Assembly: GCA_035461245.1 (NCBI GenBank)
Contig: DATHVP010000008.1
Location: forward strand, 6,000-69,999
Source of the DNA: Longimicrobiales bacterium
Lineage (GTDB): Bacteria > Gemmatimonadota > Gemmatimonadetes > Longimicrobiales > RSA9
Direction: 5' to 3'
DNA: 64,000 nucleotides
A program made the position numbers and the translations under genes. Under the pieces are notes generated by a model. It saw nothing but the letters and a program-made list of their open reading frames with translations. It was not told the origin of the DNA and searched no databases. Positions 1 to 64,000 of this stretch are shown in pieces; positions within the stretch are counted from its first letter, which is position 1; every line of letters starts with the position of its first letter.

Positions 1-690
1 AACAACCCCATCGCCATCATCAGTGCCAAGGCGCGGCTGATGCTGCGCGAGGGGCGCGAGCAGCTGCCACCGCGGGCACGGGAGGAGGTCGCCAAGATAG
101 CTGAACTGGCGGACCGGGTGGCACGCATTGCACAGGGGCTGCTTTCATACTGCCGCCCCGCCCCCGGGATCCGCCAGCCGCTGGACGTGCGGCTGCCCGT
201 CCGGCGAGCGCTCGCATATGTGGAAGGACGCGCCCGCCATGCGGGTGTGGTGGTCAACGACAGCCTGCCACTCGCACTGCCGGCTGTAGTGGCGAACGCC
301 CCGGAGATGGAGCAGGTGTTCCTCAACCTGTTTCTCAACGCGCTGGACGCCATGCCCGATGGCGGCACGCTCGAGGTGAGTGCGTCCGTCCTGCCGTCGG
401 CGGCGCACGACGGAGCGGCTGATGCCATTGCCATCGAGGTGCGCGACACGGGGTGTGGCATTGCCCCGTCCATCCGGGACCGGATCTTCGAGCCGTTCCT
501 CACGACCAAGGGCGGCAGGGGCACGGGTCTGGGCCTCTCCATCTGCCAGGGCCTCGTGCGGAGCCACGGCGGCGAGATCTGCCTGCACAGCGAGGCGGGT
601 GGCGGCACACGGGTCCGGGTGACCCTGCCTGTGGCGGTGGCAGCAGCTGCTCATGGTCGACCGGCGCGGGTGGCGGTGAACCATGCCTGA
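1..690 (+). CDS. sensor histidine kinase, C-terminal part (5' end lies outside the window)
   Basis: The frame-1 ORF is open at the window start. NNPIAIISAKARL looks like the tail of an H-box. It is followed by an N-box (FLNLFLNALDAM), G1 (VRDTGCGI), F (FEPF) and G2 (GRGTGLGLSI), which are HATPase_c motifs. Confidence 0.85.
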   Translation, partial: NNPIAIISAKARLMLREGREQLPPRAREEVAKIAELADRVARIAQGLLSYCRPAPGIRQPLDVRLPVRRALAYVEGRARHAGVVVNDSLPLALPAVVANAPEMEQVFLNLFLNALDAMPDGGTLEVSASVLPSAAHDGAADAIAIEVRDTGCGIAPSIRDRIFEPFLTTKGGRGTGLGLSICQGLVRSHGGEICLHSEAGGGTRVRVTLPVAVAAAAHGRPARVAVNHA

Positions 691-2068
691 GCTCAGGGTG
701 CTGGTCGTGGATGATGAGCCCGGCATGCTGGAGGTCTGCACGGATATCCTGCGGGAGCTGCCGGGCGTGCGCGTCGTGGCCGAGAGCGACTCGACCCGGG
801 CGCGGACGCTGCTCGACGGAGGAACCTGGGACCTGCTCATGACGGACCTCTGCATGCCAGACGTCGATGGGCTGCAGCTGCTGCGAGCCGCGAGGGAGCA
901 GGACCCGGAGCTGCCGGTGCTCATGCTCACGGCGTTCCCCAGCGTCGAGACCGCGGTGGAAAGCATGAAGCATGGTGCTGCTGACTACCTGACCAAGCCG
1001 TTCCTGCCTGACGACCTGCTGCACACGGTGCAGCGACTGCTCGACAGCCGACAACTCCGCGCGGAGAACCGGCTGCTCCGAAGGCAGGTCGAGCGCGGTC
1101 ATACGTTCGGCGAGATGATCGGTCAGAGCGCCGCCATGCAGGCCGTCTTCGAGCTGATCGATCGGGTCGCCTGTTCAGATGTGGACGTGCTCATAACCGG
1201 CGAGACCGGGACAGGCAAGGAACTCGTTGCCCGTTCCATCCACCAGCGCAGCCAGCGCGCTGGCGGCCGCTTCGTGCCGGTGGACTGCGGAGCCATTCCG
1301 GAGGAGCTGCTGGAGAGCCAGCTCTTCGGTCACGAGCGAGGAGCGTTCACTGGTGCCCACACCCGGAGCATGGGTCTCCTCGAGTTCGCTCATCGGGGTA
1401 CGTTCTTCATGGATGAGATCGCCCAGCTGGCCCCCCGCCTCCAGGCCAAGCTGCTGCGGGCGCTGCAGGAGCGCCGGATCCGCCGGGTGGGTAGCACGCA
1501 GGAACTGGACGTTGACGTACGTATACTCGCAGCCACTGCCCTCGACCTGCAGGCGGAGGTGACGGCGCAGCGGTTCCGCATGGACCTGTTCTATCGCATC
1601 AACGTGGCCCACGTGCATCTCCCGGCCCTGCGACAGCGTGTCGAGGACATCCCGTCCCTGGCCGCTCATTTCCTCACCCGATACGGTGCGGAAATGCAGC
1701 GGACCGGCATGCAACTCGATGGCGGGGCGCTGGAAGTGCTGTGCGGCTACTCCTGGCCGGGTAACGTGCGAGAGCTGCAGAACGTGATCAAGCGCAGCAT
1801 TGCGCTGGCGCGGCGCGAATGCATCCGCGTTGAAGACCTGCCGGAGCACATCGTGACTGCCGCTGCCGTGCCCGGCACTGGGGAGGGCCCGGGATTCTTC
1901 GACCTGCGCGACCAGCACGTGGCCAACTTCGAGCAGGAGTACCTGCGTCAGCTGCTGAAGTCATGCCGGGGCAACATCTCCCAGGCCGCAGGTGAGGCCC
2001 GCCTGCCGCGGGGCACGTTCTATCGCCTTCTCGGCCGCCACGGCCTGGACCCCTCAAGCTACCGCTGA
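683..2068 (+). CDS. sigma-54-dependent response regulator (NtrC family enhancer-binding protein)
   Basis: There is a REC domain (VLVVDDEPGM, TDLCMPDVDG, LTKP). The AAA+ core has Walker A GETGTGKE and the sigma-54 contact loop ERGAFTGA. A C-terminal Fis-type HTH is present (ISQAAGEARLPRGTFYRLL). The ATG overlaps the kinase stop by 8 nt. Confidence 0.95.
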   Translation: MPELRVLVVDDEPGMLEVCTDILRELPGVRVVAESDSTRARTLLDGGTWDLLMTDLCMPDVDGLQLLRAAREQDPELPVLMLTAFPSVETAVESMKHGAADYLTKPFLPDDLLHTVQRLLDSRQLRAENRLLRRQVERGHTFGEMIGQSAAMQAVFELIDRVACSDVDVLITGETGTGKELVARSIHQRSQRAGGRFVPVDCGAIPEELLESQLFGHERGAFTGAHTRSMGLLEFAHRGTFFMDEIAQLAPRLQAKLLRALQERRIRRVGSTQELDVDVRILAATALDLQAEVTAQRFRMDLFYRINVAHVHLPALRQRVEDIPSLAAHFLTRYGAEMQRTGMQLDGGALEVLCGYSWPGNVRELQNVIKRSIALARRECIRVEDLPEHIVTAAAVPGTGEGPGFFDLRDQHVANFEQEYLRQLLKSCRGNISQAAGEARLPRGTFYRLLGRHGLDPSSYR

Positions 2069-2192
2069 GCACTGTTCCATCGCCGTGACACGGCCGGGGC
2101 CGCTGTCTCATCGGCGTTACACCTCGTCCAGCTGTTGCAGCAGCAATCACTTCCGCAGTTCATGGCGCCACCGCCCGTCCATTCTCCCTGGA

Positions 2193-2216
2193 GCCTGTCT
2201 CATCAGCGAGACAGGC
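2193..2216. promoter_or_regulatory. perfect 9-bp inverted repeat (gcctgtctc-N6-gagacaggc); candidate activator-binding site or terminator hairpin
   Basis: The repeat was read directly. It lies 125 nt after the regulator stop and about 105 nt upstream of the sigma-54-type promoter. No T-tract follows, so it is not a classical intrinsic terminator. Confidence 0.35.
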
Positions 2217-2319
2217 GCTGGCCTGCGCGCCGCTGGCGCCCCGGGTTGCTGGTGGCATAAGACCAATCAGAGCAAGCAGTTATGCTGTACATGCCAGTTG
2301 GGCCGCAGCCGGGCAGGTC

Positions 2320-2335
2320 CGGCACCGCGATTGCC
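2320..2335 (+). promoter_or_regulatory. candidate sigma-54 (-24/-12) promoter
   Basis: The sequence cGGCACcgcgaTTGCc has GG at 2321-2322 and GC at 2333-2334, matching the canonical TGGCAC-N5-TTGC spacing. It lies 98 nt upstream of ATG 2432 and immediately downstream of a sigma-54 activator gene. Confidence 0.55.
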
Positions 2336-2431
2336 CTTATCAGGAGCGTCACAATGCCGCGCGCCGGCGGAACGTTGCGGGGAACGGTGCCGCGGAAGCT
2401 TGACTGCACGAACGAACCTGTGGGGGGATCC

Positions 2432-3853
2432 ATGAAGCGGACGTACTGTCGAAGCTTTCGCGCCGTCCTGGTGCTGGCCGTTGCTTCAGCCGTGGGCTGC
2501 GAACCTGACGTGGTATATCGGGACCCGGTGCTGTACGACGCACCGCCTGCCGGTGCAGGTGACTTCCTGGGCTACTCGGCAGCGGCAACAAAGCGCACGG
2601 TGTGCGGTAACTGCCACATAGGGAAACAGCGGGAGTGGGAAGAGACGGCCCACGCTGATGCCTGGGCCACACTGGCGCAGAGTGGCGCCATGCAGCCGTT
2701 GTGTCAGGAGTGTCATACGGTCTCGTCACGGGGCAACGTAGTTGCCACTCCCAGTGTCGGGTGGCCGGCCACACAGAACGCGCGCTACCGGGACGTACAG
2801 TGTGAGGCGTGCCACGGCCCGGGCCTGCTCCATGTAATGAACCCGGACGCGCGAGGGAATCGCCCGCTGGCCCCGGTGGCAGTGGCGGCGGACCCGGCCT
2901 GGGGTTGCGGCCAGTGCCACTCAGGCGCGCACCGACCTTATGCCGAGGAATGGGCGGGATCGCTGCACGCCAGGCAGGTCGGCTCCCGCAGCACGAACGT
3001 GAACTGCATTGGTTGCCACGAGGCGAAGGGCGTGCTGCGCGCCTGGGGGGTGAAGTCGACGATTCTCGAGGAGACGACTGATGCAGGTCACATGGCGATC
3101 ACGTGCGTGGTCTGCCATGACCCGCATGATGCTCGGAACAGCGGGCAGTTGCGCTTCCCCATGGATGTCCCGTCGGTGCAGGAGAACCTGTGCATGAAGT
3201 GCCACCAGCGCAGGGGCACACCGGACCTGGCCTCTCAGTCGGCCGGCCCGCATTCGCCCGAAGGTCCGCTGCTCCTCGGTGAGGCAGGCTGGCTGCCACC
3301 AAACTTCGAGTATCCGGCGGGCGCACTGGTGGGGAGCCACGGCAGTGACAGGAACCCGCGCCTGTGCGCCACCTGCCACGTCACCGATTACCAGGTGCAC
3401 GACCCGATCACCAGCGCTTCGGGATTCCGCGCGACGGGGCACAGCTTCCAGGCGATCCCGTGCGTGGATGACGGCGGCGTGCCCACCGGCGAGCGTTCGT
3501 GTGAGATGACCCAGCGTTCCTTCCGTAGCTGCACGAGTTGCCACCTCACTGAAACTGCAGCGCGGGCGGCCCTCAGTGTGGCCGAGATGCGCATCAGCCG
3601 ACTGGCGGGCGAAATCGGCAGCATGCTGCCGCGCATCGCTGCCTCCGAGTTCAGCAACACCGACAACCGGTACACGACGGCGGAGGGTGCGCGCTTCAAC
3701 ATGCAACTGGCTCAGAAGAAGGGCTCGGTCGCCCACAACCCGTTCCTGCTGGAGGCGCTGCTCCTGGCCAGCATACGGCAGATCGAGATCGACTACGGCA
3801 TCAGGCCATCCGCTGCAGTGTCACTGCAGGCGGAGCTGACGCAGCACGACTGA
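2432..3853 (+). CDS. nonahaem c-type cytochrome, probable lipoprotein
   Basis: Nine CxxCH motifs are present (CGNCH, CQECH, CEACH, CGQCH, CIGCH, CVVCH, CMKCH, CATCH, CTSCH). The start was moved from 2282 to ATG 2432, giving MKRTYCRSFRAVLVLAVASAVGC, a signal peptide with a lipobox-like AVGC. Confidence 0.9.
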   Translation: MKRTYCRSFRAVLVLAVASAVGCEPDVVYRDPVLYDAPPAGAGDFLGYSAAATKRTVCGNCHIGKQREWEETAHADAWATLAQSGAMQPLCQECHTVSSRGNVVATPSVGWPATQNARYRDVQCEACHGPGLLHVMNPDARGNRPLAPVAVAADPAWGCGQCHSGAHRPYAEEWAGSLHARQVGSRSTNVNCIGCHEAKGVLRAWGVKSTILEETTDAGHMAITCVVCHDPHDARNSGQLRFPMDVPSVQENLCMKCHQRRGTPDLASQSAGPHSPEGPLLLGEAGWLPPNFEYPAGALVGSHGSDRNPRLCATCHVTDYQVHDPITSASGFRATGHSFQAIPCVDDGGVPTGERSCEMTQRSFRSCTSCHLTETAARAALSVAEMRISRLAGEIGSMLPRIAASEFSNTDNRYTTAEGARFNMQLAQKKGSVAHNPFLLEALLLASIRQIEIDYGIRPSAAVSLQAELTQHD

Positions 3854-3946
3854 TGGATCCAGACTCGGATGGGCGGCGGCCGGACCCCTACCCCGGCCCT
3901 GCCGGTGCCGGCTCGCCGCCCACCGAGTGGCTCGCAGAGGAAGGTC

Positions 3947-4801
3947 ATGCATGTGACTGCCGGATCCGGGAGGCCATACCGCTGGCCATTCACTGCAGCT
4001 GCCGTACTGCTGGCATCGCTGGTGCTGGTGACCGCGGGCGCGGCCATGCTTTCAGTCCGGAATGAGTCCCGCGCCGTGCATGCGGCTGGTTCCGGTGCCG
4101 TCTATTCGACCGGTGCGCACCCAGCGTTGCCCGCTGGCGCCGGGCCTGCCATCGCCGCCTCGAACGACCGCACGATTGCGAGCGTCCCGACGCCGGTGGC
4201 CGAGACCACCCGGCGGCGCGCGTTCGACCACGCTGTGCATGAATCCGTCAGCTGCACACGCTGCCATGGCGCGGGTGGTGAGCATCGAGCCCTGCTGGTG
4301 CGCGGCCCCGCGGACTGCGCTGCCTGTCACCACGACGACGCGGCCCCGCGCATCTGCAGCGATTGCCATGCACTGGCAGGGCTGCCTGAGCCAGGCCATG
4401 TCATCCTTCGACTTGCCCTGGGCGTTTGGGCGGCGCCGCAGGAGCGGGAGCTGCCCTTCGGTCACGCCGTGCACGGCGCGGTTGATTGCCGTGAATGCCA
4501 CCAACGCCCCGTGACGCTTGCCATGGAACGCAGCTGCGGGTCCTGCCACGAGGCGCACCACTCCGCTGCATCCGATTGCGCGGCGTGTCATGGGCCGGCA
4601 ACAGCGCGGGCGGAGCACGTTCACGGTGCCCGCGTGCACCTGTCGTGCGAGGGTGCGGGCTGCCATGCGGGTGCCGTTGCGCCTGCGCCGGACCTGTCGC
4701 GCAGTCTCTGCATCGCCTGCCACGCGCCGCAGGTCGAACACGAACCGGGCGAGGCCTGCGCCCGCTGTCACCTGCTCGCGGCAGCGGGAGGTGCCCCGTG
4801 A
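3947..4801 (+). CDS. multihaem c-type cytochrome (c3/c7-type repeats), N-terminal membrane anchor or signal
   Basis: Eight CxxCH motifs are present (CTRCH, CAACH, CSDCH, CRECH, CGSCH, CAACH, CIACH, CARCH), plus one CX4CH (CEGAGCH). There are F-x-H-x2-H...CxxCH units (FDHAVHESVSCTRCH, FGHAVHGAVDCRECH). ATG 3947 is preceded by AGAGGAAGG. The hydrophobic N-terminus reads FTAAAVLLASLVLVTAGAAML. Confidence 0.85.
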   Translation: MHVTAGSGRPYRWPFTAAAVLLASLVLVTAGAAMLSVRNESRAVHAAGSGAVYSTGAHPALPAGAGPAIAASNDRTIASVPTPVAETTRRRAFDHAVHESVSCTRCHGAGGEHRALLVRGPADCAACHHDDAAPRICSDCHALAGLPEPGHVILRLALGVWAAPQERELPFGHAVHGAVDCRECHQRPVTLAMERSCGSCHEAHHSAASDCAACHGPATARAEHVHGARVHLSCEGAGCHAGAVAPAPDLSRSLCIACHAPQVEHEPGEACARCHLLAAAGGAP

Positions 4802-6273
4802 GATGCAGGCTTCCAGCCATGGCCGGCCTGCTGCTGCCAGGCGTGCTGGCCGCCGCTCCGCTGGGTGCGCAACAGGTCCGCGTGACCGGCGCCTCCACCA
4901 TGAGATACATCGAGCTGCGGCCATTGGCCCGGGACAGCGTGGCGGAGGACCAGGTGCCTGGTTCCGGGCTGCTGCGCCAGTTGCCTGACGGCCGCACCGT
5001 CCGATGTGTGCCCGGGGATCCCTTCTGTCGTTACTCTCGTCCGGGCGAGCGGGTGGCCGCCGTGCCGCTGCTGCAGGACCTCGAAGCCAGCGCATGGGGA
5101 CTCGGCCGCGGCGTCCGGGGTTTTGCGCACCTCCGCATGCGCAGCGCATTGGGTGGAAGCGCCGGCATCTGGCCCCAGGAGGACGACGCTGTCGAACTGC
5201 TGGCCGCGTACGCCGAACTTGAGCGCACGCGGTACCGGATCCGTGCCGGTCGGCAATGGCAGGTATCCGGACTTGGTTTCTACAATTTCGATGGCATGAA
5301 TGCCGGCGGCGAGCCCGTGGCGCGAACCTGGGTCGAAGTGTACGCCGGACGCAGTCTGGTCCGGGGCATGAATGAATCCCGCGCCGGTGGCGCCCTCGAG
5401 GCCATCGAGGAATTCGCGCCGGCGGCGCACGGTATCATCGCCGGTGCCCACGCCCGCTACCGCCCCGCCACGGGCGTGGCGCTGTCCGCGTCGTATCAGG
5501 CGGACTTCCGAAGTGATGGTGCCGGGCTGTTCGCGGAGCTCGCCGCTCTGCATGCCTCGTGGCAGGGCGGCGCGGCGTCCGTCGAAGTGGCAGTGGAGAC
5601 GGATGTTGCCACTCTCGGACTCAACGAGGCGCGCGTGTCGGTGCATGCATCGCCCCGGGGGCCAGTGGCGCTCCACGGCGAGCTTCGGCGCTACCGCCCC
5701 TACTTCGAGCTGTGGACGATCTGGGGCGCGTTCTCACCCGTCGGCTTCGACGAAGCGCGTTTCGGCGCGACCTGGGCGGCCTCTGGTCGCAGGCTGCTGT
5801 TCCGCACGGACCTCGCGCACCGCCGCTACGGTGATGCCGGGGTGGCCAATTCCCTTGATGAGTTCCGCGGCAGCGGCTGGGGTGTCCTGGTTGGTGGAAC
5901 CTGGCTGCCGGCGCCCGCCTGGCGTGTAGATGGCGCGTATCGGGTGGAGGCGGGATTCGGCGCGGCCCGCCGGGACGGTCATGCGGGCGTCACGCGCCGG
6001 CTCGGTACTGCGGGCTCCCTGTCACTGCAGGCTCTGGCCTTCCAGCGTCTCTACGAGTTTCGTCTCGACGAGGGCACTGTCCGTGGCGTGACGGCGGAAC
6101 TGGCGCTGCCCCTCCTGCCCCGGGCGACGCTGTTCGCCACCGGCGCGGCGTATCGGCACCCCGCTGGCCGCTCCGGCGGGGTCGACTGGAACCAGCGCCG
6201 TGGCAGCCTGCGTCTCCAGTGGATGCTCGGTTCGGAACCGTCGCTACCCGCCTGGAATGGAGGTGGGCAATGA
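4798..6273 (+). CDS. predicted outer-membrane beta-barrel protein (family not recognised)
   Basis: GTG 4798 is preceded by GGGAGG (4786-4791) and overlaps the upstream stop (GTGA); ATG 4819 is the alternative start. The Sec-type N-terminus reads VRCRLPAMAGLLLPGVLAAAPLGAQQ. There are no long hydrophobic helices. Many short amphipathic Tyr/Trp/Arg/Gly-rich stretches occur (YRIRAGRQWQVSGLGFYNF, WRVDGAYRVEAGFG, SLSLQALAFQRLYEF, GSLRLQWML). Confidence 0.55.
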   Translation: MRCRLPAMAGLLLPGVLAAAPLGAQQVRVTGASTMRYIELRPLARDSVAEDQVPGSGLLRQLPDGRTVRCVPGDPFCRYSRPGERVAAVPLLQDLEASAWGLGRGVRGFAHLRMRSALGGSAGIWPQEDDAVELLAAYAELERTRYRIRAGRQWQVSGLGFYNFDGMNAGGEPVARTWVEVYAGRSLVRGMNESRAGGALEAIEEFAPAAHGIIAGAHARYRPATGVALSASYQADFRSDGAGLFAELAALHASWQGGAASVEVAVETDVATLGLNEARVSVHASPRGPVALHGELRRYRPYFELWTIWGAFSPVGFDEARFGATWAASGRRLLFRTDLAHRRYGDAGVANSLDEFRGSGWGVLVGGTWLPAPAWRVDGAYRVEAGFGAARRDGHAGVTRRLGTAGSLSLQALAFQRLYEFRLDEGTVRGVTAELALPLLPRATLFATGAAYRHPAGRSGGVDWNQRRGSLRLQWMLGSEPSLPAWNGGGQ

Positions 6274-7709
6274 CGCGCGCCCGGCTGCTGCAGGCGGGAA
6301 CGGCGCTCGCTGTGCTCGCCGCCGGCGCCGGCCTGGTGCGAGGCGCACCGGGCGGCGGCGACCTGTTCCCCCATGCCGTGCATGAGCGCCTGTTCCCTGT
6401 GTGCGAGAGCTGTCACGCAGGCGTGTTCGCCGATGAACCGGCTGCCGCGTTCCCGCAGCCGGCCCACTGCCGCCACTGCCACGATGGTGTGAGGGCGGAC
6501 TCCGTTGCCTGGACCGGGGCCGCACCCCGCGTGTCCAACCTCCGCTTCTCCCATGGGCAGCATGGGAGGGCACTGGCGGCAGCGGGTGAACCTGCAAGCT
6601 GCCAGGCCTGTCATGCCCGGGGCGGCGAGCCGGCGCGCATGGACGTCGGTGCCGCCACCGCCGAGCGCTGCATCGCCTGCCACGAACACAGTGCGACGAC
6701 GCACATGGCGCTGCCCGCCGATTGCAGCCGCTGCCACCTGCCGCTGGATCGGGTGGCGGAACTGAGCGCCGGCCGCATCGCCCGCTTCCCGCGACCGCCC
6801 TGGCACGAAGCGGACGACTTCATACTGACGCACGCAACGACGGCCGCACCGGCCGATGCGTCGTGCGGCGTCTGTCACGCCCGCCAGACGTGCGAGCGCT
6901 GCCATGCCAATGCGTCGGCCCTGGCCGCGGTCATGGCGCTGCCGCAGGACACCCGCGTGGCGCAACTGGAACGCGGACGGCCGGCTGTGTATCCGCTGCC
7001 GGCAGGACATGCCGCGGCGGACTGGCACCTGGCCCACGGTACGGCTGCCCGTGCCGCCGTCGGTTCCTGCGCCAACTGCCACACGCGACCCAGTTGCACG
7101 GCATGCCATGCGGGCGGTGACGGCCGTGCGCTCGCGCTGGTGGCGCAGCTGCCGCCGGTGGCGCCCGGCGCGGCACCGGGCGTGGATCCTGCGCGCATCA
7201 CGCGAGGCGTGCATGGCGCCGATGTCCGGCTGCAGCACGGCCGCCTGGCGGCGTCCGGGCAACTGGACTGCGCCCAGTGCCACGCCCGTGCCGAATGCTC
7301 CGAGTGCCACGCCGCAGCGGACTCCCGCGCGTTCCACCTGCCGAACTTCGTGGAACGGCACGCCGTGGATGTCTTCACCGGCCGCGGCGAGTGCCAGGCC
7401 TGCCACAGCACCGACACATTCTGCCGTGCCTGCCATGCACAGGCGGGCATTGCCTCCGGCGACATGAAAGCGGCGTTCCATGATGGCCAGCCCATGTGGG
7501 TGCTATCCCATGGCCGCGCCGCGCGACTGGGCCTGGAGGCCTGCGCTTCCTGCCACCGGCAGAGCGACTGCGTGCAGTGCCATTCGGCGGCGGGCGGCTG
7601 GGGGGTCAACCCCCACGGCCCGGGTTTCACCGGCCGGGGCGAGTCCCGCAGTGCAGCCAGCTGCCGGCTCTGTCACCTGGCCAGCCCGCCGAGAGGAAGT
7701 GGATCATGA
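6270..7709 (+). CDS. 16-haem c-type cytochrome (polymer of c3/c7-type units), periplasmic
   Basis: Sixteen CxxCH motifs were counted by eye. Paired units recur, such as SCGVCHARQTCERCH, SCANCHTRPSCTACH, DCAQCHARAECSECH, ECQACHSTDTFCRACH and ACASCHRQSDCVQCH. The signal peptide reads MTRARLLQAGTALAVLAAGAGLVRG. ATG 6270 overlaps the barrel stop (ATGA). Confidence 0.9.
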   Translation: MTRARLLQAGTALAVLAAGAGLVRGAPGGGDLFPHAVHERLFPVCESCHAGVFADEPAAAFPQPAHCRHCHDGVRADSVAWTGAAPRVSNLRFSHGQHGRALAAAGEPASCQACHARGGEPARMDVGAATAERCIACHEHSATTHMALPADCSRCHLPLDRVAELSAGRIARFPRPPWHEADDFILTHATTAAPADASCGVCHARQTCERCHANASALAAVMALPQDTRVAQLERGRPAVYPLPAGHAAADWHLAHGTAARAAVGSCANCHTRPSCTACHAGGDGRALALVAQLPPVAPGAAPGVDPARITRGVHGADVRLQHGRLAASGQLDCAQCHARAECSECHAAADSRAFHLPNFVERHAVDVFTGRGECQACHSTDTFCRACHAQAGIASGDMKAAFHDGQPMWVLSHGRAARLGLEACASCHRQSDCVQCHSAAGGWGVNPHGPGFTGRGESRSAASCRLCHLASPPRGSGS

Positions 7710-10006
7710 GTGTCGATCGGCGCATGTTCCTCAAGGGTGCCGCAGTGGCGTCGGCGGCGGCCATCGCACCCGCAGGCCTGGCCGCCGCTGCCGGGTCCCG
7801 CGCCAGGCAGGTGCCGGAATGGCACCGGGCCCCCTGTCGCTTCTGCGGTATCGGCTGCGGCCTGCTCGTCGCCGTGCAGGACGGTCGCGCAGTCGCGGTA
7901 AGGGGAGACCTCGAATCGCCAGTGAACCGCGGGATGGCATGCGTGCGCGGTTACCATGCCATCCACACGCTGTACGGGCGGGACCGCGTCACCAGCCCGC
8001 TCATACGTCATGCAGGCAGGCTCGTGGCGGCAACCCCCGCCGACGCGTACGACCTCATCGCGGGGCGGATCAAGGAGGTCGTCGCCAGCCAGGGTGCGGA
8101 TGCCACAGGCGTGTACGGCTCCGGTCACTGGAGCGTGACGGACGCGTACGTGGCGGCGAAGCTGTTCAAGGCCGGGCTCGGCACGAACAACGTGGACACC
8201 AGCACGCGGCTCTACCACGCTTCTGCCACGGCCGGATTCCTGAGCACCTTCGGCCAGCCGGGGGCACCCGGCTGCTTCGCCGACGTCGAGTTCGCGGACA
8301 CGTTCGTGCTGTGGGGCCACAACATGGCCGAGACCGATCCGGTGCTCTTCTCCCGCATCCTGGAGCGGCGGCGGACCAGTCCCGCCGTGCGCATCATAAC
8401 CCTCGGCACGCAGGCCACGCGCACCAGCTACGCTGCTGATCGCGCCCTGCTGCACCGGCCGCATGCGGAGATCGCCCTCGCCAACGCCATATGCAGCGCC
8501 GTGGTCCGGCGTGGCGGGGTGGACAGGAACTTCGTGAGCCGCCATGTCGCCTTTGCCAGGGGCACGGACGCTCCCGGCTACGGTGCGCATGAGCAGGTCA
8601 CTGTCACCGACGACGTCGTTCCCTCGACGTTCGACGCGTTCGTACGGTTCCTCGAGGACTATCGACCGGAGCAGATGGAGGCCGCTACCGGCGTGGCGGC
8701 CGCCGACCTCAACTGGCTCGCCGCGCTGTATGCCGATCGTGGACGGAAGGTGCTGTCCGTCTGGGGCAGCGACCTGAACCAGCACGTGCGTGGCACCTGG
8801 CTGAACAACGCGCTGCACAACATCCACCTGATCACCGGCAAGGTCGCGTCACCGGGGAACGGCGCCCTGTGTTGCGCCGCTCAGCCGGGCGGTGCCGATG
8901 CCGTCCACGCAGCCGGCGCCACGCCCGATGGACTGCCCCGCGGCTCCGTCTCCAGCGCTGCCGACAGGCAACACGCCGCCCGGATCTGGGGCGTGCCGGC
9001 CAGCCGCATCAGTGCCCAGCCGGGCCGGACGGCCCTGGCCATGTTCCGCGGCGTGGAGAGCGGCGCCATGCGCTTCCTCTGGGTGCAGGCCACGAACCCG
9101 CTGGCCAGCCTGCCGAACGCCCGGCGCTACCGGCGGGCGGTAGCCGACGGGAACGCGTTCCTTGTGGTGACAGAAGCGTATCCAACCGTCACTTCTGCCG
9201 CCGCCGATGTGGTACTGCCTGCCGCCCTGTGGCTGGAGCGGGAAGGCGTGTACGGCAGCAGTGAGCGGCGCAGCCAGTACTTTCCGCGGGTCGTCCCCGC
9301 GCCCGGCTCCGCAAGGGCCGATGGCTGGCACATGGTCGAGGTCGGCCGGCGGCTGGGCTTCGGCGCACTGCTGCCGTGGCAGGAGCAATCCCTCGTGGCC
9401 GATGCCTGGGCAGAACTGATCCGCTTCCATCCGACGGCGCAGCCGGTGTCCCTTGCCGTGATGCGTAACGGTCCGGGCGCCATCTGGCCGTTCGGTGGTG
9501 AGCAGGAGGCGGGCTGGCGCTACAGCACCGCACACGATCCTGGCACCGATCGGTCCAGGGGCGCATTCCACTTCTACGGCTACAGTGACGGGCGTGCACG
9601 CATCTGGCTTCGGCCTCACGAGCCGCCGGCGGAAATGCCCGACGAACGCTACCCCTTCTGGCTCACCGTGGGGCGTGTACTCGAACACGGCGGGACGGGC
9701 ACGCTTACCCGCCGCGTGCCCGCGCTGCAGCGCGCCGTGCCGCGTGCGTACGTCGAACTGAGTCGGAAGGACGCGACAGCACTGGGCATCCGCGACGGCG
9801 AGCGCGTGCGCCTGGTGACACGCCGAGGGTCGCTGGAGATGGATGCGCGCATAGAGCACCGCAGCCAGCCCCAGCAGGGCCAGGTTTTCGTGCCGTGCTT
9901 CGATGAAGACGCGCCCGTCAACCTGCTGACTCTCGATGCATGCTGCCCGCTAGCCGGACAGCCGGACTACGGCAAGTGCGCCGTGCGCGTGGAGCGCCTG
10001 ACATGA
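7706..10006 (+). CDS. Tat-exported molybdopterin oxidoreductase catalytic subunit, NapA-like but lacking the Cys Mo ligand
   Basis: The twin-arginine signal reads MSVDRRMFLKGAAVASAAAIAP. The FS0 4Fe-4S motif is PCRFCGIGCG...NRGMACVRGY. The C-terminus is NapA-like (VFVPCFDEDAPVNLLTLDACCPLAGQPDYGKCAVRVE). The segment TRLYHASATAGF aligns with the NapA ARHCMASA motif (see findings). ATG 7706 overlaps the upstream stop (ATGA). Confidence 0.9.
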   Translation: MSVDRRMFLKGAAVASAAAIAPAGLAAAAGSRARQVPEWHRAPCRFCGIGCGLLVAVQDGRAVAVRGDLESPVNRGMACVRGYHAIHTLYGRDRVTSPLIRHAGRLVAATPADAYDLIAGRIKEVVASQGADATGVYGSGHWSVTDAYVAAKLFKAGLGTNNVDTSTRLYHASATAGFLSTFGQPGAPGCFADVEFADTFVLWGHNMAETDPVLFSRILERRRTSPAVRIITLGTQATRTSYAADRALLHRPHAEIALANAICSAVVRRGGVDRNFVSRHVAFARGTDAPGYGAHEQVTVTDDVVPSTFDAFVRFLEDYRPEQMEAATGVAAADLNWLAALYADRGRKVLSVWGSDLNQHVRGTWLNNALHNIHLITGKVASPGNGALCCAAQPGGADAVHAAGATPDGLPRGSVSSAADRQHAARIWGVPASRISAQPGRTALAMFRGVESGAMRFLWVQATNPLASLPNARRYRRAVADGNAFLVVTEAYPTVTSAAADVVLPAALWLEREGVYGSSERRSQYFPRVVPAPGSARADGWHMVEVGRRLGFGALLPWQEQSLVADAWAELIRFHPTAQPVSLAVMRNGPGAIWPFGGEQEAGWRYSTAHDPGTDRSRGAFHFYGYSDGRARIWLRPHEPPAEMPDERYPFWLTVGRVLEHGGTGTLTRRVPALQRAVPRAYVELSRKDATALGIRDGERVRLVTRRGSLEMDARIEHRSQPQQGQVFVPCFDEDAPVNLLTLDACCPLAGQPDYGKCAVRVERLT

Positions 10007-10851
10007 GGGCCCGCGCCCGCGGCCTGACGGCAGGCGCCCGCGTCCTGACTGCTGGCGCTGCAGCGGCTGGTGCGTGGCTGCTGCTGTGGGGCCTCAACGG
10101 TGCCCTCGAACGGCGCGTCGCAGGGCGGCTCATGCATGTTGCGATGCCTGCCGGCGCTGGCCCCGCGGATGTTCGCCATGCGGCTGACCTGCCTGGCGCT
10201 CGCCTCATCGCACCGGCTGCGCCCATCGCTGCCGAAGCGCTCGTGTTCCGCTCCACCCCTGCGGCCGTGGCCTCAGCCGTCGCCGTGGTGCGGAGGGCGG
10301 ACGCTCACCCCCGGACACTGGCGACATATCGGTCCCTGCGCGCCTATCCGGGAGCGCCGCCACGGGTGCCACACGGCCTTACCATCGAAGAGTTCCGGCA
10401 GTCTTCCTGCAACAACTGTCATGAGCGAGGCGGTTACGCGCCGCGTTTCGGTGCGTATGTCCCGGTCACGCCCCACCCCGAGCGCGCCGGCTGCCTGCAA
10501 TGCCACGCCACGGACGCGACGGTGGTTGGCCGGCCGCTGCCGGACGACCGGCCCGACGCACTGTGCCGCCAGTGCCATGCCGCCCTTGCCGCCGCGCCGG
10601 CAGAGCGCGGACCTGCCTGGCCGGCCGCGGCATGGCCCGAGGTGCGGGGCAGTGCCGACGGCGCGCCGCCCGACATCCCCCACGACGTGCAGCAGCGGGG
10701 CAATTGCCTGGCATGCCACATGGGGCCGGCGGCAGTGGCGGAGATCCGCACGACCCATCCCGACCGGACGAACTGCAGGCAGTGCCACCTGGCCCCCGCC
10801 GAAGGCTGGTGGCCTACATTGTCGCCCCCGTCGTCGACAGGTCTGCCATGA
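10003..10851 (+). CDS. pentahaem cytochrome c made of two NapB-like dihaem units plus one extra haem
   Basis: The first unit is PPRVPHGL...CNNCH...THPERAGCLQCH and the second is PPDIPHDV...CLACH...THPDRTNCRQCH. Both match the NapB pattern (PP-x-IPH...C-L-x-CH...H...C-x-QCH, recalled from memory). CRQCH lies between them. ATG 10003 overlaps the upstream stop (ATGA). Confidence 0.7.
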   Translation: MRARARGLTAGARVLTAGAAAAGAWLLLWGLNGALERRVAGRLMHVAMPAGAGPADVRHAADLPGARLIAPAAPIAAEALVFRSTPAAVASAVAVVRRADAHPRTLATYRSLRAYPGAPPRVPHGLTIEEFRQSSCNNCHERGGYAPRFGAYVPVTPHPERAGCLQCHATDATVVGRPLPDDRPDALCRQCHAALAAAPAERGPAWPAAAWPEVRGSADGAPPDIPHDVQQRGNCLACHMGPAAVAEIRTTHPDRTNCRQCHLAPAEGWWPTLSPPSSTGLP

Positions 10852-11594
10852 CGCGACTCTGCTCGATCATCTTCCTCGGCGCCGCCGTCACCTGGTCGGG
10901 CTGCACCCGCGGCGATGCCGCCCGCCCTGAGCACGTCGCCGCCGATGCGCCGTCTCTGTCCGCGGCAGTGCCGACGCTGGCGGCTGCAGAACCCGCTCCT
11001 GCCCACGCCGGCGATGACGGGCCGATCCTGGAGCCGGGACAGCTGCGCAGCCTGCGCACCGCCGTCGTGCACGGCCGCACGGGTCCTGACGGGGCGCCGT
11101 TCGACGTGACGCTGCGCACACCCGGGGATGCTGGCCATGCGCGCCGCTTCGGCACGCACACCATCGACATCGCGCTGCGCTCCGGCGACGTGGGCGTCAT
11201 CCAGTATCCGTGCACCGCCTGCCACCTCGGCCGTGCCCTGGACCTGCAGGAGGAGCGCATGGCCGGCGCCCATGCGGACCTGCAGGTGACGCATCCCCGA
11301 GAGACGGGGGCTGCATGCCGCACCTGCCACTCCGCTGACAACGTCGAACTGCTGGCCCTGCGCAGTGGGGAGCAGACCACACTCGACCACGCGTACCGGA
11401 TCTGCGCTCAGTGCCATTTCAGCCAGGCGGATGCGTGGGCTGCCGGGATCCACGGCAAGCGACTGGACGGCTGGCAGGGCCGTCGCGTCGTCATGGGCTG
11501 CACCGATTGCCACGACCCCCACGCGCCCGCACTGCATGTGCGCCTGCCGTTCCGGCCGCCCGCCTTGCCCAGCACCGGGAGACGCCAGCCATGA
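10848..11594 (+). CDS. tetrahaem c-type cytochrome, probable lipoprotein (NrfB/ActA-like role)
   Basis: Four CxxCH motifs are present (CTACH, CRTCH, CAQCH, CTDCH). The signal reads MTRLCSIIFLGAAVTWSGC, with a lipobox-like WSGC. ATG 10848 overlaps the upstream stop (ATGA). Confidence 0.8.
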   Translation: MTRLCSIIFLGAAVTWSGCTRGDAARPEHVAADAPSLSAAVPTLAAAEPAPAHAGDDGPILEPGQLRSLRTAVVHGRTGPDGAPFDVTLRTPGDAGHARRFGTHTIDIALRSGDVGVIQYPCTACHLGRALDLQEERMAGAHADLQVTHPRETGAACRTCHSADNVELLALRSGEQTTLDHAYRICAQCHFSQADAWAAGIHGKRLDGWQGRRVVMGCTDCHDPHAPALHVRLPFRPPALPSTGRRQP

Positions 11595-12709
11595 TTGCCG
11601 AATCAAGCCGGGAGTTCCGCCTGGAGGACCTGCTGCGCCGTGTCGCCGCCGATGCGGATGCGTCCATGTCTGACCCGACAGCCGCTGCCACTGCCAGCGG
11701 GCCGCCCGCGTCCCGGCAGCAGTCCGCCCGTCCACCCTGCGCCGGTGAGGACGGCTGCAGTGGCTCGTGCAGCGGGGATCGCGGGACGCTGGCTGGGAAG
11801 CCGGTGGACCGGCGCAGGGCGCTGGGGATGCTCCTGGTTGGTGCGGGCGCCGGTGTCCAGGCCGCCTGCGCACCCGCAAGTGCGGCCACTGATGAGGAGC
11901 GTGAGGTGAAGCTGCTCCAGTGGCGCGAGTACATCAAGAACAACTACCGGCGGATGACGGAGCACGAACGCGCTGACACCATCCAGCGCCTGGAACGGCT
12001 GGCGCAGCTGCGCAGCGGAGTGAATGTCCTGATACAGGACACGCCTGCGCAGCCGGGCGTCATGTTCGGTTACGCGTTCAACATCAGCAAGTGCAAGGGG
12101 TTCCGCAGCTGTGTCGAGGCCTGCATCAACGAGAACAACCTGGATCGACGCGCGGATACCCACTACATCCGCATCTTCGAGATGGAGAACGGCGTCCTCG
12201 ACCTTGATCACGGGGACGCTACTTTCGCCCATGAGGTCCCGGCCGCCGGGCATTTCTACCTCGGCACGCAGTGCTTCCAGTGCGCCAACCCGCCGTGCGT
12301 CAAGGTCTGCCCCGTGGGCGCGACCTGGCAGGAGCCTGACGGCATAACCGTCGTCGATTACGACTGGTGCATCGGCTGCCGGTACTGCATGGCCGCCTGC
12401 CCGTACTGGGCTCGCCGCTTCAACTGGGGCCAGCCCGAAGTGCCGGCCCAGGAGGTCAACCCGAACCAGCACTACCTCGGGAACCGGGCGCGCAGGAAGG
12501 GCGTCGTCGAAAAGTGCACGTTCTGCATCCAGCGTTCACGGGAAGGCCGGCTGCCCGCCTGTGCCGAGGCATGCCCCACAGGTGCACGCGTGTTCGGCAA
12601 CCTGCTGGACCCCGGTTCCGAGATCCGCTGGGTGCTGGAGAACAGGAACGTGTTCCGCCTGAAGGAAGACCTGAAGACCGAACCGCGGTTCTGGTACTTC
12701 ACCGACTGA
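11591..12709 (+). CDS. 4Fe-4S ferredoxin-type subunit of the NrfC/PsrB/DmsB family with an internal Tat motif
   Basis: Cluster motifs are present: CKGFRSCVEAC, CFQCANPPCVKVCP, CIGCRYCMAACP, CTFC...CAEACP. DRRRALGMLLVGAGAG is twin-arginine-like. ATG 11591 overlaps the upstream stop (ATGA). The N-terminal roughly 70 aa are unusual (see findings). Confidence 0.9.
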   Translation: MIAESSREFRLEDLLRRVAADADASMSDPTAAATASGPPASRQQSARPPCAGEDGCSGSCSGDRGTLAGKPVDRRRALGMLLVGAGAGVQAACAPASAATDEEREVKLLQWREYIKNNYRRMTEHERADTIQRLERLAQLRSGVNVLIQDTPAQPGVMFGYAFNISKCKGFRSCVEACINENNLDRRADTHYIRIFEMENGVLDLDHGDATFAHEVPAAGHFYLGTQCFQCANPPCVKVCPVGATWQEPDGITVVDYDWCIGCRYCMAACPYWARRFNWGQPEVPAQEVNPNQHYLGNRARRKGVVEKCTFCIQRSREGRLPACAEACPTGARVFGNLLDPGSEIRWVLENRNVFRLKEDLKTEPRFWYFTD

Positions 12710-12746
12710 TGAACCGCCCGCGACGAGCGGGCACGGCACGGGCTGC

Positions 12747-14075
12747 GTGATCATGCATCTCCTCGCGTTCCTGCGAACCGCCGTCACCTCCGCCACATCG
12801 GGCGGCTGGCGCTACCGCGCGTGGCTGCTCGTGCTGGCCGCCACCATATCGGTCGGCGCCATGGCGTATGGCATCCAGTTGCGCGACGGGCTGATCGTCA
12901 CGGGCATGAACGACCACGTGAGCTGGGGACTCTACATCTCCAACTTCACCTTCCTCGTCGGCCTCGCCGCCGCCGCCATGATGCTGGTGCTGCCCGCGTA
13001 TGTGCTCAGGGACGTGGACTTCGCGCGCGCCGTACTCATGGCGGAAGCCGTCGCCGTCGCCGCCCTCGTCATGTGCCTGCTCTTCGTCGTCGTGGATGTT
13101 GGCAATCCCATGGCCGGCTGGCATCTCATGCCCGTCATCGGCTCGCTGAACTGGCCCAGCTCACTGCTGGCCTGGGACGTCATCGTGCTCCACGGGTACC
13201 TCGCCCTCAACCTGGCCATACCATTCTACATCCTCTACTCCAGGTACACCGGGCGCGTACCGGACAAGCGCAAGTACCTGCCATGGATGTACGTGGCGGT
13301 CATGTGGGCCGTAAGCATCCACCTGGTGACGGCGTTCCTTTTGGCCGGGCTGCCCGCTCGCCCGTTCTGGAACACCGCCCTGCTCGGCCCGCGCTTCCTC
13401 GCCTCCGCGTTCACTGCTGGCCCGGCGTTCGTGATCCTGCTCCTCTACTTCATCCGCAGCCAGACACGGTACGAGATCAGTGATGGAGCATTCACGAAGC
13501 TCGCACTCATCACGACAGTCGCCGCCCAGATCAACCTGGTGATGCTGGGCTCCGAGCTGTTCTACAAGTTCTATGCGCCCACTCACCACGGCATCAATGC
13601 GAAGTACCTGTTCCTCGGGCTGGATGGCGCGAACGCACTTGTACCGTGGATCTGGTCGGCCATTGCCCTGAACGTTCTGGCGACGCTGGCGCTGTCCATC
13701 CACCCGCTGCGCCGCAACCCTCGCACGCTCATGGTTGCATGCGCTGTCCTGTTCATTGCCATCTGGGTGGAGAAGGGCATCGGGCTCGTGATACCGGGGT
13801 TCGTGCCGTCTCCCCTCGGCGAGATCGTGGAGTACTCGCCCACCTGGATCGAGCTGGCGGTGACGGCCGGCGTCTGGGCCGTGGGCCTGCTGGTCCTGAC
13901 CGTCCTCGTCCAGGTGGCGCTGCCCATCGAGCTCGGCCTCGTGCGCAGTCCCTACATTCACGCCGACCGGCAAGCCGGCGTCATCAGGCCGCGCCTGACG
14001 CGAACACAGGGCGTTCGCCGCGACGAACGGCCCACCGACCGGAATCGGGGCGGGCGCCCCGTACGCACACGCTGA
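12747..14075 (+). CDS. NrfD/PsrC-family integral membrane quinol-interacting subunit
   Basis: The protein is polytopic, with about 10 hydrophobic helices. The N-terminal region is typical of the NrfD family (GMNDHVSWGLYISNFTFLVGLAAAAMM). It follows an NrfC-like gene. The start is GTG 12747, or alternatively ATG 12753. Confidence 0.85.
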   Translation: MIMHLLAFLRTAVTSATSGGWRYRAWLLVLAATISVGAMAYGIQLRDGLIVTGMNDHVSWGLYISNFTFLVGLAAAAMMLVLPAYVLRDVDFARAVLMAEAVAVAALVMCLLFVVVDVGNPMAGWHLMPVIGSLNWPSSLLAWDVIVLHGYLALNLAIPFYILYSRYTGRVPDKRKYLPWMYVAVMWAVSIHLVTAFLLAGLPARPFWNTALLGPRFLASAFTAGPAFVILLLYFIRSQTRYEISDGAFTKLALITTVAAQINLVMLGSELFYKFYAPTHHGINAKYLFLGLDGANALVPWIWSAIALNVLATLALSIHPLRRNPRTLMVACAVLFIAIWVEKGIGLVIPGFVPSPLGEIVEYSPTWIELAVTAGVWAVGLLVLTVLVQVALPIELGLVRSPYIHADRQAGVIRPRLTRTQGVRRDERPTDRNRGGRPVRTR

Positions 14076-14126
14076 ACAACACCCGCGGCAGGCAACCCCT
14101 CGCCCGCTGCTCACAAGGAGGCATCC

Positions 14127-15098
14127 ATGCCCGGATTCTCGCCGAACGACACCCGCTACCCCTTCGCGGCAGTAATCACCGGCGCTGGAGTGGCCGCCAT
14201 TGCGGGTGGGCTCCTCATGCTTGCGGGATTCCTCCCTTACCTGGCGGCGGGGGCAGGAGTCGCACTGGGCCTGTTCATCGGCTCCTCCATCAAGTATGCC
14301 GACCAGTGGGAGAAGGCCGTTCTGCTGCGCCTCGGTCGCTATCGCGGGCTTCGCGGACCCGGATACTTCGCCGTCGTGCCGATCATCGATCGCATCAGCT
14401 ACCACATCGACCAGCGCATCCGGACCACTGCGTTCGGCGCCGAGTCGTGCCTGACCCGGGATACCGTGCCGGTGAACGTGGACGCCATCGCCTTCTGGGT
14501 AGTCTATGACGCGGAGCGCGCCGCCCTCGAGGTGCAGGACTATGACGAGGCCGTCATCCTCTCCGCCCAGACCGCACTGCGCGATGCCATCGGCAAGCAT
14601 GACCTCGCCGAGCTCATTCAGTCGCGGGTTGAACTCGGGCGCGGGCTCAAGGAGGCACTGGAACTGAAGATGGAGAACTGGGGCATTCACGTACAGTCCG
14701 TCGAGATCCGCGACGTTATCATCCCGCCAGCACTGGAGGACGCCATGTCCCGCCAGGCACAGGCGGAGCGGGAGCGGCAGGCCCGCATTATCCTCGGTAC
14801 TGCCGAGACCGAGATCGCCTCCAAGTTTGTCGAGGCGGCTGACAGTTATCGCGAACACCCGGCTGCATTGAACCTCCGTGCCATGAACATGCTCTATGAG
14901 AGCATCGTCAAGCGCGGCTCCCTCATGGTCGTGCCGTCGGGCCTTGCTGATTCCCTGAACGTGCCAAGACTGACTGGCCTCATGGGCGTGGCCGCCATGG
15001 TGCCCGGCAACCAGGCCCTCATGCAGGCCGAGCCCACGGATGGGGATGGCCTCGCCAGCCAGCGCCACCCTCTGCCGATCATGGCGGACAGTCAGTGA
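14127..15098 (+). CDS. SPFH/band-7 (stomatin/prohibitin-like) membrane protein
   Basis: An AAGGAGG RBS precedes the start. An N-terminal TM region is followed by the band-7 core (WEKAVLLRLGRYRGLRGPGYFAVVPIIDR, RDTVPVNVDAIAFW, IQSVEIRDVIIP, QAQAERERQARII). Confidence 0.9.
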   Translation: MPGFSPNDTRYPFAAVITGAGVAAIAGGLLMLAGFLPYLAAGAGVALGLFIGSSIKYADQWEKAVLLRLGRYRGLRGPGYFAVVPIIDRISYHIDQRIRTTAFGAESCLTRDTVPVNVDAIAFWVVYDAERAALEVQDYDEAVILSAQTALRDAIGKHDLAELIQSRVELGRGLKEALELKMENWGIHVQSVEIRDVIIPPALEDAMSRQAQAERERQARIILGTAETEIASKFVEAADSYREHPAALNLRAMNMLYESIVKRGSLMVVPSGLADSLNVPRLTGLMGVAAMVPGNQALMQAEPTDGDGLASQRHPLPIMADSQ

Positions 15099-15144
15099 GC
15101 CATCCCACGATCCTTCATGTCCCGCTCGAGCCCGGGAGGCCGAA

Positions 15145-15843
15145 ATGGACAACAACATCGTTGCGCACAGGACTTCCTATGTCGTATCCACCGATGCGCT
15201 GCCGGTCATGGGCTGGACCGCAGGCGTTGCCGCGACCTGGGCAGGCGCCGGCGGTGCCGCCGGTGGCGCCCTCGTAGCCGCGTTCCTCCTCTCCGGGCGC
15301 ATGCACCCCGACGGCGCCGTGCCCATGACACTGCTGCTCGCCACCGCCGGCAGCCTGCTCGGGCTCGTTCACGGCGCCGTCCTCGGGTTCATCGGCCGTC
15401 ATGCTGGCGGCACTGGTGAATTGCGCACCCGCGACAGGGCCTTCGCTGTCTTCGTTGCCACGGCCGCGGTCCTCGCGTCCATCGCGCTCGCTCTCTGGCT
15501 CGTGCTCAGTTCCATCGTCGCCAGGGCCGGCAGCGCCTGGGGCTGGCTCGCCTTCGCCATCGGGACCCTCGCGGCCCTCGCCGTTGCCGCCCAGGCCTCC
15601 GTCATCGGCTGGCATTCCCTCATGACTGCCTTTACCGAGTGGCCGCAGCACCGGCTCGGTTTTCGCCTCGTGGCCGGATCCTTCACCACCATCACACTCG
15701 TGCTGCTCGCCCTGCGCCCCGCATTGCCTGGTACTTCACTCCAACTTCCCATGCTTGGCTGGATCCTCGTCGCGGGACTTGCCACCATCTGGATCGCGAC
15801 TCCCGGCATCATCGTCGCACTGCGGTTGCGCCGCACCCGGTGA
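15145..15843 (+). CDS. hypothetical polytopic membrane protein
   Basis: GGGAGG (15134-15139) precedes ATG 15145. The protein is Ala/Gly/Leu-rich with about 6 hydrophobic segments. No family was recognised. Confidence 0.5.
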   Translation: MDNNIVAHRTSYVVSTDALPVMGWTAGVAATWAGAGGAAGGALVAAFLLSGRMHPDGAVPMTLLLATAGSLLGLVHGAVLGFIGRHAGGTGELRTRDRAFAVFVATAAVLASIALALWLVLSSIVARAGSAWGWLAFAIGTLAALAVAAQASVIGWHSLMTAFTEWPQHRLGFRLVAGSFTTITLVLLALRPALPGTSLQLPMLGWILVAGLATIWIATPGIIVALRLRRTR

Positions 15844-15850
15844 ACCGTGG

Positions 15851-15887
15851 CTACGACGCTGTGGGGCATTCCCCCACAGCGTCGTAG
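15851..15887 (+). terminator. strong hairpin just after the stop codon (16-bp perfect stem, 5-nt loop)
   Basis: The stem is ctacgacgctgtgggg-cattc-ccccacagcgtcgtag. It begins 8 nt after the stop at 15841-15843. No U-tract follows, so it is an atypical intrinsic terminator. Confidence 0.55.
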
Positions 15888-15982
15888 GGCCAGTCCCCGC
15901 ACAAGGTTCGGTATGCCTCCCGACGGCGCTCCCGGTCGTAAAATCATACCTTTAGGTGCGAAATCAAACACGGGAGGATTTC

Positions 15983-16993
15983 ATGACGAACATGCGAACG
16001 ATAATGGCTGGTACGGCTGCGGCCGTGGTGATTGGAACGGCGGGCTACGCCATGACGACGCAAGGCAGTGAGGAAGTGGAGTACACTGATTTCGGCGTGG
16101 TGACCACCACAACCGATCCAGCGTGGGATGCGCGGGTCATGCCGGCGTCCTCGGCGCCGGTGAAGGAGTTCCGCATCCCGATGACGCACGTGGAGATCGA
16201 GATTGCGCCGGGCGTGACGTACGAGGGCTGGACCTTCGGCAACACGGTGCCGGGCCCGACCATCCGGGTGAACCAGGGGGACCTGGTGAAGGTGACGCTG
16301 GTGAATGAGAGCGACATGCCACACAGCATTGACTTCCACTCGGCGCGGATTCCCATGGACGTGGCGTTCAAGACCATTGGCCCGGGCGAGGAGCTGGAGT
16401 TCGAGTTCGTGGCAAACGATCCGGGCGCGTTCATGGTGCACTGCGGCACGCCGCCGGTCCTGATGCACATCATGCAGGGCATGTACCTGCCGATCATCGT
16501 GGACCCGAAGGGTGGCTGGGGCACGCGTGCGGACAAGGAGTTCGTCATCGTGCAGAGCGAGTTCTACACCCAGGAGCGGGATGGCAGGCATGTCCCCGAC
16601 TGGAACGCTGCGCTGGCGAAGAACGCGTCATATGTGGTGTTCAACGGCCGTGCGGACCAGTACCAGGCCGCGCCGCTGGAGGTGGACGTGGGTGACCGGG
16701 TCCGGTTCTTCGTGGTCAACGCCGGCCCGAGCGTGCACAGTGACTTCCACGTGGTGGGCGCCGTTTTCGACCGGGTCTACCCTGGCGGCAATCCGAAGCA
16801 CGTCATCGAGACGGTCCAGACGTGGACGGTCCCGGTGGGTGGCGGTGCGGTGTTCGAGACTGAGTTCAATGCCGGCGCCAGCGGTGAGGGTGTATACGCC
16901 TTCGTGACACATGCCTTCGCGGACGCGAGCAAGGGTGCGGTGGGCCTGGTCAAGGTCGGCCAGCCGACCATCGCGGCGGGCATGTCCCACTGA
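15983..16993 (+). CDS. nirK: copper-containing nitrite reductase
   Basis: The protein has a two-cupredoxin size. Copper motifs are present: HSIDFH (T1 His, catalytic Asp, T2 His), VHCGTPPVLMHIMQGM (T2 His-T1 Cys...His...Met), DFHVVGAVFDRVY (catalytic His) and AFVTHAF (T2 His). GGGAGG lies 5 nt upstream of ATG 15983. Confidence 0.9.
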   Translation: MTNMRTIMAGTAAAVVIGTAGYAMTTQGSEEVEYTDFGVVTTTTDPAWDARVMPASSAPVKEFRIPMTHVEIEIAPGVTYEGWTFGNTVPGPTIRVNQGDLVKVTLVNESDMPHSIDFHSARIPMDVAFKTIGPGEELEFEFVANDPGAFMVHCGTPPVLMHIMQGMYLPIIVDPKGGWGTRADKEFVIVQSEFYTQERDGRHVPDWNAALAKNASYVVFNGRADQYQAAPLEVDVGDRVRFFVVNAGPSVHSDFHVVGAVFDRVYPGGNPKHVIETVQTWTVPVGGGAVFETEFNAGASGEGVYAFVTHAFADASKGAVGLVKVGQPTIAAGMSH

Positions 16994-17044
16994 GGCAGCG
17001 GGGTCGCACCGGAGACGGTGCGGCCCTCTCCATCCGGAGGATCC

Positions 17045-17512
17045 ATGAATACCCGAACCACACCGGCGCCGACGGCCTGGCGCATGATCTCACAGACGGC
17101 GGAATACGCGCTGCGGGTGGTGCTGTACCTGGCGGCGCGGCCGGCGGGCGAGCGGGTCGGCGCATCACGGGTGGCGGCAGAGCTGGGCATACCAGAGCGC
17201 TACCTCGCCCGGGTGATGAATGCGCTGGCCCGGGACGGCGTGCTCCTGTCGGCCCGGGGTGCCCAGGGTGGTTTCAGCCTGGCTGTCCTGCCAGCGGCGC
17301 TGACGCTGGGCGCGGTGGTGGCGCCGTTCGACGCGGTGGGCCAGGCCCCGCAGTGCCTGCTGCGGGAGCAGCGGTGTGACCCGTCCGATCCGTGCCTCGC
17401 CCACGAGCACTGGCACTGTATAGCCGGCGGGGTGCGGCACTTCTTCCAGACAACGACAATTGCGGACCTGCTGGGTGACGAGCTCACGTCGCCATTGGCG
17501 CTCCGGCACTAA
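17045..17512 (+). CDS. Rrf2-family transcriptional regulator (NsrR/IscR-like, three-Cys cluster site)
   Basis: The wHTH core reads ISQTAEYALRVVLYLA...ELGIPERYLARVMNALARDGVLLSARGAQGGFSL. The cluster-ligand pattern is CLLREQRCDPSDPC (C-x6-C-x5-C). A GGAGG RBS is present. Confidence 0.85.
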   Translation: MNTRTTPAPTAWRMISQTAEYALRVVLYLAARPAGERVGASRVAAELGIPERYLARVMNALARDGVLLSARGAQGGFSLAVLPAALTLGAVVAPFDAVGQAPQCLLREQRCDPSDPCLAHEHWHCIAGGVRHFFQTTTIADLLGDELTSPLALRH

Positions 17513-17528
17513 TCAGAGAGTGACGACA

Positions 17529-17729
17529 ATGAACGCAGTCGAGATAGCGCAGCTTCCGGTGAACGAGACAATCCGTCGCTACCCGTCGGCCGTTGAGCTG
17601 TTCAACCGCTACGGCATCGACGCCTGCTGTGGTGGCGACGCACCGGTCCGTGAGGCAGCCGTTCGCGATGGGGCGGACGCCGACGCACTGATGGCGGAAC
17701 TGCTGCAACTCGTGGAGGCGGGCGCGTGA
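17529..17729 (+). CDS. small ScdA_N (DUF542)-like protein
   Basis: This 66-aa protein contains VNETIRRYPSAVELFNRYGIDACCGG. This matches the N-terminal domain of RIC/ScdA/YtfE di-iron repair proteins (D-x-CCGG signature, recalled from memory), but it lacks the hemerythrin domain. Confidence 0.7.
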   Translation: MNAVEIAQLPVNETIRRYPSAVELFNRYGIDACCGGDAPVREAAVRDGADADALMAELLQLVEAGA

Positions 17730-18037
17730 GGGTGCTGTCATCAGGGCCCGGCCAGCGGGATGAGCGGCCGGCCACGGAGATCCTGCACGACGAGGCGAGT
17801 GTCCGGGTCGTGATGTTCCACCTGAAGCCAGGGCAGCAGGTGCGGCCGCACACGAGCCCCAGCAGCGTGCTGGTGACGGTGCTGTCGGGCCACGGCGAGT
17901 TCACCGGCGCAGACGACGCAACGGAGCTGAACGCCGGTGACTCCGCAGTCTATGAGCCGGGTGAGGTGCACGGCATGGTGGCCGGCACCGAGCCGTTGCG
18001 GTTCCTGGCCATTATCACCCCGCGCCCCGGAGGCTGA
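17726..18037 (+). CDS. cupin-domain protein
   Basis: The protein is 103 aa. A cupin_2-like pattern is present (FHLKPGQQVRPHTSPSSVLVTVLSGHGEF ... PGEVHGM). GTG 17726 overlaps the upstream stop (GTGA). Confidence 0.7.
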   Translation: MRVLSSGPGQRDERPATEILHDEASVRVVMFHLKPGQQVRPHTSPSSVLVTVLSGHGEFTGADDATELNAGDSAVYEPGEVHGMVAGTEPLRFLAIITPRPGG

Positions 18038-18040
18038 GCG

Positions 18041-19264
18041 ATGAAGCCGGACATTGCTGCCGCAGACTTCAGCCAGGCGCCCTACCTGGTCATCTGGGAG
18101 ACGACACGCTCGTGCGACCTGGCGTGCAAGCACTGCCGTGCAGAGGCCGTAACCAACCGGCATCCGCTTGAATTGACGACGGCGGAAGCGAAGCGGATGA
18201 TGGATGACGTCCGGCGCTTTGGCCGGCCCCTGTTCGTCCTGACCGGCGGCGACCCGCTGAAGCGGCCTGACGTGGTTGAACTGGTGGAGTACGGCACGTC
18301 CATCGGCCTGCGCATGGCGATGACGCCCTCCGGTACGCCGCTCATGACGGAGCCCGTGCTGCGGCAGCTGAAGGACGCCGGCCTGGCGCGGCTGGCCGTG
18401 AGCCTGGACGGCTCGACGCCCGCCATCCATGACGCGTTCCGCGGCGTAGACGGCTCCTGGGACTGGACCATCAACATGCTGCGGACCGCCCGCGAGATCG
18501 GGCTTACGACGCAGGTCAACACCACCGTCAGCCTGCACAACCTCACGGATTTCGACGCCCTCTGCGAGCTCATGGTAGGGCTGGGCATCACGCTGTGGAG
18601 CGTCTTCTTCCTGGTCCCCACGGGCCGTGCCAAGGCCGACGACGTGGCCAGCGCTGACGAGTTCGAGCATGTCTTCAACCGGATGTACGACCTGTCGAAG
18701 ACGGCGCCGTTCGACATCAAGAGCACGGCGGCGCCGCAGTACCGGCGAGTGATCCTGCAGCGGCAGGTCGCGGAGCGGCGGGCGGGCGGGCGGTCCGAGG
18801 CTCCGTCGCCCATGACCGCCGGGGTCGGCTTCTCGCTGGCCGACGGGGTCGGGCGTTCGAAGGGTGTAAATGATGGCGACGGATTCGTCTTCATCAGCCA
18901 CACCGGCGCCATCTGCCCGTCAGGCTTCCTGCCGCTGGCAGCGGGCAATGTGCGCATGCACGACGTGGTGGATGTCTACCGCAATTCACCGATGTTCGTG
19001 GCGCTGCGGGATCGTGACCAGTTGAAGGGCAAGTGCGGCGTCTGCGAATACCGCGACGTGTGCGGCGGCAGCCGCGCCCGGGCCTACGCCGTGACCGGTG
19101 ACATGCTGGAGTCGGAGCCGTTCTGCAGCCACGTCCCCGCGCGCTACCGGCGCATGGTGGAAGAAGGGACGGCGGAGCCCGTGGAGGAGTACTTCGCCCG
19201 GCGCACTGGCGGCCCCGCCGCCGGTCCGGCGACGGTACCCGTGGCCATGGCCAGCCGTCGCTGA
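18041..19264 (+). CDS. radical SAM/SPASM-domain enzyme (NirJ/AhbD-like)
   Basis: The CDLACKHC (Cx3Cx2C) radical SAM motif lies in WETTRSCDLACKHCRA, and GGDPL is present. The C-terminal Cys-rich SPASM-like region reads KGKCGVCEYRDVCGGSRARAY...PFCSH. Confidence 0.85.
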   Translation: MKPDIAAADFSQAPYLVIWETTRSCDLACKHCRAEAVTNRHPLELTTAEAKRMMDDVRRFGRPLFVLTGGDPLKRPDVVELVEYGTSIGLRMAMTPSGTPLMTEPVLRQLKDAGLARLAVSLDGSTPAIHDAFRGVDGSWDWTINMLRTAREIGLTTQVNTTVSLHNLTDFDALCELMVGLGITLWSVFFLVPTGRAKADDVASADEFEHVFNRMYDLSKTAPFDIKSTAAPQYRRVILQRQVAERRAGGRSEAPSPMTAGVGFSLADGVGRSKGVNDGDGFVFISHTGAICPSGFLPLAAGNVRMHDVVDVYRNSPMFVALRDRDQLKGKCGVCEYRDVCGGSRARAYAVTGDMLESEPFCSHVPARYRRMVEEGTAEPVEEYFARRTGGPAAGPATVPVAMASRR

Positions 19265-19289
19265 CGATGTAAGGAAGGTGCGAGGAGGG

Positions 19290-19322
19290 CGGGGAGCCTG
19301 CCGCGAGACGGCCGGCTCCCCG
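19290..19322. terminator. hairpin between convergent genes (cggggagcc-N15-ggctccccg)
   Basis: A 9-bp GC-rich stem lies between the radical SAM stop (19264) and the cytochrome c stop (19328). It is followed by ttgtat on the plus strand. Confidence 0.4.
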
Positions 19323-19327
19323 TTGTA

Positions 19328-19747
19328 TCAGCGGCTGACGGCGTAGACGTAGGCCGCGACCTGACGGATCTGGTCCTCGGAGAGGGGTGCGCCGCCCATG
19401 GCCGGCATGGGTGCAGGGAACTGCACGGGCTGAGCGACGCCCTCGCGGATGACCCTGACGATCTCGTCGAACGAGCCGTCGGTGTTCAGCCACTCCCCGT
19501 CATTCAGGGCTGGCGCCAGTGGGCTGCCCGTGGCGTTCCTGCCATGACAGGTGAAGCACGTCTGCTGGTTGAACACCTGCTGGCCGGCCGCCACCATGTC
19601 CTGCGTCACGCCTTCCGGCAGTTCCACCATGGGCAGCGCACCGTTGCCTGCAGCACTCCCCCCCGTGGTGCCCGGCGTGCTGTCGTCTGCGCCACCGCAC
19701 GCGGTGACCATGGCTACCGCCATCAGCGCGGCTGTACGTCGCAACAT
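19328..19747 (-). CDS. monohaem class I cytochrome c, probable lipoprotein
   Basis: The signal reads MLRRTAALMAVAMVTACGG (lipobox). A single CFTCH motif is present, with a distal PMPAMGG Met region. The size is 139 aa. Confidence 0.85.
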   Translation of the reverse strand: MLRRTAALMAVAMVTACGGADDSTPGTTGGSAAGNGALPMVELPEGVTQDMVAAGQQVFNQQTCFTCHGRNATGSPLAPALNDGEWLNTDGSFDEIVRVIREGVAQPVQFPAPMPAMGGAPLSEDQIRQVAAYVYAVSR

Positions 19748-19794
19748 TGCGTCTTCCTCCAGTTGTTACAGGATGGCCCGCCATCCGGCGGGTC

Positions 19795-20250
19795 TCAGAA
19801 CCGTTCTCCGCGAGCCTCCCGCAGGTGGCTGCCGACGGGACGGATACGAGGCCACATGGCCACGAAATACACGGCAATGCCCACGACCTGGCCAAGACCC
19901 CCGGCCACGATGATCCATGGCAGCACCGTGGCCTCGCTCCAGGCGCGGGCCGCCTCCGCGACGAAGCGGGCGCCGGTGGCGAGGGCGAGGACCCAGTAGG
20001 CGATGCTGACACGCCCGGGTGAATAGAGCGTGTCGTCCTTCGGCGGCCGCGGGAACAGCCACAGGGCTACGCCGAAGATGAGGAACATGACGAAGCCTAC
20101 GAGTATGGCGTGGGCGTGGGCCGACACGAGGTGCGGATGCGGCCAGACCCCGAACAGCTCGCGTCGCACCAGGAGCCATGCACCCAGGACGAGCCCGGCA
20201 AAGAGGAAGCCGATGCCCGTCTTGATGAAGCGGCGTACGAGAGTGTACAT
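19795..20250 (-). CDS. hypothetical 4-TM membrane protein with a HAHA motif
   Basis: There are four hydrophobic segments. The motif SAHAHAILVGFVMFLIFGVALWLFP resembles motifs repeated in the 12-TM protein at 22565-23872. Confidence 0.5.
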   Translation of the reverse strand: MYTLVRRFIKTGIGFLFAGLVLGAWLLVRRELFGVWPHPHLVSAHAHAILVGFVMFLIFGVALWLFPRPPKDDTLYSPGRVSIAYWVLALATGARFVAEAARAWSEATVLPWIIVAGGLGQVVGIAVYFVAMWPRIRPVGSHLREARGERF

Positions 20251-20265
20251 GGCTCCTGCAGAGGC

Positions 20266-20508
20266 TCAGGAGGCCCTGGTCACGAGCACGCGCCAGGTCT
20301 CAGGGCCGTCCTCCAGGTACTCGAAGGCGAAGCTGTCGTCGCCCCGGGTGGCGCGCAGGGTGTAGTACATGCACTTCGGGTCATGGTCCACGGTCAGGCG
20401 CATGGCCTGGCCGGCAGGCAGGGCTTCGTACGCGTCCATGATCCGGTCGTACCTGTCCTTCGGTTCTACTGCGCGGACGTCCACGTCCACGGGTGTGGCA
20501 ATGCTCAT
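20266..20508 (-). CDS. DUF2249-like small protein
   Basis: The sequence VDVDVRAVEPKDRYDRIMDAYEALPAGQAMRLTVDHDPKCMYYTL...FEYLEDGPETWRVLVTR is a paralogue of 21203-21442. The start was moved to ATG 20508, which overlaps the upstream stop (ATGA). Confidence 0.7.
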   Translation of the reverse strand: MSIATPVDVDVRAVEPKDRYDRIMDAYEALPAGQAMRLTVDHDPKCMYYTLRATRGDDSFAFEYLEDGPETWRVLVTRAS

Positions 20509-21203
20509 TGTCCCGTCCCTGTGAGTGTGAGAGGCGCGCTGGCGGCCCTGTCGCCGCTGCTGCCGCAGCCCCAGCCGCCCCGCCGGCCGAGCCAGCCTGC
20601 CCACGCGACTCGATACCTATGGGAGCTGGGCGTGACGATGAGGGGCCCTGCGTAACCGGCGAGTGCCAGCACCCGCAGGGTCGCGCCGATGCCCCGGCCG
20701 TCCTGCAGGGCCGTCTCCGGCCCGCCGCCGACCAGGCGGATGCAAACAGGACCCCCGTTGTGTCGGCTGATCCGCTCCGCATCGGAGGCCGGATCCATCA
20801 CGGAATCGTCCACCTGCCATGCGAACGGCACGGTGGCGGGGAGGAGCGGCAGCCACCCGTCCGCGGGGCCATGCATGAGTGGCAGTGCCGTGACACCCGC
20901 AGCCATCGCAACACTCGCTGCTGCCACCGCGGCCTCATTGTCGTGGCCACGGTCCAGCACCAGGGGCACCGCCAGCCGGCGCGCTACCACGGTCGCCAGT
21001 GCGGTATGGGCCTCGTCGGCCAGGATGGACGTCAGTCTGACGCCCTCGCCCAGGTCCGCGTCGTCAACATGCCCCAGGCTATCAAACGCCGTGACATCCG
21101 ACGTGCTCACCTCGAGGGCCAGCAGTCCCCGCCGGGCGCATGACTCCGCCAGTTCGGCCACAGTGGCATGTGGGTCAGCGCCGGAGCCGAGTCCGAGACG
21201 CAT
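20505..21203 (-). CDS. hypothetical protein (possibly xylose-isomerase-like TIM barrel)
   Basis: The ORF is translationally coupled on both sides. There is a weak resemblance to sugar-phosphate isomerase/epimerase folds (IRLVGGGPE...LRVLALAGYAGPLIVTP). The family assignment is not secure. Confidence 0.4.
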   Translation of the reverse strand: MRLGLGSGADPHATVAELAESCARRGLLALEVSTSDVTAFDSLGHVDDADLGEGVRLTSILADEAHTALATVVARRLAVPLVLDRGHDNEAAVAAASVAMAAGVTALPLMHGPADGWLPLLPATVPFAWQVDDSVMDPASDAERISRHNGGPVCIRLVGGGPETALQDGRGIGATLRVLALAGYAGPLIVTPSSHRYRVAWAGWLGRRGGWGCGSSGDRAASAPLTLTGTGQ

Positions 21204-21442
21204 CAGAGCGTCCGGCTGATCTGCACGGCCCACACCGTGGGGCCCTGCTCCAGGTACTCCCAGCCGAATGTGCCGGCGTGCTCGTACTCGAACTGGAACC
21301 GCAGCGGCTTCGGGTCGTGGTCGTTGACCAGGACGAATGCCTCACCCGGCTCCAGCGACTTGAACGTGTCGAAGATGGCGGGATGCTTCTCCCGCGGCGG
21401 GATGGGGCGGACGTCGAGTATGCGTGCTGTCGTGCTCATCAT
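21203..21442 (-). CDS. DUF2249-like small protein
   Basis: The sequence is ILDVRPIPPREKHPAIFDTFKSLEPGEAFVLVNDHDPKPLRFQFEYEHAGTFGWEYLEQGPTVWAVQISR. ATG 21442 overlaps the upstream stop (ATGA). Confidence 0.7.
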   Translation of the reverse strand: MMSTTARILDVRPIPPREKHPAIFDTFKSLEPGEAFVLVNDHDPKPLRFQFEYEHAGTFGWEYLEQGPTVWAVQISRTL

Positions 21443-22260
21443 GTATCTCCCGTGCGTCGAATGAACAGTCGGACGAGGTCGGGACCCTGTTCCCGGACCT
21501 CGTGCTGAAAGCCCCGCTCTTCCAGCAGCGGGATGAGGAACTGAGGCACGCGGACGTTCAGCTGCACCAGTGTGCCGCCGGGCGGCAGCTGCTCCAGTGC
21601 GGCCAGCGTCCGCATCATCGGTTCGGGCGGCTCCAGGCCGCGTACGTCGAGGACGACGACGTCGTCGGGCATGTCACCGGCGTCCTCCGCCTGCGCGGTG
21701 GCGGCCGGGGCGGCGGCCGCAGCCGTCGCACTGTAGAAGTGGATGACCCAGTCGTCGGCCGCCCGCTGCTCCGTCCAGTGCAGGAACCCCCGCTTCGCCA
21801 GCACGGCATAGAGGGGAACGGGCTCGAAGATGGCACGCAGCACGAACGCGCCGTCGTCCGGCACCTCGCGGACCGCGTCCATGATGAGGCTGAACGGCTC
21901 GCGCCCGGCGCGGAGCTCGTCCCTGACGTCCAGTGTCACCGTCCGTTCCGCCGGGATCATCGCCAGTTCCCACGGCATGGCCGCGGGCGAAGTCTTCTCC
22001 GTCAACGGTCCTCCTGTCATGTCCTCCGCTTCTTCCTCCGGCACCGGTGCACCGGCATGTTCGTTCAGGCGTGCCAGCAGTAGCGAGCAGTCCACGCCGC
22101 CCATGCGGGCGGCCTGTTCCACCGTGACCAGCCGGGTCATGATTCGCCGCATGGTCGGGTTGCGCAGGCGCTCGAACGCAGGCGACAACTCGATGAAGAC
22201 GTCAATCAGCGTCTCGTCCCCCGCCAGGACCGCCGACACCCGGTCACTGCCGGCAATCAC
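21439..22260 (-). CDS. DUF1858-like N-terminal domain fused to two DUF2249-like domains
   Basis: The N-terminus reads [50 protein letters not shown]. It is followed by [22 protein letters not shown]...FEPVPLY and then [40 protein letters not shown]. The start was set at GTG 22260, which overlaps the DUF59 stop (GTGA). Confidence 0.65.
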
Positions 22261-22568
22261 CAGCCATCTTCCTGGATGAGGCCGGGATGCCACTGGGGAT
22301 CCCAGACCAGGCATGGGTGCACGTCGCCCACGCCCTCGACGGCGTGGACCGCCTGCAGGATCGCGTTGGTGATGTGCTCCTCCAGCGGACAGCCCGGCGT
22401 CGTCAGCGTGTATGTCACGATCACCGTGGAGCCCTCCACCACGACGTCGTAGACGAGGCCCAGCGTGACGATGTCCAGGCCGATCTCGGGGTCAATGACC
22501 GTGCGCAGCGCATCCATGACCACGCGCTCGTCCGGCGTGGCGGCAACTGGCTCAGCGGGCAGCGTCAT
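22257..22568 (-). CDS. DUF59 (MIP18/SufT-like) Fe-S assembly-related protein
   Basis: The sequence is [50 protein letters not shown], containing the typical DPE...D-x-V-x-LG-L-V and TxxxCP motifs. ATG 22568 overlaps the upstream stop (ATGA). Confidence 0.8.
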
Positions 22569-23872
22569 GGGCGAATCCTCCAGAGCAGAAGCATCTGTGA
22601 TGCGACGATCGCCGTGCCCGTGACGAACACCAGCGCCGCCGCGCGGGCGGGCTGTGCCATGCCCAGGCCGATGGCAACGAGCAGGGCGGCGGCACCCGCC
22701 AGCAGCGCCGCGACCGCGGCGTTGGCCAGCGTCGCCGAGTAGAGGTCCTGAACCCGTGGCACGGGACGGCGCCCGGCCAGCGGACCGAACCGGTGGTACC
22801 ACACCAGGAACGGCACGATCTTGTAGTAGTGCGCGACGACGAACAGTGACACCGCCAGGAGGATGGCCGTCACGTACGTCACCGCCAGCACGCCGCGGTT
22901 TGCCAGGATGATGACGGGTCCAGCCAGGAGCATTGCCGCCACCAGGAACAGGAGCGCGCCGGCGGCCAGCCGCATGCCGGGATCCAGGACGCGACGGTGT
23001 CGCGTGACGTAGAATGCTCTGGCCTGCAGCAGGAACGCGCCGCACCCGGCGGCGATGAGCACCGCCGGCAGCCAGTAGCTCACCAGGCGTGGCGCATGGT
23101 GCAGGAACGCCAGCACGCCGCTACCGGAGGCGACCAGCGCTACGGCCGCCTTCGCGAAGCGGTCCTGTGCGCCATGGCTCAGCAGGAACATGGGCAGCAG
23201 CCGGTGTCCCACGCCGATCATGACCAGCAGCACCCAGCCCGCCAGCGCCACGTGCAGGTGCACGCCCAGCGCAGCGAGCCGCCCGCCGCCGAGGAAGCCC
23301 CAGCGCAGGTTGCCCGTGAGAGCCAGGCCGAGGACCAGGGTTACTGTCAGGTAGCACGTCGCCAGCGCCAGCGCCCACCACGTGACGTCCCGGCGCGTGG
23401 CCGACTTCAGTGTCGCCGCCAGGTTGCCAGCGAACAGCAGTACGCCCATGCCCATCACAACTGCTCCACCCAGCAGCAGCATCGGTCGCCCCGTCGCCAG
23501 CCCGGTGACGAATGCCAGCAGGCCGGGCACATGCAGGGCGAAGGTCACGTGCGCCAGTGTCACGGAGCGGATGGGACGGTCCAGCGCCACCGGCAGGAAC
23601 TGGTACAGCGCGCCCATGATGGACGTGGTGATCCAGCCCAGAGTGAACAGGTGGGTCAGCGCCGCCACCCGCGGCGACAGGTACTGGCCCGCCGCCAGGT
23701 CCGGCGCGTGCAATACCGCACCGGCGGCGCCCAGCAGCAGGAACCCGAGGGCAGCGGCGAAATGTTCGCCCGGCAGGATGGCCGGCGGTGCCTTCGACGA
23801 CGCCGACCCCGGCAGCGGCCCGGCGGCCGCGGGGCGCGCTGCCGCACTGCCCGCCACGGTCGCCGCGTTCAT
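22565..23872 (-). CDS. hypothetical 12-TM His-rich membrane protein
   Basis: The protein is 435 aa from ATG 23872, which overlaps the ctaA stop (ATGA). There are about 12 hydrophobic helices. His-containing helix motifs recur ([23 protein letters not shown]; [25 protein letters not shown]; [15 protein letters not shown]). No family was recognised. Confidence 0.6.
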
Positions 23873-25032
23873 GGCGTCGCCTCGGCCGTGCTCCGGCCGC
23901 CATGAACGCCCACGCGGGCCGTCAGCACCCGGTGCAGCCAGCAGAGCCACACGCCGAACAGCACCATCGCCATGCCCTGGTGGATGACACCGAGGCTCAC
24001 CGGCACCAGCAGAAGCAGCGTGGCGATGCCCAGGGCGTACTGCACCGCCATCAGCACCGCAAGCGCACCGGCATACCGCCGGGATGCCGGGTCCGTCACC
24101 CCCTCGCGCACCAGCATGAACAGCCCCACCACTGCCACAGCCAGCAGCGTCCCCAGCACCCTGTGCACCCACTGCACCGATGCGGGGTTCGCAACAAAGT
24201 TGTAGAGCACGGGCTCCAGGTGTAACAGCTCCGGCGGCGTCAGCCGCCCGCCCATCAGCGGGAATGTCGGGTAGAACTTGCCCGCCCGCAGACCGGCAAC
24301 GAAGGCGCCCCATACCACCTGCGCCGCCAGCAGCACCCCCGTCACTGCCAGGCCCCGCAGCATCATGCGGCGGGCAGCTGCCGGGAACTGCGCGGCGCCG
24401 CGGGTCGCCAGGTCACGGGCCAGCCAGACGGCCCAGCCGAAGATCAGGAACGCCAGGCTCAGGTGCGCCGCCAGCCGGAAATGGCTCACGCTCGGTCGGT
24501 CCACCAGCCCGCTCTTCACCATGAGCCAGCCCATCACCCCCTGCGCAGCGCCCAGGCCGAACAGCAGCAGCGCGCGACGCAGCATCGGACTCGTGAACCA
24601 GCCCCGCACCCAGAACACGACGAACGGCACCAGGAACACCAGCCCGATGCCACGCGCCAGCAGGCGATGGAAGTATTCCCAGAAGAAGATGAACTTGAAC
24701 TCCGACAGCGTCATGCCCTGACGCCACGTCTGGTACTCCGGGAACTGCCGGTACAGCTCAAACGTCGCCTGCCACTGCGCATCCGTCAGTGGCGGGATCA
24801 CGCCCATCAGCGGCTGCCAGTCTACTATGGAGAGCCCCGACAGCGTCAGCCGCGTTATGCCACCCACGATCAGCACCGCGAACGTCATGGCCGCAACGCT
24901 CCACAGCCACACCCGCATCGGCCGCCGCCGCGACTCCGGGATCGCCTCCGTCCAGTGTCCCGCCGACGCCACCGGTCCCGCTTCCGCCACCAGCGGCATC
25001 ACTGCTGCCTGCCCCATGTTCATCCGCTCCAT
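23869..25032 (-). CDS. ctaA: haem A synthase (COX15/CtaA family)
   Basis: COX15-type motifs are present (VGGITRLTLSGLSIVDWQPLMGVIPP, EFKFIFFWEYFHRLLAR, HRVLGTLL, VIHQGMAM). There are about 8 TM helices. Confidence 0.85.
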   Translation of the reverse strand: MERMNMGQAAVMPLVAEAGPVASAGHWTEAIPESRRRPMRVWLWSVAAMTFAVLIVGGITRLTLSGLSIVDWQPLMGVIPPLTDAQWQATFELYRQFPEYQTWRQGMTLSEFKFIFFWEYFHRLLARGIGLVFLVPFVVFWVRGWFTSPMLRRALLLFGLGAAQGVMGWLMVKSGLVDRPSVSHFRLAAHLSLAFLIFGWAVWLARDLATRGAAQFPAAARRMMLRGLAVTGVLLAAQVVWGAFVAGLRAGKFYPTFPLMGGRLTPPELLHLEPVLYNFVANPASVQWVHRVLGTLLAVAVVGLFMLVREGVTDPASRRYAGALAVLMAVQYALGIATLLLLVPVSLGVIHQGMAMVLFGVWLCWLHRVLTARVGVHGGRSTAEATP

Positions 25033-25177
25033 CCCTCGTGCCTGCCCCCGTCGCCCGCCGCCGCGTACGACGAAAATCGCACATCAAGGTATGAAATACT
25101 CGCCGCCGCGCTGTCGGAGGTTGTCAGACAGATGTGTGGGGGATTTCCCCGCAGCGAACAGCGGTGACGGCGGCGGA

Positions 25178-25687
25178 TCATGGGCGGTACGGCGTCCGGG
25201 CGTGGAGGCGACCGGCATCGGCGTCAAGCGTCACGAGGCCGACGTCGCCGGGGCCGAGGAGCAGGGTGGTATCCAGTGCGGCGAGGATGGTGGAGCCATT
25301 GGCCGCGGCCCGTATGAGCTGGAGCTGGATGCTGTGCCGACCGGGCTCGAGGTTCCTTTCCTCGAGGACAATGAGGGGGCGATCGCCCTTGAAGCCGCCG
25401 CGCACCAGGTGCAGGGTGTCCGCGACGCTCCCATCCACGGCCAGTACGATCATGAAGTCGGACTCGTCCCGGGTGCACACCTCCGGCGACCGCATGTGGA
25501 CGGGCAGGCTCTCGAGTTCCTCCTGGCTCCGTGGCCGGCAGTCCTCGGTGGCGGGCACAGTCATGCGCCATGAGAACCGGAGCGCGGCGTCGTCAGCGCC
25601 GGGTGCCGAGTAGCCGGGTGCGCGGGCCAGCCCGGCGATGGGCAGGGTGAGCAGTGCGGCGGAAAGGAACACACGCACGCGCTTCAT
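25178..25687 (-). CDS. hypothetical secreted protein
   Basis: The signal peptide reads MKRVRVFLSAALLTLPIAGLARA. ATG 25687 overlaps the upstream stop (ATGA). No family was recognised. Confidence 0.45.
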   Translation of the reverse strand: MKRVRVFLSAALLTLPIAGLARAPGYSAPGADDAALRFSWRMTVPATEDCRPRSQEELESLPVHMRSPEVCTRDESDFMIVLAVDGSVADTLHLVRGGFKGDRPLIVLEERNLEPGRHSIQLQLIRAAANGSTILAALDTTLLLGPGDVGLVTLDADAGRLHARTPYRP

Positions 25688-27288
25688 GAGACCTCCGCGG
25701 GTTCGTCGTTCTGTCTGGCCTGGCAGAGCGCGATGATGTTCACGTCCTCCTCATCGTCCCCCGGCAGCGCGTTGATCTGGTCCCGGAACGCCGTGACAGC
25801 CGCATGCAATTCCACCCCCTCGCCGATATTGGCCTGGACGAGCCGCAGACGGTTCCGGTCAACCCGGTCCTTCAGGTCCGCCATGCGGCCGTGGAAGAGT
25901 CGGGCATCCGCCCAGGTCACGCCCTCACGGGTGCGCCCGTCATGCTCCGGGCAGCCGACGACGAGGACACCGCCTGCGCCACCGCGAATGAGTGTTTCCA
26001 CGGTGGACGAGTGCAGGGATCCCACGCACGGCACGCTGAAGAGCCTGGCTCCGGAGCGAGCGGCTTCGCCGGCCGCGGCGCTCCACGAACAGCCGACGAT
26101 GACGACGTCGTCCTCCGCCGGTTTCTCGGTGGCGAGGAAGGCGCGGACATCGGCCAGCTGGTCCCGGCCACTGAAGCCGAGGGCGCTGATGGCCATCGGC
26201 GGGCATGAGCCGACGCAAATCCCGCAGCTCGTGCACAGGTCCGTCTTCACCCGGGCGACGAACTCGCTCCGCCGGCCATCGTCCTGCCGGCTCACCATCT
26301 CGATGGCGTCGTACGGACAGTCGTGGACACACTGCTCGCAGCCCGTGCACGTTCGCTCATCCACCACCGCGGGCGCCGGCAGCGCCACCGTCCTCGGCCG
26401 GGTCAGCCACGGCACGGCGACGAGCGCCCCGGCGATTGCCACGCCCAGGAACCACACCACGCCCGCGGGCATGCGCTGCGTTATGGGCACCCAGAAACCA
26501 AAGAACCAGTCCAGCGGCACGTCCGATGGCACGCGCAGGAGGTCCGCCGGCGCCGCCATTGGCAGCGGCCACACCACAGCCGCCACCGTCAGCGCCGCGA
26601 TGGATCCCCACAGCACCGGCCGGGAAGGGAGCAGCACCGGCCGGGCCACCCGCGCCACATGCACCCACAGCAGCAGCGCGATGCTGAGGGGCAGCGCAAT
26701 GTGCGCAAACAGGTTGACGAAGAAGAAGGCGTGGGGCGGCTCGGCGTCGCCGGAAAAAGACCGGCTCAGCGGCTCCGTGAACAGCGGCAGCGCGTCCAGC
26801 AGCCGTGCCCCCTCCGCGGCCAGCAGCTGCGCATGCGTGTCCCACACCAGGACGTAGCCCGTCCAGCCCGTCACCAGGATCACCCCCACCAGCACCAGCC
26901 CGCTCACCCACGCCAGTGCCCGGGGGCCCCACGTGCGACGCTGCACGTACATGCGCACGGCGTGTACGCCAGCGGCCACCAGCGCCGCATCCGACGCGAA
27001 CCTGTGCAGCGCGCGGATCCAGCGCCCCGCCAGCGCCTGCTCGTTCAGCCTTGCCACCGACGTGTAGGGCGCGCCCAGGCGGTAGAACAGCAGCAGGTAT
27101 ACGCCCGTCACCAGCAGAACTCCCAGCAGGCCCACCGTGATGGCGCCGCTGTGATACAACGGATTGTGTCGCGATGTATGGATCCGGTTCGCCAGCGCGT
27201 CCACTCGCGCCAGCCAGCGGTAGCCCCGTCGTGGCTCCATGCCGCCCCAATGGTTATGCGTTCCCCACACGCGTGCACACTCATGCAC
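25684..27288 (-). CDS. fusion protein: dihaem cytochrome b (N-terminal domain) + 2x[4Fe-4S] ferredoxin + MvhD/FlpD-like domain
   Basis: Two His pairs are spaced 14 apart in TM helices (ALHRFASDAALVAAGVH; AHIALPLSIALLLWVH), as in cytochrome b. Ferredoxin motifs CTGCEQCVHDCP and CTSCGICVGSCP follow. The C-terminal region VVIVGCSWSAAAG...FSVPCVGSLHSS...VLVVGCPEHD is typical of the hydrogenase delta-subunit family. An alternative start is ATG 27240. Confidence 0.8.
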   Translation of the reverse strand: MHECARVWGTHNHWGGMEPRRGYRWLARVDALANRIHTSRHNPLYHSGAITVGLLGVLLVTGVYLLLFYRLGAPYTSVARLNEQALAGRWIRALHRFASDAALVAAGVHAVRMYVQRRTWGPRALAWVSGLVLVGVILVTGWTGYVLVWDTHAQLLAAEGARLLDALPLFTEPLSRSFSGDAEPPHAFFFVNLFAHIALPLSIALLLWVHVARVARPVLLPSRPVLWGSIAALTVAAVVWPLPMAAPADLLRVPSDVPLDWFFGFWVPITQRMPAGVVWFLGVAIAGALVAVPWLTRPRTVALPAPAVVDERTCTGCEQCVHDCPYDAIEMVSRQDDGRRSEFVARVKTDLCTSCGICVGSCPPMAISALGFSGRDQLADVRAFLATEKPAEDDVVIVGCSWSAAAGEAARSGARLFSVPCVGSLHSSTVETLIRGGAGGVLVVGCPEHDGRTREGVTWADARLFHGRMADLKDRVDRNRLRLVQANIGEGVELHAAVTAFRDQINALPGDDEEDVNIIALCQARQNDEPAEVS

Positions 27289-27405
27289 ACGACAGTGGTG
27301 TCGGGCTCACCCCTACATCACGTAGGGGAACCTCCCTATGGCGCACCACCGTCCGCCGGTATTATATCATATTCGCATGAGAAACTCAAATGGACGGCAG
27401 GGACC

Positions 27406-27915
27406 ATGCTGAATCAGTCGGCAGACCACGCGTTGAGGGCCGTGCTGTTCGTGGCACGGCAGGCGGAGGACGTGCCATGCAGTGCCGACCTCATCGCGTC
27501 GACGCTGGACGTGCCGCGCAACTATCTGGGCAAGCTGTTGAACACGCTGGCGCAGACGGGCGTGCTGCTGTCCACGCGGGGGCCGCGGGGCGGCTTCCGG
27601 CTGGCGATGGACCCGGCGTCACTGCCGCTGGCGCGGATCGTTGAGCCGTTTCACCGGCTGCCGGAGCGACGCACGTGCCTGCTGGGCAACGGGGCGTGTG
27701 ATCCGGACAACCCGTGTGAGTCGCACGACCGGTGGCAGGCGATGACGGACCATCTCACGCAGTTCTTCGAGCGGACGACGGTGGCGACGATGCTGAGCGG
27801 CCACGGCGACGACGACGGCACCACCGTCATCATGCATCGGACCCGGCCGGCGCGGGACGTTGGCGCCACATCGCCGACATCCGGCCAGGGGTCGTACCGG
27901 CGTACGGGGACATAG
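27406..27915 (+). CDS. Rrf2-family transcriptional regulator (second NsrR/IscR-like paralogue)
   Basis: The wHTH core reads MLNQSADHALRAVLFVARQ...LDVPRNYLGKLLNTLAQTGVLLSTRGPRGGFRL. The cluster pattern is CLLGNGACDPDNPC (C-x6-C-x5-C). The start was moved from 26323 to ATG 27406, after an AT-rich intergenic island. Confidence 0.85.
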   Translation: MLNQSADHALRAVLFVARQAEDVPCSADLIASTLDVPRNYLGKLLNTLAQTGVLLSTRGPRGGFRLAMDPASLPLARIVEPFHRLPERRTCLLGNGACDPDNPCESHDRWQAMTDHLTQFFERTTVATMLSGHGDDDGTTVIMHRTRPARDVGATSPTSGQGSYRRTGT

Positions 27916-27947
27916 CAGGGATCCACCTATCAACTGGGGAGAGGACA

Positions 27948-28124
27948 ATGGCGAAGCTGCCGGGAAGCGACCACACGACGACGCCGGACGAGATACCGCT
28001 GGGCCAGCGGCTGTATGACAACTGGCTGCTGCTGATGATAGCCGGCATCGTCATCATGGCGGTGATCTACACGGGGTGGGGCATGTGGGAAATCGCGAAT
28101 CTTCCGACCTCGACACTGCCATGA
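27948..28124 (+). CDS. small single-TM protein, possible oxidase subunit IIa-like
   Basis: The protein is 58 aa with one TM helix (WLLLMIAGIVIMAVIYTGWGMW). A GGGGAGAGGA RBS is present. Its stop overlaps the subunit II start (ATGA). Confidence 0.45.
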   Translation: MAKLPGSDHTTTPDEIPLGQRLYDNWLLLMIAGIVIMAVIYTGWGMWEIANLPTSTLP

Positions 28125-28735
28125 GTGAACACGGGAAGCAGGACAACGGGGAGACGATGCACACGGGCATGGTCGCGCCGAAGGGGCGCTGGTGGGTGCC
28201 TGCGCACAAGTCGGAGAAGGTATGGTTCGCCATTGCCTTCGCCTGGTGCATGGTACTGTTCGCCATGATGCCGCTGTGGCACTGGAAGGGCGGCCAGAAC
28301 CCGACGGGCATCCGGGCGAAGGTGGACCCGGTGGAGTTCCGGGCGCGGGTGGACCAGTTCGTGGACGACTACCAGGTGGACGTGCTGAACGGGTTCCCGG
28401 TGGTGGAGCCTCCGCCGGGAAGTGACATCTACCTGATGGGGCGGATGTGGAGCTGGTATCCGGTGCTGAAGCTGCGCAAGGGCGTGGAGTACACGCTGCA
28501 CCTGTCGTCCATCGACGTGAACCACGGCTTCTCCCTGTACCCGGTGAACATCAATTTCCAGGTCGTTCCGGGCTACAACTACGGGCTGAAGATCGTGCCC
28601 ACGGAGGCGGGCGAGTTCGGCATCATCTGCAATGAGTTCTGCGGCATCGGGCATCACATGATGCTGGGCCGGGTGATCGTAACGAATGAGGACGGGTCCA
28701 TGCCCGGCACAACGACAGTCGCGGAGGTGCACTGA
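28121..28735 (+). CDS. haem-copper oxidase subunit II, CuA-type (B-family-like, no cytochrome c domain)
   Basis: There is one TM helix and a cupredoxin domain. The CuA ligands are VNHGFSL and CNEFCGIGHHMM (H...C-x-E-x-C-G-x2-H-x2-M). Confidence 0.9.
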   Translation: MSEHGKQDNGETMHTGMVAPKGRWWVPAHKSEKVWFAIAFAWCMVLFAMMPLWHWKGGQNPTGIRAKVDPVEFRARVDQFVDDYQVDVLNGFPVVEPPPGSDIYLMGRMWSWYPVLKLRKGVEYTLHLSSIDVNHGFSLYPVNINFQVVPGYNYGLKIVPTEAGEFGIICNEFCGIGHHMMLGRVIVTNEDGSMPGTTTVAEVH

Positions 28736-30495
28736 TGACGACGACGGTAGCCGACCGGCCGCACGGACGTGCGCCATTGAAGGAATGGGCGTTCCGGACC
28801 TGCGGCGTGACCGGGCTGAAGCTCGACCGGCAGGGCGAACTGCTCATCAAGGCGCATGCGGTGGTGGCCACGGTCATGCTGCTCATCGGCGGCATCAGCG
28901 CGCTGCTGATCCTGCTGACGCGCTGGCAGACGGTGCACCTGCTGGACCCCGTGATGTTCTACCGCGTGCTCACGGCGCACGGCCTCACGATGCTCGTCTT
29001 CTTCATCATCTTCTTCGAGATGGCGGTCCTCTACTTCGCCGCGGGGCCGATGCTGAACAGCCGCATCGCCGCGCCGAAGTTGGGGTGGTTCAACTTCGCG
29101 CTGATGCTGACGGGCGCGACGCTGGCGGAGGTCATGATCTGGACGGGCAAGGCCGACGTCCTCATGACGTCGTACATCCCTCTGCGGGCGGATCCGCTGT
29201 ACTACCTGGGCATCATACTGTTTGCGGTAGGTGCACTGCTGGTCTGCTTCCAGTTCTTTGCCACGCTGGTCGTGGCGAAGCGGGAGCGCACCTACGAGGG
29301 CTCGCTGCCGCTCATCACCTACGGCGCGGTTACGGCGGCCATTATCGCCGTCATCACGCTGCTGCACGGCGCCGCGACCTACATTCCCACGTTCCTCTGG
29401 TCAATCGGCCTGATTGATGTGGACCCGCAGCTCTACCGGATGCTGTGGTGGGCACTCGGACACTCGTCGCAGCAGATCAACGTGGCCGCGATGGTGGCCA
29501 TCTGGTACCTGCTGGGCGCGCTGACGGTTGGTGCGGTGGTGCTGAACGAGAAGATCAGCCGCACGGCGTTCGTGCTGTACATCCTGTTCATCTCCATGGC
29601 CTCGGCGCACCACCTGCTGGTGGACCCGGGCTTCAGCTCTGCCTGGAAGGTGGTGAACACCAGCTACTTCATGTACATGGCGGTGCTGGCCAGCATGCTC
29701 CACGGCTTCACGGTGCCGGCGGGCGTGGAGGTGGGGCAGCGGCTGCGTGGCGTATCCCAGGGCCTGTTCGGCTGGGTGAAGAAGGCGCCCTGGGGCGATC
29801 CCGGCTTCAGCTCCCTGGTGCTCTCGGTGGTCGTGTTCGGCTTCGTCGGTGGCATCACGGGAGTCACCATCGGGACCGAGCAGATCAACATCGTCGCCCA
29901 CAACACCCTGCGCGTGCCAGGCCACTTCCACGCAACGGTGGTGAGCGGTACGACCATGGCCTTCATGGGGCTGACGTACTACCTGATCCCGCTCATCTTC
30001 CGCAGGAAGGTCGCATTCTGGCGGGCGGCACAGTTGCAGCCGTACCTGTTCGCCGGCGGCATGCTGGTGTTCTCCATCTTCATGTCATTCTCCGGCGGGT
30101 TCGGCGTGCCGCGGCGGACGTGGGACATCACGTTCAGCGGCGCGCCCTTCGAGATGGCGTTCCACCCGGTGGTGGACGGCCTGATGGCCATCATGGCGCT
30201 GGGCGGCATCGTCGCGGCCATCGGTGGCGGCCTCTACATCGTCATCACGGTGTGGTCTGTCTTCTTCGGTGAGAAGTTCACGGAGGCGGATCGTGTGCCA
30301 GGCGCGAAGGGCCTGCCCCAGGGGCTGACCCGTCCGCCGCGCCCGGTGACTGCCGCCGACGAGAAGAACCTGCCCACCGGCCGGCTCGGTCACGCGCCGG
30401 GCACCATGATCCTGGTGGCGGTGTTCCTGGCGGCCTTCGCCATCTACTACTTCGCCAACTGGAAGATCCTGTCCTTCGTCTGGAAGATCGGATAA
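28735..30495 (+). CDS. haem-copper oxidase superfamily subunit I, B-family-like, lacking the cross-link Tyr (probable NO reductase, eNOR-type)
   Basis: All six metal-ligand His are present: LTAHGLTML, WWALGHSSQQ, SAHHLL, PGHFH. The Thermus ba3 GHPIVY motif (recalled from memory) reads GHSSQQ here. There are about 13 TM helices. The start overlaps the subunit II stop (TGATG). Confidence 0.85.
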   Translation: MTTTVADRPHGRAPLKEWAFRTCGVTGLKLDRQGELLIKAHAVVATVMLLIGGISALLILLTRWQTVHLLDPVMFYRVLTAHGLTMLVFFIIFFEMAVLYFAAGPMLNSRIAAPKLGWFNFALMLTGATLAEVMIWTGKADVLMTSYIPLRADPLYYLGIILFAVGALLVCFQFFATLVVAKRERTYEGSLPLITYGAVTAAIIAVITLLHGAATYIPTFLWSIGLIDVDPQLYRMLWWALGHSSQQINVAAMVAIWYLLGALTVGAVVLNEKISRTAFVLYILFISMASAHHLLVDPGFSSAWKVVNTSYFMYMAVLASMLHGFTVPAGVEVGQRLRGVSQGLFGWVKKAPWGDPGFSSLVLSVVVFGFVGGITGVTIGTEQINIVAHNTLRVPGHFHATVVSGTTMAFMGLTYYLIPLIFRRKVAFWRAAQLQPYLFAGGMLVFSIFMSFSGGFGVPRRTWDITFSGAPFEMAFHPVVDGLMAIMALGGIVAAIGGGLYIVITVWSVFFGEKFTEADRVPGAKGLPQGLTRPPRPVTAADEKNLPTGRLGHAPGTMILVAVFLAAFAIYYFANWKILSFVWKIG

Positions 30496-31415
30496 TGACG
30501 AGAAACGCAACGACTCCTCCCGGGCTCGACCGGGAGGAGTCACAGGCCATGGCAGGGCTCATCGTCCTGTTCCTGACGACTGCCGCATGGTGGGCCCTCG
30601 CCCTCTGGCCGGTGGACGGTGCACCGGCCTGGCTGGAGCGGACCCGCTACGTCTGCTTCGGTGTTGCGGAGAACGGACTGCCCGATACCGGCGGCTGGAT
30701 CGGGCTCATTGCAGGACCGCTGGGTATGTTCAGCATCCTGGCCGTGGGCTGGAACGGCGGCATGCGCAGCCTGCTGCGGCGGACCCGGAGTTCGCGGCCG
30801 GTGGCAGCAGCCCTTACGACGCTTGCACTGGGCACCATGGTGATGGTGACGGGCGCCACGGTGCGCGTCCAGCAGGCCATGGCCGCGCCGCCGTGGCTGC
30901 AGGAGGACAGCGGGCTCCCGCCGGAGACGTATCCCCGGCTGGATCGTGAGGCGCCGGGCCTCGTACTCACGGCGCAGGACGGCGCGCTCTTCGATATCGC
31001 GTCCCTCACGGGCAGGCCGGTGCTCGTCACCTTCGCGTACGCCCACTGCACCACCATCTGCCCGGTCATCGTCATGCACGCGTTGAAGGCGCAGGAGGCA
31101 CTGCGGGGCACGGTGCATGAGCCCGCCGTCGTCGTCGTCACGCTGGACCCGTGGCGGGATCCGCCGTCCCGCCTGGCGGGCATGGCCCGGAGCTGGGGCT
31201 TCCCTGCTGAGAATGCCTGGATCCTCAGCGGCGCCATTGACGAGGTGGAGGCTGCCCTCGATGCCTGGGACGTCCCCCGCAGTCGGGATGAACGCACGGG
31301 CGAGGTGACGCATCCGTCGCTGGTGTACGTGCTGGACCGGGACGGGTCCATGGCGTACGCCTCCACCGGCGGCATTGACGCCCTCGTATCGCTGGTGGAG
31401 CGGCTCGAGCCATGA
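30495..31415 (+). CDS. SCO1/SenC-family copper chaperone with an N-terminal polytopic membrane domain
   Basis: A thioredoxin-like domain carries FAYAHCTTICP (CxxxCP) and a distal His (EVTHPSLVYVLDRDG). Three to four hydrophobic helices precede it. Confidence 0.85.
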   Translation: MTRNATTPPGLDREESQAMAGLIVLFLTTAAWWALALWPVDGAPAWLERTRYVCFGVAENGLPDTGGWIGLIAGPLGMFSILAVGWNGGMRSLLRRTRSSRPVAAALTTLALGTMVMVTGATVRVQQAMAAPPWLQEDSGLPPETYPRLDREAPGLVLTAQDGALFDIASLTGRPVLVTFAYAHCTTICPVIVMHALKAQEALRGTVHEPAVVVVTLDPWRDPPSRLAGMARSWGFPAENAWILSGAIDEVEAALDAWDVPRSRDERTGEVTHPSLVYVLDRDGSMAYASTGGIDALVSLVERLEP

Positions 31416-32272
31416 GCGCCGCGGTGCGGGCCTACTTTGAACTGACGAAGCCGGGCATCACGCTCTTCATCGGCATCACCGCCGGTGCCGGGTTCATCAC
31501 CGCGCTCGGTGGCTGGGGCATGCCCGGGCTGCTCATGGTGACACTCCTTGCAACGATGCTCATGTCGGCGGGCGCGGCCACCCTGAACCAGGTCGTGGAA
31601 CAGCGGTGGGATGCCATGATGGCGCGTACGGCTTCACGGCCCATCCCCTCGGGTCTCGTCAGTGAGCGTTCCGCCCGGGTGTTCGGGTGGGCCCTGAGCG
31701 GCATCGGCCTGGTGCTGTCACTGGCGCTGCTGCCCTGGGCGACGGCGCTGTTCCTAGTGCTCTGTCACGTCAGCTACGTCTTCGCCTATACGCCGCTCAA
31801 GCGCCGCACGCCCCTGTGCACGCTGACTGGCGCCATACCCGGTGCACTGCCGGTGCTGGCCGGGTGGGCTGCCACTGGCCAGCCCATCGACGTTGTGGCC
31901 ATCGCCCTCACGGGCGTGCTGTTCATGTGGCAGATCCCCCATTTCCTGGCCATCGGCTGGATGGCACGGGACGATTACGCCAGCGCCGGTTGCCCGATGC
32001 TGGGCGTAGTGGAGTCTACCGGCCGGGCCAGTGCGCGCATTTCGCTGTTCTATGCGTCGGCCATGCTGGTCTGCGCCCTCGTCGTGGGCGTCATGTCCGA
32101 CGCCGGCGCCGTGTTCCTGGCGACGGCGCTGGCAACGGGCGGCGCGTACGTCCTTTTCGCCTGGCGTTTCGTACAGCGGCGCGACCGGGCTCCGGCCCGT
32201 CAGCTGTTCTTCAGTTCCCTCCTCGTCCTGCCCATCCTCCTGGGCGCTCTGATGCTGGACCTGGCAGTATGA
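31412..32272 (+). CDS. ctaB: protohaem IX farnesyltransferase (haem O synthase)
   Basis: The protein is a UbiA-family polytopic protein (YFELTKPGITLF, NQVVEQRWDAMMARTASRPIPSG, YTPLKRRT, WQIPHFLAI). ATG 31412 overlaps the upstream stop (ATGA). Confidence 0.9.
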   Translation: MSAAVRAYFELTKPGITLFIGITAGAGFITALGGWGMPGLLMVTLLATMLMSAGAATLNQVVEQRWDAMMARTASRPIPSGLVSERSARVFGWALSGIGLVLSLALLPWATALFLVLCHVSYVFAYTPLKRRTPLCTLTGAIPGALPVLAGWAATGQPIDVVAIALTGVLFMWQIPHFLAIGWMARDDYASAGCPMLGVVESTGRASARISLFYASAMLVCALVVGVMSDAGAVFLATALATGGAYVLFAWRFVQRRDRAPARQLFFSSLLVLPILLGALMLDLAV

Positions 32273-32417
32273 AGCACGTCGGCGATCGGACCTTCTCACC
32301 GGCCCCCTCCCGCCGGTAGTCTGATCGTCGGCGGGCTCGCCATGCCGCCGCACCGTTGCGGAGATGCGCGCGACCCGTAAGCTCAGGGATGGTTTCATCC
32401 CTACTGACTGACGATTC

Positions 32418-33404
32418 GTGAAGATCACCTGGATCGTCCGCAACTGGTTCCTCGCAGGGTTGCTCACGGCTGCTGGCCTGGCCTTTGTCTTCCCGGCGGT
32501 GGGCGCCAGGGGCGGGCCGCTCGCCCCCGAAGTGACGGCCAAAGCCGCCGTCGCCATCATTTTCCTGTTGCAGGGACTTGCCCTGTCCCCGGAGGCGCTC
32601 CGGGCGGGTGCCATGCGCTGGCGCCTGCACAGCGCTACCCAGTTGTTCATCTTTGCCCTGTTTCCCGCCGCCGTCCTCGCCGCCGATCATGTGGCCGGCC
32701 CGGTCCTCGGCCTGAGCCCGGAAATCCGCGTCGGCTTCATCTTCCTGGCTGTCCTGCCCACCACCGTTTCCACGTGCGTGGTGCTCACCGCCGTGGCGGA
32801 CGGGAACGTAGCCGGAGCCCTGTTCAACGCGGTGTTCGCGAACCTGGCAGGCGTGCTGCTGACGCCGCTGTGGGCTGCGCTGCTCATCGGTTCCGCCAGC
32901 GACGGGCCGCCCCTGCACGCCATGGTCCTGGAGATCGCGCTGCTGCTGCTGGCGCCCCTCGTCGCCGGACAGCTCCTCCGTCCTGCCCTGGCACGCCGCA
33001 ACCTGATCCACCGGCGCCTCGTCAGCGTGCTGTCGAACGCGATCCTGCTCTTCATCGTGTTCACCGCCTTCGCCAACTCCGTGCACGACGGCGCGTTCCG
33101 GACAACTGGGCCGGCAGAGGTCGCCCTGGTGCTCCTGTGCGCCATTGTCCTGTTCGCCGTCGCTGCCAGCGGCGCGTGGCTGCTGGGCCGCCGCCTGGCC
33201 TTCGACCCGGCGGACGCCCGGGCCCTCTTCTTCTGTGCCCCCCAGAAGACGCTCGCCGCCGGGGTGCCCATGGCCCAGATCCTGTTCGCCGGCAATCCCG
33301 CCCTCGCCCTGATCCTGCTCCCCCTCATGGTCTACCACGTCGCCCAGCTCATTGCCGGCGCCTTCCTGGCTGACCGGCTCCGGATGCCTTCCGCAGCAGC
33401 GTGA
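32418..33404 (+). CDS. bile acid:sodium symporter (BASS/YfeH-like) family transporter
   Basis: The start is GTG. The polytopic protein contains IIFLLQGLALSPEAL and FLAVLPTTVSTCVVLT, motifs typical of SBF-like transporters. Confidence 0.8.
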   Translation: MKITWIVRNWFLAGLLTAAGLAFVFPAVGARGGPLAPEVTAKAAVAIIFLLQGLALSPEALRAGAMRWRLHSATQLFIFALFPAAVLAADHVAGPVLGLSPEIRVGFIFLAVLPTTVSTCVVLTAVADGNVAGALFNAVFANLAGVLLTPLWAALLIGSASDGPPLHAMVLEIALLLLAPLVAGQLLRPALARRNLIHRRLVSVLSNAILLFIVFTAFANSVHDGAFRTTGPAEVALVLLCAIVLFAVAASGAWLLGRRLAFDPADARALFFCAPQKTLAAGVPMAQILFAGNPALALILLPLMVYHVAQLIAGAFLADRLRMPSAAA

Positions 33405-33565
33405 TCCGCCCCGCGGACGCTGCATGCCTGCTCGTCTGGAGCTGGCGCTGGTCTGGCGCGCGGTTGCGCGCCGCTGCAATCTATCCGGTGCGCCGCTCCC
33501 ACCGGCGCCGCCAGCCGGATGGGAAGAACAGGGACCCCGGACCGGGGGAGCAGGTACTAACAGGC

Positions 33566-33880
33566 ATGAACGGGACTTCAATGGCTCTGCCCATGACGGC
33601 GGTCACGGTGGTGGCCATGGTGCTGCTTGCCGCGGCCGTTACGCGGGCGTTGCGCGCCAGGCAGAGGGCCGCCCGTACCGTCGAGAAGCCGAATTCCGAG
33701 TATACCTGGCAGGCAGTCCGGGAGAAGGAAGCCATCGGCCGCTGGCACGGTATCGATCTCGACTCACTCCACGAGATCAACCGGGAGGAAGTGCAGAGGT
33801 TGCTGGCCGTTGCCGAGGCCACCGGCGCTGACGCCCTCCGCCCCGCAGAGCGCCGGTTCCTGGACGCCCTGGCCGGCTGA
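33566..33880 (+). CDS. hypothetical small membrane-anchored protein
   Basis: ATG 33566 follows GGGGGAG. There is one TM helix (LPMTAVTVVAMVLLAAAV) and then a charged soluble tail. No family was recognised. Confidence 0.4.
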   Translation: MNGTSMALPMTAVTVVAMVLLAAAVTRALRARQRAARTVEKPNSEYTWQAVREKEAIGRWHGIDLDSLHEINREEVQRLLAVAEATGADALRPAERRFLDALAG

Positions 33881-33912
33881 ACCGCAGCCCTGAACCATCC
33901 TGATGGGAGCGG

Positions 33913-34542
33913 TCAGCCGCCCGTCTGGAGGTAAGCCCGGGCCTCGTTCACCCGGTCGGCAAACGCCCTGGCATCCGTTTCACTGAACCCCTGCATCACC
34001 GGTACGCCATTCAGGTGCACGGACTCGAACACGTCCTTGCCCCGGACGCTCCATAGCACCAGACGCCCGGACTCGTAGCGGGCCTCCGCCAGATCGACCA
34101 GGGAGTACTCGATGCCCCGGTTCAGCAGCAGCTTCAATCCGCCCCGCAGCATGCTGTCCAGCAGGCTCGCGAGGAATCCCCGCTCCGCGTCCTCAGTGTC
34201 CCCCCGGACGGTTTCCTCCAGCCCCTGGTCGGTGAGCTGCAGCATGAGCGTGGTATCCAGCAGGAGCAGCGCCATGCGGCCGTCCGTAGAGGTGATGCTG
34301 TACGACGCTCGCGTCGGCGACGCCCTCGCCACCAGGCGTGCCACCGAATCCTGACCTGTAAGGCCGGCCTGCCTGGCCGGCGGCGTATCCGACACGAAAG
34401 GCGCGGGCACCGGGCCACCAGGGGCCTGCCGCCCGTGCGGCGCGGGCGGCTGAGCCTCGCCATATGCCGGAAGGTGGACCAGCGCCGCGACCAGAACCGC
34501 GCCTGCCACCACCGTCCTTACCGTCGCCACGGACAGGCACAT
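33913..34542 (-). CDS. hypothetical secreted protein
   Basis: The start was set at ATG 34542 (MCLSVATVRTVVAGAVLVAALVHLPAYG, a signal-like sequence). No family was recognised. Confidence 0.4.
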   Translation of the reverse strand: MCLSVATVRTVVAGAVLVAALVHLPAYGEAQPPAPHGRQAPGGPVPAPFVSDTPPARQAGLTGQDSVARLVARASPTRASYSITSTDGRMALLLLDTTLMLQLTDQGLEETVRGDTEDAERGFLASLLDSMLRGGLKLLLNRGIEYSLVDLAEARYESGRLVLWSVRGKDVFESVHLNGVPVMQGFSETDARAFADRVNEARAYLQTGG

Positions 34543-34603
34543 GCGCCGCTGCCCACCGGACGTTCCGGGCGTCACTGACAAAGGGACCTCCGTTGCCGAA
34601 GGA

Positions 34604-35014
34604 TCAGCGCCGGCGCGGCGTTCCGCCGTGGCCGCCATGCACGTGTGTCGTGTCCGCCAGCGTCAGTACATAGCGTGACACGGCCTGCAGCTGTGCGTCC
34701 GAAAGGTGGCTCTGTGCCGGCATCAGGCCGAATCGCTCTATGGCGTGGGCGGGCATCGCCGACCGTTCCGCCACAGGCTCCTTCAGATATGACACCAGTG
34801 CCGCCACCGCCTCGGCCGTGTCTGCGTGCTTGCGCAGGTAGTACGCCGCTGCGTGGGACATGGGCGGCGCCGCCTTCGCCGGCGGTTCCACGGAATGGCA
34901 CATGGCACAGACCAGCTCGAAAATGCGGGCGCCTTCTGTCGCGTCCGCCTGCTGGGCACCCGCTGGAACCGCCATCACTGCCGTAATCGCAGCCGCTACT
35001 ATCGCCATTCGCAT
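34604..35014 (-). CDS. monohaem cytochrome c
   Basis: The signal reads MRMAIVAAAITAVMAVPAGA. A single CAMCH motif is present, with downstream Met candidates (PPMSH, SAMPAH). Confidence 0.75.
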   Translation of the reverse strand: MRMAIVAAAITAVMAVPAGAQQADATEGARIFELVCAMCHSVEPPAKAAPPMSHAAAYYLRKHADTAEAVAALVSYLKEPVAERSAMPAHAIERFGLMPAQSHLSDAQLQAVSRYVLTLADTTHVHGGHGGTPRRR

Positions 35015-35243
35015 CTCGGTTCTCCGTGCCTGGGTGGGTGCGACAGTCGCCGCTCCTCACTCTAATCGGACTCCCCCTCATCAGCAACTCAGCTATTGCG
35101 CATCCGCGCTCACAGGAACGGGATAACAACGCAATCGGCGGGCGGCTACTAGCAAGATAGTTGACAGCCGGTGCGACCCGCGGCATGTTGTAACTAGAGA
35201 TGTAGTTGACAACGCCGGCAAGGCCCTGCACGGAGGTGGTTTC

Positions 35244-35891
35244 ATGACGGCAAACGACCGGATGAAGGCAGGATTCGGGGACTGGCTGTGGTACTCGGTG
35301 GCGGCTGCGGCAGCGTTGCACCTGGCGCTGTTCGCCTTCTTTCCGAGCATGACGGCGGCTGACTACCGGGGGAGTAGCGACGAACTGGTGGCAATCGACA
35401 TCCCGGACCAGATCGAGATCCCGCCGCCGCCCGAGCAGATTGCCCGCCCGGCCACTCCTGTGGTGAGCGATGTGAGCATTGACGACGACATAACCATCGC
35501 GCCGACCACGTTCGATGCGAACCCCATCGAGAACCTGCCGCCGCCTCCCACGACGTCCCGGGGCGAGGACGACCTGGCAGCGGCCCCCCGGTGGGTCCCC
35601 ATGGAGGTGCGGCCGGAGCTGCAGAACCAGCGGGATCTGGAGCGGCTTCTGGCGCGCCACTACCCGCCCAACCTGCTCGCGGCGGGGATCAGCGGCACGC
35701 CTGTCCTGTGGTTCTTCATTGATGAGAACGGACGGGTGCTGGACACCCGGCTTCATACGTCCAGCGGATATCAGGCCCTGGACGAGGCGGCGCGACGTGT
35801 GGCGCCGGAGATGCGTTTCTCGCCGGCAATGAACCGCAACCAGAGGGTCCGGGTCTGGGTGGAGATCGGTATCAACTTCGTGGCGCGCTGA
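35244..35891 (+). CDS. TonB-family energy transducer
   Basis: A GGAGG RBS is present. The protein has an N-terminal TM helix, a Pro-rich spacer (IEIPPPPEQIARPATP, NLPPPPTTS), and a TonB_C-like end (YPPNLLAAGISGTPVLWFFIDENGRV...SSGYQALDEAARRVAPEMRFSPA). Confidence 0.8.
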   Translation: MTANDRMKAGFGDWLWYSVAAAAALHLALFAFFPSMTAADYRGSSDELVAIDIPDQIEIPPPPEQIARPATPVVSDVSIDDDITIAPTTFDANPIENLPPPPTTSRGEDDLAAAPRWVPMEVRPELQNQRDLERLLARHYPPNLLAAGISGTPVLWFFIDENGRVLDTRLHTSSGYQALDEAARRVAPEMRFSPAMNRNQRVRVWVEIGINFVAR

Positions 35892-35908
35892 GGGCGAGGC
35901 TGGCGCGG

Positions 35909-37951
35909 TCAGAACAGGCGGATCTGGATGCTCACCAGGCGGCCGGGGCGGGGCAGGCCGCACTGGTCGTAGATGGCGGTGTTGGCAGCGTTGTCCACGG
36001 ACAGGCGCGCTTCGGCGCGTGTCAGCAGTGAGGCGGGTGAATGGCGCAGGGCCCAGCTGCGGTGAATGTCCATGTCGACGCGGGTGCCTGCCACCAGTTC
36101 CACGTCTTCGCCGGACGCGGACAGGCAGAACTGGCGCCCGGTAAAGCGGGCGCGCCCGTTCCCGGACGCGGACAGGGGCAGTGGGATGCTCCCGAACAGC
36201 GAGCCGGCGACGGCGGGCTGGTTCTCCGGCCTGCCGGCCTGTCCGGTGGGAGAGACGAGCGTGGCGGACTGGACTGTAAGGTCGCCCCCGATGGCGAGGG
36301 CCCCTGCAGTATACGCGGCCAGCAGTTCGAGTCCCCGGGTGCGCAGCCGGCTCTCGTTCACGCGCTGGAAGCGTCCATCGGGCAGGGCGATGCGGACAAT
36401 GGCGTCGTCCAGGTGCTGGGCGAATACGACGGCCTGCAGCTGAGCGGCACCCAGATGGGACGTGACGCCGGACTCGACGGCCATCAGGCGCTCGGGCCCG
36501 AGCTCCGGGTTCGGAGCGAACCGCTGCAGCGCCCCCGAGAACGCCTCCCGAAGGCTGGGGAACCGGCCCCGTCGGCTGGCACCCACGTGCAGCCCCACGC
36601 GGTCATGAACGAGCGCGCTCACGCCGGTCCGTGCACCCCAGGCGTGGCGTGCGGGCACGCCTGGCTTGTCTCCGGTCTCCATGTTGTCCGCCATGTCCCA
36701 CGCGCCGCCCGCACTGAGTCGGACATCCCGGAACAGGCCGCCACGGGGCGCCCCGCGCCACTCCGTCTCCACGCCGGCACTCATCAGCCGCTGGCGGTAG
36801 TGCCACGTCCCGCCGGGCACCGTTTCGTCGTGTCGTATATCGGCCAGGGTGAATGCCCCCCGCAGGTCCCCGTGCCTGCCCAGTGTGTGGTCGCCCAGCA
36901 GCCGCAGCGTAAGGTTGCGGTCGTCGCCATTCTCAAAGCCGGACCGTTCCGAGTAGCTGCGGTCGGAATACGCGACGATCTCCGTGCGGCCGCTGTCGTA
37001 GCCCACGCTGAACTCCAGGTCTCCCGTGCCACCGAACGGTGTGCCATGGAAGCCAGTCCCGCCCGACACCACTGCGAGGGTTCGCGACACGTGCGGATAC
37101 CGCCAGAAGCGTGGCGCCGGCTCATCGAGTTCCGCCGCAATGCCCCGGGCGCCGGTTGACGAAGACAGCGTGGTGGACAGCCATGCGCCGGTATCGTGTC
37201 GGTACCGTGCCGCGGCGAAGGCGTCCCTGCTGCGAGCGTCGGTATTCAGCCGCAGGCCCGCCCCGGCGCCGGGCTGTGGCTCCACGATGCCCGCGGCCAG
37301 GGGCTCGCCCGGTGTATTCCTCCAGCCGGCGCCAACACGTACCAGCAGGTTACCGGCGGCGACGTCGAGGGGCACGGTGGCGTTGCTGGTGCCGCCGAAT
37401 CCTCCGGCGTGATCCGCGCCTGCAGTCGCAGTCACGGAACGGGGCGGATCGTCATGCTCGCCCGCAACGCTCATCTCCACCACACCCCCCAGTACGTTGG
37501 GGCCGTGCAGCATGGAGCCAAGGCCACGGGTGAAGCGCAACCCGGTCACCGCCGTTGCCGGAACGACGGAGACGTCTGAACGGGCATCCCAAGTCAGGTT
37601 CAGCGGGATGCCGTCCACGAGCACGGCGACCTGTCGGGACTCGGAGCCCCGGGCGAGAATCTCGGCCTCACCCCGCGAGTTGGTGCGGACGTGGAGCAGG
37701 GGCACCTCCCGCAGCACGTCCTCGAGGGTGGGTGCTGCGCCGAGCCGGAGTGAATCACGCGTGACCTGCAGCGCACTGGTGCCACCGGCGGTAGTGAGCG
37801 CGCGCGGCCCGTGTACCCGCAGCTCACCCAGCCGCAGCACGACGTCCGCGCGCACCGTGTCTGAGCGCGCCGTGTCGGCGGCCTGTCCATGGAGGCCGGG
37901 TGCGCCGGCCATCGTGGCGATGGCCAGCACGATGACGATATGACGACTCAT
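35909..37951 (-). CDS. TonB-dependent outer-membrane receptor
   Basis: A signal peptide is present. The plug domain reads TLEDVLREVPLLHVRTNSRGEAEILARGSESRQVAVLVDGIPLN. A long beta-barrel region follows, and the C-terminus ends in an aromatic residue (IQIRLF). Confidence 0.85.
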   Translation of the reverse strand: MSRHIVIVLAIATMAGAPGLHGQAADTARSDTVRADVVLRLGELRVHGPRALTTAGGTSALQVTRDSLRLGAAPTLEDVLREVPLLHVRTNSRGEAEILARGSESRQVAVLVDGIPLNLTWDARSDVSVVPATAVTGLRFTRGLGSMLHGPNVLGGVVEMSVAGEHDDPPRSVTATAGADHAGGFGGTSNATVPLDVAAGNLLVRVGAGWRNTPGEPLAAGIVEPQPGAGAGLRLNTDARSRDAFAAARYRHDTGAWLSTTLSSSTGARGIAAELDEPAPRFWRYPHVSRTLAVVSGGTGFHGTPFGGTGDLEFSVGYDSGRTEIVAYSDRSYSERSGFENGDDRNLTLRLLGDHTLGRHGDLRGAFTLADIRHDETVPGGTWHYRQRLMSAGVETEWRGAPRGGLFRDVRLSAGGAWDMADNMETGDKPGVPARHAWGARTGVSALVHDRVGLHVGASRRGRFPSLREAFSGALQRFAPNPELGPERLMAVESGVTSHLGAAQLQAVVFAQHLDDAIVRIALPDGRFQRVNESRLRTRGLELLAAYTAGALAIGGDLTVQSATLVSPTGQAGRPENQPAVAGSLFGSIPLPLSASGNGRARFTGRQFCLSASGEDVELVAGTRVDMDIHRSWALRHSPASLLTRAEARLSVDNAANTAIYDQCGLPRPGRLVSIQIRLF

Positions 37952-38168
37952 GTCGGGCGAGTCTCCTGGCGCAGGTCGGCGAAGTCAGCAGGCGCAGGAG
38001 ACTAGCGGAAGCCTGCCTTCCGGCCAAGTCTCCGGCTGCCCTGCAAGCATGTCATGCAACGCCTCAGCAGCCGTCAGGCCCGCTTGTGCGGCAGCTCCTC
38101 AGCCGTGCCACCTTGTACGGGTGGCAAAGTGGACGCACCTTGAAGGTGTTCCCTGGAAAGGAGGCTCC

Positions 38169-38729
38169 ATGGTCGAAGTGCCGGAACGGCGCATCTCACC
38201 TGTTCGCGTCACCGCCGCGAACGCCCGGTTGCGACGCCGCCATCGGCTTGTCGCATGGGGCGCAGTAGGGGTGACGATAATCGTTCACGTCTGGCTCCTG
38301 TTCTTCACCCCGACATTTGCCATCTTCAGTGATCCCGGCCATGCAAGGATGGTGGTCGTGCTGGGCGAATGGCACCATCCGTCCCAGCCTGGCAGCGAGA
38401 TTGATCCCGCCCGCGCGACAGCCGACACGCTGCCGCTGCTTCCGGTCCTCCTGAATGAGGGCATCGTCCAGCATCGCGTGCCGCGCCTCTACCCGTACCC
38501 GCTGTGGAAGGAGCGCGAGCCGGCCAGTGCACTGGTCGAGATCGCCATCAGAAGCAATGGCCGGGTGGCGCAGGTGACCGTACTCGAACCTTCGGAAATC
38601 GGTGCGGATGAGGCGCTCGTCAACCTGGTGCGACTGATGAGGTTCTCGTTGCCGGCGACACAGGCGTCCGGCGGCTTCCTCGGCGTCGCCGAGGTCGCCG
38701 TGGTATCCCCGTCGCGGGTGCCGCGTTGA
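38169..38729 (+). CDS. hypothetical membrane-anchored protein with a weak TonB_C-like end
   Basis: An AGGAGG RBS precedes ATG 38169. There is one TM helix (WGAVGVTIIVHVWLLFF). The C-terminal region ALVEIAIRSNGRVAQVTVLEPSEIGADEALVNLVRLMRF resembles TonB C-terminal domains. Confidence 0.45.
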   Translation: MVEVPERRISPVRVTAANARLRRRHRLVAWGAVGVTIIVHVWLLFFTPTFAIFSDPGHARMVVVLGEWHHPSQPGSEIDPARATADTLPLLPVLLNEGIVQHRVPRLYPYPLWKEREPASALVEIAIRSNGRVAQVTVLEPSEIGADEALVNLVRLMRFSLPATQASGGFLGVAEVAVVSPSRVPR

Positions 38730-38826
38730 GCAGCGCCGCCGTGTCCCGCTGGCACCGGCGCGAAATGTGCCCAATGGCCCCCGCAGGCAGATGAGATCAG
38801 TGACTCACGGGAAGCGAGTTCCGTCC

Positions 38827-41196
38827 ATGACCCGACGTGCGCTGTACGGCGCCCTCACGATTGTTGTGCTGGCCGTAGTCGTCACTACGCTGCTGCTGGC
38901 ACGGACCTCCGGCGGGGACGACACCGGCGCGCCGCAGGGCGAGGTCGCCCGCGAAGTACAGGCGCTGGACCTGGACGACATGCCGGAGCGCGCAGAGGCC
39001 TTCCTGGCGACGGACCGGCCGTGGCGAGCGTCCATGGTCATGCGCACATACCTGGAGCGGGTGTCTGATGCGCTGCCCGAGCACCGTGTGCTGGCCGCCC
39101 GTGCGGAAGCCGGCTGGGGCGGCTGGGATCGCGTCGTCGCCCTGCTGCGCGGCGTACAGGCCCTGGAGACGTACGACAACGGCATCGGCGGGTACCTCCT
39201 CGCCCGCGCCATGGACGAGGCCGGTGACGCGCGGGCAGCCGTTGACGGCTACAACGCCTTCCTGGCGCTGTCACCACCGGCCGGCGAGATGCAGGCGGAG
39301 CGTGCGGCGGCCCGGCTGCGCCTGGCGCTGGCGCTCATGCGCGCAGGTGACCGCGCCGCCGGCCAGCAGCAGCTGGCAGCCGTCCGCGCCGATGCGCCCG
39401 CTGCCGGCGTATGGCTCGACCTGCTGCAGGCTGACGCCCTGGCCGAATCCGGTGACACCGCGGCCGTGCGGGCGGCGGTCGCCGCTCATGCGGATGGCAT
39501 TCCGGGGCTGCATGCGTGGCGCGCCCGCATCCGCGCTGCCAGTCAGGCAGGTGACCACGCCCAGGCCCGCGCCCTGGCCAACCGCGCCCGGGCGTGGGCC
39601 CGCACGGACGCGACTCGGGCCGAGTTCCTCCTGTCCGCCTCGCAGGAAGCGCTTGCCATGCGTGACACGCCCGCCGGACGCGCGGGGTTGCGGTCCGTCA
39701 TGGAGATGAATGCGGCCGGCCCGGCGGCGCGCGCCGCCGCCACGGAGCTGGTGGCGCTGGGCGGCCTCACCCCGACGGAAGCGCTGGCGGTGTCCCGCGT
39801 CTACCGTGCCCAGGGCCTGCACGAGGAATCCCTCGACGGCTACCGCCGGTGGCTGGCCGCGGGTCAGGGTACGGCCGCCGAGCGCACTGCCATCCAGCTC
39901 GAGTACGCGGACGCGCTGTTCTACGCGCTCCGCTACGATGAAGTCGCGGCCGCCCTCCAGCCGGTGCGCAGCGAGACCGCGGCCCAGTCGCTGCTGGCCC
40001 GTACCGAGGCGCACCTGGGCAACGCGGAGGCCGCGGCCCGCATCTATCTCCGCGTCGCCGCCGCCAATGCCGGCAACGCCAATGGCGTGCAGGCGCTTTA
40101 CCTGGCAGCCAGCGCCTGGCACGACGCCAATGAACTTGACCGCGCGGCGGAACTCTACCGTCGCGTCATCCGCGAGTATCCCGGACGTTCGCAGATGGGG
40201 CTGGCCATGATGCGGCTGGCGGGCATCCATTTCATTCGCGGCGAGCACGCGGCCGCACGCGAGTTGTGGGACGACTACCGCCGTCGCTATCCCCGCGGTA
40301 CGCACGCCGTCGAGGCGACATACTGGGCTGGCCGGGCCCGGGAGGCGGCCGGCGACAGCGCCGGCGCGGCCGTCCTGTTCAGGGCCGTTCGGGACGCAGA
40401 CCGCGAGTCCTACCACGCGTTGCGCGCCAGCCAGCGCCTGGGCGTGCCTTTCTGGCCGCTGCCCATGAGCCCCATGCCCGCTGCCGACGCCGCCGCCGAT
40501 CGTCGTGTCGCCACGTGGATGCGCGGTATCGACCTGCTTCGCAACGCCGGCTTCCACGACGCCGCGTCGGCAGAGGCCGATCGCATCGTGGCCGCGGCCG
40601 GCAGTGACCGGGCCACCCGTTACGCACTTGCGGAAGCCCTCGTCGAACGGGGCTACAGCCAGCGTGCCCTGCGCCTGGGCAATGCGCTGCGCGGCAACCA
40701 GCCGCCAGACCGGCGCCTGCTGCAGATCCTCTACCCGTTCCCGTTCCGTACCCTCATCAGCGAGGAGGCCCGGGACCGGGGCTTCGACCCGTTCGTCGCC
40801 GCCGCACTCATCCGCCAGGAGTCCATGTTCGAGGCGCGCATCACGTCGCCCGCCGGCGCCCGCGGCCTCATGCAGGTCATGCCGGCCACCGGGCGCACCC
40901 TGGCCCAGTCCGCCGGCGTGCACCCGTGGGACGGCGAACTGCTGTACCAGCCGGAGATCAATGTGCATCTCGGAACACGCTACGTCGCTCAGCACCTGGA
41001 GACGTACGACGGGTCATTGCCGTCCGTGTTCTCCGCCTACAACGCCGGATACCACCGCGTGGACTGGTGGAAGAACTTCCGCGAATATGAGGACGAGGAA
41101 CTGTTCACCGAGCGGATCCCGTTCCGCGAGACGCGCGACTACGTCAGGATCCTGACCCGCAACCTCGCCATCTATCGCGGGCTGTACGGTTCGTGA
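38827..41196 (+). CDS. soluble lytic murein transglycosylase (Slt70-like: helical repeat domain + SLT domain)
   Basis: The C-terminal SLT catalytic region reads ALIRQESMFEARITSPAGARGLMQVMPATG...AYNAGYHRV. The Ala-rich helical N-terminal domain is long. A signal anchor follows ATG 38827. Confidence 0.85.
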   Translation: MTRRALYGALTIVVLAVVVTTLLLARTSGGDDTGAPQGEVAREVQALDLDDMPERAEAFLATDRPWRASMVMRTYLERVSDALPEHRVLAARAEAGWGGWDRVVALLRGVQALETYDNGIGGYLLARAMDEAGDARAAVDGYNAFLALSPPAGEMQAERAAARLRLALALMRAGDRAAGQQQLAAVRADAPAAGVWLDLLQADALAESGDTAAVRAAVAAHADGIPGLHAWRARIRAASQAGDHAQARALANRARAWARTDATRAEFLLSASQEALAMRDTPAGRAGLRSVMEMNAAGPAARAAATELVALGGLTPTEALAVSRVYRAQGLHEESLDGYRRWLAAGQGTAAERTAIQLEYADALFYALRYDEVAAALQPVRSETAAQSLLARTEAHLGNAEAAARIYLRVAAANAGNANGVQALYLAASAWHDANELDRAAELYRRVIREYPGRSQMGLAMMRLAGIHFIRGEHAAARELWDDYRRRYPRGTHAVEATYWAGRAREAAGDSAGAAVLFRAVRDADRESYHALRASQRLGVPFWPLPMSPMPAADAAADRRVATWMRGIDLLRNAGFHDAASAEADRIVAAAGSDRATRYALAEALVERGYSQRALRLGNALRGNQPPDRRLLQILYPFPFRTLISEEARDRGFDPFVAAALIRQESMFEARITSPAGARGLMQVMPATGRTLAQSAGVHPWDGELLYQPEINVHLGTRYVAQHLETYDGSLPSVFSAYNAGYHRVDWWKNFREYEDEELFTERIPFRETRDYVRILTRNLAIYRGLYGS

Positions 41197-42371
41197 CGGA
41201 CGGTTCCCCGAAGGATCCCTCCCAAGGGGGCGCCGCGGCGCTGGCGGTCTCACCGGCGGCGCGCGAACTGCACCGCCGCGCCCTCGTGTGGGACGCCCAC
41301 ATGGATTCCCTCCACCGCGCCCTCGTGGACGACCTGGACCTGAGCCGCCGCTCCGCCGCCAACGGTGACCTGGACCGCTGGCAGGAGGGCGGCATCGACG
41401 TGCAGGTGCTGGCCGTGTGGGTGGACACCATCTACCTGCCGCACCACGCCATGCGGCGCGCACTCCACCAGGTCGACCTGTGCCACCGCCTGGCGGAGGC
41501 GAACCCCCGGCGCATGGCGCTGGCGCGCAGCGCCGCCGACGTGCGGCGCATTACCGACGGCGGGCGGCTGGCCGTGCTGCTGGCACTGGAGGGCGGCGCG
41601 GTCTTCGGCGACGACCTGGCGCAGCTCCGCACGCTGTACCGCCTGGGCGTCCGGTCCGTCACGCTCACCCATTCCGCCAGCACTACGTGGGCCGATGCCT
41701 CCACGGACGCGCCGCGCTGGCGCGGCCTCAACGACTTCGGCCGGGACGTCATCCGCGAGATGAACCGGCTCGGCATCGTCGTCGACGTGACGCACGTCTC
41801 CGATGACACCGTGCTCGACGTGCTCGAGGTGAGCCGCGCGCCCATCATCGCGTCCCACTCCAACGCCCGCGCCCTGTGCGACCACCCGCGCAACCTGAGT
41901 GACACACTCATCCGCGATATCGCCGCCACCGGTGGCGTCATCGGCGTCAACTTCTATCCGCCCTTCCTCGACGAGAGCGCCCGTGACGCCATGACCGGCG
42001 GAGCCGGCGACCTCCTCCGGTTCCTGAACGAACCCGTGGACGTTGTGCCGGCGCGGCTGGACGAAGTCGCCGTCCAGCGGAGCAGGGCCTTTCAGGCCGT
42101 CACGGACATCCCATCCGTCCCCCTGGGCCGGCTACTGGACCACATCGATCATATCGTGGCTGTGGCCGGCGTCGAGCACGTGGGGCTCGGCAGCGACATG
42201 GACGGCATCAACGCCTTCCCCCAGGGCCTGGAGTCCGCTGCGGACTTTCCCCGCATCACCGAGGGGCTGCTGCGACGGGGCTACACGGAGGACGGGATCC
42301 TGGCCATCCTGGGCGGCAACTTCATGCGCGTGCTGGAACAGGTACAGGATTCCGCCGTCACCGCCGCCTGA
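41193..42371 (+). CDS. membrane dipeptidase (peptidase family M19)
   Basis: M19 motifs are present: VWDAHMD, DVQVLAVW, VRSVTLTHSAS, GIVVDVTHVSD, PIIASHSNARALCDHPRNLSD, GVIGVNFYPPFL, HVGLGSDMDG. Confidence 0.85.
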   Translation: MTDGSPKDPSQGGAAALAVSPAARELHRRALVWDAHMDSLHRALVDDLDLSRRSAANGDLDRWQEGGIDVQVLAVWVDTIYLPHHAMRRALHQVDLCHRLAEANPRRMALARSAADVRRITDGGRLAVLLALEGGAVFGDDLAQLRTLYRLGVRSVTLTHSASTTWADASTDAPRWRGLNDFGRDVIREMNRLGIVVDVTHVSDDTVLDVLEVSRAPIIASHSNARALCDHPRNLSDTLIRDIAATGGVIGVNFYPPFLDESARDAMTGGAGDLLRFLNEPVDVVPARLDEVAVQRSRAFQAVTDIPSVPLGRLLDHIDHIVAVAGVEHVGLGSDMDGINAFPQGLESAADFPRITEGLLRRGYTEDGILAILGGNFMRVLEQVQDSAVTAA

Positions 42372-43308
42372 ACGAGAGTACGTCAAAGGCGGCTGTTACC
42401 TCCAGATCACCCGGCGGGCGTGCCCCGGCTACCGCGCCATGGAATGCGCCGGGCGTCATCGCCAGCAGGTTGGCGACGTCGTCACCGCTCAACTCCACGG
42501 CGTATTCCAGAGGCGTGGCGTCGGTCAGGTCGAAGGCGCCGGCAAACATGGCCTCGACGCCGGCCCGCTTGTCCGTCGCCATGCCGATGGGCAGCAGGTC
42601 CGCCATCTCGCCAAGGTGCCGCTCCCGCGGTATCACCACCAGCAGCAGGCCGCCCGGCCGGACCAGCCGCGCGAACTCCGATGCGCTGCGCGGCGCAAAC
42701 ACGTTCAGCAGTACGTCCACCGCACTGTCAGCCAGGCAGATGCCATGGGTGATGTCGTTCAGGAACAGTGTGGCGCCCGGGCAGCGGCGGGCCGCCGCGC
42801 GCAGTGCCGGCGGCGAGATGTCGCAACCGTAACCCTGCACGCCGACATCCACGCCTGCGGCGCGTGCGTCGCCGCCATCGCTATCACCCTCACTCACGCG
42901 GTCCAGCACTGCGGCGAGGTAGTAGCCGTCGCCGCAGGCGGCATCCAGCACCACCGACTGCGCCGAACCGGGCGGCGTCCGGAGGTGAACCAGCACGCGT
43001 TCCGCCAATGCGTCCCGCAGTGGATGGTAATGACCAGAATCCAGGAACCGGCCGCGGGCGGCGATCATGTCGCTGGTGTCGCCAGTGCGGCCCGACCGCC
43101 CGTGTCCATGGGGCAGAAGATCCACGTAGCCGTGCCGGTTCAGGTCGAAGCTGTGCCGACGCGCACATCCGTAGCCGCCGGGCCGGCGCTGCAGCACGTC
43201 GCGGCACACGGGACAGGTCAGTAGTCCGGCGGGGCGCGAACACCGCGCCTCGGCCGGCGGACCAGCCCCGGCCGGCGGACCAGCCCCCGGTTGTCGGTTA
43301 CGGCTCAT
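42358..43308 (-). CDS. rlmA: RlmA-like class I SAM-dependent rRNA methyltransferase with a Zn-ribbon N-terminus
   Basis: The sequence CPVCRDVLQRRPGGYGCARRHSFDLNRHGYVDLL is a Cys4-type start, as in RlmA. The SAM motif is VVLDAACGDGYY. The start was set at ATG 43308. The N-terminal 20 aa contain the tandem GAGPPA repeat. Confidence 0.7.
   Translation of the reverse strand: MSRNRQPGAGPPAGAGPPAEARCSRPAGLLTCPVCRDVLQRRPGGYGCARRHSFDLNRHGYVDLLPHGHGRSGRTGDTSDMIAARGRFLDSGHYHPLRDALAERVLVHLRTPPGSAQSVVLDAACGDGYYLAAVLDRVSEGDSDGGDARAAGVDVGVQGYGCDISPPALRAAARRCPGATLFLNDITHGICLADSAVDVLLNVFAPRSASEFARLVRPGGLLLVVIPRERHLGEMADLLPIGMATDKRAGVEAMFAGAFDLTDATPLEYAVELSGDDVANLLAMTPGAFHGAVAGARPPGDLEVTAAFDVLSFRRR
43252..43287. 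repeat. perfect 2 x 18-nt tandem repeat (ggccggcggaccagcccc) inside the 5' end of the methyltransferase CDS
   Basis: The repeat was read directly. It encodes GAGPPAGAGPPA on the minus strand. Confidence 0.9.
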
Positions 43309-43469
43309 CCGATCATCTACTTTCCACAATTCTCCGGCGGAATTGCCGGCGATCGAATGGGTCTCTGCGCCAACTGAACCAGGATGGCGCGCTCCAGGCC
43401 GCGTGCGGATCCAAAGGTAGGGCCGGATCCCGGGCGATTCCATGTCTGGACGTGGCGAAACCGACAACC

Positions 43470-43529
43470 GGGCGCTGGTCCGCTGCTGGGGCGCTGGTCC
43501 GCTGCTGGGGCGCTGCTGGTCCGCCGGCC
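43470..43529. repeat. 2 x 19-nt tandem repeat (gggcgctggtccgctgctg) plus a third variant copy, inverted relative to 43252-43287
   Basis: The repeat was read directly. Positions 43515-43529 (gctggtccgccggcc) are the exact reverse complement of 43252-43266 and of 43270-43284. Confidence 0.9.
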
Positions 43530-43597
43530 ACCGTCAGTTGCCAGAAACACTGCAATTCCGGTACTTTCGGTCATTGTCCCGCCGAATGGAGTAGTCA

Positions 43598-44491
43598 ATG
43601 ATCAGGATCCTGGCCACGTCATTCCTTACGTCGTTCCTCCTGTTCTCCGCAGCGCCCATGGATGCCACAGCACAGGCTCACGACCATAGTGATCACCAGG
43701 TGATCCTCATCACCGGCTCCACCGACGGGCTGGGCAGGGAAGTGGCCGTTCGCCTGGCCGCCGACGGTCATCACATCATCGTCCACGGCCGTAACCGGGA
43801 GCGAGGCGAGGCGGTGGTCGGGGAGATCGAGGCGGCGGGCGGCAGTGCCGCATTCTATGCAGCAGACCTGGCCTCCCTCGAAGAGGTACGCGCCTTTGCC
43901 GGGCGCGTACTCGACGACTATGACCGCCTCGACGTCCTGGTCAATAACGCCGGCATCTGGCTCTCCGGCGACAATGAGCGCCGCCTGAGCCAGGACGGCC
44001 ACGAGCTTCAGTTCGCCGTGAACTACCTCTCGAGCTACCTGCTGACCCGGATGCTGCTGCCGCTGCTGCACGAGAGCACGCCCGCGCGCATCGTCAACGT
44101 GGCGTCCGCTGCCCAGACCCCTATCAACTTCGATGACGTGATGATGGAGGAGGGGTACACGGGCGGCCGGGGCTACGGCCAGAGCAAGCTCGCGCAGATC
44201 CTCTTCACCTTCGACCTTGCCGAGGAACTCGTGGGCACGGGCATTACGGTTAACGCGCTGCATCCGTCCACGCTGATGGACACGCAGATGGTGCGGGACG
44301 CCGGCGTCGCTCCTCGCAGCAGTGTGGACCAGGGCGCCCGCGCCCTGCTCCAGCTCATCACCGGCCAGGACATGGGGACCGGTCGGTACTTCAACGTGAT
44401 GGAACCGGCACGGGCCAATGCCCAGGCGTATGATGCCGACGCCCGCGCCCGCCTCCGTCGCCTGAGCGATGAACTGACAGGCTTGCAGTGA
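43598..44491 (+). CDS. short-chain dehydrogenase/reductase (SDR)
   Basis: The cofactor motif is ITGSTDGLGREVA (TGxxxGxG), with NNAG also present. The catalytic Y-x3-K is YGQSKLA. The N-terminus is signal-like. Confidence 0.9.
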   Translation: MIRILATSFLTSFLLFSAAPMDATAQAHDHSDHQVILITGSTDGLGREVAVRLAADGHHIIVHGRNRERGEAVVGEIEAAGGSAAFYAADLASLEEVRAFAGRVLDDYDRLDVLVNNAGIWLSGDNERRLSQDGHELQFAVNYLSSYLLTRMLLPLLHESTPARIVNVASAAQTPINFDDVMMEEGYTGGRGYGQSKLAQILFTFDLAEELVGTGITVNALHPSTLMDTQMVRDAGVAPRSSVDQGARALLQLITGQDMGTGRYFNVMEPARANAQAYDADARARLRRLSDELTGLQ

Positions 44492-44549
44492 GCCGGCAGG
44501 CAGGCTGAACGGAACCGCCGACACTTCACACGATACCGCAGGAGCGCAA

Positions 44550-46454
44550 ATGTCCGTCCTGGTATTGCTTGCTGCCAGCTTCCTGGCCGCCACCGACACC
44601 ACCGCCTGGACGGTGCTGAACCACGGGCGCCCCGCCGGCGAAATGACGGTGGCCCAGGGCGGCCGAGACGTCGTCGTCACATACCAGCACATCGACCGCA
44701 ACCGCGGCCGCTGGCTGCACCACACGTACACCCTTGACGGCGATGTGCTGCTGAGGTTCGAGGCCCGGGACATGGGCCGGGACCTGGTGCCCGGCGAAGT
44801 CGGGACGTACGTGGAAGTGGCGGGTGACTCCGTGATCCAGCAGACTGGGCAGCGCCGCATGGCACGTCCCGTCGTGCCCGGCATGCTGGTGGCGGCGCCC
44901 GGTGCCTCGCCCTGGGAGCACGCCCGCGTTGCCCGCCTCGCCCTGCAGCGGCCTAACGGTGCAGCCCGCCTGTCGGAGACATCGGATGTCTACGCTACGG
45001 TCGTGGGCGACGTCGACGTCCCTACCAGCCGGGGCACCGAGCGCGTCCGGCTCGTCCACATGCGCGGCATGGGTGGCGCCGGCACCGCAGTGTGGCTCGA
45101 TGCCGACGATCAGCTCTTCGCCAGCGAGGTGGGCTGGTTCATCACGGTCCGCCGGGGCGCCGAGGAGGCACTGCCCGCGCTGCGCGCTGTCGAACTCGAC
45201 TTCCGCGAGCGGCAGGCCGACCAGCTCGCCGCGGCCATGATGCAGCCGTTGCACGATGCCCTGGTCATCCGCAACGCCAACCTGTTCGACAGCGAAACCG
45301 GCACCATGCGCCCGGGCACTAGCGTTCTCATTCGCGGCGAGCGCATAGCCGAGGTCGGGCCGGACGCCGAGGTAAATGTGCCGGCCGGCGCCACGGTCAT
45401 CGACGCTGCCGGCCGCACGGTCATGCCCGGGATGTGGGAAATGCACGGCCATCTCATGCACACTGGCCAGCTCGGTCCGGCCGTGCAGCAGCTCGCCCGC
45501 GGCATCACCACGGTGCGCGACCTGGCCGCCGACACCGACGTCGCCGTCCGGCATCGGGACCGGGCGAACGCACACGCCATCGTTGCGCCGCGACTGATCC
45601 TGGGCGGCTTCATCGAGGGCCCCGGCGACTGGGCCGGCCCCAGTGACGCCCTCGCCCGCACCGAGGCCGAAGCCCGGCAGTGGGTGGCACTCTACGACTC
45701 CCTGGGCTACCGCCAGGTCAAACTGTACAACCTCGTGCATCCGGATCTCGTCCCTGCCATCGCCGAGGAGACGCGCCGCAGGGGCATGATCCTGTCCGGG
45801 CATGTGCCACGGGGGCTCACCACGCACGCCGCCATCAGGCTCGGCTTCGACGAGATCAACCACGCCGCGTTCCTGTTCTCCACCTTCTTCCAGGACTCAC
45901 TGTACGTGCCGGAGATGAGGCCGTACTCCGGCGTCGCTGCCATCGTCGCTCCCGGCTTCGACGTGGAAGGCGACGACATGACCGGACTCATCCGCCTCAT
46001 GCAGGAGCACGGCACCGTGGTGGACGGCACGTTCAACCTGTGGATGGGTGGCCGCGCACTGCTTGACGGCCGCGAGGACGCCGGTGCCCGGGCATACTCC
46101 CGGCTAATCCGGCGCCTGCATGACGCCGGCATCACCCTCGTGCCCGGCACCGACAACATTACCAGCAGCAGCTACGTCACCGAGCTCGAACTCTATGAGC
46201 ATGCCGGCATCCCCGCGCCCACCGTGCTCCAGATGGCCACCCTCGGTTCCGCCCGCGTCATGGGCGAGGATGCTGATTACGGCAGCATCACGCCTGGCAG
46301 GGTGGCGGACATCATCATCGTCGATGGGGAGCCCGCACGCCGGATCGCTGACCTGAACAACGTCCGGCAGGTCATCCGGGCAGGACGTGTCTACCACAGT
46401 GAGGCGCTGCGGACTGCACTGGACGAGGCCAGCCGCGTATCGGTCACTCGCTGA
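44550..46454 (+). CDS. amidohydrolase-family metallohydrolase with an N-terminal extra domain, secreted
   Basis: A signal peptide is present. The metal motif is VMPGMWEMHGHL (HxH). Also present are LVPGTDN and a C-terminal ADIIIVDGEP...VIRAGRV, typical of the amidohydrolase superfamily. Confidence 0.8.
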   Translation: MSVLVLLAASFLAATDTTAWTVLNHGRPAGEMTVAQGGRDVVVTYQHIDRNRGRWLHHTYTLDGDVLLRFEARDMGRDLVPGEVGTYVEVAGDSVIQQTGQRRMARPVVPGMLVAAPGASPWEHARVARLALQRPNGAARLSETSDVYATVVGDVDVPTSRGTERVRLVHMRGMGGAGTAVWLDADDQLFASEVGWFITVRRGAEEALPALRAVELDFRERQADQLAAAMMQPLHDALVIRNANLFDSETGTMRPGTSVLIRGERIAEVGPDAEVNVPAGATVIDAAGRTVMPGMWEMHGHLMHTGQLGPAVQQLARGITTVRDLAADTDVAVRHRDRANAHAIVAPRLILGGFIEGPGDWAGPSDALARTEAEARQWVALYDSLGYRQVKLYNLVHPDLVPAIAEETRRRGMILSGHVPRGLTTHAAIRLGFDEINHAAFLFSTFFQDSLYVPEMRPYSGVAAIVAPGFDVEGDDMTGLIRLMQEHGTVVDGTFNLWMGGRALLDGREDAGARAYSRLIRRLHDAGITLVPGTDNITSSSYVTELELYEHAGIPAPTVLQMATLGSARVMGEDADYGSITPGRVADIIIVDGEPARRIADLNNVRQVIRAGRVYHSEALRTALDEASRVSVTR

Positions 46455-46577
46455 CGACGGACAGCTGCCCATCGGGCAGGCGTCCCTTCTGGCGTCACCG
46501 ATACCGTGCCGCGCGCGGGAACACGCCTTGCAACCCGGGGATTCAGTCGGTAACGAGACCCCCACCCGAGAGCAAGC

Positions 46578-47894
46578 ATGGCGACGGTAGTACGGCAGGA
46601 CCCGGCGGCGGACAACCTGACGGCGCGATACGACCGTGTGCGTGAACTCAGCGAGCAGCTGTGCGAGCCGCTGGCGACGGAGGACTACGTCGTCCAGTCG
46701 ATGGAAGACGTCAGCCCGACCAAGTGGCACCTGGCCCATACCAGCTGGTTCTACGAGACATTCATCCTCAAGCCTCATCTGCCCGGCTACCGTGAGTTGA
46801 ACCCGGCGTACGCCTACCTGTTCAACTCGTACTACATGCAGGCCGGCGAGCGGCACTGTCGGGCCCAGCGAGGTTACATCTCCCGGCCCACGGTGGCAGA
46901 GGTATTCCAGTATCGTCACCATGTGGATGAAGCGATGCGCTCGCTCCTGGGTGGTGCCGCGGTTGCCGGGCCAGGTGGCAATGCGGCTGGGGAGGGCGTC
47001 GCCGCTGACCCGGCCGCCGTGGCGCGCCTGTTGGAAATCGGGCTCAACCACGAACAGCAGCACCAGGAACTCATGCTCACGGACATCAAGCACGTCTTCT
47101 CCGTGAACCCCCTGCGTCCGGCATACCGCACGGCGACCGGCAGCCCGGAGGCGTCGCCGCAAACGCCCGCCCTTGAGTGGGCGGACTTCGAGGGCGGCCT
47201 GTGCGAGATCGGCCACGATGGCGCGGGGTTCTCCTACGACAACGAGTCGCCCCGGCACCGGGTGTGGCTGGAGCCGTTCCAGCTGGCCAACCGCCTGGTG
47301 ACTGCGGGCGAATACATGGAATTCATGGCGGACGGTGGCTATCAGCGCCCGGAGCTGTGGCTGTCCATGGGATGGGCGACGCTGCAGGAGCAGGACTGGT
47401 CGGAGCCGTTCTACTGGGAGCAGCGCGACGGTGCATGGATGCATTATACGCTGGCGGGCATGCGTCCCGTGGATCCCGCCGAGCCCATCTGCCACCTGAG
47501 CTACTTCGAGGCCGACGCGTTCGCTCGCTGGGCCGGCGCGCGCCTGCCAACGGAGCCCGAGTGGGAAGTTGCGGCGGCGACCGTGCCCGTGCGCGGCAAC
47601 TTCGTGGAGGACGGTGTACTGCATCCCGCACCGGCGTCCTCCGCCGGCGGCCTGCAGCAGATTTTCGGCGATGTCTGGGAGTGGACCAGCAGTCAGTACA
47701 CGCCGTACCCCGGCTACACGCCACCGCCCGGCGCGCTGGGCGAGTACAATGGCAAGTTCATGTGCAACCAGTTCGTGCTGCGCGGCGGCTCGTGCGCGAC
47801 GTCGCAGACGCACATCAGGGCGACGTACCGCAACTTCTTCCCGCCGGACGCCACGTGGCAGTTCAGCGGGCTGCGCCTGGCGCGCGGCGCGTGA
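46578..47894 (+). CDS. egtB: ergothioneine biosynthesis sulfoxide synthase EgtB (DinB-like + FGE-sulfatase domains)
   Basis: EgtB-type motifs are present: SPTKWHLAHTSWFYETFIL, LEIGLNHEQQHQELMLTDIK, and the C-terminal GDVWEWTSSQYTPYPGY...RGGSCATS. It sits next to egtD. Confidence 0.85.
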   Translation: MATVVRQDPAADNLTARYDRVRELSEQLCEPLATEDYVVQSMEDVSPTKWHLAHTSWFYETFILKPHLPGYRELNPAYAYLFNSYYMQAGERHCRAQRGYISRPTVAEVFQYRHHVDEAMRSLLGGAAVAGPGGNAAGEGVAADPAAVARLLEIGLNHEQQHQELMLTDIKHVFSVNPLRPAYRTATGSPEASPQTPALEWADFEGGLCEIGHDGAGFSYDNESPRHRVWLEPFQLANRLVTAGEYMEFMADGGYQRPELWLSMGWATLQEQDWSEPFYWEQRDGAWMHYTLAGMRPVDPAEPICHLSYFEADAFARWAGARLPTEPEWEVAAATVPVRGNFVEDGVLHPAPASSAGGLQQIFGDVWEWTSSQYTPYPGYTPPPGALGEYNGKFMCNQFVLRGGSCATSQTHIRATYRNFFPPDATWQFSGLRLARGA

Positions 47895-48907
47895 GTACGG
47901 GAACATCGGACGCGGCGCCCGACGCAGCCGCGGCGGCCGCTGTCGGCGGCGGGTCGGCTCCTGCCGCCGACGAGTTCCGGCAGCACGTGCTCGAGGGGCT
48001 CCGGCCGGGCGCGCGCAAGCTGTCGCCCAAGTACTTCTATGACGACGTAGGCGCCCGGCTCTTCGAGGAGATCACCAATCTCGACGAATATTACCCGACC
48101 CGCGTGGAGACGGGGATCCTCGAGGCCCATGGGGATGCCATGGCCGCCGCCGTGGGCAGACGCGCCCGGATCGTGGAGTTCGGCAGCGGCAGTGGCGACA
48201 AGACGCGCCTGCTGCTGCGCCGGCTGCAGGACCCGGCCGTGTACGTGCCCGTGGACATCGCCTGCACACAGCTCCACGAGTTCGCCGCGCAGCTGCGTGC
48301 CGAACTGCCGTCCGTACCGGTGGAGCCGGTCTGTGCGGACTACATGCAGCCGCTGTCGCTGCCGGCGGCGGGGAAGGCTGCGCGGACCGTCGCATTCTTT
48401 CCCGGTTCAACCATCGGCAACCTGGAGCCGCTGCAGGCGGCTGCGTTCCTGAGCCGCATCGCCCGCATGGCAGGTGACGGAGGTGGACTGCTCCTGGGCA
48501 CGGACATGCACAAGGATACGGACGTGCTGGAGCGGGCGTACAACGACGGGGCCGGCGTCACGGCCCGCTTCAACGTGAACATGCTGGAGCGCATGCAGCG
48601 CGAGCTGGGTGCCCAGCTGGACCTGAGCGCCTGGCGACACCATGCGCTCTATGACGAGGCCAATCGTCGTATCGAGATGCGACTGGTCGCCGGCACCGAC
48701 ACGAGCATCACCGTGCCCGCGCCGGATGGCCCCGCGGAGTTCAGGTTCGCCACCGGCGAATGGATCACCACCGAGTACTCCCACAAGTACACGCCCGATG
48801 CCATCCGCGACCTCGCCGAGCGCACCGGTTGGGCTGTAGAGCAGGCGTGGATGGACGAGAGGGCCTGGTTTGCCGTCTGGCTGCTCACCAGTACAGGCCG
48901 CCACTGA
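47891..48907 (+). CDS. egtD: L-histidine N-alpha-methyltransferase EgtD
   Basis: EgtD-type motifs are present: LSPKYFYDDVGARLFEEITNLDEYYPTRVE, IVEFGSGSGDKTRLLL, FFPGSTIGN, EYSHKYT. GTG 47891 overlaps the egtB stop (GTGA). Confidence 0.85.
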   Translation: MSTGTSDAAPDAAAAAAVGGGSAPAADEFRQHVLEGLRPGARKLSPKYFYDDVGARLFEEITNLDEYYPTRVETGILEAHGDAMAAAVGRRARIVEFGSGSGDKTRLLLRRLQDPAVYVPVDIACTQLHEFAAQLRAELPSVPVEPVCADYMQPLSLPAAGKAARTVAFFPGSTIGNLEPLQAAAFLSRIARMAGDGGGLLLGTDMHKDTDVLERAYNDGAGVTARFNVNMLERMQRELGAQLDLSAWRHHALYDEANRRIEMRLVAGTDTSITVPAPDGPAEFRFATGEWITTEYSHKYTPDAIRDLAERTGWAVEQAWMDERAWFAVWLLTSTGRH

Positions 48908-49859
48908 CCGTCAGCGACCACATCCGCATGGGCGCGATGGACTGCGCGTTCCGGGCGTGGCGCGCGTCCACCTCGAGGAAGTAGCGACCCCTCGTCCCGG
49001 CCTCCATCCGCACGCCGCCGCCGACGCTGCCGCCGAGATACTCCAGCGACGGACCCGTGGAGTCCCATGCGCCCAGGCTGACCGTGCCAAAAGGCGCGAC
49101 CCGCCCCGTGCTGCGCACCCGGGCGGCGACGGCCACGTGCCGGACGTCCCCGGCATCCCCGAAGGATCCGAGACCCAGCTCCGGGCCGAGGGCGAAGGAG
49201 GGCCGCAGTTCCGCCAGGACGGTCAGCCGGGCCACCGGCCCCGTGCCCGTCATTACCGAGCCGCCCTCGTCGGCAATGCTGGCCCGGGCCAGCCCCGCCG
49301 CCACGGTACCCGATCCGATGGCACTGCCCGGCCGCCCTGTCCTTACAGGCCCGGCTGCGGGCTCCTCTGGTGGCCGGGCAGGATCGGCGCCGGGGCCGCC
49401 GGGGCCGTCCGCCGGCCGCGGGGCCGGTACCGCGGCGCCGATGATGGCGCCCCCCACGAACCCGCTGACGACCCCCAGCGCCGTCATCCCCAGCCATACA
49501 CTGCCGCAGTCGTTGTACGCGCCGCCGCTGCAGTACAGGGCGTAGAGGCCGCCGACAGTCAGCCCCGCAGCGCCGCCCAGCAGGGCGCCGTAGCGGGCGA
49601 AGCGCCAGGTCTGCCGGCCGCGGCGCTCCTGCTCGAGCCACGTTGCAGGCAGTCCCCGCGTGCCGGCTGCGCCGGCCGGACCGGGCAGGCCTGCCGCACC
49701 AGCGAGCCCGGTCGTGCCAGCCGCGCCGGCATCGATGGGTGCCACAATGATCGGCAGGACCTCAGGTGAAGGCTTGTCGAATACGGAGCCCTGCGCCACC
49801 GCGCCGCTCGCACTGGCCACCAGGAGGAAGGCCGGGACGGCCGCGGATCGGAAGATCAT
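48885..49859 (-). CDS. hypothetical secreted/outer-membrane protein with a short collagen-like G-X-Y run and Gly-zipper segments
   Basis: The signal reads MIFRSAAVPAFLLVASASGAVAQG. Nine G-X-Y triplets occur (GAAGTTGLAGAAGLPGPAGAAGTRGLP). Gly-rich hydrophobic segments follow. The C-terminal beta-rich part ends in YW. Confidence 0.45.
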   Translation of the reverse strand: MIFRSAAVPAFLLVASASGAVAQGSVFDKPSPEVLPIIVAPIDAGAAGTTGLAGAAGLPGPAGAAGTRGLPATWLEQERRGRQTWRFARYGALLGGAAGLTVGGLYALYCSGGAYNDCGSVWLGMTALGVVSGFVGGAIIGAAVPAPRPADGPGGPGADPARPPEEPAAGPVRTGRPGSAIGSGTVAAGLARASIADEGGSVMTGTGPVARLTVLAELRPSFALGPELGLGSFGDAGDVRHVAVAARVRSTGRVAPFGTVSLGAWDSTGPSLEYLGGSVGGGVRMEAGTRGRYFLEVDARHARNAQSIAPMRMWSLTVSGGLYW

Positions 49860-52171
49860 TGCACTATCCTGAACTCGCGGGGTGGTGTTTCACCTCGCAG
49901 ATGGGTGACGAAGTAGTCCCAGGTGCGGCGGACGAAGTACGGCTCGTTGGCAAAGCCATGGTTCCGGTTCGGCATCACGATGGTGTCGAAGTCCCGGTCG
50001 TGACGGATCAGTTCGTTGATGAGCTGGAGCGTCATGTTCGGATGCACGTTGTTGTCCATGGTGCCGTAGGCGATCAGCAGCCGGCCCTGCAAATTCGCAG
50101 CCGCCAGCTGGACGGCCTGGTTCGTATACGTGTCCGTTCCGTCATTGCGGGGTTCCAGCAGCCCCTGCCATTTCTCGCCCCAGTAGTACGTATAGCCCCG
50201 ATTGTCCATGTTGCCGGCACTCGCCACGCCCACATGGAAAAAGTCGGGATGCTGCAGCATGGCCGCGGCGGTGGCGAAACCGCCGCCGGAATGGCCGTAG
50301 ATGCCCACCCGGTCCAGGTCGATCCAGGGGTGGCGGGCCGCCAGTTCGCGCATGCCGGCGATCTGGTCGGGCAGCCCGTTGTCCGCCAGGTTGCCATGGT
50401 AGTAGGCCTGGAAGGGCAGGGACCGCATGGGGCTGCCCAGCCCGTCCATCTGCACCACGACGAAGCCCAGTTCCGCCAGCGCCTGCGCGTTGCCGCGCCG
50501 GCCGGCGGAGAACGTGCGTGGCCCGACACTGCCCGCCTGCGGGCCGGGATAGATGTGGTTGATGATGGGGTAGCGTCGGGACGGGTCGAAATCGGACGGC
50601 CGGTACATGACGCCATGCAGGTCTGTCTCGCCGTCCCGCGCCTTGACCGTGAACGGCTCCGGCGGCGTCCAGCCTGTGGCTACGAGCTGTGCGACGTTCG
50701 CCTCCTCCAGCCCCACGACCATCCCGCCGTCCGCCCGGCGCAGCACGGTGACCGGCGGCCGCGACACCGTGGAGTGAGTACTCGTGAACCAGCGGCCATC
50801 CGGTGACATGGTGATGACGTGGTCGGCGTCCTCCGGCGTCAGCAGCGCCAGCTCCTGCCCGTTCAGCCGCACACGGTACAGATGGCGATGGTACGGATCG
50901 CGTCCCGGCTCCCGGTTAACCGCGGTGAAGTAGACCCAGCCGCCGGCCTGGTCCACGTGCAGCACGTCAACAACCAGCCACGGCCCTTCCGTGATGCGAT
51001 TTTTCAGCGTTCCTGTCGCCAGGTCGTACAGGTACAGGTGGCCGAAGCCGTCCCGGTTCGAGTACCAGATGACCTCGCTGCGGTCATGGAGCACCCGCCA
51101 GTTTGGGACGCCGCGACCGCCACCGCTGGACTCGAAGTAGGGCTCGCCGCGCTCCTCGATGACGGTGCGGACCGCGCCCGTGGCCGCGTCGGCGATGCGC
51201 AGCGCCACATCGCGATAGTCCCGCGACACCGACATGAACGCCACCTGACGTCCGTCCGGGCTCCACTCCGTATCGGCGATGGCGTCGCCCCGCAGCCGGC
51301 CGCAGCAGCTGGACGAGCGCTGGTGATCCGCGGGCGCCTGCACCGGCACGACGCGGCCGGCGTCCACGTCGGCGATCACCCACTCATGCATGGGCACCAC
51401 ACTGTCACCGGGCAACGCGTACGCCCAGGAATGCAGCACGGGCCGACCGGCGGCCATCTGCAACAGGTGCATGTCGCCGACACCACGTTCGTCGAGGCGG
51501 AACGTCAGCAGCTTCGATCCGTCCGGTGACCACGTCACCGCCGGGCGGTCGCTGCGGCGCCAGCCTTCATTGTCGGTCGCGTAGCCGTACCGTTCCGCGC
51601 CGTCGCTCGTGAGGCGAACGTCGCCACCGGCGGCCATGTCCCGGACCCACAGGTCATGCTCACGGCGGAACGCGGCGTACCGGCCATCCGGCGACATGAC
51701 CGAGTTCGTGACGGCCTCGATCGCCGTTGCAGGCCGCTCGCAGGTGTATGCCACGACGTCGCACTCCCAGCGCCGCCGGTCAAGCTCGAATCCCAGCCCG
51801 CGCCCGTCCTGGGTGGGCCGCAGCCGTTCCAGTGGCAGCGACCACGGTGAGTACGCCGTGCCTGTCACCTCCGTCAGCGTGCGCGCGAGGTGCTCATGGT
51901 CGAACGCGCGTTCACGCGTGCCACGCGCCGCGTCCACCGTGATGAACTCATGGCCGTCCGGCGTGCGTACGCGGTACCAGAACCGGTCCGGCGTCGGCCA
52001 TTCAGGCCGGACCTCGGCGCGGTGCACCAGTGGCTCCACGACGGAGCCGAGCAACTGCGCAGCCCTCTCGTATCGAGCGCGAATGTCCTGTGGCTGCTGC
52101 TGCGCACAAAGCGCGGAAAAGCTCGTGAGGACGGCGCAGACCAGGGTCAGCGCAGCTGGTGCGTGCTTCAT
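49856..52171 (-). CDS. S9-family serine peptidase (dipeptidyl-peptidase IV-like: beta-propeller + alpha/beta hydrolase)
   Basis: The start was set at ATG 52171 (MKHAPAALTLVCAVLTSFSALCAQQ signal). The nucleophile elbow is GIYGHSGGGF. The C-terminal end reads DNNVHP...MPNRNHGF (Asp and His of the triad). Confidence 0.85.
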   Translation of the reverse strand: MKHAPAALTLVCAVLTSFSALCAQQQPQDIRARYERAAQLLGSVVEPLVHRAEVRPEWPTPDRFWYRVRTPDGHEFITVDAARGTRERAFDHEHLARTLTEVTGTAYSPWSLPLERLRPTQDGRGLGFELDRRRWECDVVAYTCERPATAIEAVTNSVMSPDGRYAAFRREHDLWVRDMAAGGDVRLTSDGAERYGYATDNEGWRRSDRPAVTWSPDGSKLLTFRLDERGVGDMHLLQMAAGRPVLHSWAYALPGDSVVPMHEWVIADVDAGRVVPVQAPADHQRSSSCCGRLRGDAIADTEWSPDGRQVAFMSVSRDYRDVALRIADAATGAVRTVIEERGEPYFESSGGGRGVPNWRVLHDRSEVIWYSNRDGFGHLYLYDLATGTLKNRITEGPWLVVDVLHVDQAGGWVYFTAVNREPGRDPYHRHLYRVRLNGQELALLTPEDADHVITMSPDGRWFTSTHSTVSRPPVTVLRRADGGMVVGLEEANVAQLVATGWTPPEPFTVKARDGETDLHGVMYRPSDFDPSRRYPIINHIYPGPQAGSVGPRTFSAGRRGNAQALAELGFVVVQMDGLGSPMRSLPFQAYYHGNLADNGLPDQIAGMRELAARHPWIDLDRVGIYGHSGGGFATAAAMLQHPDFFHVGVASAGNMDNRGYTYYWGEKWQGLLEPRNDGTDTYTNQAVQLAAANLQGRLLIAYGTMDNNVHPNMTLQLINELIRHDRDFDTIVMPNRNHGFANEPYFVRRTWDYFVTHLRGETPPREFRIVQ

Positions 52172-52291
52172 GGTGAATCTCGTCAGGAGTGGGTGCGAAC
52201 GTTCGCCAACAGCAGAAGGATGCTCGACGCGACGGACTCCGGCAACTATGTTGCCCGCAGCAACCCACTCCACCGTCCACTCGAGGAGAAG

Positions 52292-54886
52292 ATGATGCTT
52301 CTTGAGCGAGTCGCCTGCATGCGCCTGCCCGTCTCACGGGCGCTGTTCGCCCTGCTCCTGGCCGCCGCCGCCGCCGCACCACTTGCCGCTCAGGTCCCGA
52401 CACCGGCGTCCGTCTTCGGTTTTGAGCCCGGCGAGGATTACAAGCTGGCGGATTACACGCAGCTGACCGAATACTACCGCGCCCTCGCCGCGGCCAGCGA
52501 CCGCGTGCAGCTGCAGCAGATCGGTGAGTCCACGCAGGGCCGGCCCATGTTCGTGCTCTTCATCTCCAGCCCGGAGAACCTGGGGCAGCTGGAGCGGTGG
52601 CGGACCACCAGCGAGCGCCTGGCCCGGGCACGGGACCTCACCGACGAGCAGGCCCGCCAGCTCGCCCGCGATGGCAAGGCCATCATCTGGCTGGACGCCG
52701 GCCTCCACTCCACCGAAGTGGCGCATTCACAGTTCGCGCCCGTGCTCGCGCATCATCTGGCGACAGACGATTCAGAAGAGACACGGCGTTTCCGCAACGA
52801 CGTCGTCGTCCTCCTCATGCCGGGCATGAACCCCGACGGCCATGACATTGTCGTGGACTGGTACCGCCGCAACCTGGGGACGCCGTTCGAGACGACGAGC
52901 CCGCCGTGGGTCTACCACGAGTACGTCGGGCACGACATCAACCGCGACTGGTTCATGATCACGCAGGAGGAGACGCGCAACGTCTCCCGCGTGCTCTACG
53001 AGGAGTGGTACCCGCAGATCATCTACAACCACCACCAGACGGCGCCGTTCCCCGCGCGCATCTTCATCCCGCCCTTCGCCGACCCCGTGAACCCGCACAT
53101 CCCGCCCCTTGTCGTGCGCGGCGTGAACATGGTGGGCGAGCACATGGCGAAGCGGCTGGAGGAGGAAAACATGCCCGGCGTCGTCTCGCGCATGTCCTTC
53201 ACCATGTGGTGGAACGGCGGCATGCGCACGGTGCCCTACTTCAAGAACATGGTGGGCCTGCTGTCCGAGGTGGGCCACGCCTCGGCTACCCCGCAGTACC
53301 ACGAGCCCGAGAACCTGCCGGAATACTTCGGTACCGGCAGCCACCGTATCAGCGCTCGCGAACCCAGTGTCTACTACGCCAACCCCTGGCAGGGCGGCTG
53401 GGCGCGTCTGGGCGACGCCGTGCAGTACCACTTCGTCTCGTCGCTGGGCGCCATCGACATTGCCAGCCGGCTGCGCGAGGACTGGCTCTACAACATCTAC
53501 CGCATGGGTCGCGACGCCATCGCCGCCGGTGAGGCCGGGGGACCGTACGCGTACGTGATCCCGGTGGACACCATGCAGTGGGACGCCGGCGAGGCGGTGA
53601 ACCTGGTGAATACGCTGCGGCGGGGCGGCGTCGAGGTGCACCGCGCGTCACAGCCTTTCACCGCCGGGGGCACCCGCTACGCCGCGGGCTCGTACGTGAT
53701 CCCTGCCGGCCAGGCGTTCCGCGCCTATGTCCTGGACCTCATGGAGCCGCAGGAGCATCCCCACGCCGAGCAGTATCCCGGCGGGCCGCCCCAGGCGCCT
53801 TATGGCGGCCTGTCCGGCTGGACGCTGCCCATCCAGATGGGTGTGCGGGCCGACCGGATCGAGGATGCGTTCACTGCGCCGCTCGCGCCGGTGGACGTGG
53901 CGCCGCCGCCGCCGGCTGCCGAGCCGGCCCGCGCGCAGTTCGGTTATGCGCTGACGCCGCGCCGCAACGAGAGCTTCCTTGCCCTCAACCGCATCCTGTC
54001 CGAGGGCGAGCGCGTGCACCGGGCCCGTGCCTCGTTCCAGGCAGGTGGCCGCAGCTTCGACCCGGGCACGTTCATCGTCGAGGCTGGCGCCCAGACGCAC
54101 GCGCGGCTGGCGGCGCTGGCCCGGGATGTGGGCCTGGAGTTCGTCGCGCTGGACGCGCGGCCGGGCGTCGAGATGACCACCGTCTCGCGTCCCCGCGTGG
54201 GCCTGTACCGGCCATGGACTTCGAACATGGACGAAGGCTGGACCCGCTACGTGCTGAACCAGTACGAGTTCGATGTCACGACCCTGCGCAACGCCGACAT
54301 CCGCGGCGGCGACCTGGCCGGGTACGATGTCATCATTTTCACCGACCAGAACGCGAACAGCATCATGAACGGCCAGGCCCGCTCACCGGTGGAGGAGTAC
54401 GTGGGCGGCATTGGGGAGGAGGGCGTGAGCGCACTCAGGCGGTACATGGCAAACGGTGGGCGCATCCTCGCCTTCGATGCCGCCACCGAGTTCGCCATGG
54501 AGCAGTTCGACCTGCCCGTGCGCAACGCCATCGGCGGGGTCAGCCGCAACGAGCTGTACATCCCCGGCTCGCTCATTCGCATGGACGTGAACACGGCGCA
54601 CCCCGTCGCCTGGGGCATGCAGGCGGAGGGCGCCGGCTTCTTCCAGGACAGTCGCGCCTTCGAACTGGCACAACCGGGTGCCGCGGAGATCGTGGCGTCG
54701 TGGGCGGAGCGGGACCTGCTGCTGAGTGGCTGGGAGATCGGCGCCGAGGAGCACGTGGCGGGACGCGGGGCGGTGGTCCGGGCGCCTGTGGGCCAGGGCG
54801 ACGTTGTCCTCATTGGCTTCCGGCCCCAGTTCCGGGCGTGGCCAACGGGGACCTACCCGCTGATCTTCAACTCGACGCTCCGCTGA
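52292..54886 (+). CDS. M14-family zinc carboxypeptidase-like protein, secreted, with a long C-terminal extension
   Basis: The start was set at ATG 52292 (signal LFALLLAAAAAAPLAAQ). The Zn motif HSTE (HxxE) lies in WLDAGLHSTEVAH, and NPDGH is also present. Confidence 0.8.
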   Translation: MMLLERVACMRLPVSRALFALLLAAAAAAPLAAQVPTPASVFGFEPGEDYKLADYTQLTEYYRALAAASDRVQLQQIGESTQGRPMFVLFISSPENLGQLERWRTTSERLARARDLTDEQARQLARDGKAIIWLDAGLHSTEVAHSQFAPVLAHHLATDDSEETRRFRNDVVVLLMPGMNPDGHDIVVDWYRRNLGTPFETTSPPWVYHEYVGHDINRDWFMITQEETRNVSRVLYEEWYPQIIYNHHQTAPFPARIFIPPFADPVNPHIPPLVVRGVNMVGEHMAKRLEEENMPGVVSRMSFTMWWNGGMRTVPYFKNMVGLLSEVGHASATPQYHEPENLPEYFGTGSHRISAREPSVYYANPWQGGWARLGDAVQYHFVSSLGAIDIASRLREDWLYNIYRMGRDAIAAGEAGGPYAYVIPVDTMQWDAGEAVNLVNTLRRGGVEVHRASQPFTAGGTRYAAGSYVIPAGQAFRAYVLDLMEPQEHPHAEQYPGGPPQAPYGGLSGWTLPIQMGVRADRIEDAFTAPLAPVDVAPPPPAAEPARAQFGYALTPRRNESFLALNRILSEGERVHRARASFQAGGRSFDPGTFIVEAGAQTHARLAALARDVGLEFVALDARPGVEMTTVSRPRVGLYRPWTSNMDEGWTRYVLNQYEFDVTTLRNADIRGGDLAGYDVIIFTDQNANSIMNGQARSPVEEYVGGIGEEGVSALRRYMANGGRILAFDAATEFAMEQFDLPVRNAIGGVSRNELYIPGSLIRMDVNTAHPVAWGMQAEGAGFFQDSRAFELAQPGAAEIVASWAERDLLLSGWEIGAEEHVAGRGAVVRAPVGQGDVVLIGFRPQFRAWPTGTYPLIFNSTLR

Positions 54887-54962
54887 GCTGACCGACGGCG
54901 GCGGGTCCACGGGACCCGCTCAAACGGGCGTGGGTGGCAACATAATTGCTACTCACGCCCGT

Positions 54963-57212
54963 ATGCGGTTACGGGACAAGCTATTGGCATGCCTCGCGCC
55001 CATCGCGGCGGGGCTGTTTCTCTGTCTGCCAGCCACGGCACAGGATGCCGATCAGGACAGCCTGGCCGCGGGCTCGCCCCGGGTGGAGCGTATCCGGTTC
55101 CCGGGAGCGGAGAGCCTGGACGCCGGTGACCTGGCAACGCGCATCCGTACGGAGGAAACGCGGTGCCGGGTCTGGCTGCTGCGGCCGCTGTGCGCCATCA
55201 CCGACTGGCGGCTGATCCACATCCGCCGGTACCTGGACGCCGAAGAACTGGCGGCTGACGAGGACCGGCTTCACGTCTACTATTTCCAGCGCGGCTTCCG
55301 CCACGCGACGGTGAACACGCGCCTGGCGCCCAGGGGCCGGGGCGTGGAGGTCATTTTCGAGGTGGAGGAGGGTCCGCCCACGCTGGTGGAATCCCTCGAC
55401 GTCGTCCAGACGCGGGACGCCGTGTCGGCCCGGCAGATCCGACGGGCCGACCTGCCCCGTGAGGGTGAGCGGCTGGACCTGGTGCGCCTCACCGACGGCG
55501 TCATCCGCCTTACGGACCGGCTGGGCCGGGGCGGCTGGCTGGACGGCGCGGTGCATGACACCGTGGATGTGTCGGCGGACGGACTCCGCGCTGCCGTCCG
55601 GGTGGCCATAGACCCCGGGCCGCGTTCAACGCTGGGTGGCCTCGAGGTCGTCGGCAATGAGCGCGTCACTGAGCGCACCATCGCCGACGGCCTGCGCCTG
55701 CGGCAGGGACGGACGCTGCGCCTCCAGGATCTTGTCGCCAGCCAGCGCAGCCTGTACGAGTCGAACCTGTTCCACGAAGCGCGTGTCCGTGTGCCGGCAC
55801 AGACGGACAGCGCCAAGGTCGTGGAGGTCACGGTCCGGGAGGCGCCGCCCCAGTCCGCGCGCATCGGCGGCGGCCTCAACACCATGGAGTTCGTCCAGGC
55901 CGAAGCCCGCTACACGAACTACAACTTCTTCGGCGGCGGTCGGCGCGTGGAAGTGCGAGGCACGGTAGGCAACCTGCTCGCGGACGAACTCAGCGGGCGC
56001 GGCATCTTCCGCAACGTCCGGCGCGAGAATGCCGGCGGCCTGGATCCTGACGCATTCACCCGCCCGACGTGGCTGGCGAGCATTGACCTCATCCAGCCGT
56101 CATTCCGTTCGGCATCGAACACCCTGGGGCTGGCAGTCTTCACCCACCGCAGGATCGTGCCGGGCATTGTCATAGACCGGGGCATCGGCGCGGAACTGTC
56201 CGCGACCCGGCGCCTGGATTACCAGACGCCCGTGACCATTGCCTACCGGTACGAACTGGCCGCTCTCGACGCCGGGGAACTCTACTTCTGTGTCAACTAC
56301 GGCATCTGTGACCTGCCCACCGTGGCGGTGCTCCAGGAACGGCAGCGGCTTTCGCCCGTCCAGGCGAGCTTCATCGCCGACAAGGGCAACGATCCCATCG
56401 CACCCACGGACGGCTACCGGATCCGGGTCAATGCGGAGCACGCGTCCGGCATGACCATGTCCGACTTCGCGCACCACCGCCTGTCCGCCGACGCGTCGCT
56501 CTATTACCCGCTGGACGTGCACCGCCGCCGGGTGCTCGCCGGCCGGCTGCGCCTCGGTGCCGTCCGGCCGCTGGACGGCGCGGCAGGCACGGGCCTCCTC
56601 GGCGACGATGACGGGACTGATCTGGGCCGCGTCCTCCACCCCCGCCGCCGCTTCTACGCCGGGGGCGCCCGCTCCGTGCGGGGCTACACCGAGAACCAGC
56701 TGGGGCCGAGAGTGCTTACCGTAAGTCCGGAAGCGCTGCTCGACGACGGCGCCGGGTGCGCCGAGGCACAGATACTGGATGGCTCGTGCGACCCGAATAT
56801 GCTACCCATCGCTGTTTTTCACCCCCGGCCGGTGGGCGGCCGCAACGTCATCGAGGCGAGCGTCGAGTACCGGTTTCCTCTCCGGGCCAACATCCAGGCC
56901 GCTGTCTTCGTGGACGGCGCCAGAGTCGGCGGTCCCGGCGGCTCAGTACCAGGCGGCGCCGTCGCCGCGGTTACGCCCGGCGCGGGTGTGCGCTTCGAGT
57001 CGCCCGTCGGCCCCATCCGCGTTGATCTCGGCGTACGGCCGCTGGTGAAGGAGGAACTGCGGGTCGTCACCGAGATGCGAGACGACGATGGCACCGCCCG
57101 GCTGGTGCCGCTGGCGCTGCCGCGCACATACGACCCCCTGGGCGGGCGCAGTTTCCTGCGGCAGGTGCTCGGCCGGCTGACACTGCACCTCTCCATCGGC
57201 GAGGCCTTCTGA
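54963..57212 (+). CDS. Omp85-family outer-membrane protein (TamA/BamA-like; POTRA repeats + surface-antigen barrel)
   Basis: A signal peptide follows ATG 54963. POTRA-like repeats are present (VERIRFPGAESLD..., LESLDVVQTRD..., LGGLEVVGNERV...). The C-terminal barrel has RFYAGGARSVRGY and a terminal aromatic residue (IGEAF). It immediately precedes a TamB-like gene. Confidence 0.8.
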   Translation: MRLRDKLLACLAPIAAGLFLCLPATAQDADQDSLAAGSPRVERIRFPGAESLDAGDLATRIRTEETRCRVWLLRPLCAITDWRLIHIRRYLDAEELAADEDRLHVYYFQRGFRHATVNTRLAPRGRGVEVIFEVEEGPPTLVESLDVVQTRDAVSARQIRRADLPREGERLDLVRLTDGVIRLTDRLGRGGWLDGAVHDTVDVSADGLRAAVRVAIDPGPRSTLGGLEVVGNERVTERTIADGLRLRQGRTLRLQDLVASQRSLYESNLFHEARVRVPAQTDSAKVVEVTVREAPPQSARIGGGLNTMEFVQAEARYTNYNFFGGGRRVEVRGTVGNLLADELSGRGIFRNVRRENAGGLDPDAFTRPTWLASIDLIQPSFRSASNTLGLAVFTHRRIVPGIVIDRGIGAELSATRRLDYQTPVTIAYRYELAALDAGELYFCVNYGICDLPTVAVLQERQRLSPVQASFIADKGNDPIAPTDGYRIRVNAEHASGMTMSDFAHHRLSADASLYYPLDVHRRRVLAGRLRLGAVRPLDGAAGTGLLGDDDGTDLGRVLHPRRRFYAGGARSVRGYTENQLGPRVLTVSPEALLDDGAGCAEAQILDGSCDPNMLPIAVFHPRPVGGRNVIEASVEYRFPLRANIQAAVFVDGARVGGPGGSVPGGAVAAVTPGAGVRFESPVGPIRVDLGVRPLVKEELRVVTEMRDDDGTARLVPLALPRTYDPLGGRSFLRQVLGRLTLHLSIGEAF

Positions 57213-60200
57213 TGACCCGCCGGCGCAGGATCGCTGCCTATGCCGGCGCTGGTGTACTGCTGGTGGTCGTCCTGCTGGCGGCTGCGGTCCTCGTCATCAC
57301 GAACACCGACTGGGGTCGCGAGCGCGTCCGCCTCTTCGCGCTGGACCGCCTCGCCGCTGCCACCGACGGCACCGTCGAGATCCGCCGGATCGAGGGCAAC
57401 CTCCTGCGGCGCATCTACCTGCTGGACGTGCGCATCGTAGATGAGCAGGGCCGGCCGTTCCTGCAGGCGGATACCATCCGGAGCCGCTTCTCCCTCCGCG
57501 GCCTGCTGCGCCAGCGCATCGCCCTCACCAACGTGCGCATGGTACAGGGTGTCGTGATACTCGATGAGCCCCCGGGCGAGGACTGGAATTACGTTCGAAT
57601 TTTCCGCATCGAGCCGGAAGAGCGGGTGCCGGATACCGCCGTTGGCTGGGGCGACTGGGTCTCCCTGCACAACGTGCAGCTCGTCAACACGCGGATCATG
57701 ATCCGCTCCGCCTGGGCGCCGCCAGAGGACATCACACCGGAGGAGCGGGCACGAGCCATCGAGCGCGCCCTCAGCGGCGAGATGCGCGACAACATCGTGG
57801 CGGTGGAGGGCGGATACCAGAACGTCATGGATTTCCGCCAGCTGCACGCCACCATGCCCGTGATTGTCCCCGCTCACCCCGACTCCGCAGGCATCCCCAT
57901 CGAGATCAGCCACTTCACGGGCATCGCGCAGCCGTTCCGTCCGCCGGTGGCGCAGGTGGAGGCGCTGGCCGGCAGGTTCCGCCTGGAGCGGGATACGCTG
58001 CACTTCACGGATGTCCGGGCGGACCTGCCCGACTCGCGCCTCGCCGTGGCCGGCCTGTATGCCCTGAGTTCGGGGGACCTGCTGCTGCGGATGAATGGGG
58101 CACCCATGGCGTTCGACGATATGCGCTGGCTGTACCCCCGGATGCCGGAGGAGGGCGGCGGCGATGTGCGCGTCACCGTGTCGGCGCGGAGCCTGGCCAC
58201 GCGGATCATCGCCGAGGACATGGACATGGCTGTCGGTGAGGCGACCCTCGAGGGGCGGATCGATGTGACCCTCGGTGACACGCTGCGGCTGGGTGACACA
58301 GACGTACGCTTTACGCGTCTGGGCTCCGGCCTCCTCGCCCGCGTCCTGCCGGCCCTGGCGTTCCCGCGGGATGGCGTGTTCACCGGCCGTGCCGCCGTGA
58401 CCGGGCCGCCTCACGCCCTGGCCATTGATGGCGACGTCACGTTCCATGATGACGCCGGCCCCTCCAGCCGCGTCATTGCCGAGGGAGAACTCGGCGTGCA
58501 GCCCCAGCTCCGCTTTGGGGCCATGCACCTGGAGTTCCGGCCGCTGCACGCGCACCTCATTCGTGCGTTCGCCCCTGAGTACCCGCTGCGCGGCGCCATC
58601 ACCGGCGTTGCCAGCCTCACCGGCACGACGGACCTGCTTCAGCTGCGGTCGGATCTGTTCATTGACGAGCCGGGCGTCGGCCGCAGCCGGATCCTGGCGG
58701 CAGGCCGCATGGACCAGAGGCAGGACCTGCGCCTGGACGACGTCGTGGTGCGGATGGATCCCCTGCGCGCCGACCTGCTCAGGGACGCCGTGCCCGAGCT
58801 GCCCCGCGGCGCCCTCATCGCCGGCACGGTACGCCTTGACGGCGCGCCCCAGCGCTCCCTTCAGGTGGATGGCGCCATTGCCCTCGACGACCCCGCTTCC
58901 GGCACCAGCAATATTGCCGCGCGCGGTGGCATCGAGTTCGGCGACGAACTGCGGCTCAGCGACATGGTGGTGCGCGTGGATCCACTGCGTGTGGACCTGA
59001 TCCGCGGCTATCAGCCGGAGCTTCCAGCCGGTGCCACCATGGTCGGTTCGGTGCGGCTGGCAGGCGTGCCGTCCCGGGAGCTGCAGGTCGACGGCGACGT
59101 CGTCCTCTCCGACCCGGCGTCGGGCGTCAGCGAGTTCGGCGCCACCGGGTTGGTCTCGTTCGGGCGGGAACTCCGCTTCGATGGACTGGGCCTGCGGCTG
59201 CACAGTGTGCAGCTCGACCTGCTGCGGCCGTGGGCGCCGGACCTGCCGCCGGGAGGCACGGTGGCAGGCGCCCTCACACTCACGGGCGCTCCTGCCCGCT
59301 CCCTCGCGGTGGACGGCGGCATCACGCACGTCGATCCACGGCTGGGCACCAGCCGCTTCGCCCTTGCCGGCGGCCTGGAATTCGGCGATGGCCTGGCATT
59401 CCGGAACCTCGACGTCCGCATGGACCCGCTCCAGCTCGCCCTCGTGCGCGGCTTCCTGCCCGACCTGCCCATCGGCGGGGTAGTGGCGGGGCGGGCCGTA
59501 CTCGATGGCACGCCACAGCGCTTCACCGCCCGCGGCAATGTCGTCCACGATGAGGCCGGCCGCCGGTCCCATGTGGCCGGATCCATGGAGCTCGCCACAG
59601 GTCCGGGCGGCTGGGCCGTGGCGGACCTTCAGCTCCAGCCGCTGGACCTGGGAACGGTCGGGCGGTTCGTGCCGGCAGCGGGCCTGCACGGCAGCGTGAT
59701 GGGTTCGTTCCGCGCCCGTGGTCGCATGGACGACCTGCGTCTCGACGCGGACCTGCGGGTGGCCGGTGGCGGCAGCATTGCGCTGGACGGCTGGATCAAT
59801 GCCACCGGTTCCGAGCCCGCGTACGATCTCCGCGCTCGCACCGACGCCTTTGACATCGCCGCCGTCACCAGCCGTGCGCCGGCCGTGACATCCCTCACGG
59901 GACGCATCGCCGCCGAAGGCCGCGGTACTGACCCGGCCACCATGTCCGCCAGCATCTCGGCGGATCTCGTGGATCTTTCCGTGGACGACGTCGCCGCAGA
60001 CCGGCTACTGGTGGATGCCCGCATCGACGGCGGCCTCGCGCACTTCGACACCGGCTTCGTGCGCCTGGGCACTGCGGAAGCGCAGGTCAACGGCGCGTTC
60101 GGGCTCGCCGCCGGACGTCACGGCGAACTCGCGTTCTCGGTCCGCGCCGACTCGCTGCACGCATTTGCCGGCGCCATGCCCGGCACCCGGGAGGGCGTCC

Positions 60201-62848
60201 CGCCAGCGCCCACGCGCACACTCCTCGCCGCCGACACGCTGGTGGTGGACACCGCCGCCTTCGCCCGGCCGCAGCAGCCGCTGGAGGAACCGGTACGTCC
60301 TGCAGTCACTCCGCGCTATGCCGGCGGCTCCCGGGAGACGGGCACCCTTACCGTCGCCGACATCTCGGCCGCAGTGCGGGAGCCGGAACGACTGGCCCGC
60401 GACACCGCCACGGGTGCCCTACCCCAGGGACGGGACGTGCCACTGCCTGCCGTGGCGTTGCAGGATTCGATCGACCTGCCGCGCACCGACACCGTGATCA
60501 CCCTGGATGTGCCTGCCGACTCCCTGGCGGGAAGCCTCTTTGCCGAAGGCGTGCTCCGGGGCAACATCCACCAGTTCGACGCCGACGGCCACGCGGAAGT
60601 GGACGGACTGGTGTTCCGGGGCGCACAGGTGGCCGCGGGAGCCGTAGACTTCGTTGCCCGGGACGTGCGCACTCCCGTGGCCGACGTGGAGGTAGACGGA
60701 CGATTCGAGGGCGTGCGCGCCGCCGGCGTCGCGTTCGACAGCGTTTCTGTAGAAGGCGGATACCGCGGCGACAGGCACGGCCAGGGTCGGGCTGTCCTCG
60801 CGGCGTATCAGGATGACGACACGGATGTGCATGCGGACGTGGCCTTCACTCTGGCGCTGGAGCGGAACGAACTCCGCGTGGCCGACGCCACCATCCGTTT
60901 CGACACCACCACCTGGCAGGCGGCTCAGCCCGGCGTCATTGCGTGGGGCGGCGGCGACCTCGAAGTCGAGAGCCTGGAGTTCGTCAGCAATGACGGCGGC
61001 AGGATCTTCGTGGACGGCGTGCTGCCCGCTGCGGGCAGCGGCAACTTCGACCTCCAGCTCCGCAACTTCCAGCTCGAGCAGGTCGCCACGCTGCTGCAGC
61101 TCGAGGATGACCTGGAAGGCGCCATTGACCTGGACGCCCGCGTCACTGGCACCCGCTCAGCGCCCGTCATCAACGGGACCGGAGAACTGCGCGACGGTCG
61201 GCGCAATGGCGGGGAGTTGCCGGATGTCCGGGCCGTTCTCGCGTACGCAGACGAGACCCTCACCGCGGATGCACTGCTGCTGCACGAGGGGCGTACCCTC
61301 GCCACTCTGGACGCACGACTGCCCATGGACCTCGCCGTCACCACCACCGGGCCGCGCCTGCTGGACGGGCCGCTGCAGGTGGATATCAGCGCCGACAGCA
61401 TCCCTGCCGAGATGCTGCCGGCGTTTACCGGCGTGGTGGAGGACACCCGCGGTCGCATCAGCGGCGATATCGCGATCAGGGGCACGTTCTCCCGGCCGTT
61501 GATGGAAGGCGTGGCCAACCTCGACCTCGGACGGGCGCGCGTGGTCCCCCTCGGCGTCACCTTCGACGACATCGCCGCAACGCTGACCCTGGACGGCTCC
61601 ACCATCTCGGTGGACTCAATTGTCGCGTGGGGCGGGGGGCCCGCCCGGGTCACCGGTACGATTGACGTGGCTGACCTGTCAGATCCCGTCTTCGACCTGG
61701 TCCTCGACGCCGACAACAGCCGTGTCATCAGCACCGCGGACGTGGAACTCCGAGTGGATGCCGACGTCACCGTGACCGGCGCGCTTTCCGGCCTCCTCGT
61801 CCAGGGCGACATCCACGCCCGCAGCGGAACCATTCGCGTGCCGGAACTCGCTGAGCTCGGCCGGACCAATGTCGTAAACCTCGATGACCCCGGTACCTTC
61901 GACCGTGACGGTGGCGCGCTGGATGACTTCCAGCCGCTGGAGCCACGGCAGCCCGAGGTCCTGCGCAATGCGACCGTTGATGTGGGAATTGTCATTGACC
62001 GGGACGTCTGGGTCCGGTCCACGGAGGCCAATGTAGAGATCTACACGCCGCCCGATATCGGTGCGTTGAGGGTCCAGGCCAACGGAACCGATGGAATTGT
62101 CCTGCGCGGGAGCATCAACACCGATCGCGGTGACTATGAATTCATGGGGCGGCGCTTCCGCATGACGCGCGGCGCCATGGCCTTCATGGGCGAGTCGCCC
62201 ATCAACCCCATCCTGCAGATCGCCGCCGAGCACGAGGTCCGGCTGCCCGGCCGCGAGGCACTGCAGATCCGGATCGTCATCGGGGGCACCATCGACGACC
62301 TGGAGATCACCCTCGAAAGTGGCGCGCAACCGCCCATCTCGCAGTCCGATCTGCTGAGCTTCCTCGCGTTCGGACGCGACGCCTCCTCCCTGCTCCAGCA
62401 GCAGGGATCCGGGCTGTCCGGCCAGGGCGGCGCGGCCGGCGAGCTGGTCGGCAACATCGCCGGACTGGCCACTCAGCAGCTTACGTCCGTGGCTCTCGAG
62501 GCGGCCGTGTCCGAAGTGGAGCGGGAAGTGGCCCGGGAACTGTCCCTGGACATGTTCCGCATCAGTTCCGCTGACGTGCCCGCCGAGGTCTTTACCGGCG
62601 GCTACGGCGACATCTTCCGGGCCACCGAGGTCGAGGCCGGTCGCTACCTCCGGCCCCGCCTGTTCCTTGCCGCCCAGGCCCGGGGCGGCAGGCCCGGTCT
62701 GCGACTCGAGTATCGCACGCCGCGAGGATACGAGTGGCATGCCGCCTGGCAACCCCGATTCATGCCCGTGGATCCGACCCTCATGGACGTGGCACCCGGC
62801 CGGACCACCGTGTTCGGGACGTTCCTGTTCCGGGAGTGGCGCTTCTGA
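57212..62848 (+). CDS. tamB: TamB-like translocation and assembly module protein (AsmA-like, DUF490 C-terminus), 1878 aa
   Basis: The N-terminal signal anchor reads IAAYAGAGVLLVVVLLAAAVLVI. The very long beta-rich repetitive body ends in a region that is DUF490-like (GRYLRPRLFLAAQARGGRPGLRLEYRTPRGYEWHAAWQPRF). The start overlaps the upstream stop (TGATG). Confidence 0.8.
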   Translation: MTRRRRIAAYAGAGVLLVVVLLAAAVLVITNTDWGRERVRLFALDRLAAATDGTVEIRRIEGNLLRRIYLLDVRIVDEQGRPFLQADTIRSRFSLRGLLRQRIALTNVRMVQGVVILDEPPGEDWNYVRIFRIEPEERVPDTAVGWGDWVSLHNVQLVNTRIMIRSAWAPPEDITPEERARAIERALSGEMRDNIVAVEGGYQNVMDFRQLHATMPVIVPAHPDSAGIPIEISHFTGIAQPFRPPVAQVEALAGRFRLERDTLHFTDVRADLPDSRLAVAGLYALSSGDLLLRMNGAPMAFDDMRWLYPRMPEEGGGDVRVTVSARSLATRIIAEDMDMAVGEATLEGRIDVTLGDTLRLGDTDVRFTRLGSGLLARVLPALAFPRDGVFTGRAAVTGPPHALAIDGDVTFHDDAGPSSRVIAEGELGVQPQLRFGAMHLEFRPLHAHLIRAFAPEYPLRGAITGVASLTGTTDLLQLRSDLFIDEPGVGRSRILAAGRMDQRQDLRLDDVVVRMDPLRADLLRDAVPELPRGALIAGTVRLDGAPQRSLQVDGAIALDDPASGTSNIAARGGIEFGDELRLSDMVVRVDPLRVDLIRGYQPELPAGATMVGSVRLAGVPSRELQVDGDVVLSDPASGVSEFGATGLVSFGRELRFDGLGLRLHSVQLDLLRPWAPDLPPGGTVAGALTLTGAPARSLAVDGGITHVDPRLGTSRFALAGGLEFGDGLAFRNLDVRMDPLQLALVRGFLPDLPIGGVVAGRAVLDGTPQRFTARGNVVHDEAGRRSHVAGSMELATGPGGWAVADLQLQPLDLGTVGRFVPAAGLHGSVMGSFRARGRMDDLRLDADLRVAGGGSIALDGWINATGSEPAYDLRARTDAFDIAAVTSRAPAVTSLTGRIAAEGRGTDPATMSASISADLVDLSVDDVAADRLLVDARIDGGLAHFDTGFVRLGTAEAQVNGAFGLAAGRHGELAFSVRADSLHAFAGAMPGTREGVPPAPTRTLLAADTLVVDTAAFARPQQPLEEPVRPAVTPRYAGGSRETGTLTVADISAAVREPERLARDTATGALPQGRDVPLPAVALQDSIDLPRTDTVITLDVPADSLAGSLFAEGVLRGNIHQFDADGHAEVDGLVFRGAQVAAGAVDFVARDVRTPVADVEVDGRFEGVRAAGVAFDSVSVEGGYRGDRHGQGRAVLAAYQDDDTDVHADVAFTLALERNELRVADATIRFDTTTWQAAQPGVIAWGGGDLEVESLEFVSNDGGRIFVDGVLPAAGSGNFDLQLRNFQLEQVATLLQLEDDLEGAIDLDARVTGTRSAPVINGTGELRDGRRNGGELPDVRAVLAYADETLTADALLLHEGRTLATLDARLPMDLAVTTTGPRLLDGPLQVDISADSIPAEMLPAFTGVVEDTRGRISGDIAIRGTFSRPLMEGVANLDLGRARVVPLGVTFDDIAATLTLDGSTISVDSIVAWGGGPARVTGTIDVADLSDPVFDLVLDADNSRVISTADVELRVDADVTVTGALSGLLVQGDIHARSGTIRVPELAELGRTNVVNLDDPGTFDRDGGALDDFQPLEPRQPEVLRNATVDVGIVIDRDVWVRSTEANVEIYTPPDIGALRVQANGTDGIVLRGSINTDRGDYEFMGRRFRMTRGAMAFMGESPINPILQIAAEHEVRLPGREALQIRIVIGGTIDDLEITLESGAQPPISQSDLLSFLAFGRDASSLLQQQGSGLSGQGGAAGELVGNIAGLATQQLTSVALEAAVSEVEREVARELSLDMFRISSADVPAEVFTGGYGDIFRATEVEAGRYLRPRLFLAAQARGGRPGLRLEYRTPRGYEWHAAWQPRFMPVDPTLMDVAPGRTTVFGTFLFREWRF
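58523..59854 (+). repeat. about six tandem ~74-aa (222-nt) protein repeats inside the TamB-like CDS
   Basis: A recurring unit reads V-R-M/V-D-P-L-x-x-D-L-L/I-R...P-E/D-L-P-x-G...G-x-P-x-R-x-L-x-V-D-G. Anchor codons lie at 58754, 58976, 59198 and 59420, exactly 222 nt apart. Weaker copies flank them on both sides. Confidence 0.75.
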
Positions 62849-62905
62849 CGGCGGCCAGGTCGGTCGTGCCGGTCCGGTGCTTTGTCGGGCGCTGGGATGT
62901 CCCCC

Positions 62906-63352
62906 TCAGCGGCGTGTCAGGTACACCGGCCGCCACTCGTCGTCCACCAGGACGGCCGTGCTCAGACCCTCCCGGTCCACCCGCCCCGCGCGCAGCATAC
63001 CGCCGCGAAAAACCACACTGTCGCCCGCCAGCTCGTACCTGTCCTGGACCAGCAGTACCTCGCTCGCCCCATCGCCCCGCCTGACGCCCAGCTGCAGCAG
63101 GTAGTCCCCTGGCGCGCCCGGTGTGACGTCTCCGAAGTACACGCCGACCAGGTACAGCTCACCGCCGCCGGCAGTGACCAGGAGTTCACGGGATTCATAG
63201 GTCCCCCCCAGGCCGGCTTCCGCCGCGGCCGCCGCTGCCGGGTCCAGTCCCGCCGTCGGCGCCGTCACATCAGAACACGCGGCCAGAGCCGGCAGCCCAA
63301 GCAGGCATGTCAACATCCGCAGCGCGTTTCGATCCAGCCTGTCTTTCAACAT
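62906..63352 (-). CDS. hypothetical lipoprotein
   Basis: The signal with lipobox reads MLTCLLGLPALAACSD. No family was recognised. Confidence 0.45.
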   Translation of the reverse strand: MLKDRLDRNALRMLTCLLGLPALAACSDVTAPTAGLDPAAAAAAEAGLGGTYESRELLVTAGGGELYLVGVYFGDVTPGAPGDYLLQLGVRRGDGASEVLLVQDRYELAGDSVVFRGGMLRAGRVDREGLSTAVLVDDEWRPVYLTRR

Positions 63353-63776
63353 TGTATGGATGTCCCGGGAAAAGCAGCGAGCCCGCCTCGGCGAGTGCGT
63401 GCCGGACGTATGTGCAAAAGCGGACCCGAACTGGGCCTGGAGGGGTTAAAGTATTACACAGCAGCGTGTTGGGTGATGAGCGGACGGTCCCAGGTGTCCG
63501 ACATGGCTGTCCGCCAATCGGTCAACTCTCCGTTCCCGGCCCTGTATCCTGTTGTCACGCCTCATTCTGGCCCCTCAGCGTCCGGAAAACAGGCAGTGTC
63601 CGGATCACGAGCGACTGCCACCGTGTAAAAGGGGTTCACATGCCGGTCTGTCAGGGTTACATTACTGTATCTCATTCAATGACAATGCGTTCGGCAATGA
63701 GGCCAGAGGGTTCCCCACCGTTGGGGGAGTCACGGAGCGACTGACCTGTAGGTCGATTCTTGGGAGGAATGCGGGT

Positions 63777-64000
63777 ATGCGACGATTGCTGCTCACGGGC
63801 CTGATGGCGCTGACATCCGGTGCGCTGGCGACGGCCGCGGAGGCGCGGGAACCCTCGCTGCGCGGGTCGCCGGCGTCCATGCAGGAACAGAATCGGGTGG
63901 CGCAGGCCCACGGACTGACGTTCTACCGCACGAGTGGAGAGATCCATGCGGCTGTGGACCGGGGCGAGCTGATCCCGCTGGAAGGCAACGAGGACTATGA
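63777..64000 (+). CDS. hypothetical secreted protein, N-terminal part (3' end lies outside the window)
   Basis: GGGAGG (63762-63767) precedes ATG 63777. The signal peptide reads MRRLLLTGLMALTSGALATAAEA. The frame is open to the window end, so it is not in the ORF track. Confidence 0.4.
   Translation, partial: MRRLLLTGLMALTSGALATAAEAREPSLRGSPASMQEQNRVAQAHGLTFYRTSGEIHAAVDRGELIPLEGNEDY

Follow-up and report, generated by a model that had tools for sequence, protein, structure and literature searches.

A Longimicrobiales operon joins a Gemmatimonadota porin-cytochrome-type module to a NapA-derived protein lacking the molybdenum-ligand cysteine

Results

Organization of the locus

The window analysed here is a 64,000-nucleotide stretch (GCA_035461245.1 DATHVP010000008.1:6000-69999) of a Longimicrobiales MAG (Gemmatimonadota), a soil-type bacterium. 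Nine open reading frames, g1 to g9, described as translationally coupled, occupy positions 2432-14075 of its plus strand (Table 1). A preliminary description of this DNA had listed reading frames that all proved to be in place, but it counted ten genes within the span; the tenth co-directional gene, encoding a Band_7/SPFH protein, lies just outside and also follows g9 in L001, L003 and many other loci at 77-85% identity. All six four-nucleotide start/stop overlaps that it reported are present (GTGA at 4798; ATGA at 6270, 7706, 10003, 10848 and 11591), and its estimate of about 42-43 haem motifs agrees with our count of 42 CXXCH and one CX4CH. A scan of the plus strand from 1900 to 16200 gave no terminator-like site. 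At 1.9 kb downstream there is a divergent NirK-like gene.

The kinase/NtrC-type activator pair said to lie upstream was borne out by domain content. The window start cuts the kinase gene; in L001 the homologue is full-length, with PilS-like 6TM, PAS and HATPase domains, and the activator is 78% identical to its L001 homologue in the same position. The GGCAC-N5-TTGC promoter motif described earlier is likewise present. In L165 (TGGCAC-N5-TTGCC), L005 and L001 (GGCAT-N5-TTGCC), matching motifs occupy the interval from the activator gene to the next gene downstream. The motif is kept in activator-linked loci, against a background of 0.04 per 530 nt. Expression of the operon is probably sigma-54 dependent and controlled by the adjacent pair.

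Table 1. Genes, promoter-like element and key residues of the locus (window coordinates)
Feature	Position	Strand	Evidence or remark
Sensor histidine kinase, C-terminal part	40..690	+	HATPase_c E = 5e-28
NtrC-type sigma-54 activator	683..2068	+	Response_reg, Sigma54_activat (E = 9e-68), AAA_lid_14, HTH_8
Sigma-54 promoter-like element CGGCAC-N5-TTGCC	2320..2335	+	Motif match, 112 nt upstream of g1
g1, 9-haem lipoprotein cytochrome, putative cell-surface end of conduit	2432..3853	+	9 CXXCH
g2, putative periplasmic or in-barrel cytochrome	3869..4801 (alternative start 3947)	+	8 CXXCH + 1 CX4CH
g3, predicted outer-membrane beta-barrel, ~24 strands	4798..6273 (alternative start 4819)	+	Signal peptide, AF2 model
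g4, 16-haem periplasmic cytochrome	6270..7709	+	16 CXXCH in 479 aa; Cytochrome_C7 repeats
g5, Tat-exported NapA-derived protein without Mo-ligand Cys	7706..10006	+	Molybdop_Fe4S4, Molybdopterin, Molydop_binding domains
g5 4Fe-4S ligands Cys44, Cys47, Cys51, Cys79	7835..7942	+	Invariant in 151 Cys-less + 46 canonical sequences
g5 Arg81, at FeS-pterin bridging Lys position	7946..7948 (codon)	+	Alignment
g5 Tyr170-His171 (TAC CAC), replacing NapA Cys-Met	8213..8218	+	Alignment to solved NapAs
g5 His401-Ala402, replacing active-site Arg-Glu/Asp	8906..8911	+	Aligned to Arg392 (3ml1), Arg354 (2jio)
g6, 5-haem cytochrome at NapB position	10003..10851	+	5 CXXCH
g7, 4-haem lipoprotein cytochrome	10848..11594	+	4 CXXCH, lipobox ending SGC
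g8, Tat-type four-cluster ferredoxin subunit (NrfC/DsrO-like)	11591..12709	+	Fer4_11 E = 1e-19
g9, NrfD-family integral membrane quinone/quinol subunit	12747..14075	+	NrfD E = 4e-29
Band_7/SPFH protein, conserved tenth gene	14127..15098	+	Band_7 E = 3e-36

A Gemmatimonadota porin-cytochrome-type module

Genes g1 to g4 constitute a Gemmatimonadota-restricted four-gene porin-cytochrome-type module that usually stands alone: their order is preserved in about 80 Gemmatimonadota loci, mostly without a Nap gene nearby. The architecture recognized earlier (lipoprotein cytochrome, periplasmic cytochromes, large barrel) is real. g1 matches MtrC/MtrF domain II/IV (E = 4e-11), and its lipobox, ending in VGC, keeps the Cys in 12 of 12 relatives inspected. 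In relatives g2 always lies between g1 and g3, and a homologue is found also in the canonical sister operon L164; g2 had been called membrane-anchored, but its relatives carry ordinary signal peptides, which makes a periplasmic location more likely. g4 has a signal peptide, conserved in relatives like that of g3, and a conserved N-terminus (FPHxxHxxLFPxCxxCH).

The third gene, g3, contains no haem motif. Its AF2 model (pLDDT 79.5, pTM 0.73) has 24 long strands, and the best TM-score was obtained with the 24-strand usher FimD, not with 16-18-strand porins, in a Foldseek comparison that does not separate a conduit sheath from other large barrels. Searches of Pfam and NCBIfam models assigned g3 to no family, and the MtrB_PioB models gave no match. 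The g3 family comprises 405 clusters; the best 80 of 221 genome matches are all from Gemmatimonadota, to which the family is confined among matches that bear a name.

As in MtrCAB of Shewanella, OmaB-OmbB-OmcB and Ext of Geobacter, and PCC3/PCC4 (PMC5566968), genes for a lipoprotein multihaem cytochrome, periplasmic multihaem cytochromes and a large barrel are adjacent here; the MtrC/MtrF-like segment of g1 and the low amino-acid-to-haem ratio (30 aa per haem in g4) are further features shared with such conduits. Unlike them, the module has four genes including a 16-haem member, its barrel forms a family of its own outside the MtrB/PioB models, and the dihaem-b inner-membrane protein of PCC3/PCC4 is missing, with a Nap-derived NrfD module instead. 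The barrel of MtrB has 26 strands, compared to about 24 in g3. From the architecture we infer that barrel and cytochromes may form a complex.

g5 is derived from NapA but altered at its active site

g5 resembles NapA of NapAB (Cupriavidus necator 3ML1, E. coli 2NYA, D. desulfuricans 2NAP/2JIO) over the whole fold length, with E = 6e-179 against 3ml1. It carries a Tat motif (SVDRRMFLK) and the CX2CX3C...C 4Fe-4S motif, and a c-type cytochrome gene follows at the NapB position. The bridging position 81 is K/R in 100% of the Cys-less clade to which g5 belongs (Lys in 142 sequences, Arg in nine), and the Tyr that faces NapB haem II (Tyr58 equivalent) is retained in 150 of 151. That g5 itself is strictly retained would be hard to explain were it without a role in electron flow.

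Around the metal site the picture is different from NapAB. Tyr170-His171 aligns with Cys152-Met153 of 3ml1 and Cys140-Met141 of 2jio, the same Cys-Met motif being present in 2nya, 1ogy and 9pxt. Against these five solved structures g5 shows Cys to Tyr, Met to His, Met308 (Dd numbering) to Ser and active-site Arg to His (His401) changes, and it also lacks the equivalent of Ec His726. The residue at the Mo-ligand position varies across the clade (Y, H, R, F, S or W), which leaves no conserved residue to stand in as an O- or S-donor. Among the pterin-contact residues named in PMC13223375, the clade keeps W212, N215, E218, V721, L722 and H724, while G213, R720 and H726 are replaced. Overall, 168 of 218 canonical-invariant positions are retained and 27 have switched, many to a new conserved residue (G186 99%, D211 95%, G663 97%, H401 84%). 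The score against the NapA model NF010055 is 690 bits (cut-off 904). With neither the Mo-ligand Cys nor the substrate-binding Arg left, and with NapD, its chaperone, gone, g5 is not a canonical nitrate reductase.

Partner cytochrome and quinol module

The label 'tandem-NapB' given earlier to g6 is weak, as the protein reaches only 20 bits against Pfam NapB (cut-off 25.1) and E = 0.3 against the NapB structure 1jni. Unlike NapB, it has five haems; the count at this position is five in conduit-linked operons and four in conduit-free canonical operons. The lipobox Cys of g7 is conserved in relatives, and the gene is present in all Nap-type relatives. g8 scores 188 bits with the DsrO model (cut-off 200) and has DRRRA at residue 73, and g9 exceeds the DsrP cut-off (392 versus 350 bits), its nearest solved structure being ACIII ActC (6f0k_C, E = 1.5e-13). 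Identity across the clade is 70-83% for g8 and g9, compared to 52-57% for g5. This quinol dehydrogenase, of NrfCD type with a tetrahaem lipoprotein, differs from the NapC or NapGH of Nap systems, and none of the four nap operon types that PMC13223375 lists has this layout.

The combination of multihaem cytochrome c, molybdopterin-family subunit, four-cluster FeS protein and NrfD-type subunit is shared with Qrc (QrcABCD) and Alternative Complex III (ActABC...), as is a molybdopterin-family subunit without its ancestral chemistry. However, the Qrc and Act models fall far below cut-off, and the ancestry of g5 lies in NapA rather than in a catalytic subunit of Psr type. In QrcB and ActB both the FeS cluster and the cofactor motifs are gone, but g5 still has the cluster and the majority of the pterin contacts.

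Origin of the Cys-less clade and its linkage to the conduit

In an NJ tree (a distance tree without support values) the 151 distinct Cys-less sequences group as one monophyletic clade nested in canonical NapA, its successive sisters being canonical P0092, then canonical conduit-linked and then canonical conduit-free loci. In its near-outgroups, which are canonical NapD-NapA operons, linkage to the conduit mostly exists already. Nearly every canonical locus with upstream sequence has napD upstream of napA (it was not found in L142, L146 and the most distant L151-L162); napD is present in the transitional L165 and absent from all Cys-less loci examined.

The conduit adjoins the Cys-less NapA in 16 of 18 informative loci and its canonical relatives in 4 of 20 (Fisher p = 2e-5, which overstates independence, the sequences being phylogenetically related). 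Synteny between conduit and Nap-like gene was seen in close relatives and across the g5 clade. As the conduit module mostly has no Nap gene nearby, the linkage is clade-specific, not obligatory. With most conduit copies in such surroundings, the adjacency here could partly reflect regulatory convenience. The relative orientation of the two units varies, being co-directional here, divergent in L003 and L094 and convergent in L038.

Discussion

The explanation that we find best, and hold with slightly better than even confidence, is an envelope-spanning electron pathway assembled from two older units; on our best reading it would run from menaquinol to the cell surface, with its inner end recruited from a Nap system. 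The outer end would be g1-g4, with barrel g3 sheathing g2 and/or g4 and the sheathed cytochrome connecting to g1 on the surface. The inner end would be g5-g9 with the Band_7 protein, descended from a periplasmic nitrate reductase system with the probable ancestral layout NapD-NapA, 4-haem cytochrome, 4-haem lipoprotein, NrfC-like and NrfD-like protein. In that ancestor the NrfD/FeS/tetrahaem module would have oxidised menaquinol and fed the periplasmic cytochrome that reduced NapA. Electrons are most likely still handed to g6 by the strongly conserved quinol module (g7-g9). g6 acquired its fifth haem upon conduit attachment, and from it the electrons would pass to g4/g2, across the outer membrane and on to an acceptor outside the cell; flow might also run the other way, from an external donor. 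As the nitrate-reducing residues are lost from g5, respiration is here probably connected to the cell exterior in a new manner. A literature search found no published description of the cluster, in line with the earlier remark that a described Nap-type operon of such composition is not known.

What g5 itself contributes can be read in two ways. Its electron-entry path appears to be kept (4Fe-4S cluster, Lys or Arg at the bridging position, the Tyr that contacts NapB and the majority of the pterin contacts), and we lean marginally towards a protein that still binds the pterin cofactor and carries out a different reaction at a Mo/W site without protein ligand. By analogy with QrcB and ActB in their complexes, g5 could instead assist g6 without catalysis of its own, as a redox or structural partner, a proposal to which we give a little less than an even chance.

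A broader claim is that g5 is a new catalytic Mo/W-bisPGD enzyme without protein ligand and that the operon mainly serves its reaction, for which the conduit and/or the quinol module would supply or take up electrons. The switched positions, conserved in their new state, look like neofunctionalisation, the clade is large and diversified, and the FeS cluster, bridging Lys, most pterin contacts and Tat motif are strongly constrained. Arsenite oxidase AioA, with a 3Fe-4S cluster and a Rieske partner, offers a precedent for a bisPGD site that functions without protein ligand; g5 similarly has no side-chain ligand at the position binding Mo in relatives, but is related to AioA at the superfamily level only (arsenite_ox_L 101 bits, cut-off 359). 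Loss of napD, of the Ec R720 and H726 contacts and of several basic residues, the variable residue at the ligand position, and neighbouring genes that point to no candidate substrate render this claim rather unlikely.

Less probable still is the suggestion that electrons enter through the conduit, supplied outside the cell by Fe(II), a cathode or a partner cell, and are passed to g5 as a periplasmic nitrate or N-oxide reductase. The NapA descent of g5 is clear, the NirK-like gene is close by, and the C176D variant of CjNapA keeps some activity (PMC12769810). Moreover, in six sister loci (L012, L013, L028, L097, L108 and L141) this conduit is accompanied by a fully canonical NapD-NapA, so that coupling of conduit and nitrate reduction is probably ancestral. 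In g5, however, the Cys ligand, adjacent Met, substrate Arg, Dd Met308 equivalent and two of the pterin contacts have changed together, in the window and in 151 relatives, with napD lost, no conserved substitute donor at residue 170 and a score short of the NapA cut-off. The nitrate or N-oxide reduction first envisaged for g5 is thus disfavoured.

We consider it very improbable that two independent operons are adjacent by chance, with the barrel serving as a common porin or a channel for substrates and the cytochromes confined to the periplasm. The module does stand alone in most loci and unit orientation varies, but g4 and g5 are joined by a four-nucleotide overlap, the linkage, specific to a single clade of NapA, survives rearrangements, the haem gain in g6 falls exactly where linkage appears, and the large barrel is always flanked by multihaem genes. 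The Dms-like surface reductase also raised earlier, i.e. a molybdoenzyme exported to the outside of the cell and receiving its electrons via the barrel, shares with Shewanella dmsEFAB a molybdoenzyme gene beside a cytochrome/barrel module but is scarcely credible, given DmsE and DmsA scores far below cut-off (50.7 versus 192; 85 versus 778), NapA-NapB contact features retained in g5/g6 (including the g5 Tyr), a Nap-type operon with a quinol module, a probably periplasmic and catalytically altered enzyme, no secretion genes in the cluster, and most conduit loci having no molybdoenzyme at all. For the six conduit-bearing sister loci, extracellular electron exchange coupled to nitrate reduction is a good hypothesis.

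Organisation and predicted control of the operon

The novelty of this cluster lies in a new, putative conduit family joined to a re-tooled Nap module. Within this high-GC DNA (65–72% G+C), nine open reading frames (ORFs), g1 to g9, make up the operon. The preliminary description had placed ten genes in the same span; the tenth, a Band_7/SPFH gene, lies outside it, and sits 3' of g9 in most relatives. What had been observed in the sequence is otherwise confirmed, with small corrections only. All six claimed 4-nt start/stop overlaps are present, the haem-binding motifs, put at about 42–43, number 42 CXXCH plus one CX4CH, and the kinase/NtrC-type activator pair lies upstream of g1. The proposed promoter reads CGGCAC-N5-TTGCC at 2320, 112 nt 5' of g1, and a scan of the forward strand across the operon region found no terminator-like sites.

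Features of the operon and its surroundings (window positions)
Feature	Position	Strand	Characteristics
Histidine kinase, truncated	40-690	+	upstream of operon
NtrC-type sigma-54 activator	683-2068	+	upstream of operon
g1	2432-3853	+	9 CXXCH, lipobox
g2	3869-4801	+	8 CXXCH + 1 CX4CH
g3	4798-6273	+	signal peptide; no haem motif
g4	6270-7709	+	16 CXXCH
g5	7706-10006	+	molybdopterin-oxidoreductase domains, Tat motif
g6	10003-10851	+	5 CXXCH
g7	10848-11594	+	4 CXXCH, lipobox
g8	11591-12709	+	ferredoxin of four-cluster type; internal RRR motif
g9	12747-14075	+	NrfD family
Band_7/SPFH gene	14127-15098	+	just past operon span; tenth gene
Hydrophobic protein	15145-15843	+	after Band_7 gene; no family match
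Two-domain multicopper protein	15956-16993	+	copper nitrite reductase-like; 1.9 kb downstream of g9
Radical-SAM protein	18041-19264	+	one Pfam match
Very long ORF	57212-62848	+	1878 aa

Sigma-54 control of the operon is predicted, and supported, by the adjacent activator and the conserved motifs. Motif matches also occur at three related loci (L165, L005 and L001), the background rate being 0.04 per 530 nt, and a GG-N10-GC element next to a bEBP gene is conserved in relatives, the arrangement expected of a putative sigma-54 operon. As a general trait of the conduit module the motif was rejected: it is found in 6 of 78 upstream regions, essentially at activator-adjacent loci, which points to regulation local to the window's subclade. 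Relatives also carry, between the sigma-54-like motif and g1, a conserved ORF of 133–145 aa (L001, 4342–4743; L165, 3782–4219; L005, 226–585; identity 57–68% between loci), which is absent from the window; it has no family match and its sequence is reminiscent of a receiver domain. The NirK-like multicopper gene was considered as a functional clue and set aside, with a TIGR02376 score of 182.6 bits below the cut-off of 296 and no conservation beside the cluster (L001, L003).

A putative outer-membrane conduit of a new family

A lipoprotein cytochrome, a β-barrel and a periplasmic multihaem cytochrome had been recognised as conduit architecture, and the relatives bear this out. A tblastn survey with all window proteins recovered the order g1-g2-g3-g4 in essentially every one of about 80 relative loci. 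All 12 relatives inspected have the g1 lipobox cysteine, signal peptides are kept in relatives of g3 and g4, and those of g2 have ordinary signal peptides. Such conserved adjacency of lipoprotein multihaem cytochrome, periplasmic multihaem cytochrome and barrel is what a conduit should display, and the architecture deduced for g1–g4 matches that of porin-cytochrome conduits, the complex being putative.

AlphaFold2 modelling of g3 from a 34-homologue alignment yielded a barrel in which DSSP counts 24 long strands (pLDDT 79.5, pTM 0.73). Room for a cytochrome takes about 20 or more strands, a size which the predicted barrel reaches. Foldseek searches of the PDB gave the best query-normalised TM-scores (0.47–0.50) with the 24-strand FimD usher, not with porins of 16–18 strands. 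At E <= 0.01, g3 has no family match among the Pfam/NCBIfam models, those for MtrB_PioB included; as its PDB matches by Foldseek are generic barrels only, membership of MtrB/PioB or another named family was rejected. A HMMER profile search of 1.84 billion representatives returned 405 clusters, 282 of them at E <= 1e-10, which suggests a family modest in size and self-contained. Relatives of g3 occur at 221 loci when one genome is taken per species, the best 80 of the 221 all being from Gemmatimonadota. Judged from its proteins, the g1–g4 module is a new putative conduit family, outside the Mtr, Pcc/Ext and PCC3/4 families (PMC5566968).

At most loci the module stands alone among varied neighbours, and a shared partner gene beside such conduit-only loci was rejected since the genes there vary: L022 has cytochrome b and L058 CcmF/UbiD/ABC1. 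The module sometimes occurs twice per genome, and some Gemmatimonadales have two or more copies within about 20 kb (L039 and L041 on OY970192.1, at 1.30 and 1.32 Mb; L032).

A NapA descendant with a rebuilt catalytic pocket

A protein of a Longimicrobiales MAG (Gemmatimonadota) matches g5 at 100% identity. The descent of g5 from NapA is evident from a strong match to the solved NapA 3ML1 (E = 6e-179), and its scores lie below the curated NapA cut-offs (689.9 vs 904 bits for NF010055; 677.7 vs 930 bits for TIGR01706). Alignments to five solved NapA structures were concordant. The Mo-ligand cysteine (Cys152 in C. necator, Cys140 in D. desulfuricans, Cys176 in CjNapA) is Tyr170 in g5 (codon TAC at 8213), and the methionine that follows it is His171. 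D. desulfuricans Met308 corresponds to Ser355, and the active-site arginine above the Mo (Arg354 in D. desulfuricans, Arg392 in C. necator) to His401 (codon CAC at 8906).

These replacements extend to a whole clade of NapA relatives devoid of the Mo-ligand cysteine, of which 151 distinct sequences were compared with 46 canonical (Cys-Met) relatives. Across this Cys-less clade the ligand position is taken by Y, H, R, F, S or W, and position 401 is His in 127/151 and Gln in 11/151. Of the 218 positions whose conservation reaches 95% or more among the canonical sequences, the clade keeps 168 and switches 27, many to a new conserved residue: the ligand C to Y (79%), E186 to G (99%), H211 to D (95%), R401 to H (84%) and H663 to G (97%). 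The 4Fe-4S ligands C44, C47, C51 and C79 never vary, position 81 in the FeS-pterin bridge is always K or R, the tyrosine facing NapB haem II is kept in 150 of the 151 sequences, and the twin-arginine motif RR-x-F-L-K is conserved. Of the pterin contacts listed for EcNapA (PMC13223375), W212, N215, E218, V721, L722 and H724 are kept and G213, R720 and H726 replaced. Elsewhere in g5, two residues were considered as substitute ligands of Mo and rejected: Asp402 is Ala in the window, and conservation of C389 reaches only 77%. g5 is not a canonical NapA; its electron-entry path is conserved and its catalytic pocket rebuilt.

The earlier assignment of g5 as a Tat-dependent, NapA-like subunit thus stands as regards descent, FeS motif and Tat motif, and fails for the Mo-ligand cysteine, the active-site arginine and the cut-off score. 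N-oxide reduction, proposed as an example of its activity, is unsupported for the window, the catalytic residues being replaced. A Dms-like system, offered as the alternative, fares no better, with g1 at 50.7 vs 192 bits for the DmsE decahaem model and g5 at 85 vs 778 bits for DmsA, and membership of DmsEFAB was rejected. Many Cys-less proteins carry the JGI labels 'nitrate reductase NapA' or 'nitrate reductase (cytochrome)'.

Partner cytochrome and quinol module

The cytochrome in the NapB position, g6, had been taken for a tandem NapB. It scores 20 bits with Pfam NapB, below the cut-off of 25.1, has five CXXCH motifs rather than two haems, and matches PDB NapB with E = 0.3. Its best PDB sequence match is better (E = 0.002), to a CXXCH-rich chain of 6R2Q, which we take to be MtrA.

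For g7–g9, described as an NrfBCD-like quinol dehydrogenase, the NrfD Pfam domain of g9 upholds the likeness; NrfBCD membership was rejected on the scores of g7 and g8, far below cut-off (NrfB, 18.8 vs 166.6 bits; NrfC, 118.7 vs 377.6 bits). g9 exceeds the DsrP cut-off (392 vs 350 bits) and g8 falls below that for DsrO (188 vs 200 bits); DsrMKJOP was rejected, the DsrM, DsrK and DsrJ genes being absent from the cluster. The nearest solved relatives of g9 are the ActC chains of ACIII, and Qrc/ACIII membership was likewise dismissed (QrcB, 81 vs 440; QrcC, 151 vs 400; QrcD, 48 vs 570 bits). By curated models the system is therefore not a member of Mtr, Dms, Nrf, Dsr, Qrc or ACIII. In its presumed working it can be likened to a porin-cytochrome pathway plus a CISM-type quinol module. 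Across the Cys-less clade, g8 and g9 are 70–83% identical and g5 only 52–57%. About 72 residues of low complexity (11591–11806) extend g8 before its twin-arginine motif, and the N-termini of its relatives are also long.

Operon types and linkage to the conduit

Metagenome contigs were scanned with the g5 alignment and then by tblastn, and three operon types emerged. In type i (L110, L111, L134, L135, L149, L161 and others), canonical NapD-NapA is followed by a 4-haem cytochrome, a second 4-haem cytochrome (a lipoprotein in L110, the one homologue checked), and NrfC-like and NrfD-like proteins, with no conduit. The L134-type operon occurs in Desulfobulbales, including the cultured Desulfosediminicola and Desulfurivibrio. 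Type ii (L012, L013, L028, L097, L108, L141; marine Gemmatimonadota among them) adjoins g1–g4 and has canonical NapD-NapA, a g6 with five haems and, downstream of it, the genes of type i. Type iii, that of the window, has Cys-less g5 and 5-haem g6 adjoining g1–g4. The haem number of g6 follows conduit linkage, not loss of the cysteine.

Neighbour-joining groups the Cys-less sequences in a single clade that also includes a transitional, Cys-keeping protein (P0042); the successive sisters of this clade are a canonical protein (P0092), the type ii loci and type i. The P0092 operon (L164) runs Band_7, here at the 5' end, g2-like cytochrome, NapD, NapA, g6, g7, g8, g9, and lacks the barrel. P0042 (L165, 10001–12361) sits in a full window-like layout and keeps the cysteine (RLCA) and an upstream NapD ORF. 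The His-Asp pair and the replacement of H726 by G, both typical of the clade, are in place here too, and the protein might represent a natural intermediate. About 40 canonical loci, nearly all of those with upstream sequence, have a NapD ORF before napA, and none was found in canonical L142 and L146 or the most distant L151–L162; neither the window nor any Cys-less locus has a NapD-like ORF.

The synteny survey found barrel and cytochromes beside the Nap-like gene in 16/18 informative Cys-less vs 4/20 canonical loci (Fisher p = 2e-5, with sequences that are not independent and loci chosen only through NapA). Extracellular electron exchange coupled to nitrate reduction is most plausible at the type ii loci.

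A 2026 review lists four nap operon layouts (PMC13223375), and that with an NrfCD-type module, as in the window and type i loci, is absent from them. A 2025 NapA phylogeny, built on isolates only, leaves the Cys-less clade unmentioned (PMC12769810), and NapAB and FeGenie matches to DFE_0461-0465/Cyc2 have been noted in marine Gemmatimonadota without being linked (PMC11316326). In the literature searched we found no published description of the cluster, the Cys-less NapA clade or an NrfCD-type nap operon, in agreement with the initial impression that no Nap-type operon of such composition had been described.

Proposed electron flow and readings of g5

From the canonical operons, the ancestral chain would have run from menaquinol through g9/g8/g7 (NrfD/FeS/tetrahaem) and the g6-position cytochrome to NapA and nitrate. 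The conduit would then have been attached and g6 have gained a haem, after which NapA may have lost its ligand, substrate-binding residues and chaperone. On the simplest reading of the derived chain, the quinol module would still inject electrons into the periplasm, from where g4/g2, the g3 barrel and surface-exposed g1 might carry them to an acceptor outside the cell; flow in the opposite direction would be possible.

As to g5 itself, we lean slightly towards a protein that keeps the pterin cofactor and performs new chemistry. The switched residues are conserved in their new state, the FeS-Lys-pterin path is intact, and the retained pterin contacts are more conserved than the clade's average column (74% identity). 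That g5 is instead a non-catalytic partner, in the manner of QrcB and ActB, seems a little short of an even prospect; this reading draws on the loss of napD, the variability of residue 170 and the loss of some pterin contacts and basic residues. If g5 does perform new chemistry, a bolder and rather unlikely proposal is that the Cys-less clade is a previously unrecognised Mo/W-bisPGD class with a ligand-free site, catalysing a periplasmic non-nitrate reaction and wired through the five-haem adaptor to the menaquinone pool and the conduit. Were it true, the enzyme's chemistry would be coupled directly to redox partners outside the cell (Fe, Mn, humics, other cells), and the canonical sister operons would constitute the direct link through an enzyme, long sought, from extracellular electron exchange to nitrate reduction.

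Soils and sediments harbour Gemmatimonadota in abundance, and to our knowledge almost nothing is known of their respiration without oxygen. The operon is a complete candidate route of extracellular electron transfer outside the Proteobacteria/Desulfobacterota models, in which both the barrel family and the point of entry at the inner membrane would be new. It also records a change of role of a respiratory molybdoenzyme, from canonical Nap through Nap plus conduit to a Cys-less, NapD-less form. Intermediates are still extant (L164, L165, L097, L141), which makes the origin of Qrc-/ACIII-type complexes directly testable. Hundreds of metagenomic proteins labelled 'nitrate reductase NapA' are without the catalytic residues, so that the nitrate-reduction potential of Gemmatimonadota is probably overestimated from napA matches.

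Follow-up and report, generated by a model that had tools for sequence, protein, structure and literature searches.

The MtrCAB conduit of Shewanella is encoded in the order mtrC-mtrA-mtrB, and its barrel protein MtrB carries an N-terminal CXXC motif. The MtrB barrel has 26 strands (PMC8415449). The Pcc class is defined by gene-cluster architecture, its barrels being 8 to 100% identical, and Gemmatimonadetes are not among the phyla from which it was reported (PMC4245776); electron transfer across a lipid bilayer was obtained with a purified Pcc complex in a proteoliposome assay (PMC4282303). In the work on the PCC3 and PCC4 systems, a low ratio of amino acids to haem was discussed as a wire feature (PMC5566968). 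On the cytochrome side, OcwA acts at the cell surface as a terminal reductase (PMC6703420) and falls in a clade of Gram-negative nonahaems (PMC7829351).

Here we analyse a 64,000-nucleotide stretch of DNA from a Longimicrobiales bacterium (contig DATHVP010000008.1), called the window below, in which a sequence-only reading had singled out a gene, here named X. Gemmatimonadota, the phylum concerned, rank among the more abundant phyla of soils and sediments, and their usual description is that of heterotrophs, either aerobic or facultative. The literature that we searched, mostly outside subscription journals, contained no native Gemmatimonadota EET machinery or porin-cytochrome cluster and otherwise consisted of generic MAG surveys; the sole EET report found for the phylum concerns a single MtrCAB that was probably acquired horizontally (PMC8805035). 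The host is diderm, with TamA/TamB and a TonB-dependent receptor encoded within the window. Judging from gene neighbourhood and a structure model, we consider it probable that X provides the outer-membrane barrel of a Gemmatimonadota-specific porin-cytochrome conduit, acting as its sheath and as a platform for docking.

Gene X and its multihaem cytochrome neighbours

The core of the cluster consists of four genes:

2432..3853, + strand: cytA, 9-haem lipoprotein cytochrome (9 CxxCH, lipobox AVGC)
3869..4801, + strand: cytB, 9-haem cytochrome (8 CxxCH and one conserved CX4CH)
4798..6273, + strand: X, predicted outer-membrane beta-barrel gene (491 aa, translation without internal stops)
6270..7709, + strand: cytC, 16-haem secreted cytochrome (16 CxxCH)

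The product of X had been sized at about 490 residues, which agrees with the 491 residues encoded at 4798-6273 on the forward strand. Both overlaps that had been claimed with the flanking cytochrome genes are present in the sequence: the GTG of X (4798-4800) overlaps the TGA of cytB (4799-4801) as GTGA, and its TGA (6271-6273) is overlapped by the ATG of cytC (6270-6272) as ATGA. Overlaps of this 4-nt kind flank X on both sides in this window and also at other loci, and X is translationally coupled to two of the three cytochrome genes. The automatic call in the public record starts at ATG 4819 and gives 484 aa, while GTG 4798, preceded at 6 nt by a GGGAGG Shine-Dalgarno sequence, gives a better signal peptide (MRCRLPAMAGLLLPGVLAAAPLGAQQ).

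The haem counts previously given for the neighbours, 8-9 upstream and 16 downstream, hold as well, the upstream gene having nine since its eight CxxCH motifs are joined by one conserved CX4CH. CytB has an N-terminal hydrophobic anchor or signal and a likely start at ATG 3947. At about 23 aa per haem in cytB and about 28 in cytC, both have a wire-like density; neither matches the DmsE family of NCBIfam. Homologues of cytB fall into two size classes, with 8-9 and 17-19 haems, and the summed haems of cytA, cytB and cytC come to 34-43. The AF2 model of cytB, built with 40 homologues, was poor (pLDDT 56), and a Foldseek search from it returned nothing at E<=0.001.

CytA matches the Pfam MtrC/MtrF domain II/IV (43 bits) and, among PDB sequences, 6QVM (E 1e-8) and 6I5B, which is OcwA (E 7e-7); its match to the DmsE family is partial, at 51 bits versus a cutoff of 192. 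The lipobox cysteine was found by regex in 56 of 65 homologues, and most of the others have a cysteine at the same place. We propose cytA as a candidate cell-surface terminal oxidoreductase.

A co-occurrence analysis, as the sequence-only reading had suggested, shows CxxCH-rich neighbours at nearly all X loci. A cytC homologue lies directly downstream of X at every one of 77 loci, with 16 haems in 54 of the 59 neighbours scored at that position, and a cytB homologue lies directly upstream at 75 of 78. Among the exceptions, L023 and L030 have a cytB-like gene after cytC, and none was detected at L031. A gene for a cytA-type nonahaem lipoprotein is found upstream of X at 56 of 59 loci. The same module recurs in the most divergent branch sampled, at 22-28% identity.

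A predicted barrel without a Pfam or NCBIfam family

Three features of the X protein are referred to below:

4798..4872, + strand: Sec-type signal peptide, aa 1-25 (AF2 helix at residues 5-18, homologue N-termini aligned)
5005..5028, + strand: Cys pair C70-x6-C77, closing a 26-residue insertion that separates strands 2 and 3
5695..5745, + strand: extracellular loop L8, aa 300-316, RPYFELWTIWGAFSPVG (top conservation in the family)

The Sec-type signal that had been read from the sequence is supported at residues 1-25; the conserved mature N-terminus begins at about (Q/S)VRVTG, directly after AQ, and Q25 is invariant in alignment A1. The AF2 model of X (pLDDT 83.7, pTM 0.77) has about 24 long antiparallel strands as counted by DSSP, strands 2 and 3 being short, with periplasmic turns of 2-5 residues and longer external loops. 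The fold that had been expected, a transmembrane beta-barrel, is thus the one predicted by AlphaFold. Since no inter-strand segment exceeds 26 residues, the protein is without a plug domain. The composition had been described as amphipathic and beta-strand-like, and hydrophobic and polar faces do alternate in a dyad pattern in all 24 strands, at +1.06 versus -1.17 on the Kyte-Doolittle scale across 92 family members. We conclude with good confidence, on the strength of the model, that X is predicted to be a secreted, plug-less barrel of about 24 strands.

The N-proximal cysteine pair noted earlier (RCVPGDPFCRY) corresponds to C70 and C77 and is conserved across homologues: it is invariant among the 69 close homologues of alignment A1 and present in 82 of 92 members of a broad, diverse alignment. 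Strand parity in the AF2 topology places this insertion in the periplasm, and a C70-C77 disulfide is probable. Conservation in loop L8 reaches 0.76, versus about 0.44 for the strands, and its motif is near-invariant though overall identity is only 22-51%; residues 305-311 within it have pLDDT below 50. L8 is a candidate cytochrome-contact or lumen loop. Across the family, conservation is higher in the external loops than in the periplasmic turns, the reverse of the pattern typical of nutrient porins. Such conserved external loops fit a fixed protein partner. Lumen-facing and lipid-facing residues do not differ significantly in conservation (0.447 vs 0.437), with no sign of a tight lumen interface.

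Its homologues show X to be a genuine coding gene: they number 463 in a database clustered at 90%, and in a library of 1.84 billion representatives the family makes up about 410 clusters when grouped at 50% identity. All members with a name belong to Gemmatimonadota, and every genome sampled is a MAG. Distant members have about 450-520 aa and, where named, come from Gemmatimonadales. A bridge to a known family was looked for through these distant members, and none of them carries a significant Pfam annotation.

X itself matched nothing in Pfam and NCBIfam at E<=0.01, so the label "unclassified" that it had been given is correct. Both collections contain models of MtrB (MtrB_PioB, TIGR03509); the Pfam MtrB_PioB model matched none of the 69 family members at E<=1, nor any of 10 distant members. 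Searched with profile A1 (hmmsearch), the full set of PDB sequences gave no barrel at E<=10, and homology to MtrB, a check that the sequence-only reading had called for, reached a probability of 1.2% over 27 columns when A1 was compared with 6R2Q_B by hhalign. The best Foldseek matches were MOMP, AlgE, chitoporin, OprD and FimD, at 7-13% identity and TM-scores of 0.23-0.47, the top query-normalised scores (0.40-0.47) going to the 24-strand FimD usher; for the listed 16-18-strand porins and AlgE the range was 0.23-0.40, at 7-13% identity. MtrB was absent among the best 50 matches. This similarity to porins and exporters is generic barrel likeness. Stray sub-threshold Pfam matches were to Porin_4 in 2 and to OMP_b-brl in 6 of the 69 members, and none of the 69 matched the Usher, DUF560/Slam or Omp85/TamA models. 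Clear homology to a nutrient porin or an export barrel, which would have spoken against the earlier proposal, did not emerge, and cytochrome association elsewhere is essentially universal. X is, in the window, the founding member of an unclassified Gemmatimonadota barrel family.

Downstream module and possible regulation

Six consecutive 4-nt gene overlaps chain the X cluster to a downstream module in the window:

7706..10006, + strand: NapA-like molybdopterin subunit (Tat signal and N-terminal 4Fe-4S motif kept)
10003..10851, + strand: cytD, 5-haem cytochrome (weak NapB similarity)
10848..11594, + strand: cytE, 4-haem lipoprotein cytochrome (N-terminus MTRLCSIIFLGAAVTWSGC)
11591..12709, + strand: periplasmic 4Fe-4S protein of NrfC/DsrO/QrcC type (NCBIfam, Pfam Fer4_11)
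12747..14075, + strand: NrfD/DsrP-type integral membrane quinone-interacting subunit (Pfam NrfD, NCBIfam DsrP)

The NapA-like subunit scores 690 bits to NCBIfam NapA, under the cutoff of 904, and 600 bits to 3ML1 versus only 81 to QrcB; its sequence thus marks it clearly as NapA-derived, and not as a QrcB or ActB. Alignment to 3ML1 places Tyr170 at the position of the Mo-ligand Cys. Among relatives this position is Y, Q, E, H, R or A, with Cys-Met retained at L015, L016, L023 and L030. The subunit is, going by these residues, probably non-catalytic. The 4Fe-4S protein scores 188 bits to DsrO and 151 bits to QrcC in NCBIfam, and the membrane subunit 392 bits to DsrP, over the cutoff of 350. QrcB and ActB lack Mo. 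Like Qrc and ACIII, the downstream module combines multihaem cytochromes, a ligand-less subunit of the molybdopterin family, a periplasmic FeS protein and an NrfD-type membrane subunit, and together the five genes probably form a Qrc/ACIII-like quinol module; unlike in Qrc and ACIII, the Mo-family subunit is NapA-derived and relatives with an intact Cys-Met still exist.

Nap-like genes lie beside the X module at a minority of loci only. Elsewhere the four-gene core of cytA, cytB, X and cytC occurs without them, often beside ccm genes, and the NapA-like subunit is a lineage-specific add-on. A NirK-like cupredoxin gene and an Rrf2 regulator gene are found near the Nap-like genes in the window.

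Upstream of the cluster are possible regulatory features:

40-690: histidine-kinase C-terminus, ahead of the NtrC-type regulator
683..2068, + strand: sigma-54-dependent NtrC-type response regulator (GETGTGKE/GAFTGA-type AAA+ region, by sequence reading)
2320..2335, + strand: sigma-54-like -24/-12 element CGGCAC-N5-TTGC (97 nt before the cytA ATG)

The NtrC-type regulator is not conserved beside the cluster at most loci, and its control of the cluster is possible in this genome only. Sigma-54-like sites number 35 in the window versus 32.7 expected by chance, so only the position of the 2320..2335 element is suggestive; it is tentatively assigned as a sigma-54 promoter element for cytA.

The proposed conduit and its comparison with known systems

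Because X nearly always has three multihaem cytochrome genes around it, its most likely role is that of sheath in an electron conduit, and the best reading of these sequences is that the cluster would work in a way akin to MtrCAB and Pcc with a barrel of different origin. A haem-dense wire cytochrome would fill the lumen of X and move electrons across the outer membrane, the likeliest occupant being cytB, a candidate for insertion into the barrel. CytA would dock on the conserved external loops, notably at FELWTIWGAF, and swap electrons with extracellular substrates, and the periplasm would be bridged by the 16-haem cytC, a candidate periplasmic wire. In the window lineage, the Qrc/ACIII-like module would link the conduit to the quinone pool. 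Electrons could leave the cell for Fe(III), Mn(IV) or humics, or enter it from donors such as Fe(II). OcwA-type cytochromes reduce soluble substrates too (PMC6703420), so cytA could act in the periplasm.

Instead of a sheath, X could be a large channel for a soluble substrate or redox shuttle with no cytochrome in its barrel; chelated metals, humic-like quinones or N and S oxyanions would then serve periplasmic multihaem enzymes, with cytA as a periplasm-facing OcwA/NrfA-like reductase on the inner leaflet. This would agree with the diffusion and export barrels (MOMP, chitoporin, AlgE, OprD) at the top of the Foldseek matches, the weak Porin_4 and OMP_b-brl matches in a few family members, the relationship of the OcwA family to soluble-acceptor reductases (PMC6703420) and lumen residues without preferential conservation. 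We nonetheless find it unlikely, given that barrel geometry suggests a very wide, unselective hole for 24 strands with no plug and loops of at most 26 residues, that conservation peaks in the external loops, an unusual pattern for a solute porin, that 34-43 haems at wire-like density go far beyond the needs of a soluble-substrate reductase, and that the association of X with cytochromes does not depend on which enzymes are encoded nearby. X might also be an usher- or Slam-like translocon or anchor that brings cytA to the surface rather than a sheath for a haem wire. The tight coupling to two non-lipoprotein wire cytochromes, kept despite permuted gene order, would then be left unexplained and the electron crossing of the outer membrane unaccounted for. 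The 69 members are without Usher, DUF560/Slam or Omp85/TamA Pfam matches, and X is devoid of plug, POTRA, TPR or periplasmic domains, so that we judge a translocon very unlikely even though the FimD barrel, also of 24 strands, gives the best TM-scores, cytA as a conserved lipoprotein needs some route to the surface, and conserved external loops could serve docking.

It is scarcely credible that the cluster is a periplasmic nitrate or oxyanion (Nap-like) operon with X as an accessory outer-membrane protein of no electron-transfer role. Genes for a NapA-like protein and a NapB-like cytochrome do lie directly downstream in the window, with the NirK-like cupredoxin and the Rrf2 regulator close by, but Nap-like genes are present at a minority of loci, the Mo-ligand Cys is lost and its position unconstrained in the window lineage, and the four-gene core is found without Nap-like genes, often beside ccm. 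We reject this as the main reading because Nap-like genes are mostly missing beside the core and the NapA-like subunit here has lost its Mo ligand.

Returning to the conduit, a phylum-wide module of a barrel and three cytochromes would let Gemmatimonadota trade electrons with minerals, humics and partner cells. Current HMM-based surveys are blind to it because the barrel fits no existing family. X would add an independent solution for electron crossing of the outer membrane, useful when comparing how conduits are constructed. The NapA-like subunit, its Mo ligand gone, may capture the kind of passage proposed for Qrc and ACIII, in which a catalytic molybdoenzyme turns into a structural part of a quinone module. 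That all of this holds jointly, namely a first native Gemmatimonadota EET conduit, of an origin independent of Mtr and Pcc and hard-wired to a Nap-derived quinone module with intact-NapA ancestors, is possible but doubtful. If true, L023 and L030, with an intact NapA beside the conduit, would represent the ancestral state, in which the conduit would have been directly coupled to periplasmic nitrate reduction, for instance in nitrate-dependent extracellular Fe(II) oxidation.

Among barrels of other function, the FimD/PapC ushers have 24 strands, close to X, and give its best query-normalised TM-scores (0.46-0.47), but their plug and N- and C-terminal periplasmic domains are absent from X, which with 491 aa versus about 800 is also shorter and has no Usher Pfam match. 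Diffusion porins and AlgE have 16-18 strands and a family HMM, whereas X has about 24 strands and no significant HMM match. CytA resembles the nonahaem OcwA (T. potens, 6I5B)/OmhA type with detectable similarity (E 1e-8 to 7e-7); unlike OcwA, it is a diderm lipoprotein encoded beside a barrel, and the alignment is limited to residues 87-319.

The PCC3 and PCC4 systems of Fe(II) oxidisers (He et al. 2017, PMC5566968) are, like the X cluster, genomically inferred combinations of a porin with haem-dense wire cytochromes. A redox module at the inner membrane goes with them too, and PCC4 subgroup II likewise has an Fe-S protein, but the inner-membrane partner there is a 5-TM di-haem b protein versus NrfD/FeS here, the median haem numbers of PCC3 (34 and 21) differ from those of the X cluster, and the hosts are mainly Proteobacteria, for PCC4 also Planctomycetes, rather than Gemmatimonadota (PMC5566968).

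Both MtrCAB and the X cluster encode a large plug-less barrel next to cytochromes of two kinds, haem-dense and surface lipoprotein. The order cytA-cytB-X parallels mtrC-mtrA-mtrB, cytB adjoining X as mtrA adjoins mtrB, and both barrels have an N-proximal cysteine pair, CX6C in X versus CXXC in MtrB. X is smaller, with about 24 strands versus 26, 491 aa versus 695 aa in the MtrB sequence, and about 466 versus about 675 residues when mature. Haem numbers in its partners are 9, 9 (or 17-19) and 16, versus 10 and 10 for MtrB, the 16-haem cytC being a third obligatory neighbour that MtrCAB does not have. Absent from X are the MtrB/PioB family traits of an HMM match, 26 strands, 650-700 residues and an MtrA/DmsE-type decahaem neighbour.

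With Pcc (OmbB-OmaB-OmcB; ExtABCD, ExtEFG, ExtHIJKL) the cluster shares an architecture of a porin-like protein, a periplasmic cytochrome of the 8-haem class and a lipoprotein outer-membrane cytochrome, and the X loci show the architecture by which that class is defined (PMC4245776), at 77/77, 75/78 and 56/59 loci and with the lipobox conserved. X is compared here with OmbB/OmbC and ExtB/E/I by published descriptions. The outer cytochrome is an OcwA-like nonahaem versus an OmcB-like dodecahaem in Pcc. Chain length is similar in the barrels of both, so the earlier view that X is of Pcc rather than MtrB size stands in this respect. It does not extend to strand number, the approximately 24 strands of X by AF2 being nearer to the 26 of MtrB than to the 18-22 given for Pcc barrels by sequence predictors (PMC4245776), two kinds of count that are not strictly comparable.

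Fold and family of X

The gene under study, X (window 4798-6273, +), translates as an uninterrupted ORF of 491 codons and starts with GTG at 4798-4800, with a GGGAGG Shine-Dalgarno sequence 6 nt upstream (5'). In the public annotation of the contig (ENA ERZ27272640, k141_31210) the gene begins at an ATG seven codons downstream, and the GTG start yields the better signal peptide. As the sequence-only reading had described, GTGA is common to the X start and the stop of the upstream gene, and at the other end ATGA holds both the TGA stop of X and the ATG from which the next gene starts. The upstream cytochrome, put at 8-9 haems in that reading, has eight CxxCH motifs plus a conserved CX4CH (nine haems), while 16 CxxCH motifs were counted in the downstream one. 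The N-proximal cysteine pair (RCVPGDPFCRY) is present as C70/C77, invariant in an alignment of 69 homologues and kept in 82 of 92 diverse family members. All elements of the earlier observation hold. The genes and junctions of the cluster are as follows.

2432-3853 (+): cytA, 9-haem lipoprotein cytochrome
3869-4801 (+): cytB, 9-haem cytochrome
4798-6273 (+): X, predicted outer-membrane barrel
6270-7709 (+): cytC, 16-haem cytochrome
7706-10006 (+): NapA-like subunit
10003-10851 (+): cytD, 5-haem cytochrome
10848-11594 (+): cytE, 4-haem lipoprotein cytochrome
3869-12709 (+): overlapping junctions cytB/X, X/cytC, cytC/NapA-like, NapA-like/cytD, cytD/cytE and cytE/FeS protein

The AlphaFold2 model of X, obtained from the 69-homologue alignment, is confident (pLDDT 83.7, pTM 0.77) and places 24 antiparallel strands within residues 26-478, after a signal-peptide helix. 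On one side, counted from the C-terminus, the strands are joined by 2-5 residues, as for periplasmic turns, with the sole exception of a 26-residue insertion (residues 50-75) that has the Cys pair at its end; on the other side the connections include loops of 13, 25, 17, 15, 8 and 9 residues, as external loops would be. A plug domain would need a longer segment than any in the model. In an alignment of 92 sequences (22-51% identity), hydrophobic and polar faces alternate along each strand, with Kyte-Doolittle means of +1.06 and -1.17, the polar face being Arg-rich; together with the 24 modelled strands, this supports the beta-barrel proposed from sequence alone. Foldseek searches of the PDB returned generic outer-membrane barrels only (7-13% identity), the top query-normalised TM-scores (0.40-0.47) belonging to the 24-strand FimD usher barrel and those of the listed 16-18-strand porins being 0.23-0.40. 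X is thus predicted with high confidence to be a large plug-less outer-membrane barrel. Its host has an outer membrane, since the window encodes TamA/TamB and a TonB-dependent receptor; the TamA-like Omp85 protein (760 aa) and the TamB-like protein that follows it (1878 aa; both within 54930-62848, +) indicate machinery for outer-membrane barrel assembly.

Pfam and NCBIfam gave no match for X, which agrees with its initial description as unclassified, and scanning the 69 aligned homologues with Pfam at E<=1 produced nothing beyond stray generic OMP/porin matches. A 90%-clustered database contains 463 homologues. When 1.84 billion representative sequences were searched with the family profile, 410 clusters passed E<=1e-3 and 155 passed E<=1e-30; the full-length ones among those listed measure 450-520 aa. 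Among GTDB species, each represented by one genome, 191 relatives were found, the best 80 of which come from MAGs labelled Gemmatimonadota, Longimicrobiales, Gemmatimonadales or unclassified 'bacterium'. The most distant members listed are Gemmatimonadales wherever named and carry no significant Pfam annotation.

Gene neighbourhood of X

BLASTP was run between the window proteins and every ORF in 86 related loci. X co-occurs with CxxCH-rich neighbours across genomes, as the proposal of a cytochrome-associated barrel supposed: directly after X, a cytC homologue is present in 77/77 of the loci whose flank is long enough; directly before X, there is one of cytB in 75/78, and farther upstream one of cytA in 56/59. 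A separate count of CxxCH-rich ORFs agrees (upstream of X in 76/77). At the three loci without cytB before X (L023, L030 and L031), cytA directly adjoins the barrel gene; L023 and L030 have a cytB-like gene after cytC instead, a complete set in permuted order, and no cytB homologue was detected by BLASTP among the ORFs of L031. By CxxCH count, cytC nearly always has 16 haems and cytA 8-9, while cytB falls into two classes, of 8-9 haems (~300 aa) and 17-19 haems (~650 aa). The four-gene module is kept in the most divergent branch sampled, and X overlaps its two neighbours by 4 nt in other loci too. In one distant relative (L090, 2727-4052) the gene 3' of the barrel is annotated as a pair of short cytochromes, of 254 and 139 aa, rather than one 16-haem protein; this may reflect gene splitting, a frameshift or genuine variation. 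Some genomes hold two copies of the barrel-cytochrome module: L039 and L041 lie ~22 kb apart on OY970192.1, a 5.4-Mb Gemmatimonadales MAG chromosome, one with the short and the other with the long cytB, and L050 and L053 belong to the same Gemmatimonas MAG.

The genes flanking this core vary, with ccm (cytochrome c maturation) genes in some loci and a NapA-like/FeS/NrfD set in a minority that includes this window. Here all six consecutive junctions from cytB to the FeS protein are 4-nt start/stop overlaps (GTGA or ATGA), and a translationally coupled seven-gene chain is therefore implied. The NapA-like product (766 aa) retains a Tat signal and a 4Fe-4S motif; it scores 600 bits against C. necator NapA (3ML1) and 690 bits against the NCBIfam NapA model, below the cutoff of 904, and its sequence is clearly NapA-derived. 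The Mo-ligand Cys of 3ML1 (ARHCMASA) aligns with Tyr170 (TRLYHASA). When loci L006-L009, L011, L013, L014 and L019 were compared with L015, L016, L023 and L030 at this position, orthologues directly after the conduit genes had Y, Q, E, H or R, whereas Cys-Met was kept in the latter four; an opposite-strand copy (L038) has A. So unconstrained a ligand position argues for lost catalysis, and suggests a NapA turned into a non-catalytic subunit, as in QrcB or ActB. After the NapA-like gene come those for cytochromes with five and four haems, an FeS protein of DsrO/QrcC/NrfC-like type and a membrane subunit of DsrP/NrfD type; the NapA-like subunit and these products together resemble Qrc or alternative complex III and could plausibly form a quinol:cytochrome link to the conduit.

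Just past the Band-7 gene, the last of the operon, are genes for a two-domain cupredoxin/multicopper protein (15956-16993, +; Pfam Cu-oxidase_2/3, NirK-like from sequence reading) and an Rrf2-family regulator (17018-17512, +). The gene for an NtrC-type response regulator (regulators occupy 40-690 and 683-2068) is directly followed by a sigma-54-like element (CGGCAC-N5-TTGC, 2320-2335, +), 97 nt 5' of cytA; such matches are no more numerous across the window than expected by chance. Near haem-copper oxidase, CtaA, SCO1 and UbiA-type genes (23869-32272) lies a gene (25687-27288, -) for an unusual fusion protein, with a cytochrome b domain at its N-terminus, an FlpD (MvhD-like) domain at its C-terminus and two ferredoxin-type 4Fe-4S motifs.

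A proposed porin-cytochrome conduit

A porin-cytochrome conduit is the best-supported explanation of the X cluster; the finding is real, and our results support its interpretation in the sequence-only reading as a possible sheath for a cytochrome conduit. A haem wire would fill the barrel. The most likely candidate is cytB, whose gene adjoins X as mtrA adjoins mtrB. The lipoprotein cytA would sit at the cell surface and cytC would span the periplasm. What the analysis shows is the fold, the family and the synteny; that a cytochrome enters the barrel, that cytA docks and which way electrons run are inferences.

The lipobox cysteine of cytA is conserved, and its Pfam match to MtrC/MtrF domain II/IV is above threshold. 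Its only sequence relatives in the PDB are 6QVM, which we take to be OmhA of Carboxydothermus ferrireducens, and 6I5B. The latter is OcwA of Thermincola potens, a nonahaem terminal reductase at the cell surface (PMC6703420). With nine haems in ~204 residues, cytB has ~23 aa per haem, and cytC ~28; haem packing this dense is among the wire-cytochrome features discussed in PMC5566968. Some lineages have a lipoprotein as cytB, with a long linker rich in Ala and Pro; in several of them lipobox and linker occur on the short form (e.g. L021, L024-L029).

The external loops of X are more conserved than its periplasmic turns, and no segment in the family is as conserved as external loop L8 (RPYFELWTIWGAFSPVG, conservation 0.76); both suit a fixed partner protein on the outer side. 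AlphaFold2 confidence is low for L8 residues 305-311, as would be expected if this part of the loop became ordered only on complex formation. Two results count against the conduit model: lumen-facing residues of X are not more conserved than lipid-facing ones, and the AlphaFold2 model of cytB is poor (pLDDT 56).

Comparison with known systems

X would work like MtrB without being a member of the MtrB/PioB family. The X family gave no MtrB/PioB HMM match, X has no similarity to solved MtrB by hmmsearch (hhalign probability 1.2%), its 24 strands and about two-thirds of the length compare with 26 strands in MtrB, and the decahaem MtrA-type partner is absent beside it; with these four features lacking, X therefore falls outside that family. 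Genomics has yielded new porin-cytochrome families before. The Pcc class is defined by cluster architecture (PMC4245776), and judged by gene-cluster architecture the X cluster matches this type. Pcc porins are given 18-22 strands by sequence-based predictors (PMC4245776), and X about 24 by its AlphaFold2 model, figures from different kinds of prediction. Gemmatimonadetes are absent from the Pcc survey (PMC4245776) and from that of PCC3/PCC4 (PMC5566968), and for this phylum Mtr has been reported only as one canonical MtrCAB, a singleton (PMC8805035). We did not find a description of the X family in the literature searched, the scope of which leaves out most subscription journals. Current HMM screens are blind to X, a phylum-wide family in an abundant, little-studied group, accompanied here by an unusual, apparently degenerate NapA module.

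Follow-up and report, generated by a model that had tools for sequence, protein, structure and literature searches.

We identified nine genes on the minus strand between positions 25032 and 19328 of a 64-kb window (the whole stretch of DNA that was analysed) from a Longimicrobiales (Gemmatimonadota) contig; these genes run from ctaA to a gene encoding a cytochrome c (Table 1). The arrangement and junctions given in a preliminary description of this DNA were borne out by the minus-strand reading, with ATGA overlaps at 23872–23869, 22568–22565, 21442–21439, and 20508–20505, a GTGA overlap at 22260–22257, and a 1-nt overlap (TGATG) at 21205–21201; the last two pairs of genes are separated by 15 nt and 47 nt. 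The short gene models of the cluster are supported by comparison with known sequences, because the 435-aa and 232-aa models are identical to NCBI proteins of the same contig (100% identity and coverage) and the 273-aa and 103-aa products are equal in length to their Thermus counterparts. The transcription unit probably starts upstream of ctaA, at a promoter-like site that precedes the genes for a cytochrome b/FeS fusion protein (with which the minus-strand unit opens) and for a 169-aa protein. A palindrome overlapping this site occurs only once in the window, and sequences resembling it were found at the equivalent intergenic position in related loci (L042, L053, L005, and L051). A GC-rich hairpin (−30.9 kcal/mol, z = −3.9; equal stability in 0 of 200 shuffles) is the likely 3′ end of the minus-strand transcript. 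Judged from the sequence, the minus-strand genes probably form one long unit that has its divergent promoter region in common with an Rrf2 regulator.

Table 1. Genes and other features of the minus-strand unit and its flanking units, in window coordinates.
Feature	Position	Strand	Basis
Convergent unit	15956–19264	+	Pfam, NCBIfam
NirK	15956–16993	+	
Rrf2 regulator of convergent unit	about 17087–17512	+	
ScdA_N protein	about 17529–17729	+	
Cupin	17726–18037	+	
TIGR04053 radical SAM/SPASM protein	18041–19264	+	
GC-rich hairpin directly 3′ of cytochrome c stop, between convergent units	19290–19322	−	
Mono-haem cytochrome c of lipoprotein type, 139 aa, at end of unit	19328–19747	−	PF13442, PF00034
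H4, membrane protein, 151 aa	19795–20250	−	Hydropathy, profile comparison
Second single-domain DUF2249 protein, 80 aa	20266–20508	−	PF10006, E 9e-22
Predicted (beta/alpha)8 TIM barrel, distantly xylose-isomerase-like, 232 aa	20505–21203	−	AlphaFold, Foldseek
DrpA orthologue, single DUF2249, 79 aa	21203–21442	−	PF10006, E 2e-30
DrpB orthologue, DUF1858 and two divergent TusA-like DUF2249 domains, 273 aa	21439–22260	−	Pfam
DUF59/FeS_assembly_P (SufT-like), TPGCP cysteine motif, 103 aa	22257–22568	−	PF01883, E 6e-20
H12, 12-helix membrane protein, predicted HCO subunit-I fold, 435 aa	22565–23872	−	AlphaFold, structure comparison
Haem A synthase CtaA, 387 aa	23869–25032	−	PF02628, E 3e-101
169-aa protein, N-terminal hydrophobic segment (residues 3–21)	25178–25687	−	Hydropathy
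Fusion of cytochrome b N-terminal domain, two 4Fe-4S motifs, and FlpD-like domain, 534 aa	25684–27288	−	Pfam Cytochrome_B, Fer4, FlpD
Promoter-like site TTGAGT-17-TATAAT, TG before −10	27361–27389	−	Sequence only
Palindrome TATCAT-N6-ATGAGAA, divergent region between minus-strand unit and Rrf2-eNOR unit	27365–27383		
Divergent unit	27406–32272	+	Pfam, NCBIfam
Rrf2 regulator	27406–27915	+	
Small TM protein	about 27948–28124	+	
CuA subunit II	28076–28735	+	
eNOR-type HCO subunit I	28735–30495	+	
SCO	30495–31415	+	
CtaB	31412–32272	+	

The cluster was compared with 81 related loci, 57 of which have enough downstream sequence for positional counts and 36 of which are two-sided (10 kb neighbourhood); these loci are mostly from Gemmatimonadota, and their conservation in part represents shared ancestry. 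Among the genes of the flanking plus-strand units, those for ScdA_N and cupin proteins recur in 17 and 18 of the 36 two-sided loci, respectively. Subunit I of the divergent unit was classed as eNOR-type because Gln occupies the cross-link Tyr site in an alignment with ba3 (GHSSQQ versus GHPIVY), which is the eNOR signature (PMC8756737).

All domain calls of the preliminary description (DUF2249, DUF1858, DUF59, CtaA, and cytochrome c) were confirmed by Pfam, as was the presence of four DUF2249 domains over three genes, two in the 273-aa protein and one each in the 79-aa and 80-aa proteins. The paralogue motif that had been ascribed to all four domains (DHDPK...(F/W)EYLE-GP-W) is found in the 79-aa and 80-aa proteins only; both domains of the 273-aa protein lack DHDP, have EPF or EPP where the others have KHP or its counterpart, and represent a divergent, TusA-like type. 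The KHP and DHDP motifs of the 79-aa protein are conserved among 46 positional orthologues, while the 80-aa protein conserves DHDP and CMYY without the KHP histidine (41 positional orthologues). Thermus thermophilus DrpA is 61% identical to the 79-aa protein (E 5e-33) and 42% identical to the 80-aa protein, Thermus genes in the DrpB position show 40–41% identity to the 273-aa protein over 97% of its length, and a 103-aa protein encoded downstream of Thermus drpAB is 43% identical to the DUF59 protein of the cluster. Thermus DrpB also shares its architecture and length with the 273-aa protein (PMC6282519).

The two membrane proteins, H12 and H4, had been called His-rich, but histidine accounts for 14 of 435 residues in H12 and 5 of 151 in H4 (about 3.2–3.3%), a mild enrichment. 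Both belong to the haem-copper oxidase (HCO) superfamily. H12 had no sequence match in Pfam, NCBIfam, or the PDB; its AlphaFold model (pLDDT 88, 12 long helices) points to an HCO homologue, since the best 45 PDB matches were all HCO/NOR catalytic subunits (TM 0.6–0.7). In the alignment with HCO, H74 corresponds to the helix-2 haem His, and the CuB HH pair to H258/H259. The HxH haem ligands of helix 10 are missing, and H12 is not a canonical oxidase or NOR. Across the H12 family (2739 clusters at 50% identity), H74 and H205 are the only invariant histidines. Sequence and model place basic residues after the even-numbered helices, and the predicted cytoplasmic loops are strongly conserved and positively charged (a stretch of 11 residues, and one of 17 residues followed by x4-RPVPRV). 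In the hydropathy profile of H4, three hydrophobic segments stand out and a fourth is weaker; the second helix of the protein contains an HxH motif (H45, H47), and Pfam/NCBIfam gave weak, sub-threshold matches to COX1 and ccoN. The H4 profile finds three successive matches in H12, and the profile of H12 in turn matches H4; the four-helix H4 is accordingly one repeat unit of H12, equivalent to one third of the HCO fold and to one evolutionary unit of it. A 144-aa gene after drpB in Thermus is 31% identical to H4 (E 6e-10). The H4 gene is found in 12 of the 36 two-sided loci; this presence in about a third of loci only sits poorly with the explanation that we favour below.

The 232-aa protein, described as unassigned, indeed matched no Pfam or NCBIfam family. 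Its AlphaFold model (pLDDT 90) suggests a divergent xylose-isomerase-like TIM barrel, with sugar isomerases and epimerases as best Foldseek matches (TM about 0.56, 13–18% identity). The C-terminal tail is invariant and contains Cys (W-x2-W-L-G-R-R-G-G-W-G-C-G-S, about 20559–20603), and no conserved His or Asp of catalytic type was found in the conservation pattern of the family; the reading preferred below does not account for this protein.

The genes at either end of the unit are less widely shared. The 534-aa fusion protein (NCBIfam: ExtP-like cytochrome b, HdrA2-like C-terminus) is part of an eNOR-associated set outside the core module; its gene adjoins eNOR genes in L005, L033, L042, L051, and L053 and is followed in the last four by the gene for the 169-aa protein, for which a Pfam search gave no match. 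ctaA, which overlaps the H12 gene by ATGA in this window, lies within 10 kb of an H12 gene in only 6 of the 36 two-sided loci; it was added locally and does not belong to the conserved core. The terminal cytochrome c (CFTCH motif; a signal sequence ending in VTAC, with a plausible lipobox) has a homologue within 10 kb of H12 in 1 of the 36. The proposed wiring of the cluster to haem A synthesis and to a cytochrome c is thus not conserved; both genes go with the adjacent eNOR-type NO reductase, and ctaA is better explained in this way because the eNOR family reportedly uses a haem a derivative and its operons often carry ctaA (PMC11214002).

The genes between these ends form a co-conserved module, as had been proposed, rather than loose accessories. 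The recurring core order is H12–DUF59–DrpB–DrpA–TIM–DUF2249(–cupin–H4); a DrpB-like gene follows H12 in 56 of the 57 loci, a single DUF2249 gene in 50, and a TIM-barrel gene in 37, and DUF59 was found in 56 of the 81 loci. Co-conservation was seen in dozens of genomes, in an arrangement that exceeds chance. H12, DUF2249-type, and DUF59 genes also cluster in contigs from Thermus (after narGHJI-drpAB), Sinorhizobium (between norD/hemN (nor) and nnrS-nirK), Myxococcota, Acidobacteriota, and Actinomycetota; in Gemmatimonadota they lie beside nirK, eNOR, or RIC, and in Ralstonia a DrpA-like gene is directly upstream of qNOR. Genes for nitrogen-oxide respiration or NO response thus consistently adjoin the module, in agreement with the suggested NO-stress context, and because the adjoining enzymes differ (Nar, nor/nirK, eNOR, RIC, qNOR), its role seems general to NO and nitrogen oxides rather than tied to one enzyme. 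The metallocofactor theme (Fe-S/metal handling) was strengthened by recurrent Mrp/NUBPL-DUF59 NTPases (14 related loci) and by SufR-like regulators with four conserved Cys (23 of 81 loci), whose genes in most cases immediately precede that of H12 in the same orientation. It also draws on the DUF59 protein itself and on ScdA_N or RIC genes (17 of the 36 two-sided loci).

It is well supported that this cluster represents, for Gemmatimonadota, an accessory module of denitrification islands known from several phyla, with a core of H12, the cytoplasmic DUF59 protein, DrpB, and DrpA, lineage additions (the divergent TIM barrel, the second DUF2249 protein, and H4), and window-specific genes that have joined it (the cytochrome b/FeS fusion, the 169-aa gene, and ctaA as eNOR accessories, plus the terminal cytochrome c). 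Our tentative reading of its function (probability roughly 0.45) is a NO-stress module that protects or matures iron and Fe-S centres, with an additional signalling role, and is anchored on an NnrS-like H12. H12 would bind haem close to the periplasmic side via histidines of helices 2 and 6, and in this clade the histidines of helices 6 and 7 may also bind a metal; this cofactor content is a guess because the family as a whole has no more than two invariant histidines. Like NnrS, H12 would handle NO within the membrane but would not be a true reductase, and its basic cytoplasmic loops would dock the soluble proteins. These would serve the denitrification enzymes by protecting, repairing, or delivering iron and Fe-S centres, and would report Fe/Fe-S status to regulators, namely Rrf2 in this window, SufR-like proteins elsewhere, and DnrS/DnrT in Thermus.

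A module for signalling only, in which H12, alone or together with H4, senses NO, nitrite, or nitrate in the membrane by means of haem and acts through DrpB/DrpA on denitrification transcription factors without cofactor maturation, is possible but clearly less probable. Regulators flank the module (two Rrf2 here, SufR-like elsewhere), and the Thermus gene set includes a protoglobin, a typical gas-sensor domain. In Thermus, the dnr and nar promoters are deregulated when DrpA or DrpB is lost, nitrate dependence disappears in the double mutant, and DrpB is a cytoplasmic, partly membrane-bound protein with no known partner; however, DrpB has no DNA-binding or phosphotransfer features, and the enzyme of the double mutant is inactive despite normal NarG levels (nitrate reductase activity about one tenth) (PMC6282519). 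DUF59, Mrp/NUBPL NTPases, TusA-like folds, and RIC are families that handle cofactors and not signals, which speaks against signalling alone; signalling and maturation are mutually compatible.

A dedicated eNOR biogenesis system inserting haem a/As, FeB, or CuA, which comes near the haem A wiring first proposed, seems improbable: the ctaA–H12 overlap, the adjoining eNOR, SCO, and ctaB genes, and the co-orientation of ctaA with H4, ScdA_N, and cupin genes in some loci such as L002 and L030, with no eNOR in view, would fit it, but eNOR subunits lie within 10 kb in only 9 of the 36 loci and ctaA in even fewer, the regions examined in Thermus and Sinorhizobium have module genes beside Nar and beside cNOR/NirK/NnrS, respectively, and contain no eNOR gene, and the Ralstonia gene is paired with qNOR. 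We give an equally small chance to a new enzyme made of H12 and H4 that catalytically reduces or detoxifies NO, O2, or some other small molecule, with the cytochrome c feeding it and the soluble proteins as its subunits. The HCO fold, the clade histidines at the helix-2 and CuB positions, the helix-10-like HxH that H4 could offer, and a periplasmic cytochrome c apparently co-transcribed here are consistent with such an enzyme, but H12 itself lacks the helix-10 ligands and conserves only two histidines family-wide, neither H4 nor the cytochrome c is general, and NnrS does not remove NO (PMC9246220). That the genes are unrelated neighbours, their overlaps reflecting compact operon packing in a GC-rich genome, is already disfavoured and hardly credible; four-base overlaps are common in bacterial operons and Gemmatimonadota synteny could in part be inherited, but the same families are linked in at least five phyla despite altered gene order and differing neighbour enzymes, and DrpB follows H12 almost without exception.

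The NO-stress module that we prefer is in part of an already described kind, given the Thermus DrpA/DrpB genetics and the HCO-homologous membrane proteins linked to DUF2249 that Pei et al. reportedly described in 2014. NnrS, a membrane haem protein to which H12 is likened as a handler of NO and not a reductase, is a characterised member of this HCO-homologue group. The earlier view of DUF2249, DUF1858, and ScdA_N as functionally uncharacterised families is outdated in light of the Thermus work, whose authors, unlike us, assign nitrate sensing and transduction, rather than maturation, to DrpA and DrpB and place DrpA in the periplasm (PMC6282519). In haloarchaea, a P-loop Fe-S carrier is fused to DUF2249 in a nar operon (PMC11218638), and NnrS protects the iron pool from dinitrosyl-iron formation (PMC9246220).

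When the minus strand was read from 25150 to 19250, the nine genes and six overlapping junctions listed in the preliminary description were all recovered, and Pfam confirmed the domains named there, i.e., CtaA, DUF59 (FeS_assembly_P), DUF1858 with DUF2249, and cytochrome c. The CtaA product belongs to PF02628 (339 bits over profile positions 1–320 of 322), and the c-type cytochrome carries CFTCH and a lipoprotein-type signal (Pfam and sequence reading). Three proteins matched PF10006 (DUF2249), with 118.5, 105.1, and 77.1 bits against a Pfam gathering score of 29.5, and hold four DUF2249 stretches, two in a 273-aa protein and one each in a 79-aa and an 80-aa protein; the DHDPK...EYLE-GP-W motif ascribed to all four is present in the two single-domain proteins only and is missing from both domains of the 273-aa protein. 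Two membrane proteins, one of 435 aa and 12 helices (H12) and one of 151 aa (H4), had been called His-rich; histidine makes up merely ~3.2–3.3% of them. NCBI “hypothetical proteins” of 435 aa and 232 aa are identical to two cluster products, and the GC content of the window is ~68%. The transcription unit probably starts upstream of ctaA, at a predicted promoter-like site ahead of a cytochrome b/4Fe-4S/FlpD fusion gene and a 169-aa gene, and a strong predicted hairpin directly past the cytochrome c stop codon would mark its end.

The soluble proteins include close relatives of proteins from Thermus. T. thermophilus DrpA, a protein of about 72 aa, and the 79-aa protein share 61% identity (E 5e-33); the latter likewise has a single DUF2249 domain, and its KHP and DHDP histidines are kept in 46 orthologues. 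The 273-aa protein is 40–41% identical, across 97% of its sequence, to the products of genes found at the drpB position in Thermus and has the architecture and length of DrpB (DUF1858 plus two DUF2249, about 273 aa); we refer to the two proteins as DrpA and DrpB. The 103-aa DUF59 protein is a member of PF01883 (71.8 bits against a cut-off of 23.5) with the TPGCP cysteine motif, and it scores well under the SufT and SUF_assoc equivalog cut-offs of NCBIfam. The 232-aa protein was modelled by AlphaFold as a (β/α)8 barrel (pLDDT 90), hereafter the TIM barrel; its nearest structures are xylose-isomerase-type sugar isomerases at 13–18% identity, a class marked by this fold together with a conserved Glu/Asp/His/Glu metal site and a Pfam AP_endonuc_2 match. 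The model has the fold; no Pfam or NCBIfam family matched, AP_endonuc_2 included, and no His or Asp is invariant among 56 homologues. Among PDB sequences, a TIM-barrel profile gave only marginal matches, to designed proteins. Its C-terminal tail (WLGRRGGWGCGS) is invariant among homologues and predicted to be disordered.

The alignment-based AlphaFold model of H12 (pLDDT 88) has 12 long helices, and its best 45 PDB matches were all catalytic subunits of haem-copper oxidases (HCOs) or NO reductases (TM 0.6–0.7), which places the model in the subunit-I fold. No Pfam or NCBIfam family matched H12, COX1 and NnrS (PF05940) included, and no Pfam family appeared at E ≤ 0.1; the H12 profile had no matches among PDB sequences, and comparison of the H12 alignment with H4 or with subunit I of the eNOR-type NO reductase encoded beside the cluster, each as a single sequence, showed no significant similarity. 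Relationships were resolved by family-versus-family alignment, in which the H12 family aligned with eNOR subunits at E 5e-6, and by reciprocal profile searches. The H12 family is large, with 2739 clusters at 50% identity, and among its diverse members H74 in helix 2 and H205 in helix 6 are the sole invariant histidines; the Gemmatimonadota clade additionally keeps H207, H233, H258, H259, H348, and H360. In the profile alignment, H74 matches the helix-2 low-spin haem ligand and H258/H259 the CuB HH pair at the end of helix 7, while V-T-Y-V occupies the position of the helix-10 HxH, so that these ligands are absent and the set of six canonical histidines (one each in helices 2 and 6, the helix-7 HH, and the helix-10 HxH) is incomplete. 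Because the helix-10 HxH is missing and just two histidines are family-wide, H12 is, as judged from the model and the alignments, an oxidase-fold homologue that is neither an oxidase nor an NO reductase, nor, by Pfam, an NnrS protein.

HCO-homologue membrane proteins, including NnrS and four-helix single-unit proteins, were reportedly described by Pei, Li, Kinch and Grishin in 2014 (Protein Sci 23:1220, as cited in PMC11218638), who are also said to have noted a genomic link between oxidase-like membrane proteins and DUF2249. H4 gave sub-threshold COX1 and ccoN matches only (Pfam, NCBIfam); the profile of its homologues hits H12 three times in a row, a search in the opposite direction with the H12 profile recovers H4, and the Thermus H4 homologue matches COX1 positions 344–405. 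With a helix-10-like HxH (H45-x-H47) and a hydropathy plot of three clear segments and one weaker one, H4 appears from its sequence to be a four-helix HCO homologue, in keeping with the single-unit proteins of that work.

Relatives of H12 were found in 183 genomes in a scan of one genome per species; the best 80 of these were mainly from Gemmatimonadota, with contigs labelled Gaiellales, Labilithrix, Polyangiaceae, Proteobacteria, and Acidobacteria also represented, and the loci are biased towards Gemmatimonadota by the narrower H12 alignment used. Neighbours were counted from profiles of the window proteins, six-frame ORFs of all loci, and domain-envelope coordinates, and the counts depend on these profiles and on ORF handling; 81 loci were counted in all, including 57 with at least 4.5 kb downstream and 36 with at least 9 kb on both sides. 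The recurring order is H12 > DUF59 > DrpB > DUF2249 > TIM > DUF2249 > cupin > H4. Downstream of H12, DrpB was found in 56/57 loci, a single DUF2249 in 50/57, the TIM barrel in 37/57, a cupin in 22/57, and H4 in 12/57; DUF59 was present anywhere in 56/81 loci. The expected conservation of the neighbourhood thus holds for the core of the cluster, hereafter the module (H12, DUF59, DrpB, DrpA, and partners). Among the 36 two-sided loci, ScdA_N occurred in 17, an eNOR subunit in 9, NirK in 7, CtaA in 6, and a cytochrome c homologue in 1. Since CtaA and cytochrome c are this rare, we consider both genes local additions and reject them as core parts of a machine; of the proposal as a whole, the domains and the co-conserved module stand, while the wiring to haem A synthesis and to cytochrome c is not conserved.

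Clustering of neighbouring genes also brought out, in 23/81 loci, a regulator that is weakly SufR-like and has four conserved cysteines; in most of these loci it lies on the same strand and within ~1.2 kb upstream of H12. It has an ArsR-type HTH and a conserved C-terminal LCHCP...PCRAE...C motif; it is absent from the window, where two Rrf2 regulators are found instead. Just upstream of H12, 14 loci encode a P-loop NTPase of the NUBPL/Mrp iron-transfer type that starts with a DUF59 domain.

Anoxia combined with nitrate induces the DrpA and DrpB of Thermus, single drpA and drpB mutants show deregulated dnr and nar promoters, and a drpAB double mutant makes NarG but keeps only ~1/10 of the nitrate reductase activity (PMC6282519); the preliminary statement that the DUF2249 and DUF1858 families are wholly uncharacterised therefore needs amending. 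Thermus DrpB is cytoplasmic and partly membrane-bound, with no known partner; the same study treats drpAB as a bicistronic operon, leaves the downstream genes unmentioned, and used kat insertions whose polarity its authors could not exclude (PMC6282519). Following narGHJI and a transporter, T. thermophilus carries tightly packed genes for drpA, drpB, an H4 homologue (144 aa, E 6e-10), a protoglobin, an H12 homologue (383 aa, profile E 4e-47), and a DUF59 protein (103 aa, 43% identical to that of the window). This arrangement suggests that Thermus drp is a six-gene unit and not a bicistronic operon, and the insertional mutants may have had polar effects.

On S. meliloti pSymA, genes for a DUF2249 protein, an H12 homologue (452 aa, E 2e-34), a 2xDUF2249 protein, and DUF59 lie between norD/hemN/pirin and nnrS-nirK. 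On the Ralstonia solanacearum megaplasmid, a DrpA-like gene occupies a position 5′ of qNOR that we take to be the position of norA in R. eutropha; DrpA-like genes are found in 118 Ralstonia plasmid records. In Haloferax, DUF2249 genes are induced under denitrifying conditions, and one DUF2249 of the nar operon is fused to a P-loop Fe-S carrier (PMC11218638). The module occurs with Nar, NirK, cNOR, qNOR, or eNOR, and the common denominator of these contexts is nitrogen-oxide respiration generally, with no single enzyme shared.

Beside the cluster, the HCO subunit I of the divergent unit has the ba3 oxidases of Thermus as nearest PDB relatives (E 2e-43); its GHSSQQ aligns with ba3 GHPIVY, placing Gln where the cross-linked Tyr would be, and subunit II carries the CuA motif CNEFCGIGHHMM. 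The defining features of eNOR are a relationship to B-family HCOs, a CuA subunit, and Gln at the site of the cross-linked Tyr (PMC8756737), and by these sequence features the unit would be classed as such. In the convergent unit lie genes for NirK, another Rrf2 regulator, and ScdA_N, cupin, and TIGR04053 radical SAM proteins (Pfam, NCBIfam). Flanked by these two units, the cluster lies in an island of nitrite and NO respiration, and the neighbouring eNOR-type unit is a simple local explanation for the presence of ctaA. In related loci, the cytochrome b/FeS fusion and the 169-aa gene accompany eNOR and not the module; the pair recurs, divergent beside eNOR genes, in four loci (L033, L042, L051, and L053) and may serve specifically to feed electrons into eNOR.

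Further observations concern these surroundings. The small transmembrane protein of the eNOR-type locus (PLGQRLYDNWLLLM...GWGMWEI) is also encoded 5′ of subunit II in the related loci L005, L033, and L051. A palindrome in the divergent intergenic region is a candidate operator for the adjacent Rrf2 regulator; L042 has a near-perfect version, TTTATCAT-N6-ATGATAAA, at the same position, and related sequences are present in L053, L005, and L051. A shared operator for the nirK promoter and the divergent eNOR promoter was set aside, as the resemblance extends to half-sites only. The TIGR04053 radical SAM/SPASM protein is related to the haem b synthase AhbD; in L005, L010, and L053, the ScdA_N, cupin, and radical SAM genes are grouped with H4 in a unit divergent from H12, which in L005 and L010 includes ctaA too. 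A gene set with nirK and ctaA in L002–L004 comes from a widespread Gemmatimonadota lineage (protein seen on 292 contigs); as no eNOR accompanies this set within 10 kb, the oxidase-like proteins may themselves use haem a.

Coordinates of the cluster, its surroundings, and selected features of related loci
Feature	Location	Position	Strand	Remarks
Nine-gene cluster	window	25032–19328	minus	ctaA first, lipoprotein cytochrome c last
TIM-barrel tail	window	~20559–20603	minus	W-x2-W-L-G-R-R-G-G-W-G-C-G-S; most conserved part of the protein
Genes 3′ of nirK	window	17087–19264	plus	Rrf2, stand-alone ScdA_N (CCGG motif), cupin, TIGR04053 radical SAM/SPASM protein
Fusion and 169-aa genes	window	25178–27288	minus	fusion of cytochrome b N-terminal domain, two 4Fe-4S motifs, and FlpD/HdrA-C-like domain; then 169-aa protein
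Promoter-like site (predicted)	window	27389–27361	minus	
Palindrome	window	27365–27383		TATCAT-N6-ATGAGAA; overlaps predicted -10 of the minus-strand promoter; single copy in the window
Divergent unit	window	27406–32272	plus	Rrf2 regulator, small membrane protein, CuA subunit II, HCO subunit I, SCO, CtaB (Pfam, NCBIfam)
eNOR-type locus	window	27948–30495, with 30495–32272	plus	small TM protein, CuA subunit II, subunit I (GHSSQQ), SCO, CtaB
SufR-like regulator	L056	3583–4263		
SufR-like regulator	L002	9288–9995		
NUBPL/Mrp-type NTPase	L039	8940–10025		
nirK–ctaA gene set	L002–L004	5762–9077		nirK, then second H4-like gene, ctaA, CopD/DUF4149 gene; no eNOR within 10 kb
Thermus drp set	L086 (T. 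thermophilus SG0.5JP17-16 plasmid pTHTHE1601)	7768–11566		drpA, drpB, H4-like, protoglobin, H12-like, DUF59; overlaps or gaps ≤ ~50 nt
DrpA-like DUF2249 gene	L088 (R. solanacearum megaplasmid)	6974–9590		directly 5′ of qNOR large-subunit gene, divergent from nirK

The fold and family of H12, the Thermus orthology, the co-conservation of the module, and its genomic context are shown by the analysis, and the reading that we prefer (probability roughly 0.45) is that H12 is an NO-linked haem anchor for soluble proteins that protect, repair, deliver, or report on iron and Fe-S centres. H12 would hold haem in the membrane, perhaps with another metal in the Gemmatimonadota clade, and would handle NO without being a reductase, as NnrS does. 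Basic loops after even-numbered helices would put the conserved H12 loop segments, one of which ends in RPVPRV, on the cytoplasmic face, and the helix-2, helix-6, and helix-7 histidines near the periplasmic face; DUF59, DrpB, DrpA, the TIM barrel, and the second DUF2249 protein may dock on the cytoplasmic loops. From there they could shield or mend the iron and Fe-S centres of denitrification enzymes, or supply them, and signal their state to regulators. Both the Fe-S-related neighbours and the double-mutant phenotype in Thermus agree with this reading. A role in sensing and transduction alone, the model of the Thermus authors, now with a candidate membrane component, seems unlikely.

Biogenesis of eNOR specifically would suit the position of the window's cluster but is quite improbable, as the linkage to ctaA and eNOR is weak and the module also occurs with Nar and cNOR; much the same holds for a new reductase formed by H12 plus H4, against which the missing helix-10 ligands and the non-conserved cytochrome c both argue. 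That the cluster genes are unrelated neighbours is scarcely credible, and the core recurs across loci. A further, bolder, and rather unlikely reading makes H12, alone or joined by H4, the membrane partner that DrpA and DrpB have so far lacked. With DUF59, and in some lineages with the TIM barrel or a protoglobin, these proteins would form a hitherto unrecognised, oxidase-derived complex anchored in the membrane, whose haem senses or intercepts NO, coupled to protection, repair, or delivery of iron and Fe-S centres for denitrification enzymes. The “nitrate sensor” published for Thermus would in that case comprise six genes, and its phenotypes could stem in part from polar effects on the oxidase-like genes.

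In bacteria (soil, thermophilic, symbiotic, and plant-pathogenic) as well as in haloarchaea, denitrification islands contain genes for DUF2249 and oxidase-like membrane proteins, and we know of no function assigned to them there; the conserved module provides a concrete gene set and a candidate membrane partner for DrpB. In the literature examined, we found no description of the full cassette across phyla, of the tight H12–DrpB pairing, of a TIM-barrel member with an invariant Cys tail, or of a Thermus drp system of more than two genes. Oxidase-like genes such as those for H12 and H4 are better not annotated as oxidase subunits. Should the module turn out to protect or mature iron centres during NO stress, it would affect the efficiency of microbial denitrification and hence the release of NO and N2O.

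Both the window module and Thermus DrpA/DrpB lie in nitrogen-oxide respiration islands, with H4-like, H12-like, and DUF59 genes directly 3′ in Thermus. However, the order differs (drpA-drpB-H4-protoglobin-H12-DUF59 in Thermus, H12-DUF59-drpB-drpA-TIM-DUF2249-H4 in the window), the Thermus set includes a protoglobin but neither the TIM barrel nor a second gene for a single DUF2249, and it adjoins nar, whereas the window set adjoins eNOR and nirK. The DUF59 domain with the TPGCP cysteine links the module to SufT/DUF59 proteins and Mrp/ApbC/NUBPL Fe-S carriers; unlike in SufT-type systems, no suf genes are nearby here and the putative partner is a membrane protein. The di-iron proteins RIC/YtfE/ScdA/NorA, which act in iron-centre repair and NO buffering, occur in the same genomic surroundings: in the related locus L001, a gene for an ScdA_N-hemerythrin protein comes directly before the module, ScdA_N genes are near it in nearly half of the two-sided loci, and the DUF1858 of DrpB resembles the ScdA_N-type class of helical domains; the module proteins of the window, in contrast, have no hemerythrin domain, and iron binding by DUF2249 is putative.

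With ba3, cbb3, cNOR, qNOR, and eNOR, H12 shares the fold, the helix-2 His, and the helix-7 HH, but it differs from canonical HCOs and NO reductases in lacking a COX1 match, the helix-10 HxH, and a subunit II partner, and in its length (~435 aa versus >500). Another likeness is to the HCO-homologue families of Pei et al. 2014, with which H12 appears to share the 12-helix HCO fold and the two family-wide histidines and H4 one repeat unit with the helix-10 HxH, both standing beside DUF2249 in a denitrification context; H12 is set apart from NnrS by the missing Pfam match, and its Gemmatimonadota clade is set apart from these families by additional histidines that never vary, two of them an HH at the place of the CuB pair in the alignment.
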